From: Cirrosporium novae-zelandiae | Taxonomy: Eukaryota | Length of the DNA stretch: 64,000 nucleotides | Direction: 5' to 3' | Assembly: GCA_026023565.1 (NCBI GenBank) | Contig: JAPETS010000002.1 | Location: 1,364,001 to 1,428,000, forward strand | Shown: positions 1-64,000 of the stretch, piece by piece | Layout of the letters: each line of letters begins with the position of its first letter | How positions within the stretch are numbered: position 1 is the first letter of the stretch | Made by a program: the position numbers and the translations under genes | Notes under the pieces: generated by a model | Told to the model about the DNA's origin: nothing | Databases searched by the model: none | What the model saw: the letters and a program-made list of their open reading frames with translations, nothing else

Positions 1-1015
1 GCTTCATCAACTCAACCGCAGAGTCATCTGCCGTGAGCAGTCGCCCGCGTTGTGCTGGATCCCGGACAACAACTTCTCCACCTAACATTTTGTTTCCTCG
101 AACTAGGTTCCAGACGGATGATTCTCTCAGGATATTCCGCTCTCGGGCTGTAAGAACATTATGAAGAAGCTGCCTTCTTGAAAGGTCCAAAGTTTGAATG
201 AGATCAGAAACTCGATTGATAACAGAATATTGTCGACTTAGGAGCAACTCGTGTAGGTGTTTGGAGTACCATTCTCGAAGGCATGATGCTATTTCGTCCA
301 CCAGGGGTTCGGAGGTTGATGTTGGGGTCTCGTCCCCGATCTTTAACATAGGCACCGGCGCAGGAGGCTTAGGGGCATTTGGATCCCGAGGACTCATGGA
401 CACTGGCGTCAACGGTAACGCGGTCAGCACCGTCTTCTGTGATATGGCGGAGCGGCGTGAGACATGGCTTTGTCGCTTTTCCTCTTCTGACCTGGTCAGG
501 GATTCCCATCGACCGGATTTACTTTCAGATCTTGAACTAGAAGGCCTCTGCTGTTTGGAGGATGGCCTTCTTATCAGAGAGCATGTCCTACTGGTATTTG
601 GTCGAACCTCCTGACTATCTCGAATACTGAGACTTCCCGAAGCGGGGGAGGCCAGTATCCCATTGATGAATCCATTTTCAAGACCACTGAAAAAATCTCC
701 ACTCTGTTGTACACTTGTACGAGCTGGTGTTTGCGGCGCAGCTTCTCCGAGGATTTCTCGAACCTCCACGCAACATCTTGGAAAAATGCCGGAAAATACT
801 CTTGCTTCAAGAGTCTGCCCCTTTGTGGTCGTCAATCCCGCCAACAATGACGGCTGAGCGACTAGATATCCACGATACCACGAACCATCAGCACCACCCT
901 GCTCAATTATATAAAGTTCGTCGCCAAGCTCTAGGGGAAGGTCAGCAGGCGACGAAGGTTGAAAAGGGTAGATGGCAACAGCGAAGGCTATTCGCGGCAA
1001 TGGCCGCCAGGGCAT
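1..1015 (-). CDS. DOCK-family (dedicator of cytokinesis, Dck1-like) Rho/Rac GEF, N-terminal SH3 region; runs off the window start
   Basis: Manual translation from ATG 1015: MPWRPLPRIAFAVAIYPFQPSSPADLPLELGDELYIIEQGGADGSWYRGY...FSGIFPRCCV (SH3) ...EPLVDEIASCLREW...LDLSRRQLLHNVLT. Absent from the ORF track because no stop lies within the window. Confidence 0.85.
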   Translation of the reverse strand, partial: MPWRPLPRIAFAVAIYPFQPSSPADLPLELGDELYIIEQGGADGSWYRGYLVAQPSLLAGLTTTKGQTLEARVFSGIFPRCCVEVREILGEAAPQTPARTSVQQSGDFFSGLENGFINGILASPASGSLSIRDSQEVRPNTSRTCSLIRRPSSKQQRPSSSRSESKSGRWESLTRSEEEKRQSHVSRRSAISQKTVLTALPLTPVSMSPRDPNAPKPPAPVPMLKIGDETPTSTSEPLVDEIASCLREWYSKHLHELLLSRQYSVINRVSDLIQTLDLSRRQLLHNVLTARERNILRESSVWNLVRGNKMLGGEVVVRDPAQRGRLLTADDSAVELMK

Positions 1016-2217
1016 TATTGTAGGTCGGAACGAATAGATCCGGATGGATTGCAAGCGGTGTTTCGAATTATAATTCTGTCGTGAAGGGCGTAAGTCAGGG
1101 AAGGGTGTATGTGTGGTTGCAATAGGTACATGAACGAGAGAATGTTCTAAATTGATATTTTTTTTCAAAGTTAGCTGAGGTGTGTAGAAGATGTGGTGAA
1201 AAATAAGGTAGTATTTGCTAAAGTAAAGTAAATGCAAATGCGATAGTCATTCATTGGGGTTTGGATCTAGCCTTACAGCTGGTGAGACAATGGGAGGGAC
1301 TGTAATTCGGAGAGCGGATGGGGGGGGGGCTCGAGGGGGATGGCAAAAGACTGACCTAAGAGGTCATTGAGGGTATATGAAAGGGAGGATCGCAAGTAGA
1401 TGAATTAGGCAAAAAATAGAGAATAATACCAAGGATATACAGCGATGAAAAGCTGAAGATTCCGTGGAAACATGGTGGGCAGGAATAATCTCTCTATTCG
1501 AATCTTGAATTGATACGGGGTGGTGTCGCGATGCACCCGATGCTCCTGAAGCGGATCCATGACTGGGCCGCTGCCAAAAAACTTTTACCGGGCAATATTG
1601 AACCACTTCAGACCAATTGACGGTCCAAGCTCTCCAACAGCTCCAGCTGGACTTTGCTGGACTTTACTCACGGCTACCTGGAGTGTCAGCCTCAATCTCA
1701 AACTCAGGGGAAATCTTTAACCACTAAGGCAACTTTGGGCGATTTTAATCACTAAAACTTCCCCTTGGTTCAACTACACATCATTACTTTAAATATTGAA
1801 ATTGCTAGTTAATCATTTCTTCTTTTTCTTCTTTTGCCTTCTTCTGACTTGGGACGCATGGACTTTTGAACCCTTTGAGCCCGCCAACTTGCTCAGAGAT
1901 TCCTAATATATCATGGTCAAATATACCACGTCATTAATCCACTTGTCTAGAATATTTCAAACTCTGAACAATCTTCCGGAATGCAGAACGCAGGTCCATA
2001 AGACAACTGATAGACTTGCAGATGCAGACATGGAGTAAAGAGTAATCCATCAAGCCCAACCAAAAACCCTCCCTTTAATTCCCATGTCGGTTCCTGAAAA
2101 TCCACCCCGGCACCAATCATGCATGCATCCTATCATTCCAATACTATGGATATTATCAAGGTATCGGGGTACTAGTAACATAAATTGGCCTTGGTGGGCC
2201 AAATGCTAAGCCTATTT

Positions 2218-2707
2218 TTATGGCAGGTTGCCTCGTCCACTTCGATCAACAGAAGTTGTCCACATCAGATCGGCTTTCCGTTGAACCCATTGCCTAAACT
2301 AAAATGGCATCCTATATTAGACGTATGGCTCACCGACTACCAAACATGGGTAAAATACCGTATTGAAAGGTTGATTCTTCCCCCTATCACTATCCATGAA
2401 AAAGATGGCCCAGAATACAACACCTGTAGAGATGATCAGCACCGGTTATGGAGATCTCTGCTCTTCTGGTCGACCTACCGCTTATCGAAATCCATTGGGC
2501 CATTCTCATAGTCTTATTCCAATTCTCATTTGTATACTTCAGCTTAGCTCTTCTGCGATACTTTTTTTCAAGACGAAATTGATGTTTATGAGATAGGCGT
2601 TGGAGGTCGGGAGGCCATTCCTTCTTGGCTTTGTATGGATTCGTATATATGTTGAAACGCGGTGGCTTGGAGGAAGCAACAGCCCTTCGTAACTGTGAAG
2701 GAAACAT
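2218..2707 (-). CDS. Small hypothetical protein, 3 exons, probably a mitochondrial membrane protein
   Basis: ORF 2390-2707 has a basic presequence-like N-terminus. GT-AG splicing adds VVFWAIFFMD...QPFNT and FRQWVQRK...LP* (TAA 2218-2220). One hydrophobic segment. Confidence 0.65.
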
Positions 2708-3266
2708 TGTTGGAAAGAGTGGCGAGTTGGTTGTTAATGTTCAGATATCTTAAATCTTCATCCTACAAGGAATGGAGAAGCATGGAATCCAAAGTCTGGG
2801 GAGAGGCCCCGGTTCTTTGGCCGGTGATTTGAACGATTTAGCCTAACGACTTTGGGTGAAGGTACAGCCCTAAGATTTTGGAAAATAAGCAGTTAATTAG
2901 CAGCTTCAGCAGTGTTTCAAGTTGAAAAAAATACCCAGGTACCTAGGTAGTTAAGTATAAATCTGATAATAATATATTAATCCTGTTGATGCCGTTGCAA
3001 GTGGACCCATATCGGATTAACCAACAAACTACTGTCCTGAATACTTTGGAGTTGCTTTCTGACGTGGGGTTCAGATTCGTTAAGATTCGAGGGGCACTAA
3101 TTTTTACCGCCTTTGAAAACTGCCACACTCTGACACGCCATTTTGTGGTTGACTCAGAGGGGTAAAGTTCCCTACTGTGTAGGCCAAGGCATTTATCACT
3201 TATCAGCTCTGAAGGATTCTGTTTCATAAACCTGATTGAAACATTTTCGACCCTCTTTTGATCGAA

Positions 3267-6200
3267 ATGGCTGCTGCCAATGGCCTCGCCGCTGAATTGC
3301 ATCCGGATCATGGATCAAAAAATACTCTGAAACTAGAAAATGTAAGGTTTATTGCCTGGCCTGGTTTGTTTGTCCCACCACTGATTGTGTCTAGACCGAG
3401 AAACGAGATGCTCTCATCAAGATTGAGAAGAAATATCAGGCAAAATGGAGAGAAGACCGTATTTTCGAGGTCGATGCGCCTTCCAGCTCCGAGATACCTT
3501 ACGACACAATGCCCGCCGCCGAAATACGAAAAAAGCACCCCAAATTTTTTGGGACCATGGCATATCCTTATATGAATGGTTCTCTTCATGCCGGACATAG
3601 TTTTACAGCGAGTAAGGTGGAGTTCACCACTGGCTTTGCCAGAATGCAAGGGAAGAGGGCTCTTTTCCCTCTTGGATTCCATTGTACTGGTATGCCCATT
3701 AAGGCTTGTGCAGACAAGTTGGTAGAAGATGTTCAAAAGTTTGGCAAGAACTTTGAAAACTACAGCGAAGAGGAGGTTACCGAAACACCTGCTGCGGCTC
3801 CCACACAAGCTCAGACGAAAGAGGACATTACCAAATTCTCTGGAAAGAAGAGCAAGGCGGCTGCCAAAACGGTGAAGATGAAGTATCAATTCCAGATTAT
3901 GATGGCTCTAGGAATTCCAAAGGAAGAGATACACAAGTTCGCGGACGCTAGCCATTGGCTTGAATATTTCCCGCCCCTTTGCATTCAAGACCTCAATGAC
4001 TTTGGTGCCAGAATAGATTGGAGGAGACAGTTTGTTACTACCGATGCAAATCCTTATTATGACGCATTTGTTCGATGGCAAATGAACCGTCTCAAGGATC
4101 TAGGCAAGATTCTATACGGTAACAGATATACGATATACTCTCCAAAAGACGGCCAGCCGTGTATGGATCATGATAGAACAGAAGGCGAAGGAGTCGCACA
4201 AACAGAATATACAGCATTAAAACTTCAGGTCAAGGAGTGGGCGCCAAAGGCTGCGGAATTGATCAAGGGAAAGATTCCTGATTCAGCAAAGGTTTACTTT
4301 GTTCCTGCTACCCTTCGACCCGAGACCATGTATGGCCAGACGTGCTGTTTTGTCGGCCCAAAGATTATATATGGACTTTTCAAAGTGTCTGAAGAAGAGT
4401 ATTTCGTAGTAACCAAGCGTGCAGCATGGAACATGGCATTCCAAGGCCATTTCTTTGATAGCGAGCATTTCCCTCGTGATATCAGCGAACTACCAACTAT
4501 CGTGGAAATCCCAGGCTCTGCATTTATCGGTACTTTGGTTAATGCACCCCTTTCTGTCCATACCCAGGGGGTTAGAATTCTCCCTATGGAGACTGTCTTG
4601 GCAACAAAAGGTACCGGAGTGGTCACGTCGGTCCCATCCGATAGTCCGGATGATTATGCGACTGTCCTCGATCTTGCTAAAAAAGCAGATTACTATGGAA
4701 TTAAAAAAGAATGGGCTGAGCCTGAAGTGATCCCTATTATCGAAACCCCTTCCTATGGCAATCTAACCGCTCCCACTTTGGTAAAGCAAATGAAAATAAA
4801 TTCTCCGAAAGATGCCAATCAACTCGCCCAGGCAAAAGATCTTGCATATTCAGAGGGTTTCTACAAAGGAACAATGCTCATAGGAGAATTCAAAGGTAAG
4901 TCTGTTCAGGAAGCAAAAGATAAGGTGAGGGCAGCCCTTATCGCAAGCGGAGATGCGTTTCCTTTCGCCGATCCGAGTGGACGAGTCGTAAGCCGAAGTG
5001 GTGACGAATGCGTCGTTGCATACTTAGGCCAATGGTTCCTTAATTATGGTGAGAATGATTCTCAATGGCAAAAACAAGTACTCGATTACATCAACGACGG
5101 CCTTGAGACATTCAGTGCAGAAACTCTCCATGGCTTCCAAAAAAACATCGAATGGCTAAATCGATGGGCTTGTGCACGAACGTACGGGCTAGGTTCAAAA
5201 CTTCCATGGGATCAGAAATTCTTGGTTGAAAGTTTGAGCGACAGTACAATATACCAATCCTACTATACAATCGCTCATCTTCTGCATACAGATAGGTATG
5301 GTAAAACTGCAGGACCTCTGGGTGTGAAGCCCGAAAATATGATTGATGAAGTTTGGGACTACATCTACGCGAGGGCAGAACTAAGCGACGAATTGGTTAA
5401 GAAATCTGGCATCAGAAAGGAAGCCCTCCAGGCCATGAGAAGAGAATTTTCCTACTGGTATCCTCTGGATCTTCGAGTTTCTGGAAAGGATCTCATCCAA
5501 AACCATCTTACATTTTGGCTCTATGTCCATCTCGCTTTGTTCCCGAACGAATACTGGCCCAAGGGCGTTCGAGCTAACGGCCATCTGATGTTGAACGGTT
5601 CAAAGATGTCTAAAAGTACCGGTAATTTCCTTACACTTAGTCAAGCAGTCAAAAAGTATGGTGCAGACGCTACTCGGATAGCATTGGCTGATGCCGGAGA
5701 TGGTATTGAGGATGCAAATTTCGATGAAATGACGGCCAACAGCAGCATCCTTAGGCTTTTTACGCTTAAAGAATGGTGCGAAGAGACCATGAAGGATGAT
5801 AACCTTCGAACCGGTCCTGCAGATGTTTTCTGGGATAAACTATTTGATAACGAGATGAATAGTCTGGTTCACCAAGCTAGAGAGCATTATGAAGCGTACG
5901 TATATTTTTCCCCTTCTATGAATAAGGACTGATGAGACATTCAGGACGGATTATAAACTGGCTCTCAAGTCAGCCCTCTACGATTTCAATATTGCACGCG
6001 ATTTTTACCGGGAGGTCACTACAGCTGCGGGGATCGGCATGCATCGAGACATTATCCGACGGTTTATCGAATTGCAAGCTCTTATCGTTACCCCTGTCGC
6101 ACCACATTGGGCAGAGTATATTTGGCTCGAAGTTCTTCAAAAGGTGAGGAGACCCCCTTTTCTTGCCTCACTTGCGCTAATTACTGCAGTCTTCGACCAT

Positions 6201-6810
6201 TCAAAATGAACTTTACCCCAAAGTCCCAGCGGCAGATCCACATCTCACAGCGGCTCGTGAGTATGTCCGGTCAACTTCTTCAGGTATTACTTCGGCCGAG
6301 TCATTACAACAAAAAAGGAAGGCCAAAGGGAAAAGTGTCACCTATGATCCTAAACAACCAAAGAAGATTACTATTTTCGCTGCCGCTAATTACCCTACAT
6401 GGCAAGAGAAATATATCGATCTCGTTCGGGAAGCTTTTGATGGAACTTCATTGAATGATAAAGAACTAAATCCAAGGATTTCCAAGCTAGGGGAGATGAA
6501 GAAGGCCATGCCATTCGTCCAGAGTCTCAAGAAGAGGCTCTATGCGGGCGAGAAGCCTTCCGTTGTCTTTGATAGAAAACTTGCTTTTGACGAAGTAGCA
6601 ACGCTAAAAGAAATGGCCGCTGGTCTAAAGAGAACAACAGGCTGCAAGGCCATTGACATAATCTCTGTTGAGGAAGGGGGGAAAACAGGAACTGTGGTTT
6701 CGGGCGAAGGAGAAGGCCAGAGGAGAGAGGGTCTGCCTCAAATGGCAGAAGGTGCCTTACCTGGACAGCCAACCTATAACTTTGAAAATGTGGCAACGGA
6801 AAAGAACTAG
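3267..6810 (+). CDS. CDC60: Cytosolic leucyl-tRNA synthetase (3 introns)
   Basis: YPYMNGSLHAGH (HIGH-like), ATLRPET, GTGVVTSVPSDSPDD editing domain, KMSKS. Introns near 3342-3393, 5896-5945 and 6144-6190 join the ORF pieces. Confidence 0.97.
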
Positions 6811-7183
6811 ATGGCTATAAAAAATGTCGGATTATGACCATTGCTATGATAGAAAAGATGACATTATGAATGATTTTCAAACAGGAATGAATATTCCAAT
6901 ATTTGAACCATCTGGCTATTACCATATACCCGGTAGACCTGGAAACAAACCGAGCCAATAACCCTAGGTGTCCAGTTAAGCAGTCTCAATTACCAGTCGA
7001 GAATTCTGAGTCGTTTATTCGTATAGGCTTCCATAGCATGGCTTCTAACCTTGATTAGGCCCCCGAACTTGTATCCTAGATGCATTCCTGGGCCATACCC
7101 ATAGGTCTTTGAAGACCGTCCAATTTATGAATATCCATCATGTCTTGTAATATAATAAACTTTAAACAGATGATATCTGCACA

Positions 7184-7853
7184 TCATCGACCACTCCATA
7201 CCATGTCACCAGCCCTAAACCCTGCTCCAAATCCAGAACCACCTCGCCCTTCATTTACCGGTCTCTTGCTCACCCTCTCCTGAGCCCTAACCCCCTCAAC
7301 AATTCTATCCAAGGCAGTCTCTATCACCACTCCTCCAACAATCATCTCGCCGAGAGTAGCATGTAAAGTTTCAAAGTTAAATATCAAGTCTAATTCACAG
7401 ACATTGTCGAAAAGGCGATCTAGGGATTCGACGAATACTTGGATGAGGTCGAGAAGGGCAAGAGGGGACTCGGTCGATGTACTGATTACAATAAAGTAAA
7501 GGGTTGCGTAATGGCGGTATGTTATTAGGGAAGGAGTATCGCTATATAATTCGGTGGGGGATGATGGCTTTGATGATGAGGCTAGGAGAGGAGGTAGCCT
7601 GGGTGGGTAAATAATCATCCATTATGATGCTAGGAATCGAAGGAGTCGTACGGAAGAAAGTTACAGGCGGAGTTGGGTCTGTTGGAAACAAGGGTAAATA
7701 TCTCTGAGATGAGGCGTTGCTGGACGCTCGTGTCCTAGATGACTTTAGCTTTGTGATACTTGAGGTTGGGATCTGTAAGTATACTAGCTGGGTATAGAAC
7801 TTGGTCAGCCGTGGCTGGCCTGAGTTATTGAAGACGAGCACAGCACTGATCAT
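7184..7853 (-). CDS. APS3: AP-3 adaptor complex sigma subunit
   Basis: MISAVLVFNNSGQPRLTKFY; YRHYATLYF; ESPLALLDLIQVFVESLDRLFDNVCELDLIFNF; 2 introns. Confidence 0.92.
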
Positions 7854-8180
7854 TCTGGTTATTGCCGAGATGTTATCGAAGTAGCATGGTTAATATAGAA
7901 AGCGTTCTGTCTTTGGAGTTGGTGGGGCTGCTGGGTTTTGAGTTCAAGCTCTCTGGATTTCCATTTAAATCCCTGCAGACATGAGCGGGGTCCAAGCTTC
8001 CTGCCCACGCTGCCATCCAGGAACATTATATTTACAATCCAATTCAAACCCTCACATCATACCTTATCAGTTGATCTTTCAGAAGGCAAATAACCAGTTT
8101 ATCCAGTCTCAATTGATGCAATTAGGTGAAATAACTAAAGCAGCCTAATCTTTAGTTGAGCGTATCTCATTCTTCTCACC

Positions 8181-9140
8181 ATGCAGAGTCAACGAGCTCT
8201 CGTTCCCGCACTACAAGCTATCCGAAGCTCCCCGCGCTGTACTTCGTCACGGTTATTGAATCTATCCGCAAGGTTCAATCCTACGGTCAATGTAACCACT
8301 AGATGTCTATATTCGCATAATGTTTCATTCTTTAAGAGTACGCGATCGCTTTATACCTCTTCTTCGTCCTCCAAAGGCATATCCCCTGATGATCCTGATA
8401 AACATAATCATGTCGGCTTCCACGTCGCGGAACCCGCAGATATCGACATGGCATATTATCATGAACAAGCAGATGATTTTCTCGAGAGGTTAATATCTTG
8501 TCTCGAGGAGATACAAGAGGAGGATGAAGAGGTGGATGTGGAATATAGCGTAAGCAGCCACTTTCTTAGAACATGATGGTCTAAGACGTTCTTCTTTCTG
8601 CATATAACCCCCAAATGATTTCAATCCATCACATACGACCACAGGCTCAAGAGAATTGGGCATCCCGTCCGCTCTGCCATACACAACCTTGAGACCGATG
8701 GATTAGTAGTTGGGTCGGTGACGACCAGCGAATACCCATTGTTGTATGTTTTTTTTTTGTTTTGGGTTGTGAATTCGTGTTCATATTTATCGATTTTGCT
8801 TCTGCTGTGCTTAGTTTTACACGTTGATATATTTATATTAACTTCTCCATTACCTTACATCTCTCACTAATATCATGTTCCTGCTTAGGCTGGAGTTGCC
8901 ACTATAGTATTTCCACCAAATGGCACATACGTCCTGAATAAGCAGCCGCATAATAAGCAGATATGGCTGAGCTCACCGATATCAGGCCCGAAGCGATATG
9001 ACTGGGTAATGACGGGAGACTCGATGCAACAGAAAGAGGATTCGGAAGAATCTGTGGGTGACTGGATATATCTTAGAGATGGAAGCACGCTGAAGGACCT
9101 GCTGCGGAGAGAACTTGGCGTTGACGTGGAAGATATCTAG
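8181..9140 (+). CDS. YFH1: Frataxin (mitochondrial iron chaperone), 2 exons
   Basis: Exon 1 has a mitochondrial presequence and acidic helix ending DVEYS. Intron 8550-8888. Exon 2 reads [39 protein letters not shown]...[13 protein letters not shown] at 9138-9140. Confidence 0.95.
8631..8749 (+). rRNA. 5S rRNA gene (119 nt) inside the frataxin intron
   Basis: ACATACGACC...CCCGTCCGCTC...TTAGTAGTTGGGTCGGTGACGACCAGCGAAT...GTTGTATGT matches the Pezizomycotina 5S pattern. The ends pair (helix I), TATAA lies about 28 nt upstream, and a T-run follows immediately. Confidence 0.95.
8749..8758 (+). terminator. Pol III oligo-T terminator of the 5S gene
   Basis: Run of about 10 T directly after GTTGTATG. 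Confidence 0.85.
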
Positions 9141-10161
9141 CTTTCTTGGCCTAAGTAGCTTAGTGGTTACCGTTGATTGCAGTGGATACAGAATTATCAT
9201 GAGGTAGACCGGCTGTTCTACACAGTAATGTTCGGGGCTGTGCTGTACGTCTAATTAGGCTTATATGTATATTGTTATCCTCCATTCCTCGGTGTTTCGG
9301 ATTTGACGGGAGAATTATACAGTACTGTACCATCTTAAGATTAGGCAGAAGCTTTCTACATGAATAAACTATAAGGGACTCGGGGGCAATGATGTCTATA
9401 CTCTGGAGTCTTACAGAATGAAATAAAATAATCAAATTCTGACCCAGCGGACAATTCCAAACCTTCAAAGTGTCAAAGAGCTCAAGCTTGGAAGCTTGGA
9501 ATGCACGTGCAGGGGTTTGGCATTGGCGATGAGCCTTGGTAAGTTGCAAGTCGTCTACTAAACTCGACGTCAGCAGCGGCCCAACTTCATCGTTCTCCGT
9601 ACCTATTCCTAGCTTTTTCATCTACCTTGAGGTAAACTAAACACGTCTTTGAAAAAGGCGCAAATATAACCTCATCGAGACCCTGATTCATCTTGATTTC
9701 TCAACCCACTCATCATCGCCGCCGACCGCGGATTTACTCTTTGCTTGGTGCTTGGCCTGACACTTGAATACATTCCACTGCTAAGCCACGACCGCCAATC
9801 CCGGAGTACAGCGTCATTTCTATCAAATACACTTCCTTGTTCAACCCATTGCCATCAGAGCTTTCCTTTACTACCATTTCACCACCCATAGCTACTCAGA
9901 TCTCCTTTGCGACGAGAAATTTGACAATTACCGCATCGTGAATCAACAAAACCCCTCGAGCGAACTGTTCCATAGGTCGCATGTGCAAAAGGCCCCAGCG
10001 CGCCGATTGCAATCTCCCGGCACCCCGCATTCACTTGGAGTAAAGCCGCCAAAGGTATTAGGAGCGAGCTTCTCTACCCCTTCTACATCATTCGTTTGTC
10101 TTTTCGAGACAATTTCAAAAAACCCCCAAATCCAAGGCTCGTGTGAACGATATAAGTCATA

Positions 10162-12084
10162 ATGTCCAAAGTAGTAAGGAGCGTGAAAAATGTCACCAAA
10201 GGCTATTCTACAGTTCAGATCAAGGTTCGAAATGGTAGGCCTAATGCGATTCTGCTTTGCTGAAATAAATTAACCCGCCGTGTAGCTACCAGCAACGATG
10301 CCTGGGGACCAACTGGGACCGAGATGAGCGAGATAGCGCAACTCTCATTCAACAAGTATGCTCTTCCATGTACTAGTCAAGGCCTTACTGACTCGATATA
10401 GTTCCAATGATTTCCATGAGATTATGGACATGCTGGACAAGAGACTTAATGATAAGGGAAAGAACTGGCGTCATGTCCTGAAGTCATTGAAAGTGTTAGA
10501 TTATTGTCTCCACGAAGGATCAGAAATGGTTGTTACATGGGCTAGAAAGAACATCTACATTGTCAAGACCTTACGAGAGTTTCAATACATTGATGAGGAT
10601 GGTCGAGATGTTGGGCAAAATGGTTAGTAAAGGTTTCAACCGCCGCCTTGAGGGAGTTCTAGGCTAATTAAACGATAGTACGAGTCTCCGCGAAAGAACT
10701 TACGGCTTTGATTCAAGATGAAGATCGACTACGGAGTGAACGTACAGATAGAAGAGCTTGGAAGTCGCGAGTTACGGGCATCGATGGCATAGGCGACTAT
10801 GATGTTAACTCGCAACCCCGCCGAAAGCCAGAGAGACGTAAATACAACGAGGAAGATGATACCGAGTATCGACTAGCTATAGAGGCTAGTAAAAACCAAG
10901 CGGAGGAGGACAAAAGGAAGAGAGACCTGGAGGCTCGTGGCGGAGAAGACGATGATGATCTTGCCAAGGCAATCAAGTTAAGCAAGGAAGAGGAAGAATT
11001 GCGACGAAGAGAACTGGAAGAAAGCAATGCTTCATCTCTGTTTGACGACAACTTTACTCAACCACAACCCACGGGAAACAACCAAGGATATCAGCAGCAA
11101 CCAGCAGTGGATTGGTTTGGGAATCCTATCGACCAGCAACAACCACAGTCGACAGGCTATCTGAACAACCAATATTCTCAGCCAACAGGTTTCCAGACCC
11201 AGCCCACGGGCTTCCAAAATGGGTTTAATACCGGGTTCCAGACCCAGCCAACCGGCTTTGATCAATCCCAATTCCAGCAACAGCAGCAACCAAATTACCT
11301 TCAGGCACAGAATACTCTTCAACCGCAGAGCACTATTCAACCACAAACAACCGCCTTTGGCACCTACAATCCATATGCTCAGCAACCGAATGGTTTTGGC
11401 GATCAAGCCCAGCAACAGCAACCACAGCAGCCGCAGCAGGCACAATCTTTCCTTCAAGCTGGTTCTAACAACCCGTGGGCAACACCATCGACAGGCCAAC
11501 CTGATTCCCTCAAACCTGCTCCTACCGGTTCCAACAATCCCTTTGCAACTTTCAATCGTAACCAGTTCCAAACCCAGCAACCTGGTCCCCCCACACTCGC
11601 TTCGCTTCAAGAACAAAAAACGGCCACCCAATACACACCTTCCTCAAACAATCCTATTTTCAACTACCAGCCTCCACAGCAACAACAGATCCAGCAACAG
11701 CAGCCCCAGCAACAGCAGCCCCAGCAACAGCAGCTCCAGCAACAGCAACAGCAACAACAACAAAATCTCGATCCACATCATGCCCGTCTCAATGCTCTCC
11801 TGGCTTCCGGCGAAGGCCAAGACACATTTGGCAATGTGGGCGATCTCCGTATTCCTTCTCAGCACACCGCACCAGGTACATTTGTCAATTCAGCGGGCCA
11901 GGGACTCGGAAGACTACCAGCAAATGCCACAGGCACAAATCCATTCTTTGGACAAAGCTTTACGGGAATGGGTAGAGGAATGGTGCCTGCGCAGACGGGA
12001 CCTGTGGGTTACGGGGGAAACAGTAATCCTTTTGGACAGAGAACGGCGAGTCAGCCTGCTAGTGGGAGTTTGATTGATTTGTAG
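10162..12084 (+). CDS. Epsin (Ent1/Ent2-like): ENTH domain, 2 UIMs, NPF motifs, polyQ
   Basis: MSKVVRSVKNVTKGYS...ATSNDAWGPTG; KNWRHVLKSLKVLDY; UIMs LAIEASK and LAKAIKLSK; several NPF motifs; C-terminal clathrin box SLIDL; 3 introns. Confidence 0.95.
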
Positions 12085-12834
12085 GTTTAGAGATGGAGAT
12101 GGGGATCGGAATGGAAATGAGGATGGTTACGGAGATGGAGGAAGTCATAAGTCATTATAAGCCAAGCATGGAAGCAAGCCGTCAAGCAATCAATTCAACA
12201 GGAAAGAAATTATTAAAAAAAGAGTGATTCATGTGGCTAATAATGCAATCCTACAACCCCGTCCGTGTGTGTGTATTTTTTTTTCTGTGTCTCTGTGTGT
12301 CTATGAAACAATTCATTCTGGTTAGGTTAGGTTATTCTTAGCTCTTGACTCTTGACTCTAGGGGGCTAGGGGAGGAGTAGGGTAGGGAGAGGAGGGGAAG
12401 GGAATAAATTATACTATACTATTCTATGCCTATATTATGTTACATTGTGTTTGTGTTTATACCACATGTATGTAGGGGGCGGAGAGGGATGAAGGGGGAG
12501 TGGAGAGGGGGGTGGGGCTATCAGGGTGAAATGGAAATGGAGATGGAGATGGAGATGGAGATGGATGATGGGATAGACTGGCTGGAACTGACCGAGGAAG
12601 AAAAGAACCTGTGCTATACTGTTATGTTTATACCGCGTGGGAATGGGCGAATGGGCGAATGGGCGAATGGGCAACTTGCTCAATTTTATATTTCTTTCAA
12701 TTTTTACCTCGTTTATCTACCTCGTTTGTTTTTTTTTTTTTTTTTTTTTTTGGATGGAGATTGAGATTATAGATGGCTGGCGTACTGTGTGGTAGGTGTA
12801 GTTGAGGAGGGTGAGGGTGAGGGTTGAGGGTTGA

Positions 12835-13335
12835 GGGTTAGGTTAGGTTAGGTTGGGTTATGTGGGTGGGTTACAGGTTTCCAGGTTCTAGGTTGTGGAA
12901 CCAAGTAGGTAGGCAGGCAGGCAGGTAATCAATCAATCAAAAATATAACGCACCGTAAGAAAAACTAAAAACTAAAACTAAAAGAAGAGTTGTATGTATT
13001 ATAATTCATCTATTCCATATAGATCTATATATATCCAACAATTGATAACGAAAATCCATCCGTCTATAAAATTAATAATTAGTAAAAAAAAATTAAAAAA
13101 GGGGAGGGGAGAGGGAGGGGACTACGGTATAGGTAGGACTCGGTATAGGTGAGGATGTAGGTAAGTAGGTACATGTACAATAAGGGTTAGGTTAGGTTAT
13201 GTGGGTTACAGGTTATGGGTCCCAGGTTATAGAACTAAGCAGGTAGGCAGGCGGTCAATCAACTAAGAAGAAATACAACACCACAGGAAAGATAAAATAA
13301 AAGAAGGGTTGTGTATATTATAATTTACCCATTCC
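12835..13335. repeat. Degenerate local direct duplication (about 150-180 bp unit, 2 copies)
   Basis: 12835-13016 and 13183-13335 share, in order, GGTTAGGTTAGGTT, ATGTGGGT, TTACAGGTT, AGGTAGGCAGGC, AAAAGAAG.GTTGT.T.TATTATAATT and ATTCC. Confidence 0.8.
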
Positions 13336-14074
13336 GCTTATTCCACTCATTCGTCTCGCTATCTATATATAACTAAAGACAAAAAAAAAAGAAAGAAAAA
13401 ACCAAAAAAAGATTATTACACAAAGTACATTTGGTTGGTTGGTTATTATGTGATATGCAACATGCGATATGCGATATTGGTTTGATTTGATGTGGTTGGT
13501 GGTTTTCGAAATCGTCATCATTAGTTAACAGTATGTGTGTGTTAACTGTATCCCATATCCCCCATACCATTACATGGCTCCATGACATGACATTGACATT
13601 CCATTCGGCATCCCTTTCGATATTTCGGTCGTGTGTCCATCCATTCCGTTCCATTTCATCCCATCCCATCTCATTATACTCGCTCGCTCAGCATGACCGA
13701 AAAAGATACTGAGAGGAAGAGGGTGAGGGAGAGAGAGAGAGAGGGAAAAGAAATTACATTCGTTCATTCATCCTGTCCCGTCCACCAAAATCGAGTTGAG
13801 TCTTGAGGGTCTTAATTAAATTGAATCAAAATGAATCGGGAAGAGAGGAAAGGAAAGGAAGTAAAAAAACGCCTTTCCCCGTCAGTCCGTCAATCCGCCC
13901 GTCGTTATTATCGTCGGATCCAGAAGCGTACAAACTCAACCCAATTAATGGATAAACACTTGCTCACCCTTCTCTTATATCACCCACTATCTTCCGTGTT
14001 CCACATTAGTCTTCAATGAATTCTCCTAAGAAATCCCTTTCCCGTCATCTCCCTGGGACGTCAGTCCATCCATC

Positions 14075-15228
14075 TCAGCTTGATGAATTCTCGTTCTTCT
14101 GCTCTGGAGCCGCTGCTGCAGAATTCGCCGCCTCTCTCGCTGCTCTCGCAGCTTGTGCAGCATGAAGTCTTTGATCCAGCGCCTTTAATGCGAGAGCCCT
14201 TCTCCTCTCAGCCTCCTCCCGCTTGCCCATGCCTGCTCGGCCGCCACGTCCATTGTTTAGAAGATATGGGAGCCCAACTTCATCGCGTGCAGATGCTTGC
14301 GCGTTTCCGTTTTCAATGTCGGCAGCAGAGAAAGGCGTGCAAAGATGGAGGGTCAGTAAGATTGTGTATATCGTGTCAGAGATAACGGTGACGGGTGCTT
14401 GAATGACGCTAGGGAAGAAGGTTGGGAAAGCAAAGGTCGAGGAGGGATCTCCACGTAGGGCGGTGGAGGTTTCTCCAGAGGCCGAGGGTAGCGTAAGTGG
14501 TTGGAGGGCGAAGAAGCGGAGGTGAGTGAAGGAGACGAGGAAGGAGATGGCCGAGAGGCAGATAGGAGTCGGCGTCGTGAAGATTATCGAGAGTATTAGG
14601 TTAGTTAATTGGAATAGGAAGGGGAAGTGCTTGATGCGAAATTTCAGAATTCCCCGGAAAATCGTCACCGTATGTTCTGGGACCAGCTGCTTAAAGGCCA
14701 CGAGGAATGACGCGACAAGCGGGAGAGGGGAGAAGATCGGCGAGAGTCTGATGAGATGATGGTTAGCATTTTCGTAGGGTGGAAGAATTAGAATAGAAGA
14801 AAAACTTACCCCCAGTATTCGTTCCTGGTAAGAGCGAAGAAAAAAAGATAGGTAACGGTGGTCAAGAGATTAGGGACAAAGGAGACAATCAGTAAAAACT
14901 TGATAAACTCCTTGGATCCCCAAGCTCTCTCTAGATATCTTCCGCCATAGTAAATAGCCAGAGCCGAGAAGGCGAGGGTGAAGATATTCCGTTCGACCAA
15001 GGCAGCGGAAACAAACACCCAGGGGTAATACAGCGAAAATTGCGGCACTATGGTTAGGTAAGGAACAAGTTTGTTCTGCCATGTGGTAGTAGGCTGTTGT
15101 TGTCCTTCACCATCTGGCGTTTGTGCGAGGGCGGCTTGACGGTAACGGACGGCATTGTAAAGAAGGGTGAAGGCGACGAGAAGGACAAGTAGGATACGGG
15201 TGATGGGAGGAATATTTATACGAGGCAT
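14075..15228 (-). CDS. TMEM115/DUF1751 rhomboid-like Golgi membrane protein
   Basis: MPRINIPPITRILL; YYGGRYLERAWGSKEF; AFKQLVPEHTV; LRGDPSSTFAFPTFFP; EEAERRRALALKALDQRL; 1 intron. Confidence 0.88.
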
Positions 15229-15689
15229 GGTTAGGTTGGACTAAAGGGATAAGGATAGAAGATTTGGGAAAAAAAACAAAGTCTTCCGGTTGCACCTAAT
15301 CAATTTAGAGCCTCTGTATTATGACAATGGTGGAGGTGTGGAGGTGGTGGTGGTGGTGGTGGTGGTGATGATGGATGGGTTAATATTGTCTATCCTCTCG
15401 TCACAGTTGGTGGTGAATGAAAAGAATTGTTTAGTCGGTAGTGAGGTGTTTTGGTACAGCTGGTGGTAACTTGGTATAACTTTACATGGTAAGATCGGCA
15501 GTTTAAAAGGGTTTAGATGTGTTCAACCCCGAAAAAGCTTGGCCTTGCAGTTGCATTTGGGTGGCTGTCGGGTGTTCCCATTGTAATTAACCCATGTCTC
15601 TGTGTATTTACGTATTGTTGTATTGGATACCGATAAAACTAGTCATAATGAACAATACCCAGGTACCTAGGTATAATATATCTGCATCC

Positions 15690-15698
15690 TCTTCTTCT

Positions 15699-15730
<32 letters not shown>

Positions 15731-15768
15731 TCTACTTCTCTACTTCTCTACTTCTCTACTTCTCTACC
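15690..15768. repeat. Microsatellites (CTT)n followed by (TTCTCTAC)x5
   Basis: Visible directly. The same 8-mer repeat recurs near 49833-49852. Confidence 0.9.
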
Positions 15769-16453
15769 TGTAGGTGTTGGTTTGGTGCCTGTAGTTTAGA
15801 TTCAAAGCCGACGTGTTTAAAGTTTCCAACTAAAAGCTTTCCATAACAAATCCTTAGCTCTTCAACTGTTTAACAAATTCATCCCTAACCCCCCCTGCCC
15901 TGCCCTGCCTTCCCCTTCTTTCTAATTCATAAAGAAGTTCCCTTGGTGCCTTTCGCTTCACACGGCAACTTGGCAACCAAAAAAGAAAACCAACGTTTAC
16001 TGGTTCAACAACCAATATCTTCAGCCTTTAATCACCTTTCTTTTCTCTTTCCAACTCTCCACTTTCTTAAACCCCTCTGCCTTGACCCTCTTGACCCTTC
16101 GAACTCCCCATCTTAACCCTCTTACAGGAAAAAACAATTTCAATCATTTCATCACTCTAATCGTTATTGACAAAATCATTGTCTGCAATCAATCTCGCAA
16201 TCCTAGTCTGACACTTGCGCATCTAACCGCCTCCCCCCCCACCCCCCCGGCCTTTAACGCTAGTCCCTACTTGTGGTAACTGTAGTGGTCTTCCCGCAAT
16301 CCAAAGACACATCTTCAATCTTTAAACAATCCTTTCTCAAAAACTTCGAAATCAAGTCAAAGGTCCCTTTATCTCATCTTCAATCATACATCTCATCTAT
16401 TCTTATCCATCTATAATTCATTCAAAGGGAATGAATCCAATCCAATCGTAAAT

Positions 16454-18638
16454 ATGCAAAAACTGACATCGACTCAACTTAACTATTTGATTTGGAGGTA
16501 TGTTTGGTTCTCACTCGCTTCGGTTATGTCAAGTCAAATCCCCCCATGTCGAATCCCTCCTATACCGTCAGACCCCAGTGAAAACTAACTGTTTGTGTGT
16601 CCATTCAGGTATCTCCAAGAATCAGGTTGGTATTTACATATTTACTTGTCGCTCTTGTGACCCTCTATAATTATTAACCCATTTTGTAGGTTATAGCGAA
16701 GCAGCTACCAAATTACAGCGAGATTGGAATCAACCTGATCCCCAAAGTTTACCTTTCGCTAGTCACATCAAGACGCATGCTCTTGTAGCCTTGGTGCAGA
16801 GAGGCCTGCTGTATTATGATATTCAAGCATCTCTAGATGAGGTATTGTATTTTATTGATTCCTATCATACCAATTTTCATCTTACCCTTTGCGCAGAATG
16901 GCCAGCTAGGTACTGCGCCGCCGGCTATATCCTTCTTTGGTGAATCGGTCCAGGATGAAGAAGAAACAACATCCCCCTCCCCCAGGCAAGGCCTGTCTCC
17001 TCTGGAAATTCCAAAAAAGCGCAAGGTAGGTCGCGAATTTCACTGTACGATCTATCCCTTGACTTAAAACTCATCATTTCAAAGCAGTCTAAGCGCACAA
17101 ACGGCGCAAGCTACGAAATCAATGGAAGCGTCGACAGAATGGATATCGATGGAGAGGATCAATCACCATCGACAAAAACTAATAGAATCCAAACGACGAC
17201 AACGACGACAGCAACAACCAGAACTGCAAATTCTCCTTTAGCCAATGAGAATGGTGATGTTGAAATGACAATTGAGGACCGGCCGATATTGACAATCACA
17301 AATGGGCAAAGTGTTGGGGTTCAGAGCCACAAGCCGGAGGAGCTGGGACCAGCCACCACTTTCTTGCATTTGGCTGCAGACGCTTCGGCCAACTCTGCAT
17401 TGGCTCCTGCACCGCTTGCGGATGACTTTTCCGAACCGATACACGTGACTCAAGCCCTATGGAATCCCCACGATCCGTCTGTTCTCGCAACAACCGGAGA
17501 AACATTGTCCCGAGTATACGAGGTCCAGTCCTCTGAGAATAATAAACCTCTGCAGACCAAATGTCATGAGCTTCTGGAGGAAGGAAAACAAAGTACCGTA
17601 ACCGCTGCCTGCTGGAGTCCAGACGGAAATTACTTTGCCGTTGCTGCCCGTACCTTTGGCCAGGATATGAGCGAAGAAGTTAAGATATACAGCAAGAATG
17701 GCCTTTTGGTTGACGAGCTATCAAGTAACCATGATATGGTGCTTGCTTTACGCTGGAGTCCAAATAGTAATCAATTGCTCGGCATCGCTACCATCGATGA
17801 TAAAGCCTCCATCACTATCTGGTGCCTGGGTGGTACCGAGTTCCCCCCCTTTACTGCCAATGCACTTTTGCTTGATGCAGCATGGACCTCTGAGGATGTA
17901 TTTAGTACCTGTGGAGAAGATGGGATCACAGAGTTCAAGCTGGTGGAAGGTGTGATTAAGATGCAGACGGTATTGACAGAGAAGGGTTATGAACAAGTAT
18001 CATGGAGGAAAATGGGCTTTTCAGGTCCCTATTTTACAGGGGAAAGTGACAAAAAGAACCCTCGTCTTTCTCGTCTGGTGAGCATCGCCGATGAAAAGCC
18101 GTATATCTGGGTTAGTCTGCTCCTTTGATTTCGATATATTCTTTCTGTTTCCCTAATCTTTTTATAGGTGTCCAACCTTGCCTCCTCTCGAATCTACAAC
18201 GAGACCTCATCCTCACCTTTGACCACCTTTGCGCTCTCTTGGAACCAGTCGCCTACCCCGGATGCTCCTATTCTACTCGCCACTGCATCAACTACCGCAT
18301 CCATCTGCCTCTATGATCTCCGGCCTTTCCCTAATGATCTTACTCTTATCCACACACTGAACCTCGGCCCCTCGTCTTCCGCCCTGGCTCTGTCATTTTC
18401 TCCCGATTCCACTTTGCTTGCAGCAGGATGCTACGATCACGTCAGCGTATGGAAGACTGCTTCGTACGCAGGGATCCTTCCAGTAGCCGAATGGAGGCCC
18501 GAAGATAAAGAAAACTGGGCGTCTGCCGAAGGGGAAGGCGAAGAAGATGATCATTGTTTAGAATGGGATGCCCAAGGGGAGAAAATTGCATTTGGGGTTG
18601 GGCAGCAAATTGCTTTGATTGAATACCACCGACGATGA
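16454..18638 (+). CDS. SIF2: LisH + WD40 protein, Sif2/TBL1-like (Set3 HDAC complex subunit)
   Basis: Spliced N-terminus MQKLTSTQLNYLIWR|YLQESG|YSEAA...ALVALVQRGLLY (LisH); LTITNGQSVGVQS; WD repeats (VTAACWSPDG, LALRWSPN, ALSFSPDS). Confidence 0.8.
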
Positions 18639-20534
18639 AATCTTGTCCAGATATCAATCGACAACCCTAGGGAAGATGAAAATCACGAATCCTAAAATCA
18701 CCTGTTGGAAGACCTGGATCACAACAGATACCGTTACTATTGCCGACATTTGAACCTACTCAGGAAAACAAACCCCACAGGCATTCATATTGCATCCTTA
18801 TGTTACGCTCACTCGATTACCAATGTTGCATACATGTGTTCATGAGTCTATTTGGAATCATAGGCCTACTTTGCCATGACAAGTCCGTCACGAAATCAGA
18901 CTGGAATGGAAAGTCCTGTGACGCATGACCAGCTCGTTTTGATCCGATTGGCCCAAGCCTTATTGTCACCCATCACCTTCCCTTGCAGGACAAGCGATGG
19001 TTTTATTGACCACGGTACATGCCATTGCATCCTTTTGGACCTTTTCCGCAAGAAAGCTATCCAAGGATGCGATGTTTTGACCCCACGAGTATTATGCAGC
19101 CCTTTAATTTGGATTTACTATACGGCATTACATTCTAGCGCTAGAAAGGGCGTCTAGAATTCCCGAAGCATGGAAATGATGACGATCATCGGTATTGGAG
19201 GTGGTCGAGATACCTAACAAATAAGATTAAATATGATGGATAATGAAATATCATTTGTATCAGCATAAGCGCGAATAGGAATATCCAATTATGCTACGAC
19301 TGGATAACAAAGATATGGAGAGTGAATGCGGAACGATCGAGAAACAGTTTGGTGTTTGAAGTGACCCTCCTATCGAAGTTAGACGCAATGCCTTGGTGCG
19401 TTCTCGGAATAAATCGTGTATTCCGAGGACGGGTAGATGAAGAGCATCTTAATATGCCGGATGTATAAATCCGGTGGCGAGATGAGATGGTCTCGAGATG
19501 AATTGGAAATATTGCTGTTTAGAATGCATTTATGTGATCTTAGAGAATAAATCATAAGATTGTCTATATAAATATATGCACAAAAGAGATGATTAGATAT
19601 TAAGTACTCCATAAGTAGCTCGATTATGCTTCATTTCTCATTTCTCATTTCTACTTCGCTAGCATATCAGTTCCCGAACAAACCCTCAGATAAATCGGAA
19701 GTGCACCAAACCAACAATCACCACAATGTTACGGTTCCTTACCACGATAGCAGAGTCTCTTAATAGGTCACGCATACTGTCCCACTGCCACAGGTCTCCT
19801 GTCTTGAACAAGACCGATGAAAGGAGCAGACACCCATATTTATGATGGTAGCTGGACAAGCTTGTTATAAAGCCACCGTGGTTCAAGATACCCAAGTCAC
19901 TACTTGCAGCCCTATCTCGGCGTAACAAGAGCTTATCCCTGCGAAAATCAGTACGAACGCACAACGCTAACCTAGAATAGCATTAGGTAGCATGCCTCAG
20001 CGATTTCAAATGCAGTGAGATAGTCGAGTGGATGTGATAAAGTTCTTGGAAGTGATTCTAAATGTTTGTAGGGTACTCAACGTTACCCTTCTGTGGAGCC
20101 CGCTCAAAGTTAGCCTAATCGAGGAGTTCCAGATTTTCGACCCGGACATAACAGTACTTCTTATTGGTCATCTAAGGGCATCAAGTTCATGAGTTCACCT
20201 ATGGCGGTTCAATTCTTAAAGGTCTTAACTTGCGTATTCTCGAGTGCCATACTTGCAAGCTAACACCGTTGTATGAACACATCTAGCCGTTTAAACTTAC
20301 TCGCTGGCACTACCTATTGGGCAATCTCGAATTCAATCTAACCAACGGTATCGGTTTTAGCAAGAGTATCGGGCGGCAGGCTAATCCCCTTACAGATCTG
20401 TTATCAGAACAGGGCCCGAGGCTGATGGAATTAGAGAAGTTGCTCTGATCAGCTTGATCGTAGTTTTATCACTATCAACTAGATATTGACAATTACTGGC
20501 AATGAAGCCTCGTAATGAAGCCTTGCAGTCGAAA

Positions 20535-22507
20535 TTAGGATATGAAAAGCCTGTATAGACCATCCATACTAAACTCGGCATTTTCAGGCGGCTGGATGAG
20601 CATGCCTACCCATATGAGGGTATGTCCTTCAGTCATATATTTAAACGGAAGAGTAGCCGTAGACTAGGTATTCTCTTAGCACATCTCTGCTTAAACCGCC
20701 AGCTTTCAGAGCACTTGCATTCGAAAGCAGAGTAGATTGACCAATACCCATGTTCTTGCCAATCCATGCGAGACACCTGCTCATGTAGGCTCGCAGCTGA
20801 GGTGAGACGACTGGCATTCTCGCTGCCACAAACAACGGATGCATCAAAAGTAAACCGCCAACTGGACTGCCAGGAATAATTTCTTCCGAGCCAGTCTGAG
20901 TTTCGTGAATATAAGTTTGTGGGTCTTTAGTTAAATGATATGGAATTGATGCAACGATGCCCTCTGCCAACTTTTGAGCTTCTTTCTGTTCTTGTGGGTG
21001 AGCATCGTTCCCTAGTAGGCGGTTCAAGCATCAAACAATTAAATCTAATACCATTAGATGCGTTTTACGATAAGTATTCCATACTGCAGCGACATATACT
21101 GCAAACGTTAGTTCATACAAGTATGGCACTGCAGGCAATTCTTACGGTCAAAATAAGTGTCAACATTTCCTGGCCAGCAATTTGTGAATTGCGATGACCG
21201 GGCTTGATCTTCGCTAATGGTGCCAATCTTCCTGGGCTTCCCTGGCTAGCTGACCATCGAGAAAATTTATTGTCCAAAACCATTGCGTCCTGCCTAAGAT
21301 GTTGTATATCCTCCAAAGCCGTAGATGCATCAGAAAGCAACGTACTTGCCCGGTAAAATAGTGGGTTGAATTGGATAAGAATCGCATCCAGATTCTGGAT
21401 CGAGGAATTTGAAGTTGGCGCACAGAGAACACCGGGAACTTGTGGCTGCTAGACTCGTTTGAGTGGCTGAAAAAGCCTGCTTAGAATGCAGAAAGCGTAC
21501 CTTCAAAGGTCCTTTGAGCAGGAGTGGATTACCCAATTAGAACAATTCTGTTCCGGTGAGTATATCAAATGGAGAGTTTTCACTGGAGAGAATAGCAGAT
21601 ACGCCTCTAACATGAGCAACATGCTGTCCAGGGGCTGTCTCGATACTGGTAATGATCTACGAAATATTAGCTATATGGTATTAGCAGCTCTGCTCAGCCC
21701 AAACCTCATAGAGACCTAGCAATACGCCAGTCATCAATGACTCCGCCGTGTGTGCTGTGGCCGGGTTTGAGAGAGTTGTTGGGAAAGAGCGCAACAGGTC
21801 ACCGTACACCAACTTGGCTTTGTGTACAAGATCGGTGTACCCATTCTATTGCCAATCCCTGCGAGAGCCACCATCTTAGCAGCTTGTGCGATATCAGAAT
21901 ATTGTCCTGCATAAACGATCAAAGGTTTAAGGCCATCAAGAAAGCCACGTGATAGTGATCGGTCAGCTGATTTTACACAATAGTCGTCAAAAAAAGCAGC
22001 GAGAGCATGCTGTTCAATATGAGCGTCGTTTGGGCCCGAAATAGTAATTTCAGGTGTAGAAGAAAGAGTCTGTATTATTGCCTGACTCGATTCCATAAGG
22101 GGAGGATTGGACGAGCCATTGCCCCTTTTTCCGTCATAGTAGCGAAATAAAAGACTGTCGCTATCCTTGTAGCCAAGGCAGACACGACTCGACTTGATGC
22201 ACCTATTACATGACTAAAAATAGTGAGTCGAAACTGATGTTAGAAATATAGAAAAAAGACCAAGACATGACCAGCAGCACCGTAGTCAACTTCACCGACT
22301 TAAGGGAATACGCGAATAAAAGAGACTGCCCACTTTCCCTGGGGATCCCAAAAGCGAGCCCAAAATGGGGTTAGAAGTACTCACCGGCCGGGATTCATCG
22401 CACTGCAGCAGCATCATCAGCATAATTTTGATTGGCGCGCAATGATTTACCTTTTTGTGCCTTTAATTGCAAGTCTCACATGCTCGAGAAACTCCATAGT
22501 TGGCCAT
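20535..22507 (-). pseudogene. Disrupted Zn(II)2Cys6 transcription factor
   Basis: Spliced reading MANYGVSRACETCN*RHKK|CDESRP|SCNRCIKSSRVCLGY. In-frame stops at 22463-65 (TAA), 21537-39 (TAA) and 21031-33 (TGA). Frameshifts near 21835 and 21190-21240. Confidence 0.85.
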
Positions 22508-23220
22508 CTTTCACGGTGAAGTTTGTTCAACTCGGAGATGAAATGACATGCGGTTCCAATAAAGATGAGGTCGAAAAAGCGATCTCATTCCGTAGATCAT
22601 AGTTTGCGAACGCTCGATACTAAAAGATCTGAGGCTAAACCCACTCGGGATAGCGTTGCGGGCTTGAACCTCGCAGCGAGCCCCATTAATTAATGATTAT
22701 TTTCTCAGGGTTTAAATTACAGGTTAGCTGAAGTCGCTTTATTATTTTGTGTACTCGAGTACTTGTAGTCTAAGGATAGAATTAATTCCACGAAAGGTAA
22801 ACTATATATGCCGAGGCTTGGCACAGACAATTCTGGAACATCAATATCCTTTGCCGACAACAGCGCTTTATTATCATCAAGTTCATTGATAAGAAAATAG
22901 AGAAGAATATTTATTCTATTCTATTATACAAGGTGTTTTAATTTCAAGATTTGCTTTTGATAAAGACGGGGTATCAATATGCTGGTGACATACAATGGCA
23001 TAGCACAGACAAACATAGAAATGACCGAACCCAATTAATGCACCACCCCAACCTGTAGAAGAACCCCTTAAGTTTGTTTTGTTTTGTTTTTGTTTGTTTT
23101 GTGCGACTATATATTCCATCTCAAGCATATTTGCGCACGTATGTATGCGCCCTTGGATACCATTGGCTTATCCACCCACCCACTCATTCACCCACTCATT
23201 ATGGATAATAAATTATGGGG

Positions 23221-25399
23221 CTAAGACAATACTAATAACGCTGCGCTCATGCTCATCATAACTCCTAGTAAAGATTTCAAGGACTCCAGTCTTACCCCGG
23301 AGCTCGTTGTCGTAGGCGACGGGGTTGCAGTCGCAATGTAAACCCCCGTCGGCATGCTCTTAGTAGTTGTAGCGGTCGCAGCCCCATTGGCAGTACCCGT
23401 CGCCGTCGAAGCAGTCATACTAGCTGGGACGGACCCCGGGGTGCCTGCTTGGGACGTCACGCTCGCTGCTGGAGTTTTCCAGTCGCTGGAATCGCTGTAC
23501 CAGACCCCATTGATCACGACCCCATCTCCATCTTGGACCTTTGAGATTTGCTCATCGGAGCATTTCGATTCCATGTCTCGGACCCAGCACGTGGGCGAGT
23601 TTTGGGATGGTGCTGAATTCGTCATTGTTGCGTTTGCGTCTCCGGTTGTGCCGTACTTGGTAAGGTTGACTGTGTCACCCATGGAGAGACCAGTTCCTAG
23701 GACGATGCGTGTGAAAAGGGTAAATACAGTTTCTGGCTGATATGCTGGTACCAGGTGGCCGGCCTCGTAGATGCGTGAAAATGAGAGATTTCCGTATTGG
23801 CGAACCATTCCACCCACGTATGTACTATTGACAACAATGTCAGCATATCCGGCTTTGTAGAAAGGACCGTATCCCTCTGCTTGAGCGGCAATAGAGAATG
23901 AAACAGCTTCACCCCCTAGCCAATTACAGATGAAATCTTTGTCGCCATATATCAGAGCAACGCGGACCCCCGAGTCGAGAAGAGAGGCTAGCTTTTCGAT
24001 TTGGTCCCCACGATCAAGGTCACCGGTAAGTTGAAAAGCTTCACTGACAGCCGTGCTAGATTGAGTGAAATTTAAAGGGGTACCAATAGCCGCCTGAACA
24101 TCTGCACGGTTAAGATATTCGAGGAATGTGCTTGGGGGAAATGGATCTGCAGCTTTTTGCGTGATATCATAGACATCCCGACCAGTGCTTTCATAAAATC
24201 CATACATATGCTCACTGCAATATGTCCATGCCTTGGAACAGATGGTGTTTACATTTGTTACACCCCCATAGTCATCGGGATCTGTCGTCGAAACCGACTC
24301 ACGGCAGGCCTGGATTCGTTGCTGACATCCACCCTGGCTGAGAAAATCATTTGCTGCAGTCTGTTGTTCCAAGAGGCTTATAGCTTGAATTCCATACGTA
24401 TTGTTGTACGCGAATTCCGGATAGTAAATCCCTTGCACTAGATCATCAATGCAACCTTGTACAATGCCCAGCGATGTCAACTTGATTCGCAAGTTGGTGC
24501 TATTTGAAAGAGTGCCACTCCTCAGGAGAGAATTCTGTTCCTCCCAGTAAGACGCAAAGGCAGGACCGTACACCCCTCCATAGCTTTCGGCGAAAAGATT
24601 AATACCAACAACCGAGCTGTTTGTACTGTTATTAACACCAGGATTATACTGCGGGAATGTCGCCAAAAAGCCTTGAAGCATATGCCAAATCGCATGCGCA
24701 GCAATGGTTGTTGTATTGGCGGTGGCATTAGCGTTCTGAGAACTAAAAGTCCCGTTGAGGAACGTATATTTTGGCTGTCCCGAAGGTAACGAAGTAGGAG
24801 GCTCCGTTATGTTATTTGATGACAAAAGGTCCAGTGAACCATTTATCGCAGTGTCATATGAAAATCCAACCTGATTAGGCTGATCAACGAAAAGAACATT
24901 CGAACTTCGGTCCCAACCCCAATCCCTTGGTTGGGTTCCTATTTTTCCTTTCGCAATCTCTACGGCTTCGCAAGGACCAACTTCCTGGAATAGCCCAACC
25001 ATGCTACTACTTCCAGGCCCGCCATTAAGATATACTGTCAGCGGCGCTGTTTCAGGGCTAGTCCTTGCTTCAATAAACCAAAAGAATGTGTTGATCGAAT
25101 AATTTTGTTGGATTGGAGCTAATATATATGGAGGCAAGTGGACATATCCTGTGTACTGTTTCTGGGTGGAAAAGACTGTTGTGCATGTGCCCACGGGTGG
25201 GGTTTTGTAGCTAATAGTTATATTTCCGTCCACAGGGGACTTTACTGTTTTAATATCGTCATCGGAAAGTGAGGGAGGATATTGGCTGGCCGCCGTGGCC
25301 AGTAAGAGGCATGTGCATAGAAACGATGAAATCCGAAAGAGCTACAGACAAAACATTAGTGTTGAGGTCTTTGGAAAATAAGAATCTTAAACCAACCAT
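23221..25399 (-). CDS. Secreted, probably GPI-anchored serine carboxypeptidase (family S10)
   Basis: LNGGPGSSS, DQPNQVGFSY, ESYGG (Ser), GDKDFICN (Asp), AGHLVP (His); S/T-rich tail with hydrophobic C-terminus. A signal peptide appears after splicing an ATG-only first exon (intron 25342-25396). Confidence 0.92.
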
Positions 25400-26773
25400 T
25401 ATGTTTTTACCTGAAGTAGAAAATGAATGATGGACCGACTCAAAGTTGGAGAAAATCAAATAAAGGGTACTGTCGTGTTTTGGTATGAAGGACTTCAGAA
25501 TTCATGTACTAGTAGGGACCGAATAGTGAGCCATTCGATGAAAGCCAAGTACCTTGGAGTTGTTCAAGGCATATTCGATTAGTCCAAGTCAGTCGTTCGT
25601 CACTCAAGTAAATGTTGTTTAGACTTGAGTGGGAAAGTATTTTTGGATACGAAGCTGAAACGAGGAAGCTCGGGAGGATGAGGCTGAGATCAACAACAAG
25701 GATGAGGGACAATGGTGATTCAAAGCGAGATTGCAAGGAGATTGAGAAGATAAAAAAGCGATTGATTCCCACTAAGCAGGTAAGCAAAATAATTATAAGT
25801 GAAGGGGAGAATTGAAACACATTGTTGGACAGACGACAAGGCTATGAGCATCGGTTGTGGTTGAAAGTCCGTAACGCAACACAATGCATCCCACCCGGCA
25901 TTGGCGTTGACAATTCCGTCGTGGTAATATTGGCCGAGGATGATACGAGAATATTACAAATTCCATGGTAATATTTAATTTCTTTTTTCTTTTTTTTTTT
26001 ACAAAACAACTTCAAGATGATATTTGGTGAGAGATATCTTCAGAAATAAATCAAGAGGATAGAAGTGAAGCTCTTTTTTAGCATGCCTTGCTGATAATCC
26101 GTGGATCCTCAAAATGTGGACCCACTTGATGGACTGAAAAATTGATAGGATGTTGAATGGTATTATCATCCGTGAAGAACTCTTCTCAAACTCAATTCTC
26201 TTCCGTACGTCCTTGATGGATCCGCATCAGAGTAGGTTTCCAGAAGAGGCATTTCTAACCCTTGACACAGCGTTTTCTATACAATTCAATTGGGTTTGGA
26301 AACGCTGCCCATCATAAGTGATTCTAGCTTGATCCGAAATTCCATGTACGCAATATTGAGGATTGCGACATTGTATGGAAAATGTGCTTCCTGGAAGGTA
26401 ATGCGGGTCATTCCGGCGACTTCTACCGAAAGTGCTTTCTTACATCTGAGGCTCCGAGGCTTTTTTTGCATTTTTGCATTTTCGCATGGGCATGATGGGG
26501 TACATATGGGCGTGCCTTGATAGTCTTTGGGCTTCCCTTGGGCCTAACTGATTTTCATGACCCTGCGCCAAGAATCTGGAGCTCTCACTACTTCCACTGC
26601 TTCCCCATGAAAAGTTAAGACTAACATGGTTAACTTTACCTCTTGATTACCTCCGATATTTTTAGTCTAAACCATCCTCCGCATTCGATTCATCTCCCAC
26701 CAACCCACACTTTCATTGATATTCTCTCAAGTATAGACATTCTCATATTACCTCTATATTACTACACTACATA

Positions 26774-28445
26774 ATGTTATCATCAACCACTCTCGCCCGC
26801 GCTGTGCGCCACACTGCCACTCGTAGTAACACCCTTCGTTTTGCTGCAACTATTAGATGCGGTTCAACATGGACCAATATACCTCAAGGACCACCTGTAA
26901 GTTGAATCTAAATGTCCAAATTTTTGTCACTAATCAATTGGCCTAGGATGTAAGTTTTGCCTCAATTGACAATCTATCAGATATGTTGACGGGATATTCA
27001 AATTCAGGCTATTCTTGGTGAGTTTCACATTTCCCATAGTTTTCATTGCTAATAAGATATAGGCATCACCGAGGCTTTCAAGGCAGACAGTTTTAATGAG
27101 AAGATCAATCTAGGTGTTGGTGCATATAGTATGCAAAATTCTTAATCATCCCACTTTTCATGTATGACTAGATGTGACTCATTTGGTTGTTCAACAGGAG
27201 ATGACCAGGGCAAACCATTTGTCCTTCCTTCCGTTCGTACTGCTGAAAAGAAGATTGTAGACTCCAAATTAGACAAGGAATATGCAGGGATTGTTGGCAT
27301 TCCGTCCTTCACCAAGGCCGCTGCTCTGTTAGCTTATGGTCTCGACTCGGCTCCTCTGAAAGAAGGTCGTATCGCCATCACACAATCGATTTCAGGAACT
27401 GGTGCCTTGAGGATAGGCGGCGCTTTTCTTGAACGGTTTTATCCTCATGGCAAGAAAATTTATCTACCAAATCCTAGTTGGGCAAATCATGCAGCTGTTT
27501 TCAAAGACTCTGGTTTAGAAGTGGAGAAGTATCGATATTACAACAAGGATACCATTGGACTGGACTTTGATGGAATGGTCGAAGATATTAAAGCGGCTCC
27601 AGAAGGTAGCATCATTGTTTTGCATGCCTGTGCTCACAACCCCACTGGAATTGACCCAACTGAGGCACAATGGCGCAAGATCAGTGACGCAGTCAAAGAG
27701 AAGGATCATTTTGCATTTTTCGACATGGCTTATCAAGGATTTGCCAGTGGCAACACCGATAAAGATGCCTTTGCTGTCCGGCATTTCATCAAGGAAGGAC
27801 ACAATATTGCCCTATGCCAGAGCTTCGCTAAGAACATGGTAGGTCTGTTGCTCATATGTAGTCTAATCTGGAAAACTCACATGCTACCAGGGTCTCTATG
27901 GAGAGCGTGTCGGAGCCTTCTCGCTTGTGTGTGCATCTGAGGAGGAAAAGAAGAGGGTGGATTCGCAAATCAAGATATTGATCCGACCTATCTACTCTAA
28001 CCCACCGATCCACGGGGCACGCATCGCCTCAGAGATCTTGAACGATCCAGCATTAAACAAGCAGTGGTTAGGCGAGGTCAAGGGCATGGCGGACAGAATC
28101 ATTGAGATGCGTGCTCTATTGAAGAAGAACCTTGAAGACCTTGGCAGCAAGCATGACTGGAGCCATATCACCAACCAAGTGAGTGATGAACTAGGACTTG
28201 GCTAGCACGGTGCTAATGGGATACAGATCGGCATGTTTGCCTACACGGGCCTCAAACCAGAACAAATGGACAAGCTTGCTAAGGAGGTGAGATTACCATG
28301 ATTACTCCCAATGGATCGGATCATCGCTAATAACGTCAATCAGCATTCGGTCTACGCGACTAAGGACGGTCGGATCTCAGTAGCAGGCATCACATCTGGA
28401 AACGTCAAAAGGTTGGCCGAATCAATCCACAAGGTCACCAGCTAG
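26774..28445 (+). CDS. Mitochondrial aspartate aminotransferase (multi-exon, with micro-exons)
   Basis: Presequence [65 protein letters not shown] (PLP lysine); TAG at 28443-28445. Confidence 0.96.
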
Positions 28446-28816
28446 AAAAAAGACAGGTCGCAGAGCACATGTATTTTAAGTAGTCGGCTACGATTACTAT
28501 GACATCATCCTAGACGCCCGGTTGCTTGCGAGACCTTGGTACAGTCATGATTTGGGTGTTACCGATAGACAAATGCATTAGTAGAGAAAGAAGTTCTTAA
28601 ACATCAACTTGGCCAGACGTATTCGTCGATTGGTTACATGCAGTGATAGTACCGAAGATTTAATACAACCCGGTCCTCTGGCCGACGGAGGGCACCTATG
28701 TAAGGTGCGGAGGTACGGTTGTCAAGATGTGGAGTAAAACGTAGGTACAGAGGGGTTCTAAATAGCATGGAACTCGCCGACATTGCGCTGAAGGTAGGAC
28801 GTTATAGAAATCATAG

Positions 28817-29160
28817 CTAGTCCCGAAGATCCAGGCGAACCAAGTAGTGCGGTAGCGGGCGCCTTGTATACGGTACCACGAAATGCCGGAACATGTGGAG
28901 TGGAAGATGGTGCATCTGTTTCCCCTCCACAAAGCGCCAGGTGGAACTGGGACCAGATGACCGATGCAACAGAAAAGGAAGCCGACTTAAAAAGTCCGAG
29001 GGAGTGGGTCTTGCTAATAATTTATATGCAGTGATCCCAGAGATGATTAGGTGATTTGTAGTTGCTGGGAAGTCCAGTAGAGATTTTTCGGGGGGGGGGG
29101 GAGAAGAGAGAAGAGAGAAGAGAGCAGAGAGGGAGTTTTGGATGCAACGATACAATGCAT
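28817..29160 (-). CDS. Candidate spliced small ORF (about 67 aa), function unknown
   Basis: ATGCATT, then a GTATCG...CTAAT...TAG intron (29014-29153), restores frame to give MHSRPTPSDFLSRLPF...MHHLPLHMFRHFVVPYTRRPLPHYLVRLDLRD*. Confidence 0.35.
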
Positions 29161-30497
29161 AGTCTATTTGCAGGGACCTGCTGAGTTAGTGACAGAGATG
29201 AGAGCAGAAGAACAAGGATCAAGGTGTAGTTGAGTAGAGGAACAAGTGAATGGTGAGTGGTGAATGAGTGGGTCGGAAAGTCGGGGAGACGGGGGAGGGG
29301 GAAATACGACGGGGAAGTGAATTTGGCGGGTCACGGTCTGTTGGTCTCTTTGGTTCTCTTTTCGGCTCTCGGATGCTCGATTGGTCATTGATTCTTCGTT
29401 TTCTTGCGTTTCAATTTCTCTTCAAAGATCCTCGGACGCGATATTTTAGCATTGCGCAGCTTGACATCATTGGTTTTGGGTCCAGACTCTTTTCTCTCTC
29501 TCTCTCTTTCTCTTTTTTTTTCTTTCCAATTTCTCTTTGCTTCCCTCCGTCATTATTAGACTTATTTAATATTCTTTCAAGCAGCACATCTCTCCTCCGT
29601 TCTAACTACTTCTCATTTAATTCCCTTATCCCACTCCAATCAAATCTAGATTGAATTTATACCAGCACCCCCTCCCATTTAATTAGCTTAAAAAACATGT
29701 TATTTCCGTTTTAGGTACTTTCAGATGACATTTTCAGCATTGAGGGGATTTCCATATGCGGGATGAGGAGGAGGCGGAGGAGATGAAGGAGAAAGAAGTG
29801 ACTCTAGGTGACGCCAGGGGCTCAATCTTCAAACAGTGATTGCCATACCAAGAGTGCAGCTCGCAGCGGTTAGGCTTAAGTATCTTTGGCTCGGACATGG
29901 AATTGGTGGATGCTGTTATGCCATGACGCCTTGGGTTGGAATGGTCCAGACCTTTTTTTTTTCTTTCTTCTTATGGAATTTGGAATTCTGGATAACAGCC
30001 TGTTTCGGTAATTTGGAAGGGGATTTTAGTGGATGGCTGTTTTGTTAGAGAGGGAGTCAAATTGGGAAAATTCCAAGTTTTTTCTTTTTTTTCTTTCTTT
30101 CTTTTCATGTCCTTTTGGAAAGAATGCAAAACCATTCCCCACACTTGTTCAGTCGACGTAAACTGGATTCTGCCAACTCCGGGGGTACTTTTGTTGGACT
30201 GTTTTTCAGAATGGTCCAGAAGGCGGCCAGTGCCTAATTAGTTGGCGAAAAAAAAGGACACGGACTCTTTTTTTTTTTCCTTTCGCTTTTTTTCCCACAA
30301 CTGTGACGTGGGATGACGGATGCTTTTTTAATTAGAGAGATAACCATCATTCAGCTTCGGTGCTTGTTTTTTGGGTCGGATTAATTCTAGAAAATTGTAG
30401 TAAAGAAGTTGATGAGAGGATAATTAAATACCGAGAGAGAAAAACCATGCAAAAGATGAAAAAGATGACAATTAATTTATTAATTATTAGCGATGAG

Positions 30498-30568
30498 TGC
30501 CATCAGTGCCATGCATGCCATCAGTGCCATCAGTGCCATCAGTGCCATCAGTGCCATCAGTGCCATCT
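30498..30568. repeat. Minisatellite (TGCCATCAG) about x8
   Basis: Visible tandem 9-mer with one variant unit. Confidence 0.92.
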
Positions 30569-31815
30569 GCAGCAAGAAGAGGGGTCCAAAGCGATGATAT
30601 CATAATAGCCTGGTGTGAAAGTCAACTTGTTCATGCAACGGTCCTCTCGGCGCTCCACTGGAAAGATTGGAAATGAAAAGAAAGGGGAATAATAATAATA
30701 ATAATAATAATACAATACATACATACATGCCTACCTTCTTAAATAACTTCTTTTTCATATTTAGTAGTCTAGTCTAAATAATTATTAGATAGATGCTTGG
30801 AGCCGTAGCTGGTTTCCCTGGTTCGATTGCTAAGATTGCTAGGGTACCTAGGGTACCTAGGTCAAAAAGGACCACAGTAAAGGGAAATGGAAAGCTTCAA
30901 GTATCAAGTATCCCTATCAGGTATCCCTATCAGTCCATGACTATCTTTTAGTTGCCGGTGTTTAGCTCACTCCACCACCACCATCCATTTCAAATCTCCA
31001 AAAGTATTCCAAAAGTACTCCAAGCACCGGTCACCAGTTGCCGCACAAATTCTTGACCTGCATCTTCTGCAAATCCTCCAAGTCCTATCATCCTACCATC
31101 CTACCAGCATATCTGTGTCTCGTGTGTCCCCTCGTCTATCGCATCCTCCGAAAAGAGTAGAACAAATCTCATTTCTTTCCTAAAACCTCCCTGTTTGACC
31201 CTGCACCAAAGAAAAAAAAAAAAAAAGGAAGAAAAAAGACCCCACCTCAAATCGAAAAAAAAAAAAAAAATACTTGACCCCACCACCAGCTGGCTGTGTT
31301 GTCGGTGTCTTTAAGCCCCTCGAAAACCTCCAGCCTCATCACCTCCATCTAGATAGCCTTTCATATTCAATTCCGAACCACTAAAACCTCTTCAAATCTG
31401 GTCTGAATTCCGATAAACTCCCCTTGTAAGCTATTCACCTTGTCCACCACCACCGCCAACAATTCAACTTGGGTTTTAAGGAATTCAAGAGTAAGTACAT
31501 GGCCTTGTCTTTGCATGTCAACTAAGAAAGCCTTTGTATTGAGTTCTTAGATCACCTCTGAGATCACTGGTTCGGAGATTCACTGATGAATTTCTTCATC
31601 TTCAGGTCCTGTTCCCTTTGATACATCTTGCGGAACGGATCTTATTCGGCATATCCCACTCTTATTACGCGCCATTGTGATATTGAATACTTCACAACCT
31701 TCTTTGCCGTGCGATCGAATTAGCGCCAAATAATAACAACTTTTATCCACATCCACAGGCGTTTCGTTTACGTCAAGCCTTCATCCTGGATTATCCGGTC
31801 CAAATCCTATCAAAC

Positions 31816-32403
31816 ATGTCGCACGTCCAGAGGCTTGAAACTGTTGATGACCCAGTATGCCAGGAACATGCGATAATTGGAGGTTGACTGGAGGCTGACT
31901 TTCTGACAGAGTGAGGAAGGGTCCGTTGGGCTTCCAGATTTCGGAGATAATATAGAGCTCTCAACTTTTGAGCAGGTGTTAGAAATGGATGACGGGGATG
32001 AACCTGGAGAGGAATCTTTCAGTCACAGCATTGTCTATGGCTTTTTTCAACAGGCTGAAAACACATTCAAAGAGATTGAAACAAATCTGTAAGAGGACCA
32101 GGTTTACATGTCTATGCGATCTGCTAACATGGCAGTGACAACAGTGAGAGAGGAGATTTGCAAAAGCTTTCATCTCTTGGTCACTTTCTGAAAGGTTCCT
32201 CGGCGACACTTGGCCTTGTCAAGGTCAAAGATGGTTGCGAGCGAATCCAACATCTGGGTGCTCGCCGTGAAGATTCTGGAGCTGCGCCAACGCTAGATGA
32301 CACAACAGCACTCAGCCGCATCCGTGGCACATTGACGGAAGTAAAAGCGTCATTCAAAGAAGTCGAGAAGCTCCTGCGCCGCTATTATGGAGAGAGCGTG
32401 TGA
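31816..32403 (+). CDS. YPD1: Histidine phosphotransfer (HPt) protein
   Basis: TFEQVLEMDD...FSHSIVYGFFQQAENTF|...LSSLGHFLKGSSATLGLVKVKDGCERIQHLG; 2 coding introns and a likely 5'UTR intron at 31491-31605. Confidence 0.95.
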
Positions 32404-33534
32404 TCAAGGGGGGTGTGTAAGCAGGTAAGATGGCAGGCGCCTGTTCCTCTGCAGCTGTCCGTGGATTAACTGGGGCTGATTTTTCTTTAATATGCTGCAG
32501 TTCGTTCTCGGCTTTTGGACATTGTCGGCTTGACTAGAGGCGATAAAATGCTTTTTCGGACTGCATATCCGTTTTTACGTTACTGAAAATCAAACTTATG
32601 AGGGGGGGGCCCTAGGATACGTGCATAAATAATGCATCGATATGCATCCAATGATTTGGGTGCACACACATGACTTTTGAAGCCTTTAACCTACAAAACA
32701 GGCCCTTAAGACACGCCCTATGGAATGAACCATAATGAATCAATTATTTTTTGAATACCCTAGCGTGTAGATTGATTTTATATTTTTTGGATTCATTTAT
32801 TTTCGAGAACCTGGTGCTGTTTAACCAAAAAACTTTTTGCTATGGGTCCGTTGAAGGCTTGAGCAAACACATATTATGGCCTATCAACTACGTCCCTATC
32901 TACCTAGGTACCTACAGCAAGGAAACCCTGTTATAACATCCAAAGTTTTAACATCGATGGTTTTTCCAAGGGCAGCCAACCTAGCACTTTTTGAAACTCC
33001 CAAACTTGCCAACCTCTTTCTCTCCTATCCAGTGAGGGACACGACACCTTTGTACATAGGTACTTTTTCTTCAGGTCTTTGTTAGGCAATATCCAATTAA
33101 TGTTCCCCACAGTTCTGGTTTCTAATAACTGGGAAGTTGGGATCTTGCTGCTAGATAGCTGGTTGATTGCTTGCTTGCTTGTTGTGGATGGTCGAGAACT
33201 AAAGCTGAAACAGAAACCAGAAGAATGATGCATCATTGCCGGTTACCTACCTAGGTACATGTACCTCTTTACGTTCAGGCTCGAGTTCGGCTTATCTAAC
33301 CATTGAAGAAACGATTCCAGGGATCCAGGAAAACCACGATCTTTAAACTGGCCTTACCTACCCTTCCCGAGCGCTTATATCTATCTATACCCATATCCCA
33401 TATCTGCAGATGCTGCCATCTCGTTTGGCTACAATAGGTCTGATATCTTACCCAAGGAGATGAGACTTTGATATTAACCAAAAGCATGGTAGGATCAGGT
33501 GGGATATATCTACAGATATATTTAATGTTACTAT

Positions 33535-34320
33535 AGGCTCCTGAAGACCAAGGTTGTTCTATTCACATCCACCCTCATCTTCACCACCATAACCATTTCT
33601 TATCCCTCCCCCTGGTCACCAATCCATAATCCAAAGCAACTCAACAGCGCCAACTAAAACCCAACCGACGAAACCCAGTGGCCACATCCATCCATATCCA
33701 TCTATATCTCCACCAGTTCAGAATCCAATGCAACTCAACTCAACTCAGCTCAGCTCAACTCAACTCAGCTCAGCTCAACTCAACTATAGACCCCTGAAGA
33801 CTAAGACTATTTGAATTATTTTCATCCACTCACCCATCCATCCACACCCTCACCACCATGGCCATTTCTCATCCCTCCTCCTGGTTACCAATCTACAATC
33901 CAACTTAACTCAACTCCACAACCACACCAACTCAACCGACCAAATCCAGTACTCACGTCTACCTACTCGGTCGGCCTAGTCAGCCCAATCTAACCCTTTC
34001 ACTAACCTAGTCTCCAAGTCACATCAACTCATAAACAGGCACCCAAGTCGTTCGCGCAGTATCTTTATTTATATCTCCAGACCAGGCCCAACCCAAACCG
34101 AGTACTCACGTCTACCTCCCTAGGAGACCCAGTCCACTCCTTTCACTAACCTACCCAGGTAGTCTCCCAAGTCTTTAACTTAACTCACCACAACCCAACT
34201 CAACAGCCCCAACCTAAATCCAACTGACAAAACCCAGTGCTCACATCCTCCTAATCGGTCAGCCCAGTCCACCCCTTTCACTACCCTAGCCTCCCAGGTC
34301 TTTAACTTGACCCAATCCAA
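33535..34320. repeat. Nested degenerate tandem duplications, C/A-rich
   Basis: Unit A (CCTGAAGAC.AAG...CACCACCAT..CCATTTCT.ATCCCTCC.CCTGGT.ACCAATC) at about 33540 and 33790. Unit B (AGT.CTCAC.TC...CC.AGTCCAC.CCTTTCACTA.CCTA...CAAGTC) at about 33945, 34098 and 34232. Confidence 0.75.
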
Positions 34321-35704
34321 CCACATCGACCACACTAACCCCATCAACCCCTTGACACCCACCCAAGCTATTCCTACAATATCCATCAAGCTATACCAAC
34401 CTCAACCCCAACATCTACACACCTACAAGACGCCAACTTAGCTCAAGGGCAGTCCTTATTCAAAACACACTCCCCAACATATCAAGGCATGCGTTCAATT
34501 ATTTAACTTTTGCATCTAGCATCAAGGGGAGGGGGATGTGTGGGTATGTGGATGTGTAGGAAGTGTGGGAATTATTTATTTATTACTCTAGTTGGTTGGT
34601 TTGTTAGGTTCATGGTACTTATATAGTTATATAGTTATATGGGTATCGTTATCTTATCACATCGCTCTGCTTGTATTTAGGGGGCAGTTTTTAGGGTAAG
34701 TATCTTTACTTTAGTTTATTTGGACCTCGAGATTGGTTACGAGGTTCTTGCTTGTGAGGAATGTGGATTCTTGTGTCTAGGTTTAAGTTCAAGTGTTGGT
34801 TTTGGTTTATCTCGTTATATACCCATTGAATCGGGTCGGCGATGTGATATAATATTGGCGAATGGGGAACAGAGAATCGAGTGTTAGGGTGCCAAAGGGT
34901 GCCAGAGAGGGATGTTCATAATTCCCTCATCCCTAATTTTTTCTTATCTAACTGTCTTTTTGCTTCTTCTTTGTTCTCAAATTCTTTTTTTAGGGGGGGG
35001 TAAGGGGTAGATATGTACGGATGGATGGATGGGTTATGGCTTATATATATGGGATATGAAATATCTAAAAGAAAGAAAATCTAAGTGGATAGGGAGTGGG
35101 GAAGGGAAGGGAAGCGAAGGGAGAGGTTAGGTGTATATCCTATCTTATATCCCACAACCCAGAACACCGATACCGACCAGACGAGTTGTATATAGCCAGC
35201 CAATTCACTAATTAACTAATCAGCGCTCTTAGGAAATCAAACCAAACCAAACCTAGTATTTTACTATCTATAGACTATATAGCATCGTCGCGATACATTT
35301 ACTGTACTGTACTGTACTGTACTGTATATTACCCAAACCAACCTACTTACCTACCTCTTTTCTTGCAGTTACTACACAAAGTATATATACCCTACTCTCT
35401 ATATCCTCTTATTTATTCTACCCCCAATCCCAATTCCAAACAAACAAACAAACCCCTAATCTAATCTCTCTGTCCAAGTCCAAATCCAAGTCCAAATCCA
35501 TATAAAAGTCTCAAAAACAAGAAAACAAGAAAATGAAAATTTTTATTCTATTATTATTCATTATATTGTTATTGCTGAAGGCCTTGAAAGCTTGAAAGCT
35601 TGAAAGCGTGTAATTAGCTCTTTACTTACTATTTGTATCTACCTACCCAAGTTACCTTGTACTTATATACTTGTACATAACCACTTACTTGCATATCCAC
35701 TCCT

Positions 35705-37790
35705 AACCCCAACCGATTCACCACCAACCTTCCCTTCCCTTCCCAGCCAAACTAGGACTAAGCAGCCCAATTTATTCACCCCCCCTACCTTCCTCAGCAC
35801 TGCGTTAGAGTCTACACAAGTATATATCCTATATCCTACATCCCATATACCCACATACCCACAAATAAATGAATAAATAAATAAAATCCCCTCAATCTAA
35901 TCCAATCCAATCCAATCTAACCCTCCCTCCTATCAAAGAAACAATAAAGAAAAAGAATACTCGAGATACGGAGATGAGGGAATGGGATAACTTAACTCTT
36001 GCTTCTGACAGTAAATATGTATATATGTTATATAAGTGGGGATTAGTTTATAGCTAATTAGGGATTTGTATGTATATATGTATGTATGTATGGATATAAA
36101 AAAAGTCAAAGTTAAAGTTAATGTGTGTAAAATCAATTTTTTTCTTTTAAATTATAGTATAGTATAGTATAGTATAGTATAGTTATATTTGTACTGTATG
36201 TTTTTTTTTTTTTTTTCGTGATTTAGAATTATGTATATAAATAATAACCAGCCACTTCTCCTTCCCTTAACTAAAATACTTGAAATAACTTTACTACTTT
36301 ACTACGACTACTAAATTTTTTTTAGAGAGTAGTCCACTTATACAATATATATATATATCTTACTCTACTTCTCACATCACATCCCTCCACATACTACATA
36401 CTATCATTTTATCCCCCCCCCCCCGGACTGCTCTTTTTCCGAATTCCTTCCTAATAAATTTCGTTTCGTTTTGTTGTTGTTTAGGTAAGTAGATAGGTAG
36501 GTGTGTGTATGTGTGTGGGTATGTGTGGAGGAAGTATCATAAAGAGTAGAGGAGGTGTTGTTGGGGGTTGTGTGTGTGTGTGGGGGGGGGGGGGGGGGGG
36601 GGGGGGAGTAAGGAGTAAGTAGGAATAAAGGGGCATGGATAACGGGTACAGTGGTTTATATATACATAACATACCTAGGTAGATATATATAAGAGACCGC
36701 TTAGACCAGACTACTTGGTTAAATTTTATTTTGGCTCCTACTACTCTACTCTATTCTACTCTACTAAACTAAACTAAAACTAAAAAAAAAAAAAAAAACC
36801 TTTCGTTCTTGACTTGACTTGGACTTGATTTGACGTCATTAGATTCGTAAAGTGTAAATGTTTAGTTTAGTCTATATAATTAGGGAAGGATAAGGGTGGT
36901 TGCTATTTATTTGAACCATGGATCATGAAGAAGGTAATCACCATGTAGAAAGAAATAATTATTTTATTCCTTCCTCATCCTTCGTCGTTCTTCAATAGGA
37001 GGAGGGTCCGATCTGGATCTTGGAAATTTTTTTTGGGAGAGAGAGGGGCTGATTGAGGCGTAGTAGATATAGATATGTGGGATATGGATATATACTTTGT
37101 TCAGTACTGTAGTAGGTGGGTGGGTATAATAAGTTTGGTTGGTTAGAAAAGGAGGGCTGGTGGTGAGTCGGTTGGTTGTGTTTATGTGAAATATATATAA
37201 AAAAAAAGGTCTGAAAACGATATATGAATAATAAAATGAATTATCATTATAAAAAAGAAAAAAAGAGGGCGGGGGGGGAAGATTAGCAGGGGTTGATTTT
37301 TATATATACTATTCTACCTAATATCATCATATAGTATATAGAAAGAAGCTAGTTATTTATTTATTTATTCCTCATCTTCGTATTTTTTTTATCGTTATTC
37401 GTCGTTCGTCAGTAGGAGGTTAGGTTAGACTAACGTTTATGAGTTTCATTAGGGGATTTTATTTGGAGGGGGTTAGGGTTGGTTGTGGGTAGATGGATAT
37501 AGATGGAGATAGGGGGGACTATGTATATAGGTATGCTCTTATGAAGGACTGTAGGAGGTGGATGTAAGCTGGTTGGGAAGGGAGGGCTGGTGGTGAATCG
37601 GTTGGTTGGTTGTATGTATTTAAATCATGAATTATGAAGGAAATATATACTGTGGTAGAAAATTAGCACAGATTAATTTTGACTTTTATACATACTATAC
37701 TAGCTAACATCACCATGTAGAAGCAGTTATTTGTTTATTCATTCATTCATTCCTCATCTTTTCACCCTCTTCGTCATTTTTCGGTACCCA
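35705..37790. repeat. About 250-300 bp local repeat family: one inverted copy (35705-36005), two direct copies (36935-37180, 37325-37615) and a partial copy overlapping the gene end at 37705-37780
   Basis: Shared blocks CACCATGTAGAA, TTCCTCATC, TCGTCGTTC..TAGGAGG and GGAGGGCTGGTGGTGA.TCGGTTGGTTG. Reverse complements (CAACCGATTCACCACCA, AAATAAAATCCCCT, ATACG.AGATGAGG) lie at 35709-35985. Confidence 0.75.
36582..36606 (+). repeat. Poly-G tract (about 25 G), G-quadruplex-capable
   Basis: Visible directly. A 12-C tract lies at 36413-36424. Confidence 0.9.
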
Positions 37791-38662
37791 CATCATCAGG
37801 GGCACGGTCTTCGAATTCAGTTCTCGGAAAATCTGTTTTGGTGGTTTTGTTAGCGAAGCACCATCCCGGATTCTGGATTCTGGGATATAGTGTGTATTGT
37901 TGTTATTAATGGCTTGTTGATGTTGGTAGATGATGAAATACAGTACCTGCCACGCCCTCGCCCACCAAACAAAACTCCACCCCCACCGCATCCAGCCCTC
38001 GGCATAGTGGACCCACCACCGCAGAGAAAAAAACATACCACTTACATTTCTGAACGAGCTATTCGGCAGCTCTCCATTCCAGCGATCCTCAACTTTCTCA
38101 ATCTTCCCACTCCAATCCCCACCCCCCACTGCATTATCCCTACCCTCATCCCACCAGATCTTCACCTCACTCTCAATCGTCTGTTCCTTTCTAATCTCCT
38201 TGATCATGTATCGCGTGCGTAGGTTCAGTGTTATGGGGTTCCCGGATGAGGTGACGGTGTGGGAGAGCCGCTCGATTGAGGAGAATGCGGCCTGTAGTCT
38301 GTACCACTGGGGTACGAATTCGGAGCGGCCAGTTGCGTGGGCGAGGGGGTCGGAGGAGGTGGCTGTGTCTTTCTAGAGGGAGCGCTTTTTTAGGGTCGGT
38401 TTGCCTGCGAAGAGCTGGTGGATGGGTGGGTGGCTGGATTAGTGTTGGTGTTGATGTTAGGTAGGGGTTTTAGGTAGGGAAATGGTTGAAGATCTAGAAA
38501 TTGAGTGGGGGATCTAGATGAGGGGGGGCTCACGTCGAGGACGCTGCCGATTAGTATTCTTTGGATGTCGTTTAATTTCACGTTGGGGACGGTGTTTATG
38601 TTGGTTGACCTCATTTGTTGGTCCCTTACATCACTACTTTCAGCCACCTGTCATGACACCAT
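37743..38662 (-). pseudogene. Fungal SnoaL/NTF2-like small protein gene with an in-frame TAG (pseudogene or editing-dependent gene)
   Basis: Three exons with canonical introns (38415-38533, 37833-38045): ...ILIGSVLD|LFAGKPTLKKRSL*KDTATSSDPLAHATGRSEFVPQWYRLQAAFSSIERL...KVEDRWNGELP|IFRELNSKTVP. TAG at 38373-38375. Start is ATG 38614, or ATG 38662 with a TGA at 38651-53. Confidence 0.7.
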
Positions 38663-38816
38663 GGCTAAACCCTCGTGCCCCTCTGTGGGGTTCTATTTAA
38701 AGTAGATCATGCATCCCCGACAGCCGCAGAGCCGCAAGTCAGTTACTACAGGTAGATCATCGACTCGATTGTTTGTAAGATTTTAACACGGTCAGGTATT
38801 TAGTTTAGCGTAGTTG

Positions 38817-39356
38817 TCATTGCTCTTGAACATGCCCAGCAGTGGCCACCTGTAGAATCTCTTCTTCAAGTCCCGGAACATGGATACACTCTACCCCTCC
38901 TGTTTCTAATTTTGTTCGTCCCATATTTTCACCTACAAACTTCTCCGGTTCCTTGACACCAATGTACACCTTGATGATCCCTTTTGCTCCATCATTTCTT
39001 GTCTTTAGGATTCGATCTACACAAGGCAAATTCCCGCTTAGTCTTTTCCCACAGGGCTCCATGGTTGTATATATAACTGTTCTATCGGGGAGTATTTTCC
39101 CCACAGCTTCTTCTCCGACATTGTGCGCAGAAGCATATTTCAGTAGACAGCATTGCTCCGCGTGAGTGTTTCCTGGAAGCTCCAATGTGTAGCCTGTGGC
39201 AAGTATATCATTTGTAGTTTCATTGACTAGAACGGCACCGACCCGAAAGTTTGTAGGTTTCGGGGGAGACTTTTGGGCAAGAGATAGGGCTAAGCGCATA
39301 TAATCTTGGGGATTTTGAGGTGGTAGGGGTGGAGATGCTGTGAACTTGGAAGTCAT
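38817..39356 (-). CDS. Stand-alone DRAP deaminase (Rib2 C-terminal-like, riboflavin biosynthesis), cytidine-deaminase fold
   Basis: NFRVGAVLV, GYTLELPGNTHAEQC, YTTMEPCGKRLSGNLPC (HAE...PC-x8-C zinc motif), VYIGVKEPEKFV. Confidence 0.85.
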   Translation of the reverse strand: MTSKFTASPPLPPQNPQDYMRLALSLAQKSPPKPTNFRVGAVLVNETTNDILATGYTLELPGNTHAEQCCLLKYASAHNVGEEAVGKILPDRTVIYTTMEPCGKRLSGNLPCVDRILKTRNDGAKGIIKVYIGVKEPEKFVGENMGRTKLETGGVECIHVPGLEEEILQVATAGHVQEQ

Positions 39357-39515
39357 GATGACTGTGAGCGAAAAGAATAGATAGATAGGTAGGTTCAAGT
39401 AGTGGCCTTTTCTCTATAATTATATAGGTATTTAGGTAATTATGGCTGGAGTGCTTTAAAAGTTTAGTGATAAGCTCTCCAAGCTTATCTTGCGCCCGTG
39501 GTTGGGTTCAATGGC

Positions 39516-39555
39516 TACGCGGGGTCGGTTAAATTAACTGCCGACGCGACGCGTT
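39516..39555. promoter_or_regulatory. Clustered MCB-like elements in the deaminase/DnaJ divergent promoter
   Basis: ACGCGACGCGT at 39544-39554 (contains ACGCGT) and ACGCG at about 39517. Confidence 0.5.
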
Positions 39556-39713
39556 TCACCCCAACAAACTACTTAGGTACTTAGCTTATGAAAATGAACA
39601 CCTACTACTGAGTACATCTCTCACTTATCTTTCACTTTTGCAAAAGCTTCCCGTAAAACTGTAGGCTCTTGTGACTGTCTTATCTTGGCACTTTTAGTAA
39701 TAAATCACGGAAA

Positions 39714-40690
39714 ATGCCTCCCAAAACCACCGACCTCAACGATGAACCTCCCACCTCAATCGATCCATACCAAATCCTTGGCATCGAGTCAACCGCAACT
39801 GCAGATGAGGTGAAAAAGGCCTATCGCAAGCAAGCCCTGAAATACCATCCAGGTTAATACTTGTCCAAATTAACCAACTTATCTTTGTGGCTAACCGATG
39901 ACTAGACAAAGCAAAGACCGAAGATAAAGATGAGGCTCATAAACAATTCCAAAACATCGCTTTTGCCTATGCAATATTATCCGATGAGCGAAGAAGACGT
40001 CGCTATGATACTACGGGAAATACGGCCGAGTCTCTGGATCTCGATGATGATGACTTTAACTGGATTGACTTTTTCCGCGAACAATACTCCAAAGTCGTTA
40101 CCGAAGCGGCTTTGGATAATATGAAAAACAACTACCAGGGCTCGGAGGAGGAGAAGCGAGATCTACTTGCTGCCTTTCAGAAGTACAAGGGCAAACTGAA
40201 TTCTGTGTACCAGCAGATTATGTTTGCAAACCCTCTAGAAGACGAGGATCGACTTCGAGAAATCATTGATCAAGCGATAGAGGATGAGGAAGTCGAAGCA
40301 TATGATGCATATATCAACGAGTCAGAAGCGAGCAAAAAGAGACGAATAAACAAGGCAATGAAGGAAGCAAAGGAAGCTGAAGCCGCACATGAGGAACTCA
40401 AGGAGAAAGGAAAAACCTCCAAAGGCAAAAAGCAAAAGGGTAAAACAGATGATATGGGAGACCTCGCCGCTCTCATTCAGCAAAGGCAGACATCAAGAGA
40501 AAACAACTTCTTCGATCATCTTGAAGCCAAATATGGTGGCAATAAGCGAGCTTCTCCAGATGAACCCCCCGAAGAAGCATTTCAGAAAACTGCTTCACGG
40601 AAAAAAGCACGAAAGAATGTGGATGACTCCCCACCTCCGGTGCAATCGAATGGTACCAAGAGTCGCAGATCCAGGAGGTCAAAGGCATAG
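39714..40690 (+). CDS. DnaJ-domain protein, DNAJC9-like
   Basis: DPYQILGI...[57 protein letters not shown]...[10 protein letters not shown]. Confidence 0.9.
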
Positions 40691-41967
40691 GGATATCTCA
40701 AGTTCAAAGATTAGAGAAAGTGGCCGCATGGGTATCGGCGCACCTTTGTCAAATGTAAGGGATGGATAGGACAATAATCCACAGTCTTCACATATTGGCG
40801 TTATAAGAATAATAGTGCTTAATGGACAGCATCTGGTACGGCAAAGGGATTGTCATGCTGTGATCTAAATGAATACGATAAAGATTACCAGGATAAATAA
40901 CATTAACGAATAGAGAGAGAATTACTCGTACAGGTCAAGCCTTGATCCACATAGCAGTGGAGATGCCGGTGGATATCAGTGGAGATATCAGTGGAGATAA
41001 AGGTTGCAGTAGGAGAGTAAACTTGCAGATCCAAAGACAACAAGAGGAATAGTGGCCGACGGGAGTGTGTTAGTCGTGCTGGGAGTGATCAGATGCAAGA
41101 TTGGATGCATGATGAATTACCACTGCTATTGATATATAGATATTAATAATTCGTGACTACCTAGGTATTTAATTATATAATATGGGCCTTAGTTTCTCGA
41201 GAATGGGGTAGGACAGCTAAGAGACAGCTAAAAAGTACGTTCGGAAGCCAAAAGGATTGTGGCAGTGGCTTTCCGGGCTCCTCAAGCGTTCCATAGTCCC
41301 CCCATAGCCTTTATTTGTCCCTGTTTCTCCACAATCAAATCCTCTATCAAAGTCCAACACCCAACTTTCTTCCCAACTAACCCCACATTACACAACATTA
41401 CCCAAACACATTTCAACTTAGTAGTCTGACAGTGCCCAAGGGTTCTTGAATTCAGTTCCCTAGATCCTGAAACACGACTATTATGACAAATCTCCTGGTA
41501 TCGCCAAGCCCTTTATGACACAGGGATACTCTGTAGCAGTTGTGTGCCCTGTGCACTCCAACCTCCCACCCTTTCACCTTTCACCTTCCGACCTCACCCA
41601 TTCAACATCTTTTTGGCAAAGTCCAAGACACCAAAATCAATCCAATTCTGCTGTTGAGAAAGTGACAGGTTCATCCTTACATTAATCTCATCTAGGATAT
41701 CCCTATTTCCATTACCTACCTATTTACGCCGCTCTTGTCGGAACCACTTAGAATCTCCGTTGTGCTCGCAATTGATCGCCACTGCGCGCAATAAACCCTC
41801 ACGCCTCTATCCGTCCATTCAACCATTTCGACACCTTAACGTCCCTTGCATATCACAAAAACATCGAAAAGTGGATTCGAATAGCTGCTTCGGCGGGTTT
41901 CCGAATATTCTAATCTGCCCAGATCAACGGTGGCAAGGCTATATTTCCCCGCGTCGAATCTACCATA

Positions 41968-44262
41968 ATGGCTGGCTCTCGTGTGCCTCTATCCTTGGAG
42001 GCTCAGATTGAGCTTGAGCGAAAAGAAGTGATGGAACTACTAGAAGGAAGGCAACACCAGCCATCGAACCAACAGCCACCGAGGATCAATAGAACCGCTA
42101 GTCCAGCACCGGTGATAAGAAGCATGCTTGATCTTGACGCACCTGTACCACCTCGGCATGGGTCTATTGCGGGGATCGGTGTCGGGGTAACCACCCCAAG
42201 TCCACTTCATTATGCTCATAGCATGACAGATGGCTATGCCAATGTTACTACTTCAAGCCCGACAGGAAGCTCAGGTCAAAGCCCTTCTTCACCGACCAGC
42301 CCTCCCGAAATGCACCGTTCACCTTTGGTTGCAGAGGGTTGGTCAGTCGGCAAGACTGGAAATATTCAGGAGGATTATAAGTTTAGTATGCTTTCGGCCG
42401 GCCCATCGTCAGTACCAAAGCGTGTGACCCAAGGGGGCAAAAAAGAAAAGCCCTTGCCAAGCTCAATCGCGGCTGCCATGACGGGCGACTACAGCAGTCT
42501 TTCTCTTCAGGCCCCTCAAAACCAGAGAATTATTCGAGAGCAAAGAAGATCCGCATCAAGATCCCCATCACGTTTCAGTCGTTCCAGGTCGCCAACCCCT
42601 ACCAGCTATCTTAATAACAATTCCTACAACCCCATGCGTACTCCTGGCGTCTACGTCTCTGATTCAGGAAAAACAATTAGAATGGAGAACGCATATCGAA
42701 GACTATCGGATGCTGCGCTACTCAAATCCGGTGGTAGTCTGGCGGAACTGGCCTCCAAGAAACATTCCCGAGCCCAAAGCGCTGGCAACGCCTCGCCATC
42801 ACCCGATACAAATACCCGACTTCTCGAGGATGATCTGGAAGGGGGAGAAGATGCGGCCGTCGAGAGCGATGAAGACAACGCAGATGAAGACAGTTCTGGG
42901 GACGATACTGAAAAGCCAGAAGGGTCCAGGGGTAGGAGACGGACCAGGAGGCCTACGGCTCCAACCGATAAAGCATGGGCCGACAAAGTTGATGGCTTAA
43001 AGAAAACCAGGAGCAAAGGTTCTCAGCCTGCGAAAAGTCTCCTGGCCGCAGCTGAGGAAGAGCGTAAGCCCCCTAAACCAGAACGCTGTATGTTGGCTCC
43101 CATTGTGAACAGATATCTAAGTTTTTTCGTTTCTCTACAGGTCTTAGTATATCATCCAAATATAAAGTCAGGTCTCTTCTTGAGCCTGCTTTGACCGTAA
43201 CAGGTCCAGGAGGCGAGAAGACTTTGAACCGTAGATCCGGGGTCCATCCTCTTACTAATTTTGACTATTCGGCATCACCAATGTCTACTCCAGGGAATTC
43301 CGACAATGAAGCAGATCTTCCAGATATCAGACGAGCACAGAAGATGAGTATTCATCTCTCGGATGTTCACACAGAAGTTCCAAATCGGGCGATTCGTACC
43401 ATCATCCGAGGAGATTACAAGAAAATGCAAGACGAGGCAGAGGAAGGAAAGAGGAAGAAACGATCATATTTTATAGCGACGGATTTGAGCGAGGAAGCAA
43501 AATATGCTCTCGAATGGGGCGTAGGCACATTTCTCCGAGATGGGGATGATGTTCTTGCCGTGTATGCCATTGACGAGGAGACCGGGATCGGAAAGACACC
43601 AGCAGACTCGGAAGACAGCCTAGGTGAAGGAGCGCGTGTAATGCAGGAAACGGCTAAAGTGATAGGATCACTCACCGCCGCAACATCCACCGATGGTCCG
43701 GGGAATGCCCCTTCACCTGGTGGTAGCAGTAGTTTTCTTTCGGGATATAGATCGCACAGCACCAAAGGATCCAGCGACTCTCGAGGGTTAAATAAATTTC
43801 ACCAAGAACGACTACGTGCTATCGAAGAGATTACGGATCGTTGTGTCAAGTATCTACGAAAGACTACACTGCAAGTCAGAATTTCCATTGAAGTAATCCA
43901 TTGCAAGAACCCCAAACATCTGATATTGGAGGCGGTAAGATATTCACATGCACCAATATCATGTTTCTTGATGTTGACAATGATTAGATTGATGCAATGT
44001 CACCTACGTTGGTAATAATTGGTTCTCGCGGCCAGGGAACCGTTAAAGGGTCCGTATTATCCTTGGTATATAATTGCAAAATGATGCTAATCATCGTTGC
44101 AGCGTCCTCCTCGGGTCCTTTTCCAATTATCTCGTTACCAAATCTTCTGTTCCTGTCATGGTTGCTCGAAAGAAGCTTAGGAAGCATGCCAAAGCAACCA
44201 ATATCCGACTGTCCAACAATCTAACAAAACCGAGACGTCTATCCTGGGCCAAAGTCGACTGA
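41968..44262 (+). CDS. Universal stress protein (Usp) domain protein with long disordered N-terminus
   Basis: YFIATDLSEEAKYALEWGVGT; IHCKNPKHLILEA|ID; VIIGSRGQGTVKG|VLLGSFSNYLVTKSSVPVMVARK; 3 introns. Confidence 0.9.
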
Positions 44263-45349
44263 TTCCATCATGTATCGCTCCTAGGTAGGAACCATGATTT
44301 ACGATTTTCACCAAAATTGGCAGGAAAGGAATATCTATTGCAAGGAGTTTTGACTTAACTTGGGCTAGGTATACCAGTTTCGGCGTGTAATGGAATTATG
44401 ATGACTGCAATGACAATTTTGATGAAACTGCCGGGAGAGGGCAGTCTGTATTGGAATTCACTGTACTTATTGGTCTGAGAAGAAGCTTGTGAATGAATAA
44501 TTAGATTTATCCTTGTTGCCAGCATTGCCATATGACGCCTTGAATGGACAGATAAGATAAGATAAATCAAGTCCGGGCGTCTTGGTCCAGTATTTACCTC
44601 GGCACTGTACCTAGGTCCTTTGTACGAGAAAATAACAACCTTCTGAAACGCACGTCATCATCTAATTAGTTTTAGCGATAGGGCGTAGGAGAGAATTGCT
44701 TGACTGAAGGATACTTTCACATTATTGAGCTTCGGCTTTTTAATACTAATTAGCCGAATCATCCTGTCCCACTACGTGACCACCTCTTACTTTCTATAAC
44801 GCTTTTTCTTTCCTTTTGATCCCGTTAAAAGAGATAGAGACAAATTCCATAGTTGCCATCGCCCTTGAATGTACTTAAGATTTAATTGCCAATTTTATTC
44901 TTGGGGTCTACCTGCAACCATCAAGGCAAGGGATACAATTTCATGAGACGAAATTCCCAATACCCCCAGGCATTGCAAATACAGATTGAAAACGCGAGGC
45001 CAATAGGGAAACCTCATGCTCATAGTTAATCAGAGGGGCTAAAATCTTTCATTAAAAGTGGGAAAAAGAAACATTTCCGATAATCGATGACCTCAAATTT
45101 TCTGGTGGGTTTAGACGCCTGGTATTATCATCATCTACGGTTACCTGAGTCTTTTAAACCATTGCACCCTATCACCATTCAGACTCATAATAAGTATCTC
45201 ATAGGTGTAAACAGCCTCGTTAGATGTCACATCAAGGGACATGACCCCGCTCCCATCAACCTCGTTTTCACCTCAACAAATGCAACAAAAAATCAACACC
45301 AGCCCGAATCCATCAAGACGTGCATAGTGAATCTTTCGCCGTCTTCAAG

Positions 45350-48300
45350 ATGGAGGTCTTTATTAGTAATGCTCCGTCAAATCTTAACCCGCAGCAACTC
45401 CGAAAGAAGCTTCAACCTCTGCTAGAAAGTCGCGCCATCACTACCTTTTCCTGCTACAAGCAGCTTCGAAAAAACTGGGCCAAACTTACTTTTATAGACT
45501 CCGATGTGCATAAAGCCAATGAATTCTTGGCTCTGCATGGCCAGATTGCACAAAATCGGTTTAGACCTCCCTACCCTCTTAATTTTGGGGAAGCTGGTCA
45601 ACCCCTGAATATCAAGCCTAGCTACCATCCTCCAGATGAATTCCTACTCCGCAATATGAGAGAAGAAGAGGCGAGGAAGTTGAGACCAGAAAACAGGAAG
45701 AAGGTGGAGCGAAAGCGCTCAAAGAAATCAAGTTTCAATATCAGGAGCCTCCATTGCGGTGTTTTGGACTACAATATGTCGGAACCTCAATACATCTCAT
45801 ATTTCCACGACCACCGGCCTGGCCTCATCAAATTCGGAAAATCAGCCCTAAAGGTCCAACTTAATTCAGAACCTCTTGAGTTTTTTGACAATGAGCTTAT
45901 TGCGACCTACGACATGATTAACCAGATCACCATCTCGGGGGGGTCTCTACCTTCAATCACCCTTTTCTTATATAATCCACCAAAGATTTATCGTGTAGCC
46001 GCGCTAGATTCGTCCGGATATGGTGGGAAACTCATGAGAAACAGGGTGCACTCTCTGAGTACTCTACATGATGGACCAGTCTCTACATGCATTGTTTACC
46101 GACTAGTGTTGGAAACATCGTCTGATATTAGGTTTTTGCTGGCTTTGAAGAGCGATGGTTTTCACATTCCAGAACCCTTCTTGTGGACAGTGCCAACCAT
46201 CAAACCTGATGTTAGCTATGATAAAGAGCACCGGGATTTCATGAAGACATTGGAAGATGAGGATTCTATCTTTTCTTGGGAGGTGAAATTTCAACTTCAC
46301 GCCCTCGTTTCGAATGGGATTCTCAGGCCAAACAAGGTGACGTGGCTATCCTCCTATATTGAAGATCTCTATCGTAAGATTGGCTCAGATAGGATGGTGA
46401 ACCTGATTCGAAAATTGGCCAAAAAATGTCCTTGGCCTGCACCTGATGCCGACCCATCATTCTTCAGTCCACACCAGCTGGTAGCTAAGCTTAGACACAT
46501 GGAATCTATGTCTCGGCTAGAAGAAACAGAGCTCTATGGGATTAGACGACTTCAGACAAATTCCGTCAAGATTCACAAAGTAACGGTAACTCCAGCCAGT
46601 ATCTATCTGGAGGGGCCATTATATGAAGGCAAAAACCGAGTATTGCGGCTATATGAAGATAATATTGACTCCTTCCTTCGAATAAATTTCACCGAGGAAG
46701 ATGGAGAGCCTCTTCAATTTGACCGACTTGCCTCTTTAGCATTCATCTTTTACGATGTTTTTGATGGTGTGCTTCGGTATGGGATCAATATTGGCGGTCG
46801 TAGATTTCACTTTCTAGGATTTTCACATTCGTCACTTCGAGCTCAGTCGTGCTGGTTTATGGCCCCTTTTCTTCATGACCACGGGGTAGTGAACCGAAAT
46901 AGACTCATATCCAATCTAGGAGATTTCAGCCAAATGCCTTCTGCAGCGAAATGTGCAGCGAGGATTGGCCAGGCATTTTCAGATACACAAACTTCTATCA
47001 AGATTGATCGAGCTGTCGTGAGTTTCAACCTTCCAGACGTGAAGAAGAATGGACGTGTCTTTAGCGATGGGGTTGGAATAATATCCCAATCCCTACTACG
47101 AACCATGTGGAAAGATGATCGGAAATCTATGAAATGGAAGCCTACTTCTTACCAGATTCGCTATGCAGGTATTACCCACAATTGGTGCTTACGGTCATGG
47201 TAGAGCTTGATATTCTAACTATCGTTTTAGGAGCAAAGGGTATGATATCGCTTGACTCTCGCCTCAAAGGAGATGCTCTAATGCTACGACCATCGATGGT
47301 GAAATTCCGTTCCGAGGCCTCTAACCTTGAGATCTGTGGAGCAGCGGGTGCACCCCTTCTCACATTCTTGAACAGACAGCTAATCAAGATACTAGAAGAT
47401 TTAGGTGTGGCGGAAAAATCATTTCTTCGCCTTCAAAAAGAGGAAGTCGATCGCTTAAAGGTGATTACCAAATATACTGCCTATGCCTCAAGTTTCCTAG
47501 AAAGTACACATGTTGGAATTGCAGCTCGAATGCCTTGGCTTCTTCTTGCTTTGGAGAGAATGGGGCTAGACTATCTCTGCGACCCCTTTTTGCGCCAGGT
47601 TGTACAATTGACTGTCATTGTCAGGCTTCGTGAACTCAAATATAAAGCTCGTATCCCTTTGGGGAACGCTGTTACAATGTATGGTATTATGGATGAGACT
47701 GGCTTCCTTAAAGAAGGGCAGATATACTGCACTCTCTCCGACGGGAATGTACTCTCGGGTCACGTCGTCGTGACGCGTGCACCTTCGGTTCATCCAGGCG
47801 ATGTCCAAGTGGCTGAAGCCGTAGAAGTCCCGGAAGATTCATCATTGAGGGATCTGAAAAACTGTGTTGTGTTTAGCCAACATGGAAGCCGAGATCTTCC
47901 TAGCATGCTTAGCGGTGGAGATTTGGATGGAGATCTCTACTCTGTGATATTCGATGAAGATCTTTTTCCCACGCATACAGTAATGGCTGCCGATTATCCA
48001 AAAGCACCCGAGGTACCCTTGGGTCGACCCGTTGAAGTGGTTGACATTACAACCCACTTCCTTAAATTCATGGAGAACGACCATCTTGGTCGTATTTGCA
48101 ATAATCACCTTGCGCTAGCGGATCAATCCCCTCAGGGAACCAAAGACCTGAGATGCATACTCTTGGCCGAGATGGCATCAACAGCAGTAGATTTTTCCAA
48201 GACCGGAGAGCCTGTCAATATATCAAAAATGCCCAAGATGAGTAGAGTCAGAGCAGACTTTATGGCACCATCCCCCCGTGTCCACGTCTCCAAGAACATT

Positions 48301-49261
48301 GACATTGCTGGTCGGGAAGTTGATGATGGCCCTGATGACGATGACGAGGATTCTAGTTTGACTACCCCAAAATACCGGTATTATGAAAGCCAGAAGGTCC
48401 TAGGGAAATTGTATCGTCAAATCGACGAGAGAGCGTTTTTCGATGAGATGGAAAGCCACATGAAGACTAAAAGTAAGAAGAACGCTAAAACGGATATCCT
48501 ATCTGAAGTCTTTGATTACGTCTTGGATCAGGTTGGTGATTTGGAATGGGAACATCAAATTGATGCCGCAAGGGATATTAAAGAAATGTAAGTCGTAATT
48601 GTCATTGATGGTATTCTTCCTTTTTTCTTTTACTCTTTTCTTTGTCCTCCTCACACCGCCAATATAATAATTACAATCCTCACTCCACTAACCCATATCC
48701 CTCCAATCCAGGTACGAAGAAAATCTCGAATCCCTCCAATACACCTATTCCTTCAGCCCCTGGTCCATCCGCCTCACCGAAGTCGAAGTCTTTATCGGAA
48801 ACATTGTCGACCGGGAGCGCGGCATGACCCCCAAACAACGCGAGACCTCACTCGGCCTGCGCGAAGAATTCGACGTCCTAGTCCGCTATGTCGTCAGTCG
48901 AATGTTGGATTCCGGTGAAAACAAAGACAAGAATGAAGATGCCACCGAAGAGAAAGACAACGAATCCTTGGAGAGAACCGTAGCTTGTCTTTCCGTTGCA
49001 GTCGACGCAGCCAGGTCTCGCTTGGCAAAGGGGAACCGGGATCAGCCTGCTGGTGATCAGGATCAAGATCAAGATCAGGGAGACCTAGTTAGCTGGGGTT
49101 GGATCGCAGCGGCGGTATGTCTCAGCGAAGTCGAGAAATGGAAAAGGGCCGCTGCCAGGGAGGCTGGGGTTGGGTCTGCGTATGATGATGCGGATGATCT
49201 CTTTTCTGAGGATGGATGGAATGGGGTTACGCTTGGTGGTGGGGCTAAGGGTTGGTATTGA
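45350..49261 (+). CDS. Cellular RNA-dependent RNA polymerase (RNA silencing; tentatively SAD-1/RRP-3 type, with RRM-like N-terminus)
   Basis: NRVLR, FLGFSHSSLR, AKCAARIGQAFS, FSDGVG, QIRYAG|AKG, LSGGDLDGD catalytic motif, AVDFSKTG; introns 47169-47231 and 48588-48711. Confidence 0.95.
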
Positions 49262-51132
49262 GCTGATGTTGCTTGAGGGGGTTCTTTTCTTTTCGGGTTA
49301 TGTTTCGTTATGTTCTTTTCTTCCTTTTATTCTATTTTCGTTTATGAAAACGAGTAGTTGAAACTGACTCGATGGATGATGAGCTTACGAGATGATATGA
49401 AATGACGATATTATGCGATGATGCAATGAATTTTAGTTGGGTTACTATAAATCCAAATCCAACAGAAGATAAAAAGATAGAAAAGCAAAAAAAAAATAAA
49501 AATAGTTTTGTTGAAATAAAAATGTGTAAATGGTGGATACAGTATAGTATTATTGTATTATCGTATTGTAGATGAATAAATTAAAAGCGGTGTCAGCTTG
49601 CTTCCCCCCCTCCCCTCTTTCTCTCTCTCTCTCACTTTTAACAATGAATAAAGAAAATACACGTTTATAAAAATATATATCTATTTGAATTGTAATATTT
49701 GTCAAAATGCTTGATCAAGAACTTATTTCCCTACTTCCTATACATACCCCTTCCCTTGCCTTTTTCAATCAATCGATTAATCAATCACTCAACACACAGG
49801 GTCCATAAATATATATATATATATTATTCTTTACTTCTCTACTTCTCTACTTCTTCTTTACATCTACTGTAAAAATAAAAGTAATTACCTATTCTAGGGT
49901 ACTTATGTAATTAATTAATTCCTACCACAAGTATACGGGATATCCCTCCCTAGTCGACAGAGAATATTCTAGTTCTAGTCTAGTCTGGACTAATTACTTC
50001 CTTACTTACTATAATTAAATATTTCTCCCTTTTTTTTTTTTTGTCGTTTGTTTTTATTATGTACATGTTACATGTTACATGTACCTAATGAAGTAGAGAG
50101 AGAGAGAGAGAGAGAAAGAGATCCCCCCTTAGGAAACTCTTAGGAAATTTCTAGGAAATAAAAACCCCTTTGAGTAAAAAGACCTTGGCTTGGCTTGGGT
50201 CTTGGCTTGGGGGCTTGGAGTCTTGGAGTCTTTAACTGTAATTATATCAAGCCTTTGAATAGCCTTGGAACTTAATTAAGAGGTGATAATGTTAGTGTAG
50301 GTTAGGTTAGGTTGGATGGATAGGTAGATATAGATATGGATATGGATAGATATATCTGGTTAGTTAGTTAGGGATTTGGTAATCTAATTAATACCTTTCT
50401 CGTTCCCTTTTCTTATTCGCTATCCCTTCTTCCTCCCCCAGTTCCCAATTCCTGGATGCATGCGTGTGGTATTCGTTTTTTTTTTTGGGTATAGTATAGT
50501 ATGGTATAATTATATAGATAGGACATGGATGAATGGATGATGATGAGGAGGAAGATATATATACACAGACATAGATACAGACACACAGACATAGAATATA
50601 GAACATCACATATGCGGGCCTTTAGGCAACGTCATACAATACCACCATACCACCATATACCACATCACATGATATGGTGTTTTAAATCACATCAATCCAA
50701 TCCAATTACTTAGTACACACACCACACCCCACACACACCTAGCGCCCCCCGCCCCCGCCCGCCTGACTAGTACATACTTAGTAGTAGTAGTAGTACGACC
50801 CACCAACCAACGCGCCAAGCAACCCCTCATTCAATCAATCAATTCATTCATCCATCAAGCCGCTTCCAATGTTCCCTCTCATGCAACTGCGACTGCAGCC
50901 TCGACGCCGCATCACCGACCTGTTTCCTCTCGCTGACTTCTCTCCCGCCCCAATATCCCTTCTGCTGTTGTTTTTGTTGTTCTTGTTGTTCTCGTTCTGA
51001 GTTTGAAAGTAGCTGTGAGTGTGGATGGTGGAGCATTGTTACTCCTCCGTGTTGGTGTTGTTGGCCCTGGACACCCGCGCTGGATGGCTGGGCTTGGGGG
51101 GTTCCCTTTCGGGGGCGCAGGACCGCTAATTG

Positions 51133-52666
51133 TTATTGTAGAGGCTCCGAGGAGGAGGAGAGCCGGTTTAAGTGGAGGTATACGTCTGTTCCGTAGCTGT
51201 GGGCGGAGGGGTGTTAGTTGTTGTCGGTTTGCTTTGGCCAAGCTTTGTGAAGAATGGGGAGGAGAGAAGGTGCTTACCCTTCCATACTAATTAGCTTCAG
51301 GTCCCCACCAAAATACCTCGCATAAAGTCTGCTTATCGGCAGTCCATATCCAAAACCGGCCATGGGCGCTTTGAAATCGCTCTTATCGAAATCCGGCTCT
51401 AGGTTCGGTGTCGCCTCCACTGTCGTGTACATGTACGTCCACACTAGCGGAATCGCGCTTCTGGGAATGCCTCCTCCTTCATCCGAGATTTTTATCGTAA
51501 TGTCCTCTTTACCTTCTGCTACAATCACTTTCGTGACCGGAAAAGGCTTTTTGGAGTGTCCATGGGTTTCGACAACCGCACGCAGGGAGTTTTTTAAAGT
51601 TTCGAAAAGCATGTGAGACAGATGTCCGGGTACATACATGAAGTTAATGTCGGGGTTACACACGAGCTGTACCTTGGGAGCTTCGAAAAGACCATAATGG
51701 TCTTCGCAGACATAGCGGGCGTTATCTATGGCTTCTTCAGCCAGTTCGCGCACGTTGGTCTTTGTGCAAATTATCCCCACGTAATCTGGATGGTTTTGGG
51801 TGTTTTGGTCCGTCAGAGCCACGTGCTGACCTATTAACATTCGGATTCCGATACGGGACATGTAAAAGCGGTCGAGGAAGGATTGGATGTGCGAGTCGAT
51901 CTGCATGCGTTGCCGCCGGCGTTTCCATTCGATTATGCCTTGTGCTACCGTGGTGACGACGGCATCATGCCTCCGCTTCACAGTATTCAGACACTTGGCG
52001 AATCGTCGGTTGTATTCGGCGAGTTCCGGAGGCCATTCCATACCATCATCTGCGGCAACGTAGTATCTTCTCGCGGCGTAGGTACGAGTATGGTTATTTC
52101 CGTTCCCATTCTCGGAAGACGGACCGAATTCAGGTGTAGAACGGTATTGACCGGGTTCGATGGAGGGGTTCGGTGTAGTTTGAGAGATGGCACGGGAGTG
52201 ACCATTCTTTTTGGGAGCCTTTAGAAGCCGTTGGCGAACTTCGCTGGAGAGGGTGGGGCGGGGGAGAGAAGTTATATCCTAGTTTGGGACTCTGAGTCAG
52301 CATCTTTGGGAGGAAAACGGAGTGGGATAGGGTGGAAAGACGTACTTCAAACGAGGCAGCATACCAATCTCGTACTCTTTCTATTGATGGCATTTCCCCG
52401 AGGCCATCAGGTAGATGACATAGCTCCTGTACCCTATGTGCAAGCCGTATAGGCAGTTCTTCGGAGAGGAATTGTGAGGCTCGAAATAAAGTCCCTACCA
52501 AGGGCCAGTCAGCTTTGTCTCTTGTTAAAGCTTCATTTCCAGAGAAGATACCTGATGATGGCTTTTCGCCAAATTGTACCATCTGCCTGAGACTAACACC
52601 GGTGGCAGGGAAATCGGAGTAGTGCTTGATGGTTTTCATCAGCGCGTCCGTCCGTTTCCAGGACAT
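51133..52666 (-). CDS. Mitochondrial pyruvate dehydrogenase kinase
   Basis: GVSLRQMVQFG, ELPIRLAHRV, FLDRFYMSRIGIRML, FETLKNSLRA, ISDEGGGIP, AGFGYGLPISRLYARYFGG; last exon YGTDVYLHLNRLSSSSEPLQ* (TAA 51133-35). Confidence 0.95.
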
Positions 52667-54028
52667 GATGAATGATGATTAAAGCCCCCCGGCTGTAGCA
52701 AAGTGTGATTATATATTGGTACTCGGGTCTCTTTCTATGAACGTGGTGTCGATGGGAGTAGTGTATATTCCTTGGTAGGTACATGCGGCGGGCTCCGCTG
52801 CTCCGCAGGTATGACTAGGTAAGACGAGTAATGGAGGAGAGGAGGGACCGAATATGATGAGTAGAGATCAGAGCGGAGATTTCAAGGGGAGGAATATTAG
52901 GAGAACAAGACAAGGCAATTGAGAGTCATCAAGGGTTGAAGGATGTAAAATATAAAAAGAAAAATGCAAGTCGTGTGTCTTGTCAAATGGTTAACGAGTC
53001 ATAAGCTTCTAGAGGCTTGAAAAGGCTTTGAAAGCTTTTTGGCTAAAATCTCCACGCTGTCTTCGGTCACGGGGAGAGATCAGCCCAGGGAAATTAGAGG
53101 GAATGAAAGCCTATGAGAGATGTAATTAATTAGCTTGTATTTAATTACTTTGATGATGATGGTCGGTTGAGCGCATAGTATTTAGTACATAAGTCACATA
53201 AGTCACATAAGTCACATAAGTACTCAAGATTCAAGCACAGTGCGTGTTTTTTTTTCACATGTGTGGGGGGGGGGGGAACTTTGGGTGCGCCATTTTACTT
53301 TTTGGGTCCTGAGCCTTGGGGTTCTGGGGATGATGGCTGAATGGCTGAATGGCTGAATGGCTGGAATGGCTGTGAATTTGACAGTGGCCGATAGACCGAC
53401 ACTAAAACCCCACATTCTTTGATTAAACGGCTCTGACCGGCTTTCTCTTTCTTTCTCTCTCCTTTGGTCCAGTTCAGGTCTTCAGGTCCATGAACCAAAA
53501 TAACCTCGGCTGCCCACCACACTAGACCAATCCTGGACTAATTCTACACTAATCCCAGTATTACTCGTAAACAACTGGAACAACTGCACAACCAACTGCA
53601 CAACTGCAGGGCCGAATCACCCACATCATGTCCATCACGTCCATCACGTCCATCATATATCCATCTCATATAGGATATACGGTACTTGACGTGGCAGCTA
53701 TGCATTCTCTATTTTCTACATTAGTCTCTGGTTAGGTATCAATCTTAGTTCTTGTGCCACACACCTTCTTTTACATTCATCGCTGGTTTCCAAGGTAGGT
53801 AGGTATCCAGATTCTGCCCTATTTGGATTTGATGTGATAGATATCTGGATATCTCTTTCTTTAGATTTGTTTGATTTATCTTGATGTCTCTTTAATTTTA
53901 TTATTTAATCTTAATCTCAACCGTAAACTCTCCTAGTTAAATCAAACCTGTATCACTTGTTCCTTTACTTTGAATAATAACAATGGCAACATTAATAAAA
54001 AAAAAATAAAAAAAAATAAGCAAATGGC

Positions 54029-54285
54029 AAAAAGTTCAGATGTCCCCCCCCCCAGTGTCTGAGTTAATGGTGACATCTTATGAAAACTCCCACCGCAGGT
54101 CTGCTCATCCTGCGAGGGTGTTCTTCGAACTCCCTATCCATTTATTCTCCCATCGGTCTTTTGTCGATTGTCGATAGTCGGATTCGAACTTGGGGGGTTG
54201 TCGGTTGCCGGTCGCAGTACTCCATTGTCCTGACTTTGAAATGCGCCCGGAGTACTAAACGGTTTACCACTGAGCCATGGTGGTC
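54029..54285 (-). ncRNA. Putative Pol III-type element (tRNA-derived SINE-like or novel ncRNA)
   Basis: A box TGGCTCAGTGG (54277-54267), B box AGTTCGAATCC (54190-54180), internal hairpins and downstream T-runs. Does not fold as a tRNA cloverleaf. Confidence 0.45.
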
Positions 54286-54508
54286 TCTCGTTGAAAACAC
54301 ACCTTTTACTTAGGTAAATAAAGTAGACAGCTAGGTAGGTCCTTAAGGTTTCCTTTCCCTCTCTCCGTCACCCACCTCTCCCACTTTCCTTTGATGTTAT
54401 CTACCTTCTTGTTTACTTTAACCAACCATCTCATCATTGGTCATCTACTACATATTGATTCCTATCTCCTAGTAGAAATCGGCCCATGAGAGCTCAAATA
54501 TTAAGAAT

Positions 54509-55477
54509 ATGCCTTCCACCCCAAACCCCACCCGAAACTCACGTCCTAGTTCAACTTCAAGTGCAGCCTCAAGTGAAAGATTCCCTGGTAGAGTGAGACC
54601 TATCCCCGTGTCAAATACAAGTACTCCCTTAGGATCCACCCCACGTTCCCATATTTGGGATAACCATAACAATCAGAGGTTTAACGACCTCAATGATAGT
54701 ATTGGCACCTTCCCTACATTAGCTCGCGCTCAGAGAATACGGCACTTGCATTCCAGTCAACATGGCATCCCCTCTACAGTTGTAAGAAGATGACTATTCC
54801 AATGATCTTCGGAATTTTATGCTAAAGCCGACGAAAGGATCCAGCTAGGCAGACCAGACAAGCTTCTACAAGAGCTATGGTAGAGTCTAATGCTAGCGGT
54901 CGCCGAAGGAGCAACAGCAACTTCAGGGATGACCTCAATCAACTGAGTGTGAGATGTTCCCCATCATGAATACTGATGGTATATGCTAATCCACCACAAA
55001 AGACCTCCCTCCGACGAGCTTCCATTCGTACCAGAACAAATTCTACTCGAACATCCTCCATTCCAGTGAGTTTAGGGCTTCGGCGTCTTAAATTCAGGAG
55101 TTTAAGCTAAAAGATAATTCAAGCTCGAAGCTCGAGATACAGCTCCCCCAGAAGTGCAGCCACACTCTAATGCTCTCCAACCTTTGAATAGAAACTCCAG
55201 GATGTTAACAGCACAGCTAGCCAATCCCGAGTTTCGAATTAATTTTCCATCAGTTACAACCAGTAACCCCAGCCATGCCTCCCGTTCAAGAGATCATCAT
55301 CCGTTGAGGCAGGCATCAGATATACCACTATGTATTAGACTCCAAATGGACTTTATTGAAAGTCAACTATCTACCCTTGAAGGAGAGTTGGAGATCACAA
55401 ATTCCTTCCCAGAAGCAGAAGCAGAAGACCAAGGTGAAGAAGCGGAAGATGAGGGGTATCAATCGATCGATGCTTAA
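54509..55477 (+). CDS. Hypothetical S/R/P-rich multi-exon protein
   Basis: ORFs 54509-54793 and 55154-55477 are linked by short exons with GT...CTAA...AG introns; acidic C-terminus; no family recognised. Confidence 0.5.
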
Positions 55478-55881
55478 TATTTAAATGAAGCGCAATCGAC
55501 TAAATCTGATTTGAAAGGGCAAAGCGTTTTAACTAGACATTAACTGTTCATGTCAAGGATAAAGTGCTAAAATCAGATTATGGCCCGTTTTTATTCAGAA
55601 AGTGCAGGCGTTCAACAAGTTAGAGCTTTCAAGTAAGCATCGAGCAGGTAGATTCATCTGCCATGAATAAATTTCCTAAACGTGGTTTATGTCTAGTGCT
55701 TGACTCTTACGAGTAACAAGGTAGTTGGGTGGTGAGAAGACCCGATTCTGGGGAGATTTTCAATCCACATCATTCTTTTCCTTGGTATTTCCCATTTATT
55801 TGCAAACTTCTCTTCTTCTTTCCTAATAGTCATCAATAAGGTATCGGCAAGAGTATATACAGGAGGTAGTCAGAAGTTAAT

Positions 55882-57373
55882 ATGGAGTATCCATTCCCTC
55901 AACTCCAGATTCCATCTTTCACAGAAGTGGAAATGCCTCAAACAAAGCCTCGGCCCAAAAGATTCTTAGGATCTCTTCCCAAGGGACGAGGATGGATTCT
56001 AGCTATCCTTGGATTAGCAACATTGCTTGTAACTCTTCATCAGCTTCTCTTTGGACTACCAAGTCATGAGAATCCCTATACTATACCCTTATCACCTTTG
56101 GACGTCAAAGAGTACGTCAAACCCGCTTTCATTTCATTTCACCTTGTCGCTCCATGATAGCAGTATCTAACTTATCACAGCTTCTTCGCAAACTTCGAGG
56201 GTCATCGAGATTGTGGACTCGTTTCATCTGATATCTACATCCCTCCTCCTCGTCCAACAGAAGGGGTTAAATCTCAATACTGCCCCAATCGCAAAACCCT
56301 ACTTGAAGCTTTGAGTGGTGGCGGTCGTCATGGCTTCAATACTCCATTCCATCCGAGAGGTTATACCCCCCTTCTACTGTATCCTCTCTATAGCCCATAA
56401 TACTAACTTGCCTTTACTCTTCTCTTAGGATGCCACTACCGCTGGTACACCACCCCTGAAGTGTGCATGATTCTCTCCCGTTTCTCGCACATTGTCTTCA
56501 TCGGTGATGACCTCATGTCTCAAATCTATGCCGGCTTCAACATCCTACTACGTGAGAATATGGCTTTGGGGGCCTTCAAGCAATGGGAGATGAGCGAGGA
56601 AGAGCGAATGGCTTGCAGATGCGAAAATCAGTTTGTTAAGGCCGAATGTAGGAAATTCGCCGTAAGTAAGAGCGAAGAGGTTAGAAGAGGTGACGCTGAG
56701 AGTGACTATACGAGTCTGTATGGTTGTGACCGTGAGTTTTTCAGTCTTCTCTTTCCGCCTCTTTCAATGTCAACTCCTCTCAAATAATCTCCCAACCCCA
56801 CTCGCAATAACCATATGTATATATATGTACATTCCAAATATCAAAAAAGCTAACCACCCACCCACTCCAGAAACCCCACACACCTACCTCCACACAACCA
56901 CCTCACCAACAACATCCCCCTCCCACCTCCACCACCTCACCACCCTCCTAACCACCCACTCCCACCCCCGTTCCCCCAAAAAACCAATCCCAATAATCCA
57001 CTCCCTCTCCCTCTCAACCAACCCCCCTTACTCATCCCCCCAAACCCTCTCAACCCTAACCTCCCTCCTCCACACCCTCCTCACCACCACCACGAACTCA
57101 AACTCAAAACCCCACATCCTCCACATCGCACCTCCGGCCCCTGGACCCCTAACCCCGAAATCAGCTTTAGGCCATAATGCTGCGATTTGGAAATTTACTA
57201 GAGAGGTACAGAGGGGGGTTGGGGTGTTGGAGGGGGTGGAGGTGTTGGGGCTTTTCAATGCCACGGTGCAGGATGGGCATGGAATGGGGGGGGAAGAGGG
57301 GTTGGGATTGCGGATGGGGGTTGTGGGGGCGATGATGGTTGTTAATTGGCTTGCGATGGTTGAAGGAGTGTAG
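55882..57373 (+). CDS. Fungal type II membrane protein, possible SGNH/PC-esterase-like domain
   Basis: N-terminal TM segment; YCPNRKTLLEALSGGGRHGF...RG|CHYRWY...CMILSRFSHIVFIGDD...LLRENMALG...CRCENQF; 3 introns. Confidence 0.7.
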
Positions 57374-57942
57374 GTTTGTGCGTGGCCAGGTGAGCGAGTG
57401 GATTGATGGGTTTGCTGAGAAAAGGGGAAGGGGAAAGGGGAAAGGGGGTATGTCGTATGTATTCATACAGTACATACAGTACATTATACTTCCCACACCA
57501 GAAGAACAGTTCTCAGACAGACCTTCTTTTTATCACTAAGATAAGATATAACTGCCCCTCCTTTACCCTCTCCCTCCTTTGCCTTCTCCCCCTTCTCCTC
57601 GAAATACCAAGAAAAAGAAGAAGAAGAAGAAGAAGAAGAACTAATAGCCACATTCCATACAGGAAAGGGGTGATAGATACAGTATATATATATTTATATA
57701 TATATGTATGCATCCGTCTTCCTTTCAAGAGTTTAAGGGGTGTGGGAGTTTCTTGCAACAGGTCACCGTTAATCATTAATCATGAATTTCATTTTCATTT
57801 CTCATCATTCATCTACGTCTACTTTTCCTTACCGCCCTTCCCATCATTCCTATCTTCGAGATCAATTCTCTTGGGAGAGAAAATGGATTAGTTCATAAGA
57901 TCCTAGGCTTCCCATTCCCCCCTAACTCCCCCCCAACCCCAA

Positions 57943-59490
57943 TCACGAAGCAAAAATCTTTTTAATCCACCTCCTATTCTTCTCCGACATTTCCTCGGGG
58001 AAATTTTCAAAAAGGTCAGACATGTCACTGACGTCGAATTCCCCACTCCCCTCGGTCCTCTCGCGCATGGCACATTCTAGCATCAGAATCCCGGTTGCTA
58101 AAATATCCAACTGGCTGCTGCGGTAGATGCTTGCATTTTGCTGTTTCTGGTTTTTGGGTTCGGGGGGCAGGGATGGGGAAAACTCTTTGATTTTTTCAAA
58201 GAGGCGGGTTAGCCAGTTTTGGAGCTCGATTAGGACGTCTGGTGAGGGGGATATGGGGTTGGTGGTCGGTGAGGGCTCGATGTAGCATCGGTCGGCGGTG
58301 ATGCGCAGGTGGTCTTCGAGCTCCTCGTCGCTAGCGAAGATTATTGAGAGGGAGTCTAGGAGGGGTCGGGGGAAGGCTATGAGTTCTGTGGGGGAGTCCT
58401 TGTAGCGATGTGGGTGGGTTCGTCCGCGGATGTAGTACACTTCGCTTGGTGGGGGTGGTCTGTGGGGTTCGCGTAGGGAGGCTTGCTTTTCTTTTGCTTC
58501 GGCGATTGGGGAGCCTGCCGGAAAGGATACGCGGAGGGCGACTTGGTCAAAGGGGTTGTTGGGGATGCAGAATCCGTAGCTGAGGAGTAGCTCGTCGTTG
58601 CTCTTTGAGCCGTAGTTGTTCCAGATCTGCAAGCCTGGTTGCAGGGGCTCCTGTATGAGGAGGTTTACGAGGAATTCCACCGGGGGGTCGGCCGATGTCG
58701 GCTGCCATTGGGTTTTGGCGAATGGGTTGTGGTTGAGAAGGTCGAGGAGTGGGATCAGGACTGCTACTTCTGGACGTGACTTGGAGTCTGAGTTTAGGCA
58801 GGGGAATGACAGGGTGGACCGGAAGGCTCGGGAGGAAATAATAAATATTGCCCAGCGATAAAGGTCCCTGGTTGATGTTAGGACCACGACGTGTGCTGAG
58901 AGCAATTTTCAATTTCGGCAGCGATACACTACCAGCGACTAAAAGCAGAGCGATCAGATGGGGACGAACCAAGTGTAATCTTCTCCCTGTGGCCACTTGG
59001 CTCTCTCGAGCATCATAATTCCTTTCTCCCAGTCTCTTTGCCAGACTTTCTTGTACTCCAAGTACGAAGTCTCGAGGTTTGTGCCCTTGAGCCAAACCAG
59101 GTCTTCATCATTGAAATTTGCAGGTGAGCCCAATTCGTCCACAGAACTTGGTGGGGGTAATGTCTGAAGATATGGATGCCATCGAGAGCGACTCCCAAGC
59201 AGTTGTTGCTTAACCAGAAAAAAAGCTGAAATAGTGCCATAATCAATGGAGCTCAAAAAGAGATTAGGAAACGGATCTGAAGATTCTTCCATCGCATCAT
59301 GATAGGAGATGGTGGTGGAAAGAGGACAACTCACAGCCACGCTTCCTGGGGGCAAGCCATGGCTATCTTTGCGGACTTGTAATGTCCAACCAAATGTATT
59401 ATCTTTTCCTATCACTACATCAGGATGTATCGAGCCTCCTTCTTCAGTTACCCAATCCAACAAACTTTTCATGTCAGACTCTTTTGCCAT
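57943..59490 (-). CDS. SET-domain protein lysine methyltransferase (Rubisco-LSMT/Rkm-like)
   Basis: LLDWVTEEGGSIHP; SRWHPYLQTLP; WLKGTNL; IISSRAF; LIPLLDLLNH; NNYGSKSNDELLLSYGF; 1 intron. Confidence 0.9.
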
Positions 59491-60112
59491 ATTATCGATA
59501 CGGAAGCCAACAAGTTAATGTATACTTAATTTATATATTGATGGTGGAGAAAAAAGTAAAAAAAAATGAAGAAAAAGAGAAAGTATCAGTTCATAGAAGG
59601 CGATGACGACAGAGCTTATTTAGATTCCAGCTCAATCACGGGTACTGTGTAGAATCCTTGCAACTAATACAAGGAATTTGAAAGAGTATTATCGTGACCT
59701 GGGGGTTTATCTTGGAAATTTTGGACATTTGAGTAATTAACTGCCATGGTATCTATTGATTCTGATGATCTGATGATTTGATTAGTCCGAATGGGATGTG
59801 ATGTTTGAGTAATGGTGAGCAATGGCGAGCAATGGTGAATAACGATGAATCCAGTACGGTACTTTTCAATACATGATTAAATACAAAAGACAGAATTCCC
59901 AGCGTGCCTAGAAACATAAGGCGTTTTACGGTACTCGATAACAACCTTTCAGCAATTTAATATTACGTCTCATGCAGAAACTATTTGTCGCAACAAACAG
60001 ACCTCTACCAAAAAAAAAGAAAGAAAAAAAAACCAATTTCCAGCTCCAGGAAATGGACTGGCTTTTATTCAGTATCAAGACTTGACATTCAACTAATTCC
60101 ATTCCCTCTCAG

Positions 60113-60912
60113 ATGGAGCACATCCCTATTTCCGATCCCGTTCCCTCCTCGTCGACACCATTAGGCGGCGCGGCGGGGCACAAGCACAATGCCAGCGCCG
60201 GACCTTCCTCCGCTCCGATACCTCAGGCGATTCCGGAATTACCTCCACAAATGTTTACCACCGCTGCTCAGTTATTAGATTTGACAGATAGTGAGGATTG
60301 CCCTGGCTGTTGTAGGCTGATAGAAGGAAAAGCTTAACAAAACTTCATCGGCGCTCGTTTATATTTCGATCAAGACATGGCTGACCATTGAGCTGTGTTC
60401 AATTTTCTGCAGAAAAACTTATGTTAGTTCTTCGTGACGGAAGAAAATTGATAGGTGTTTTGCGCAGTTGGGATCAATTTGGTAACTTCCCTCTTGTCCG
60501 CAATCCATGTCACTGCTGACTTTTGTCAATTACCTTAGCAAACCTAGTCCTACAAGATACCATTGAACGAATATATGCAACCAGCAAGTCCCTTTTTGCC
60601 GATGTTCCCCGTGGCGTTGTTTTGATTCGTGGCGAGAATGTTGTAATGCTTGGAGAAATTGTATACATCCCTATCTTGCTACAATTACTACACCAATGTA
60701 CTCTGGGCGCCTTCGGCTGATGTCACCTTCTCTCTTAGGACCTTGACAAGGAAGATGTCGTCCCGCCACCTTACCAGCTCGGTGAAGTCAAAGAAGTTTT
60801 CGCCCTTCAAAAAGAGGAACGAGCTACCCAGAAAAAGCTCTCAAAGGCCCAAAAAGACAAACTGCATGAATTGGGTTTCGAGGGGGAGCACTCGGGCGAG
60901 GTTTTGTTCTAG
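60113..60912 (+). CDS. LSM1: Lsm1 (cytoplasmic Lsm1-7 mRNA decay complex)
   Basis: PPQMFTTAAQLLDLTD|KKLMLVLRDGRKLIGVLRSWDQF|ANLVLQDTIERIY...RGVVLIRGENVVMLGEI|DLDKED. Confidence 0.95.
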
Positions 60913-61898
60913 ACGATCCTTCACTCGAAGTATCAATTCGTTCTTTACTAGTTTAGGATCTGGTTCATCAGGCTGCGAGCCATTTATTGCTTTACACAGT
61001 TGTGCTCTGAACCAGAATCGGCATGAAAGGGAGAAGGAAATAGAGAGCAATATCCCGGTTATATCGTTGATAAAGATATGTGGCTAGGAAGGTGACATGA
61101 TAAGAGGAACGACTATGAACTTGCGATCGAGTTGCCCTGCTCTACTTAATCTCTATCATAATTTGGAATTTCTTCCAGTGACAAGGGAGACTGAGACTGG
61201 GAAGTTAAAATTTGAGCTAGCATCCTACTCGGCATGATGGATGAAAGCAAAGGAAGCAGAATATTGTGAAATGCTTCGGGTCCTAACATTATTCAATTGG
61301 ACTCATTTTCTATCTATGACTACTTCTATGACTTATGCGACCAAGCCAGGTAGACAGCAGATACTGTATATTCAATACACTTCTATTTTCTTTCCTAGTA
61401 ATACGCAGCAATGCTATAGAATGTAGAGATTCCTAGTATTAATACTGAATACCTACCTAGGTAGGTACCTAAGTACAGTATATTGTATTGACAATGAATA
61501 ATGATCAAATACCAAGGACAAACCCTAATTGCCTAAAAGGTAATAGCTCATAAAAAAGGACAGGGCAAATTGACAATGACGTTGTAAAGAACGGCTTCTT
61601 CCGGGCACCCTGAAGGTTCGGTCGAGTTCTGAACTGACGGAGAATCGCATTCTCTCCGGGGCGGTCATTCATTTCCCATTTCCCACCCAAACATCTAATT
61701 TATCTCCTCTCCGTTTCCCCTCCGTCACAACTAGAAACACCAATGAATTATATCCTCTTCAACTTCTTTGATGCTTCTCCTCTACCGATTTCACCCTAGA
61801 CGGTGATTCTATGCCTTAATCTGTCTTACCTACGAAACCAACTTTGCTACAACAAATCTCTACATTTAAAGTCCCTCCACCTAGCTTTCCACAGAAGC

Positions 61899-64000
61899 AT
61901 GGCCACAACAACAACCATGGCCAATACCGCAGCAGCATCCACCTCAAATGGAAAACCGCAGCCCCGTCAAACTCGAGTCAATCCGACAAGAATTTCCAAG
62001 ACAAATGCCAGACCACTTTACTATGGGCGCAATTTCGCAATGAGTGCTGCTCCTGATCCAGAACCAGAAACAACTGCGCCAGGTTTCTTTCCCGCCATCA
62101 CACACTTTACCGACGCGATATCCGCACTACCCAAAGAAGTGATTCGACATCTTTCTCTATTGAAAGAAGTCGATGCGAAGTCCTATAGCTCCGAGGAAGC
62201 CATTCCTGGCTTGATTAACCAGATTATGAACTCCTCCTCGCATCCTCATTCTTCCACGTCTACTCTGAGATCCATAGATCCATCCGCCGTTTCTACACCC
62301 GATCATTTCAATTCGAGTAATCATTCGACCACACAAGATGTTAACCCTATCTCGAGACTTAGGCTCGCTGTTGAAAAGGAGCCATTGGAGGATTTAAAAC
62401 CGTTCAAAAACCTTCGTGATCTGATGTGCAATATGATGACAACACTGGATGAAAAGAATCATGTTTTGATGACCGCAAATTCTGCGCTCAACAAACATTT
62501 GGTTCGGCTTGACGAAATACTCCCTCACGTTGAAAACGAAATCGCCGAAGAGGCACGGCTAGGAAGCCTAGCGCATTGGGCTTATTTAGACAAGTTAACA
62601 GCGAAGGGAAATGGGAATTCGACAGGTGAACGAACCAGAAATACCGGGAGGGCTCATCATTCACCGGTTGGCAATAACACCACACATGACCACGAGGCAG
62701 TTTCGAGGAGCGAAACAAGGAGGGAGGCATTGGCAAGGAAGAGGAATCACAACGGAGACCCCGACTTTGATAACCATGGATCCCACACCAAGCGAACAAC
62801 AGGGGCGTCCAAAGCTCGCAAAGGTATTGAAGCCACAGCGGTGGCAGCCAGCGGCCAGGCCGGTCCAGCTACCACCAACACCACCACAGCACCTGCACCT
62901 GTAAAGCGACGAAGGATCGAAAAGCCGAACGCCCATACTAGTAATGTTGAGCAATCGCGGAACCCACCGCAAAACAATGTTGGTAATACTTCTCAAGCTG
63001 CCGGCGGAAACCAGGCAGAAGTACCCATCCCTGAAGTAGCGAAGAAACGTGGAAGAGGGCCGAATAATCCTAACGCTTCCAACAAAAGAAGGTGTGCTGA
63101 ACCACCTCATCAAATCGTGTAGCTATTGCTAACTCATGCCTCATTCAGAAATGGCACCAACACGTCTGTGGCAGGCTCTCCGTTGCTCGCTTCTTCTCCT
63201 GTTATTGGAACTTTTTCAACCACGAGAGGAAGTCCCGCTGCCCCTCAACGTCCTGGTTCATCGAGAGTCCGCCAGAATTCTATCCAATCCGTACTCTCAG
63301 AAGCCCGACAGCGACCTCCTTCTCAAGCTTCAAACAAACTTCTGAATCCACTTGGGATTATGACATCAACAGCCGACCCTAATGCTATTGCAGGGCTGGT
63401 CCCTAACAGTCTTGTTGACATAAAACCTGCGACCAAAGATGTTTCAAATCCAATCAGTGAACAAATACCGGCAGAGGAGGAGGTTCGACCACAAACAAAA
63501 GTAGGGGGCTCTGTTTCTACCAATAAAAATGGCAACAAATCTATGAAAAATGAACCGACTGATTCCAATGGAGATCCAATGAAAGGTACCGAGACTCCCC
63601 CCGGAGTGACTGCGCGTGGAGTGAAGACGTCCAAGACATCGACACCTGTAAATGCTACATTTTCGGATTCTGCACGATCAAGACCTGCCCGTGGCACGGA
63701 ACCACTACCTAAACGGTCACACAAGAAGGGTCAAGGTTTAGCTGCACAGCGCCTTGCTGCCGTAGCAGCCGACGAAGAAGGGTCTTCGTTGCAAGGTGAT
63801 GATGATGACGATGATGACGAGAGCGAACCCCGTTATTGTTACTGTAACGGTGTGAGCTATGGAGAGATGGTTGCTTGTGATGCAGACAACTGTCGAGGGG
63901 AATGGTTTCATCTGGATTGTATTGGAATGACTAAACCTCCTAAACAAAATGGTAAAAAATCCACCTTCTCTGTTAGATTATGAAGCTAATATCGGATAAT
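61899..64000 (+). CDS. ING-family PHD finger chromatin protein (Pho23/ING3-like); runs off the window end
   Basis: FTDAISALPKEVIRHLSLLKEVDAK (ING N-domain); LDEKNHVL; PHD EPRYCYCNGVSYGEMVACDADNCRGEWFHLDCIG; intron about 63092-63149 and another starting about 63952. Confidence 0.9.

Follow-up and report, generated by a model that had tools for sequence, protein, structure and literature searches.

A complete 5S rRNA gene in the single intron of the frataxin gene of Cirrosporium novae-zelandiae

Dispersed 5S rRNA genes and Pol III units nested in introns

In filamentous fungi, 5S rRNA genes belong to dispersed families of 50-200 copies that contain many pseudogenes, according to the accessible part of a study citing Rooney and Ward 2005 (PMC5555474). 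In Neurospora crassa, Aspergillus and Fusarium, the copies are scattered and heterogeneous, and their likeness is confined to the transcribed region. Additionally, dispersed ascomycete 5S genes present a TATA-like box near –28/–29 and a T-run terminator, the former being required in N. crassa (Tyler 1987; PMC6204057, available text). The same available text places the internal promoter of Xenopus 5S genes in a box A (positions 50-64) and an intermediate element (positions 67-72). The 5S rRNA gene described here shares the scattered and heterogeneous nature of these families, the restriction of likeness to the transcribed region, the TATA-like box and the T-run, but differs from dispersed ascomycete 5S genes in lying within a protein-coding gene, in a spliceosomal intron.

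Pol III units with internal promoters are also found within introns of host genes, as described for the intronic tRNA genes of Caenorhabditis elegans (PMC4999229) and for the MIR element of Polr3e (PMC5358760), both as far as the accessible portions of these reports go. In the latter case, it was reported in the portion available that a MIR located in the first Polr3e intron, antisense to its host and conserved across mammals, blocks Pol II (PMC5358760). The arrangement described here is of the same general type, although the nested gene is a 5S rRNA gene and not a tRNA gene or a SINE. Moreover, unlike the Polr3e MIR, the 5S gene is in sense orientation, both 5S and frataxin being on the + strand, and it is absent from the homologous introns of distant loci.

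A third group of related systems consists of introns harboring folded RNA, such as the autoregulatory introns of ribosomal-protein genes (10.1101/2025.03.14.643126) and introns with tRNA-like sequences (PMC7722341, PMC6152437), which the frataxin intron resembles to the extent that the available parts of these reports describe them. Similarly, in the yeast ‘zipper stems’ presented in the accessible part of PMC12350175, as in the predicted fold of the frataxin intron, a stem brings the 5′ splice-site region together with the stretch immediately past the branch site; unlike them, however, the stem found here is a prediction only and includes splice-site nucleotides. The locus combines two well-known phenomena, the dispersal of 5S genes in fungi and the nesting of Pol III genes within introns of Pol II genes. 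In the literature searched, which had most subscription journals outside it, no description was found of a 5S rRNA gene in a spliceosomal intron of a fungal gene.

The frataxin gene and its intron

It was confirmed that a complete 5S rRNA gene is present in the only intron of the frataxin gene in the window, that is, the whole stretch of 64,000 nucleotides (64 kb) analysed here. The genome is that of C. novae-zelandiae, a member of a genus assigned to the class Xylobotryomycetes in the accessible part of PMC6712537. According to the gene model and to the alignment with PDB 6fco, the first frataxin exon (8181..8549, + strand) comprises 123 codons encoding the presequence and the first helix. 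It is followed by a phase-0 intron of 339 nt with GTAAGC...TTAG ends (8550..8888, +) and by a second exon (8889..9140, +) of 83 codons plus a TAG stop, coding to 9137 with the stop at 9138-9140, which was delimited by PF01491 and PDB 6fco. For translation from the ATG at 8181, no junction other than 8549|8889 has GT...AG ends and also keeps the frame open, and the joined model yields a 206-aa protein.

Exon 2 matched the Pfam family PF01491 (Frataxin_Cyay) with 82.9 bits, against a threshold of 21.3, and the frataxin-like protein of PDB 6fco, from Chaetomium thermophilum, with an E value of 1.3e-28. Residues 86-122 of exon 1 align with residues 3-39 of the 6fco protein, and the second residue of exon 2 aligns with its residue 42, exon 2 covering 6fco residues 42-119; therefore, the junction carries no missing or extra residues. 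An identical 206-aa protein (P0001) is found in the database under the name ‘MAG: Mitochondrial chaperone Frataxin [Cirrosporium novae-zelandiae]’, and the junction (...EYS|AGV...) was ungapped in the alignment of P0001 with 22 other fungal frataxins. Judging from its sequence, the gene hosting the 5S copy is intact, has its intron at the usual position and is an ordinary fungal frataxin, comparable to the C. thermophilum protein and to PF01491. It is set apart from other frataxins by the length of its intron, 2.2 times that of the longest homologue, and by A127 and H144 in the protein, where L and P, respectively, are found in at least 90% of the 23 aligned fungal frataxins. The neighbours of frataxin are ordinary housekeeping genes, with leucyl-tRNA synthetase upstream and a clathrin-adaptor sigma subunit in divergent orientation.

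Inside the intron, 81 nt separate the 5′ splice site from the start of the 5S gene and 139 nt separate its end from the 3′ splice site; the only branch-site-like motif, CTAAT (8867..8871, +), precedes the latter by 18 nt. The initial annotation, made from the letters of the window, had proposed a frataxin intron of 339 nt, against 50-60 nt for most introns around it. The first of these statements was borne out by the gene model, which gave the same GT-AG, phase-0 intron at 8550-8888. The second could be checked only roughly, since a strict heuristic returned few candidate introns in the window, of 49-124 nt together with some longer but doubtful candidates, and a looser one gave 186 candidates and was too noisy to use. 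The homologous introns of other frataxin loci (51-153 nt) provide a better length comparison. Additionally, a transposon-like origin of the intron content was looked for by comparing the intron with the window by blastn, and only T-run matches were obtained.

The 5S rRNA gene and its Pol III signals

The 5S rRNA gene comprises 119 nt (8631..8749, +), as delimited by the full RF00001 model together with the fold. The scan with cmscan and Rfam matched RF00001 at 8631-8750 (+) with 65.8 bits, against a gathering threshold of 38, and an E value of 1.3e-11, with an alignment that spans model positions 1-120 of 120. Besides this match, no other Rfam family was found by cmscan in the whole 64-kb window, a permissive Rfam scan of 7600-9800 recovered no second RNA gene near the frataxin intron at E<=1, and ARAGORN found no tRNA gene in the 64-kb window.

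Regarding the structure, the copy conforms to the three-way junction with helices I-V, and 29 of the 34 model pairs, counted by hand on the cmscan alignment, are standard. Of the five exceptions, helix III holds three (A.A, U.C and U.C), the base of helix IV has a further U.C, and A.C is found in helix V. When folded as a single sequence, the 5S gene forms helices I, II, IV and V. Its fold energy is unremarkable (z -1.72, with 12 of 200 shuffles folding equally well), so that the covariance-model score is what constitutes real evidence for the 5S identity. The upper-case positions of the Rfam consensus are mostly matched, although the consensus UAAG reads CAAC here; within this stretch, T at 8684 and A at 8687 are the letters found in most of the genome's other 5S copies.

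The signals expected around an active fungal 5S unit, a TATA-like box near –28/–29 and a T-run, are both present. A motif search located TATAA at 8603..8607 (+), corresponding to positions –28 to –24 relative to the 5S start. In this strand of the window TATAA occurs at 0.875 per kb, from which it can be calculated that a chance occurrence no more than a few bases away from –28 would be expected about once in 150 cases. Downstream, a T10 run of the Pol III terminator type is found at 8749..8758 (+), its first T being the last base of the 5S gene. Taken together, these results uphold what the initial annotation had read in the letters, namely a 5S gene lying in sense inside the frataxin intron, with preserved pairing in the helices it listed, TATAA at about –28 and a T10 terminator; the RF00001 scan that it had called for gave a full-model match well above the threshold.

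A heterogeneous 5S family in the same genome

The contigs of three public runs (X1, X2 and X3) were aligned on 7900-9400 at 80% likeness. X1 is perhaps the source of the assembly to which the window belongs and does not count as independent evidence. From the same study but from different organisms, X2 and X3 gave matches at this likeness to the 5S gene and to a short conserved coding piece only, and so yielded nothing on their frataxin introns. In X1, the contig depth was 347-359 on the unique flanks, and the summed contig depth over 8614-8766 was 23,800-39,956, a value that is not a copy number; nevertheless, it shows that the genome harbors a many-copy 5S family. The loose ends of the X1 contigs, from which many different continuations depart, begin at 8630/8631 and at 8758-8764, that is, at the borders of the 5S gene, indicating that the unit shared by the copies consists of the transcribed region and the T-run. 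Inspection by eye revealed three motifs common to the 30-nt continuations and to the intronic gene: near –30 one resembling ATAAA, just before +1 one resembling TCCATC, and past the T-run one resembling TTTTGGGT. This suggests that promoter-proximal and downstream 5S sequences are also typical of the family.

Several other 5S copies were found in X1 as variants at single-copy depth, with 6-9 differences in 57-70 nt, which indicates that heterogeneity is the rule in this family. The copy in the frataxin intron agrees with the family majority at about 100 of its 119 positions. An X1 contig of 80 nt, covering 8651-8730, showed zero differences from it and had a depth of 369; compared with the depth of 347-359 on the flanks, this implies that this 5S variant is present once in the genome. 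Its distinctive letters, recognised from the X1 contig differences, are grouped in the segment 8684..8702 (+) and correspond to 5S positions 54, 57, 68, 70 and 72. Most of the aligned depth carries T instead of C at 8684 (differing depth 11,600 of 11,969), A instead of C at 8687 (8,778 of 10,693), G instead of A at 8698 (7,682 of 8,051), T instead of G at 8700 (also 7,682 of 8,051) and G instead of A at 8702 (7,275 of 8,051). Outside 8684-8702, no differences reaching 10% of the X1 depth were listed. The X1 depth in the middle stretch of the 5S gene is several-fold below that on both sides, and further, more divergent 5S variants probably escaped alignment there.

The proposal that this is a sequence variant within a dispersed and heterogeneous family agrees with the five differences at 8684-8702 and with the single-copy depth. 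On the other hand, the divergence that had been attributed to the gene holds only for positions 54-72, whereas the sequences of helices I and II, also regarded as divergent, are common to most other copies.

The same intron in other frataxin loci

A scan with the frataxin alignment recovered 80 frataxin loci from metagenome contigs, all of which match P0001 by tblastn and all of which are distant from the frataxin studied here, with best-segment identities of 37-72%. A GT-AG, phase-0 intron at exactly the same codon boundary was recognised by motif search in 49 of the 80 loci. Relaxed rules added 10 loci with introns at the same site, one of them GC-AG, and alignment of a related exon 1 added three more, with introns of about 71, 120 and 124 nt. 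In total, 62 of the 80 loci present a sized intron of 51-153 nt at this site; 17 are contiguous across the junction and are probably transcripts, and one (L077) is cut off upstream. The 49 motif-recognised loci represent 40 distinct intron sequences, and the median intron length is 71 nt in 48 of these 49, L066 having been left out.

No 5S sequence was found by blastn at E<=1e-3 in the 80 metagenome loci (197,447 nt), and cmscan detected no Rfam family in the 20 loci whose introns were longest or at first unresolved. Consequently, none of the 62 sized introns, which do not include any from a close relative, holds a 5S gene at the homologous position, and the conserved insertion for which the initial annotation had suggested searching across frataxin introns did not emerge. 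At 339 nt against 153 nt, the intron in the window is 2.2 times as long as the longest homologue, an excess explained by the 5S insertion and about 90-170 nt of further sequence. Since the same site is interrupted in 62 of 80 loci by short introns devoid of 5S, the comparison of these sequences indicates that the frataxin intron is old and that the 5S gene is a later, lineage-specific insertion that enlarged it.

Pairing of the intron ends

A repeat search revealed complementary stretches at both ends of the intron. In the MFE and centroid folds of the whole intron, a 5′ arm located by repeats and fold (8551..8578, +), formed by 8551-8557 and 8569-8578, is predicted to pair with a 3′ arm located by the fold (8871..8887, +). 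In the same whole-intron fold, the 5S folds independently inside, and the total energy is unremarkable (z -1.13). The predicted terminal duplex comprises 17 bp and reaches –18.5 kcal/mol, a value attained by 1 of 2000 shuffles in which the splice-site bases were held fixed. Among 462 natural 26-mers taken from 6000-12000, one also attained it, and this one is probably the true partner, judged by its position. The stem is also stronger than in all 40 distinct homologous introns, for which the best value was –16.9 and the median –5.95.

A 9-nt inverted repeat near the intron ends was also considered as the terminal repeats of an inserted element. However, the ancestral intron would then have been only about 27 nt long, and the repeat was therefore read as a stem and not as element termini. 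The predicted stem covers the splice-site nucleotides themselves, so its effect could go either way. Noticed after the fact, it is a lead, and it may help splicing as well as hinder it.

A tolerated insertion as the likely explanation

The reading that best accounts for the locus, and which is regarded as likely, is that a 5S copy landed in an old frataxin intron as a tolerated accident and not as a regulatory device. One full-length member of the large, dispersed and heterogeneous 5S family typical of filamentous ascomycetes would have inserted in sense into the ancient phase-0 intron, enlarging it from the usual 51-153 nt to 339 nt. In doing so, it would have kept the parts of an independent Pol III unit, i.e., the TATA-like box at –28, the internal region and the T10 terminator, and since these parts are kept, the copy can probably still be transcribed by Pol III. 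Frataxin expression would continue because both splice sites and the only branch site were spared by the insertion, and the strong predicted end-to-end stem may hold the 5S in a loop and preserve efficient splicing. The association of the 5S gene with frataxin would thus be a by-product of the birth-and-death dispersal of 5S genes. The contigs of this genome total about 36 million letters, and an intron share of a few percent is typical for such fungi; if that share applies here, chance alone would place one or a few members of a 5S family numbering dozens inside introns.

Even if the 5S gene is a passenger only, the locus would illustrate that a whole Pol III gene can be accommodated by a short intron in a fungus, with the intron quadrupled in length and the essential host gene kept, and that the birth-and-death dispersal of 5S genes reaches into genes. 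In addition, a single-copy 5S variant tagged by its sequence at positions 54-72 would make its expression specifically traceable, which is rare in multi-copy 5S families.

Activity of the nested copy

The best surviving alternative concerns the state of the copy, which could be a full-length but dead or near-dead pseudogene, devoid of TFIIIA and Pol III binding and passively carried in the intron. The five variant positions are clustered in 19 nt (positions 54-72) and all fall in the equivalents of box A and the intermediate element, in coordinates that are those of Xenopus and not of a fungus; in the equivalent of box C (positions 80-97, or 8710-8727), X1 shows no other letters. Among the five, position 54 replaces the conserved U of the consensus UAAG, upper-case in Rfam, by C, and at position 72 a G-C pair in helix V has become A.C. 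Changes in the internal-promoter equivalents together with a lost pair mean that the copy could be weak or dead. The occurrence of the variant only once in the genome is in line with this possibility, as is the proportion of 18-83% of 5S pseudogenes reported for filamentous fungi in the available part of PMC5555474. However, the pseudogenes described in that part of the report were recognised mainly by truncation, which is absent here: the copy is full length, retains 29 of 34 standard pairs and exceeds the Rfam threshold by 27.8 bits. Furthermore, outside 8684-8702 it matches the family majority in X1, and both the TATA-like box and the T10 run were kept. Even within the variant segment, G68A and U70G keep or add pairing in the model structure. 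A dead copy is therefore possible but not the favoured reading, and the retained signals and pairing tilt the balance slightly towards transcription of the copy by Pol III.

Regulation of frataxin by the nested gene

A different alternative is that the 5S gene does something to its host, either as an active Pol III unit or through the 5S fold in the pre-mRNA, and thereby links ribosome production to Fe-S assembly. The routes proposed for such regulation were a Pol III roadblock, slowed splicing and the binding of uL18 or TFIIIA by the 5S fold. The sense orientation puts the 5S sequence in every frataxin pre-mRNA, and an unusually strong predicted stem joins the ends of the intron. Precedents also exist, as far as the accessible portions of the corresponding reports go: nested Pol III units can impede Pol II, as in Polr3e with its MIR (PMC5358760), host promoters affect the intronic tRNA genes of C. 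elegans, with some pairings conserved (PMC4999229), and yeast ribosomal proteins control splicing via intron structures (10.1101/2025.03.14.643126, PMC13232506). Nevertheless, the same sources also contain observations that argue against extending these precedents to the frataxin intron. In the available part of PMC5358760, no effect of a sense-oriented MIR could be measured in a reporter, and very few nested Pol III units of human cells accumulate Pol II, while the accessible text of PMC4999229 indicates that 44% of C. elegans tRNA genes are intronic, which is no more than chance. In the present case, the 5S gene is absent from the homologous intron in 62 of 62 other loci, and an intronic copy would be expected by chance given dozens of dispersed ones. 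For these reasons, the coupling with frataxin expression that the initial annotation had envisaged is unsupported, and regulation of this kind is considered very unlikely. If the 5S did affect frataxin splicing or transcription, it would establish a new link between ribosome assembly and mitochondrial iron-sulfur metabolism, although nothing found points there.

A related pair of readings assigns a use to the intron RNA itself. In the first, binding of uL18/uL5 or TFIIIA to the 5S fold in the pre-mRNA would set splicing together with the terminal stem, in which case frataxin output and Fe-S supply would follow the assembly state of the 5S RNP. In the second, the variant 5S would be released from the intron, and the processing of a spliced intron, as for snoRNAs, would represent a Pol II-dependent source of variant 5S rRNA. 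Such a use of the intron RNA, in one form or the other, is given scarcely any likelihood here, and a tolerated insertion remains the preferred explanation.

Retrocopy and assembly artefact

The form in which the 5S sequence reached the intron was also considered. A 5S-derived SINE, or a retro-copied 5S transcript, would account for the fact that likeness to the other copies stops near the transcribed region. Nevertheless, past the T-run there is no body or tail common to the other copies, whose continuations differ past 8758-8764, and the inserted sequence is devoid of an A-rich tail. A search with seed 6 and a minimum length of 8 found no flanking target-site duplication. The short motifs that look, by eye, to be shared with other copies up- and downstream would be missing from a copy made from a transcript. 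Pol III transcripts keep only a few U residues at their end, fewer than the 10-T run found here. Together, these features make a SINE or a retrocopy barely plausible as opposed to a duplicate of a 5S gene.

Finally, a misplaced 5S repeat or a false join can hardly be believed in, even though 5S is a high-copy repeat in this genome and the genome is labelled MAG in the database, since the sequences on either side belong to the two exons of a single gene, correctly ordered, on the proper strand, in phase and bounded by proper splice signals, separate X1 contigs, perhaps from the same reads as the assembly, run from flank into 5S (7900-8654) and from 5S into flank (8707-9400), and the unique middle piece 8651-8730, perhaps from those same reads as well, is found at single-copy depth.

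Intron-end pairing and motifs flanking the 5S gene

The two ends of the long frataxin intron that encloses the 5S rRNA gene are complementary, with 8551-8578 and 8871-8887 predicted to pair over 7 + 10 bp around an 11-nt bulge. The resulting duplex has a predicted energy of -18.5 kcal/mol, which was matched by only 1 of 2000 shuffles, and none of 40 distinct homologous frataxin introns showed end pairing as strong as this. Such a stem could act as a splicing aid by looping out the 5S; alternatively, it could be a hindrance to splicing, since the splice-site bases are covered by the stem.

The sequences flanking the intronic 5S gene (8596-8630 and 8759-8775) were compared by eye with the loose contig ends that carry other 5S copies of the genome. 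In this comparison, three short motifs looked common to the intronic and the other copies: one resembling ATAAA near -30, one resembling TCCATC immediately 5' of +1 and one resembling TTTTGGGT 3' of the T-run. They suggest a putative upstream promoter and downstream element typical of this 5S family.

The intron site in related loci and the frataxin protein

Among 80 frataxin loci from metagenome contigs, 17 were uninterrupted at the conserved intron site (L002-L006, L008, L012, L017, L019, L021, L023, L025-L027, L034, L045 and L054), all on short contigs of about 1.0-2.6 kb. The simplest reading is that these contigs are spliced transcripts from metatranscriptomes and not intron-less genes. 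At the same site, another metagenome locus, L039, appears to carry a 54-nt GC-AG intron with a GCAAGT donor (approximately 968-1021).

Regarding the frataxin of the window, an alignment of 23 fungal frataxins revealed two unusual residues encoded in exon 2 (8889-9137), A127 (...GVATIV...) and H144 (...NKQPHNKQ...), where at least 90% of the aligned sequences have L and P, respectively; the remaining conserved core is intact.

Seven fungal database proteins with the frataxin Pfam domain (P0009, P0049, P0057, P0074, P0075, P0085 and P0101) bear unrelated source names, such as 'Sigma-adaptin 3A' and 'arabinogalactan endo-1,4-beta-galactosidase', which look like propagated annotation errors. The first of these names may have arisen because a clathrin-adaptor sigma gene adjoins frataxin, being found in the window as its divergent neighbour (7184-7889, minus strand).

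Follow-up and report, generated by a model that had tools for sequence, protein, structure and literature searches.

Very probably, the three-exon gene on the minus strand at positions 37743-38605 of the window, as the whole analysed stretch of 64,000 nucleotides from Cirrosporium novae-zelandiae is called here, once encoded a small SnoaL/NTF2-fold protein of Pezizomycotina and is now a young unitary pseudogene. Ordinary gene decay, not RNA editing, is the most likely explanation of its state, since the gene is without its start region and has gained one stop codon along with a number of damaging changes. A deletion of approximately 200-300 bp would have removed the 5' UTR, the start codon and the first codons, and the released gene would have been drifting since, with some 0.04 substitutions accumulated per site. 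The gene is the sole copy at the ancestral DnaJ-Rib2 position, and it was found to be single-copy in genome G000 in a search which scored the best candidates only, on a possibly incomplete assembly. No other functional copy was found, and several lesions are joined by a relaxation of selection relative to the neighbouring genes, as is usual for unitary pseudogenes.

Codons are numbered from the ATG at 38662 (minus strand). Exon 1 persists as a coding remnant (TNINT...GSVLD, 38605-38534) recognised by tblastn with homologues and in the homologue column table, and is followed by intron 1 (38415-38533, 119 nt), which extends from GTGAGC (38533) to CAG (38415) and occupies the same position in the related loci L002, L004, L008 and L017. 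Exon 2 (38414-38046) represents the SnoaL/NTF2-like core, as indicated by SnoaL_2 matches in the family and by a structure model of the homologue P0009. Intron 2 (37833-37946) measures 114 nt from a distal and 213 nt from a proximal donor and ends with the acceptor CAG at 37833, while exon 3 comprises 37832-37743. Both introns have normal ends, so that the splice sites are intact as originally predicted; frameshifts are absent. An inverted repeat (37946-70/38332-56) lies inside the gene region.

Upstream, an intact Rib2-type riboflavin-pathway deaminase (38817-39356, minus strand) is recognised by a Pfam Inv-AAD match and resembles PDB 7DRY/7DRZ at E ~1e-55, structures of A. oryzae Rib2 (PMC8256712). 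It is followed by a DnaJ/DNAJC9-type gene (main exon 39902-40690, plus strand) which is syntenic in related loci, and the neighbourhood of deaminase and DnaJ gene recurs at many of them. Elsewhere in the window a noncoding cluster of degenerate direct repeats (33560-34330), with 10-nt CAACT arrays as well as units at a spacing of 135-270 bp, and a gene for a fungal RNA-dependent RNA polymerase that includes a PH-like domain (45245-48918, plus strand) were observed.

Homologues were gathered as 21 close proteins, as 619 cluster representatives, 150 of them among the matches listed, and as 80 metagenome loci, 66 of which are distinct over exon 2. Pfam SnoaL_2 was matched by 43 of 50 family members, and the model of the intact homologue P0009 (pLDDT 88.8) was similar to limonene epoxide hydrolase and other NTF2-like folds (TM 0.54-0.56, E ~1e-5), with a Pfam score of 22.6 bits that lies below the cut-off of 27. 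Both the curved beta-sheet of an alpha+beta fold and the profile match were thus present in the intact homologues on which they were examined, and by this modelling the gene is predicted to encode a small SnoaL/NTF2-fold protein of Pezizomycotina. In P0014 as well as in L002, L004 and L008 an upstream ATG or an N-terminal extension occurs which, judged by eye, may resemble a mitochondrial presequence.

All codons named by the original prediction are present on the minus strand, namely CTC TAG AAA (38378-38370), TGA (38653-51), AGA (38300-298), ATG (38207-05), GAG (38198-96) and AGA (38192-90). The premature TAG (W57*, 38373-38375) indeed replaces tryptophan, which is found in 89 of 92 aligned homologues, and TGG occupies the position in 60 of 66 distinct loci, five others being unaligned there and one misaligned across the intron. 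It is not an assembly slip, since contigs of sequencing run X1 (depth 311-342) contained no differing letter over 36800-41200, although X1 is possibly the assembly's own source and hence not independent evidence for the TAG; the matches obtained from runs X2 and X3 were all short and unrelated. Likewise, AGA at 38298-38300 (G82R, G>A) falls on a conserved column with Gly in 123 of 129 homologues, and GAG at 38196-38198 (G116E, G>A) on one with Gly in 140 of 154 and Glu in none. Two further replacements were only partly borne out: the ATG at 38205-07 was taken to stand for Val, which is found in merely 80 of 154 homologues beside Lys in 40 and Thr in 31, and the AGA at 38190-92 for Gly, which is found in 100 of 154, with Arg occurring naturally in P0017 and L030.

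The view that the gene is otherwise intact could not be upheld, as its 5' end is missing and as L54R, F63S and D222G strike conserved columns. L54R (CGC, T>G, 38382-38384) affects a Leu shared by 85 of 91 homologues, F63S (TCC, T>C, 38355-38357) a Phe within the FxDP motif present in 95 of 100, and D222G (A>G, 37766-64) a conserved column in exon 3, where V213M (G>A, 37793-91) is also situated; none of the first three can be repaired by A-to-I editing. The retained gene thus carries seven damaging changes, of which these three are not G>A.

Conserved columns were defined as those with the same residue in at least 80% of homologues, and at eight of the 70 such columns the window shows rare residues (L15Q, L54R, W57*, F63S, G82R, G116E, V213M and D222G), L15Q being situated in the replaced 5' part, outside the retained gene. 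Among 42 stop-free loci with at least 60 conserved columns, rare residues were absent in 24, while 11 had one and seven had two. When the 27 loci possessing both genes were compared, the window departed at 18 of 109 SnoaL-like columns against 0 of 68 columns of the deaminase (Fisher P=1.4e-4), and a long branch of the lineage is therefore no explanation; part of these 18 departures belongs to the normal variation of the family, the 27-locus set being rich in near-identical loci. In a wider and more divergent set of proteins, five of 60 full-core homologues departed at as many columns as the window. The excess changes imply the roughly 0.04 substitutions per site given above, for which about 1.1 stops are expected (short isoform, assumed mutation weights) and one is seen. 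TGG>TAG makes up 25% of the stop-gain weight with assumed transition weights and 11% with uniform rates. That the stop is a TAG derived from TGG is accounted for by G:C>A:T transitions being the commonest and by conserved columns being rich in Gly and Trp.

The second stop of the original prediction, an upstream ATG followed by TGA (38653-51) as a mutated Trp codon, proved to be noncoding: ATG GTG TCA TGA C belongs to a conserved promoter-like motif, ATGGTGTCATGAC (38650-38662, minus strand), which aligns to a motif upstream of orthologues. A second promoter-like motif, TGATGTAA (38626-38633, minus strand), matches TGATGYAA. Distances were measured in the 40 loci with at least 500 bp of upstream sequence among 52 that could be anchored. 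GTCATGA, which occurs only eight times in the window on both strands, was located upstream of codon Thr20 in 18 of the 40 loci, at a distance of 259-370 bp as opposed to 52 bp in the window, and TGATGYAA in 12 of the 40, at 233-345 bp as opposed to 28 bp. Taken together, three motifs gave 34 hits in 24 of the 40 loci, all 201-400 bp upstream, compared with 28-57 bp from Thr20 in the window; these counts overstate independence, since the choice of motifs followed an inspection of the window together with a small number of loci, and since relatedness is common among the loci. The distance from motif to start ATG amounted to 200-227 bp in 12 loci, and that from the stop of the deaminase to Thr20 to 355-536 bp in 19 tandem loci and 211 bp in the window. 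The distance between motifs and coding sequence has hence collapsed in the window, where the conserved L-x-I-E-N upstream of Thr20 reads Q-Q-M-R-S. Shortened spacing and replaced residues place the putative deletion junction at 38606-38625 (minus strand), where a chance in-frame ATG is found at 38614-12. As an alternative to the deletion, the 5' region may be naturally shorter, with a new start at 38614.

A motif with the consensus ATGACGTCATGAC, which, like ATGGTGTCATGAC, we take to be CRE-like, is kept upstream of the gene in the distant loci L030, L041, L043, L057, L063 and L065 and in the window at 38626-38662. Its conservation hints at a possible bZIP or stress control of the SnoaL-like family.

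Decay was also seen elsewhere in the family. In-frame stops in aligned codons of the contig sequences occurred in six of 80 loci (L010, L033, L034, L061, L062 and L074), and with L053 seven copies look decayed, by stops, a frameshift or a lost donor. L062, a syntenic orthologue, is broken by a frameshift as well as by stops, whereas L074 possesses TAG at the same Trp and Arg at Gly82 in addition to a CAA>TAA stop which editing is not able to repair. Given several decayed copies, the SnoaL-like gene has apparently been lost repeatedly.

Among the rival explanations, a death of the gene through RIP or through strand-biased deamination of cytosine, set off by the tandem 3' repeats or by the deaminase next to it, is very unlikely. 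The conserved columns do contain four G>A and no C>T changes, but 71% of all opportunities for either change are G>A, so that the ratio of 4:0 is unremarkable (P=0.25) and the clustered G-to-A changes of the original prediction show no excess over chance once opportunities are counted. Measured against all change types, the G>A changes gave P=0.007 under uniform rates and 0.23 with assumed transition weights, and four G>A among seven lesions P=0.15 with assumed transition weights. The genome encodes an intact 716-aa open frame of a methylase, which judged by its motifs is presumably RID-like, and three degenerate tandem units (36958-37772, spacing 397 and 382 bp) span the last codons of the gene and its 3' flank. 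The duplications of the 3' end noticed earlier thus exist, and RIP is able to leak into flanking DNA (PMC7882544), but the units are only ~71% alike, in alignments of 90-130 bp, and overlap the gene in just its last codons; a long near-identical duplication was not found in or beside this single-copy gene. Its RIP indices (product 0.63, substrate 1.17, composite -0.54) equal those of the neighbouring genes, and all three lie outside the thresholds given in the part of PMC7882544 that treats them (product >1.15, substrate <=0.75, composite >0), so that no RIP signature was found in the gene. Four-fold third positions are GC-rich (A18 C37 G20 T5, 71% GC), TGG is retained at 14 of 15 Trp codons, and the sequence contexts of the lesions are mixed, as had been pointed out, with a 5' base of T twice, C twice and G three times. 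Hence decay was rightly considered, while its RIP-like or strand-biased form is not supported, with negative indices and a non-significant G>A excess. An APOBEC-like mutator role of the neighbouring deaminase was rejected, because the enzyme is Rib2 and adjoins intact copies of the gene at many loci.

Independently of this, the only DNA methyltransferase of the kind found in the genome, which we take to be DIM-2-like (L085/L091, G000:C96, ~255700-259000; best PDB match 9BAP/9BAQ, E 1e-69), is split in the contig sequence into parts of 362, 266 and 491 aa, because motif I contains a TGA and the frame shifts at a run of A's; no TAG is involved in either lesion. Loss of Dim2 was reported in Zymoseptoria tritici (PMC8016269).

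A-to-I editing of the premature-stop (PSC) type, by which a stage-specific Tad2/Tad3 would turn UAG into UGG, perhaps together with other A's, and allow a working protein to be translated starting with the ATG at 38614, is highly improbable. The TAG at a conserved Trp corresponds to the commonest origin of PSC sites (PMC10776026), and its context (U-1, G+1, A+3) matches the fungal preference as outlined in PMC11156358, yet U-1 and G+1 are supplied by any UAG. In a predicted hairpin with a loop of 4 nt the A takes up the first loop position, but this structure has only -2.6 kcal/mol and is equalled by 79 of 200 shuffles. G>A accounts for four of the seven lesions, but U stands at -1 in only two of seven candidate A's, and L54R, F63S, D222G and the 5' deletion would remain unrepaired. 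With its second stop noncoding and its lineage outside the known editing classes, the restorative reading of the original prediction is not supported. No case of TAG in an otherwise intact gene was encountered among the 66 distinct related loci, and the seven lesions, the 5' loss and the contrast to the deaminase columns speak against a remainder that is functional or under purifying selection.

The taxonomic setting points in the same direction. According to PMC11156358, editing is on record for Sordariomycetes and Pyronema, and none was detected in A. nidulans or B. cinerea, while Cirrosporium novae-zelandiae is a Xylobotryomycete, saprobic on wood, whose sexual morphs are described as unknown (PMC6712537). 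The LeuRS encoded in the window is 100% identical to a protein of C. novae-zelandiae, the following matches reaching at most 80%. Editing depends on an Ame1 carrying MV500-501, a form that evolved in Sordariomycetes, and it originated separately in Pyronema (PMC11087585), so that a third origin is conceivable. Ame1 is a DUF726 protein; in neither of the two DUF726 genes found in G000 does an MV pair occur among the 40 residues that precede the catalytic Ser, and the DUF726 of L089 has K-S ~30 residues upstream of that Ser, like the ancestral KN, both sites being placed by counting. A search of G000 for the MAT alpha-box gave no match, and neither did the controls. A scan of kinase genes for TAG at Trp yielded 138 matches (125 of 220 candidates scored), 20 of them with TAG; on inspection of all 20 none appeared to be an exon-internal Trp stop, 12 TAGs lying in script-called introns and eight near the 5' edge of the match, in acceptor-like contexts, in a sample too small to rule out a rate near 0.5%. 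Two of the kinase matches (G000:C35:435974-436835 and C47:435975-436836) have identical scores and near-identical coordinates and possibly reflect a duplicated contig. In-frame stops in other genes of the window (ING/PHD at 63120, LeuRS at 5930 and the RNA-dependent RNA polymerase) appear, when inspected, to lie in introns. Very little credence can be given to the wider proposal that Xylobotryomycetes independently evolved A-to-I mRNA editing, as a third origin after Sordariomycetes and Pezizomycetes, and that in a cryptic sexual or pycnidial stage it would restore the UAG along with a number of Gly/Val codons in a shortened gene starting at 38614.

Least probable of all is that the TAG represents an error or a private allele of one isolate with a gene functional elsewhere in the species, for although the sequence is present in a single run, possibly the source of the assembly, the contigs of that run at depth >300 lack any variant and six other lesions as well as the 5' deletion would also need to be private.

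Apart from the question of decay, the family displays a second 5' splice donor, conserved 31-35 codons past the first, for example in L002, L004, L008, L016, L017, L026 and L032. In the window, the donors GTAAGT (38045) and GTACTG (37946) enclose a segment of 33 codons (37947-38045, minus strand) which is still open and contains eight Trp in 33 residues; 28 of the 66 distinct loci keep it in frame and free of stops. A pS of 0.68 versus a pN of 0.30 (105 pairs, 15 loci) indicates that the Trp-rich segment is under protein-level selection, and it was modelled as two helices in the homologue P0004. Judged from these sequence features, the second donor suggests a predicted, optional membrane-associated isoform. 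A literature search for a Trp-rich alternative-splice isoform of fungal SnoaL-like proteins returned nothing relevant and was too limited to call the isoform unpublished.

As a dead gene the locus is of little importance in itself, and its value is that of a caution: a lone TAG at a Trp codon together with a few G-to-A changes is the appearance of early decay, and a TAG at this very Trp is also present in L074, a copy that is clearly dead. Were editing true, a third class would be added to the range of fungal mRNA editing, and possibly a fungus without known sex as well. The conserved Trp-rich splice variant is a lead likelier to be real than editing.

Compared with known systems, the family joins the SnoaL-like/NTF2-fold proteins (PF12680 SnoaL_2, PF10184 DUF2358; limonene-1,2-epoxide hydrolase fold), whose fold is shared by the model of the intact P0009; it differs from solved structures of this kind in being only 12-20% identical and in the optional Trp-rich insert of many members. 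With RIP the window shares a TGG>TAG change, which is TpG>TpA, and nearby repeats, but the gene is without the RIP dinucleotide signature, its GC3 is high, most TGG codons are intact and the contexts are mixed. The 71 PSC pseudogenes of Fusarium graminearum (Qi et al. 2024, PMC10776026) resemble it by an in-frame TAG at Trp, one G>A away from TGG, and by intact splice sites; one supplementary file of that study names neither "SnoaL" nor "NTF2", and other tables may name the family differently. Their stops, according to the account in PMC10776026, have their origin inside Sordariomycetes and have been conserved from one species to another, whereas the stop in the window is found in one Xylobotryomycete, alongside unrepairable lesions and a 5' deletion. 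With unitary pseudogenes, finally, the window gene has in common a single syntenic copy, a nonsense change with mixed missense changes, a lost start region and intact neighbours, and it differs in nothing unusual, being young enough to have no frameshift.
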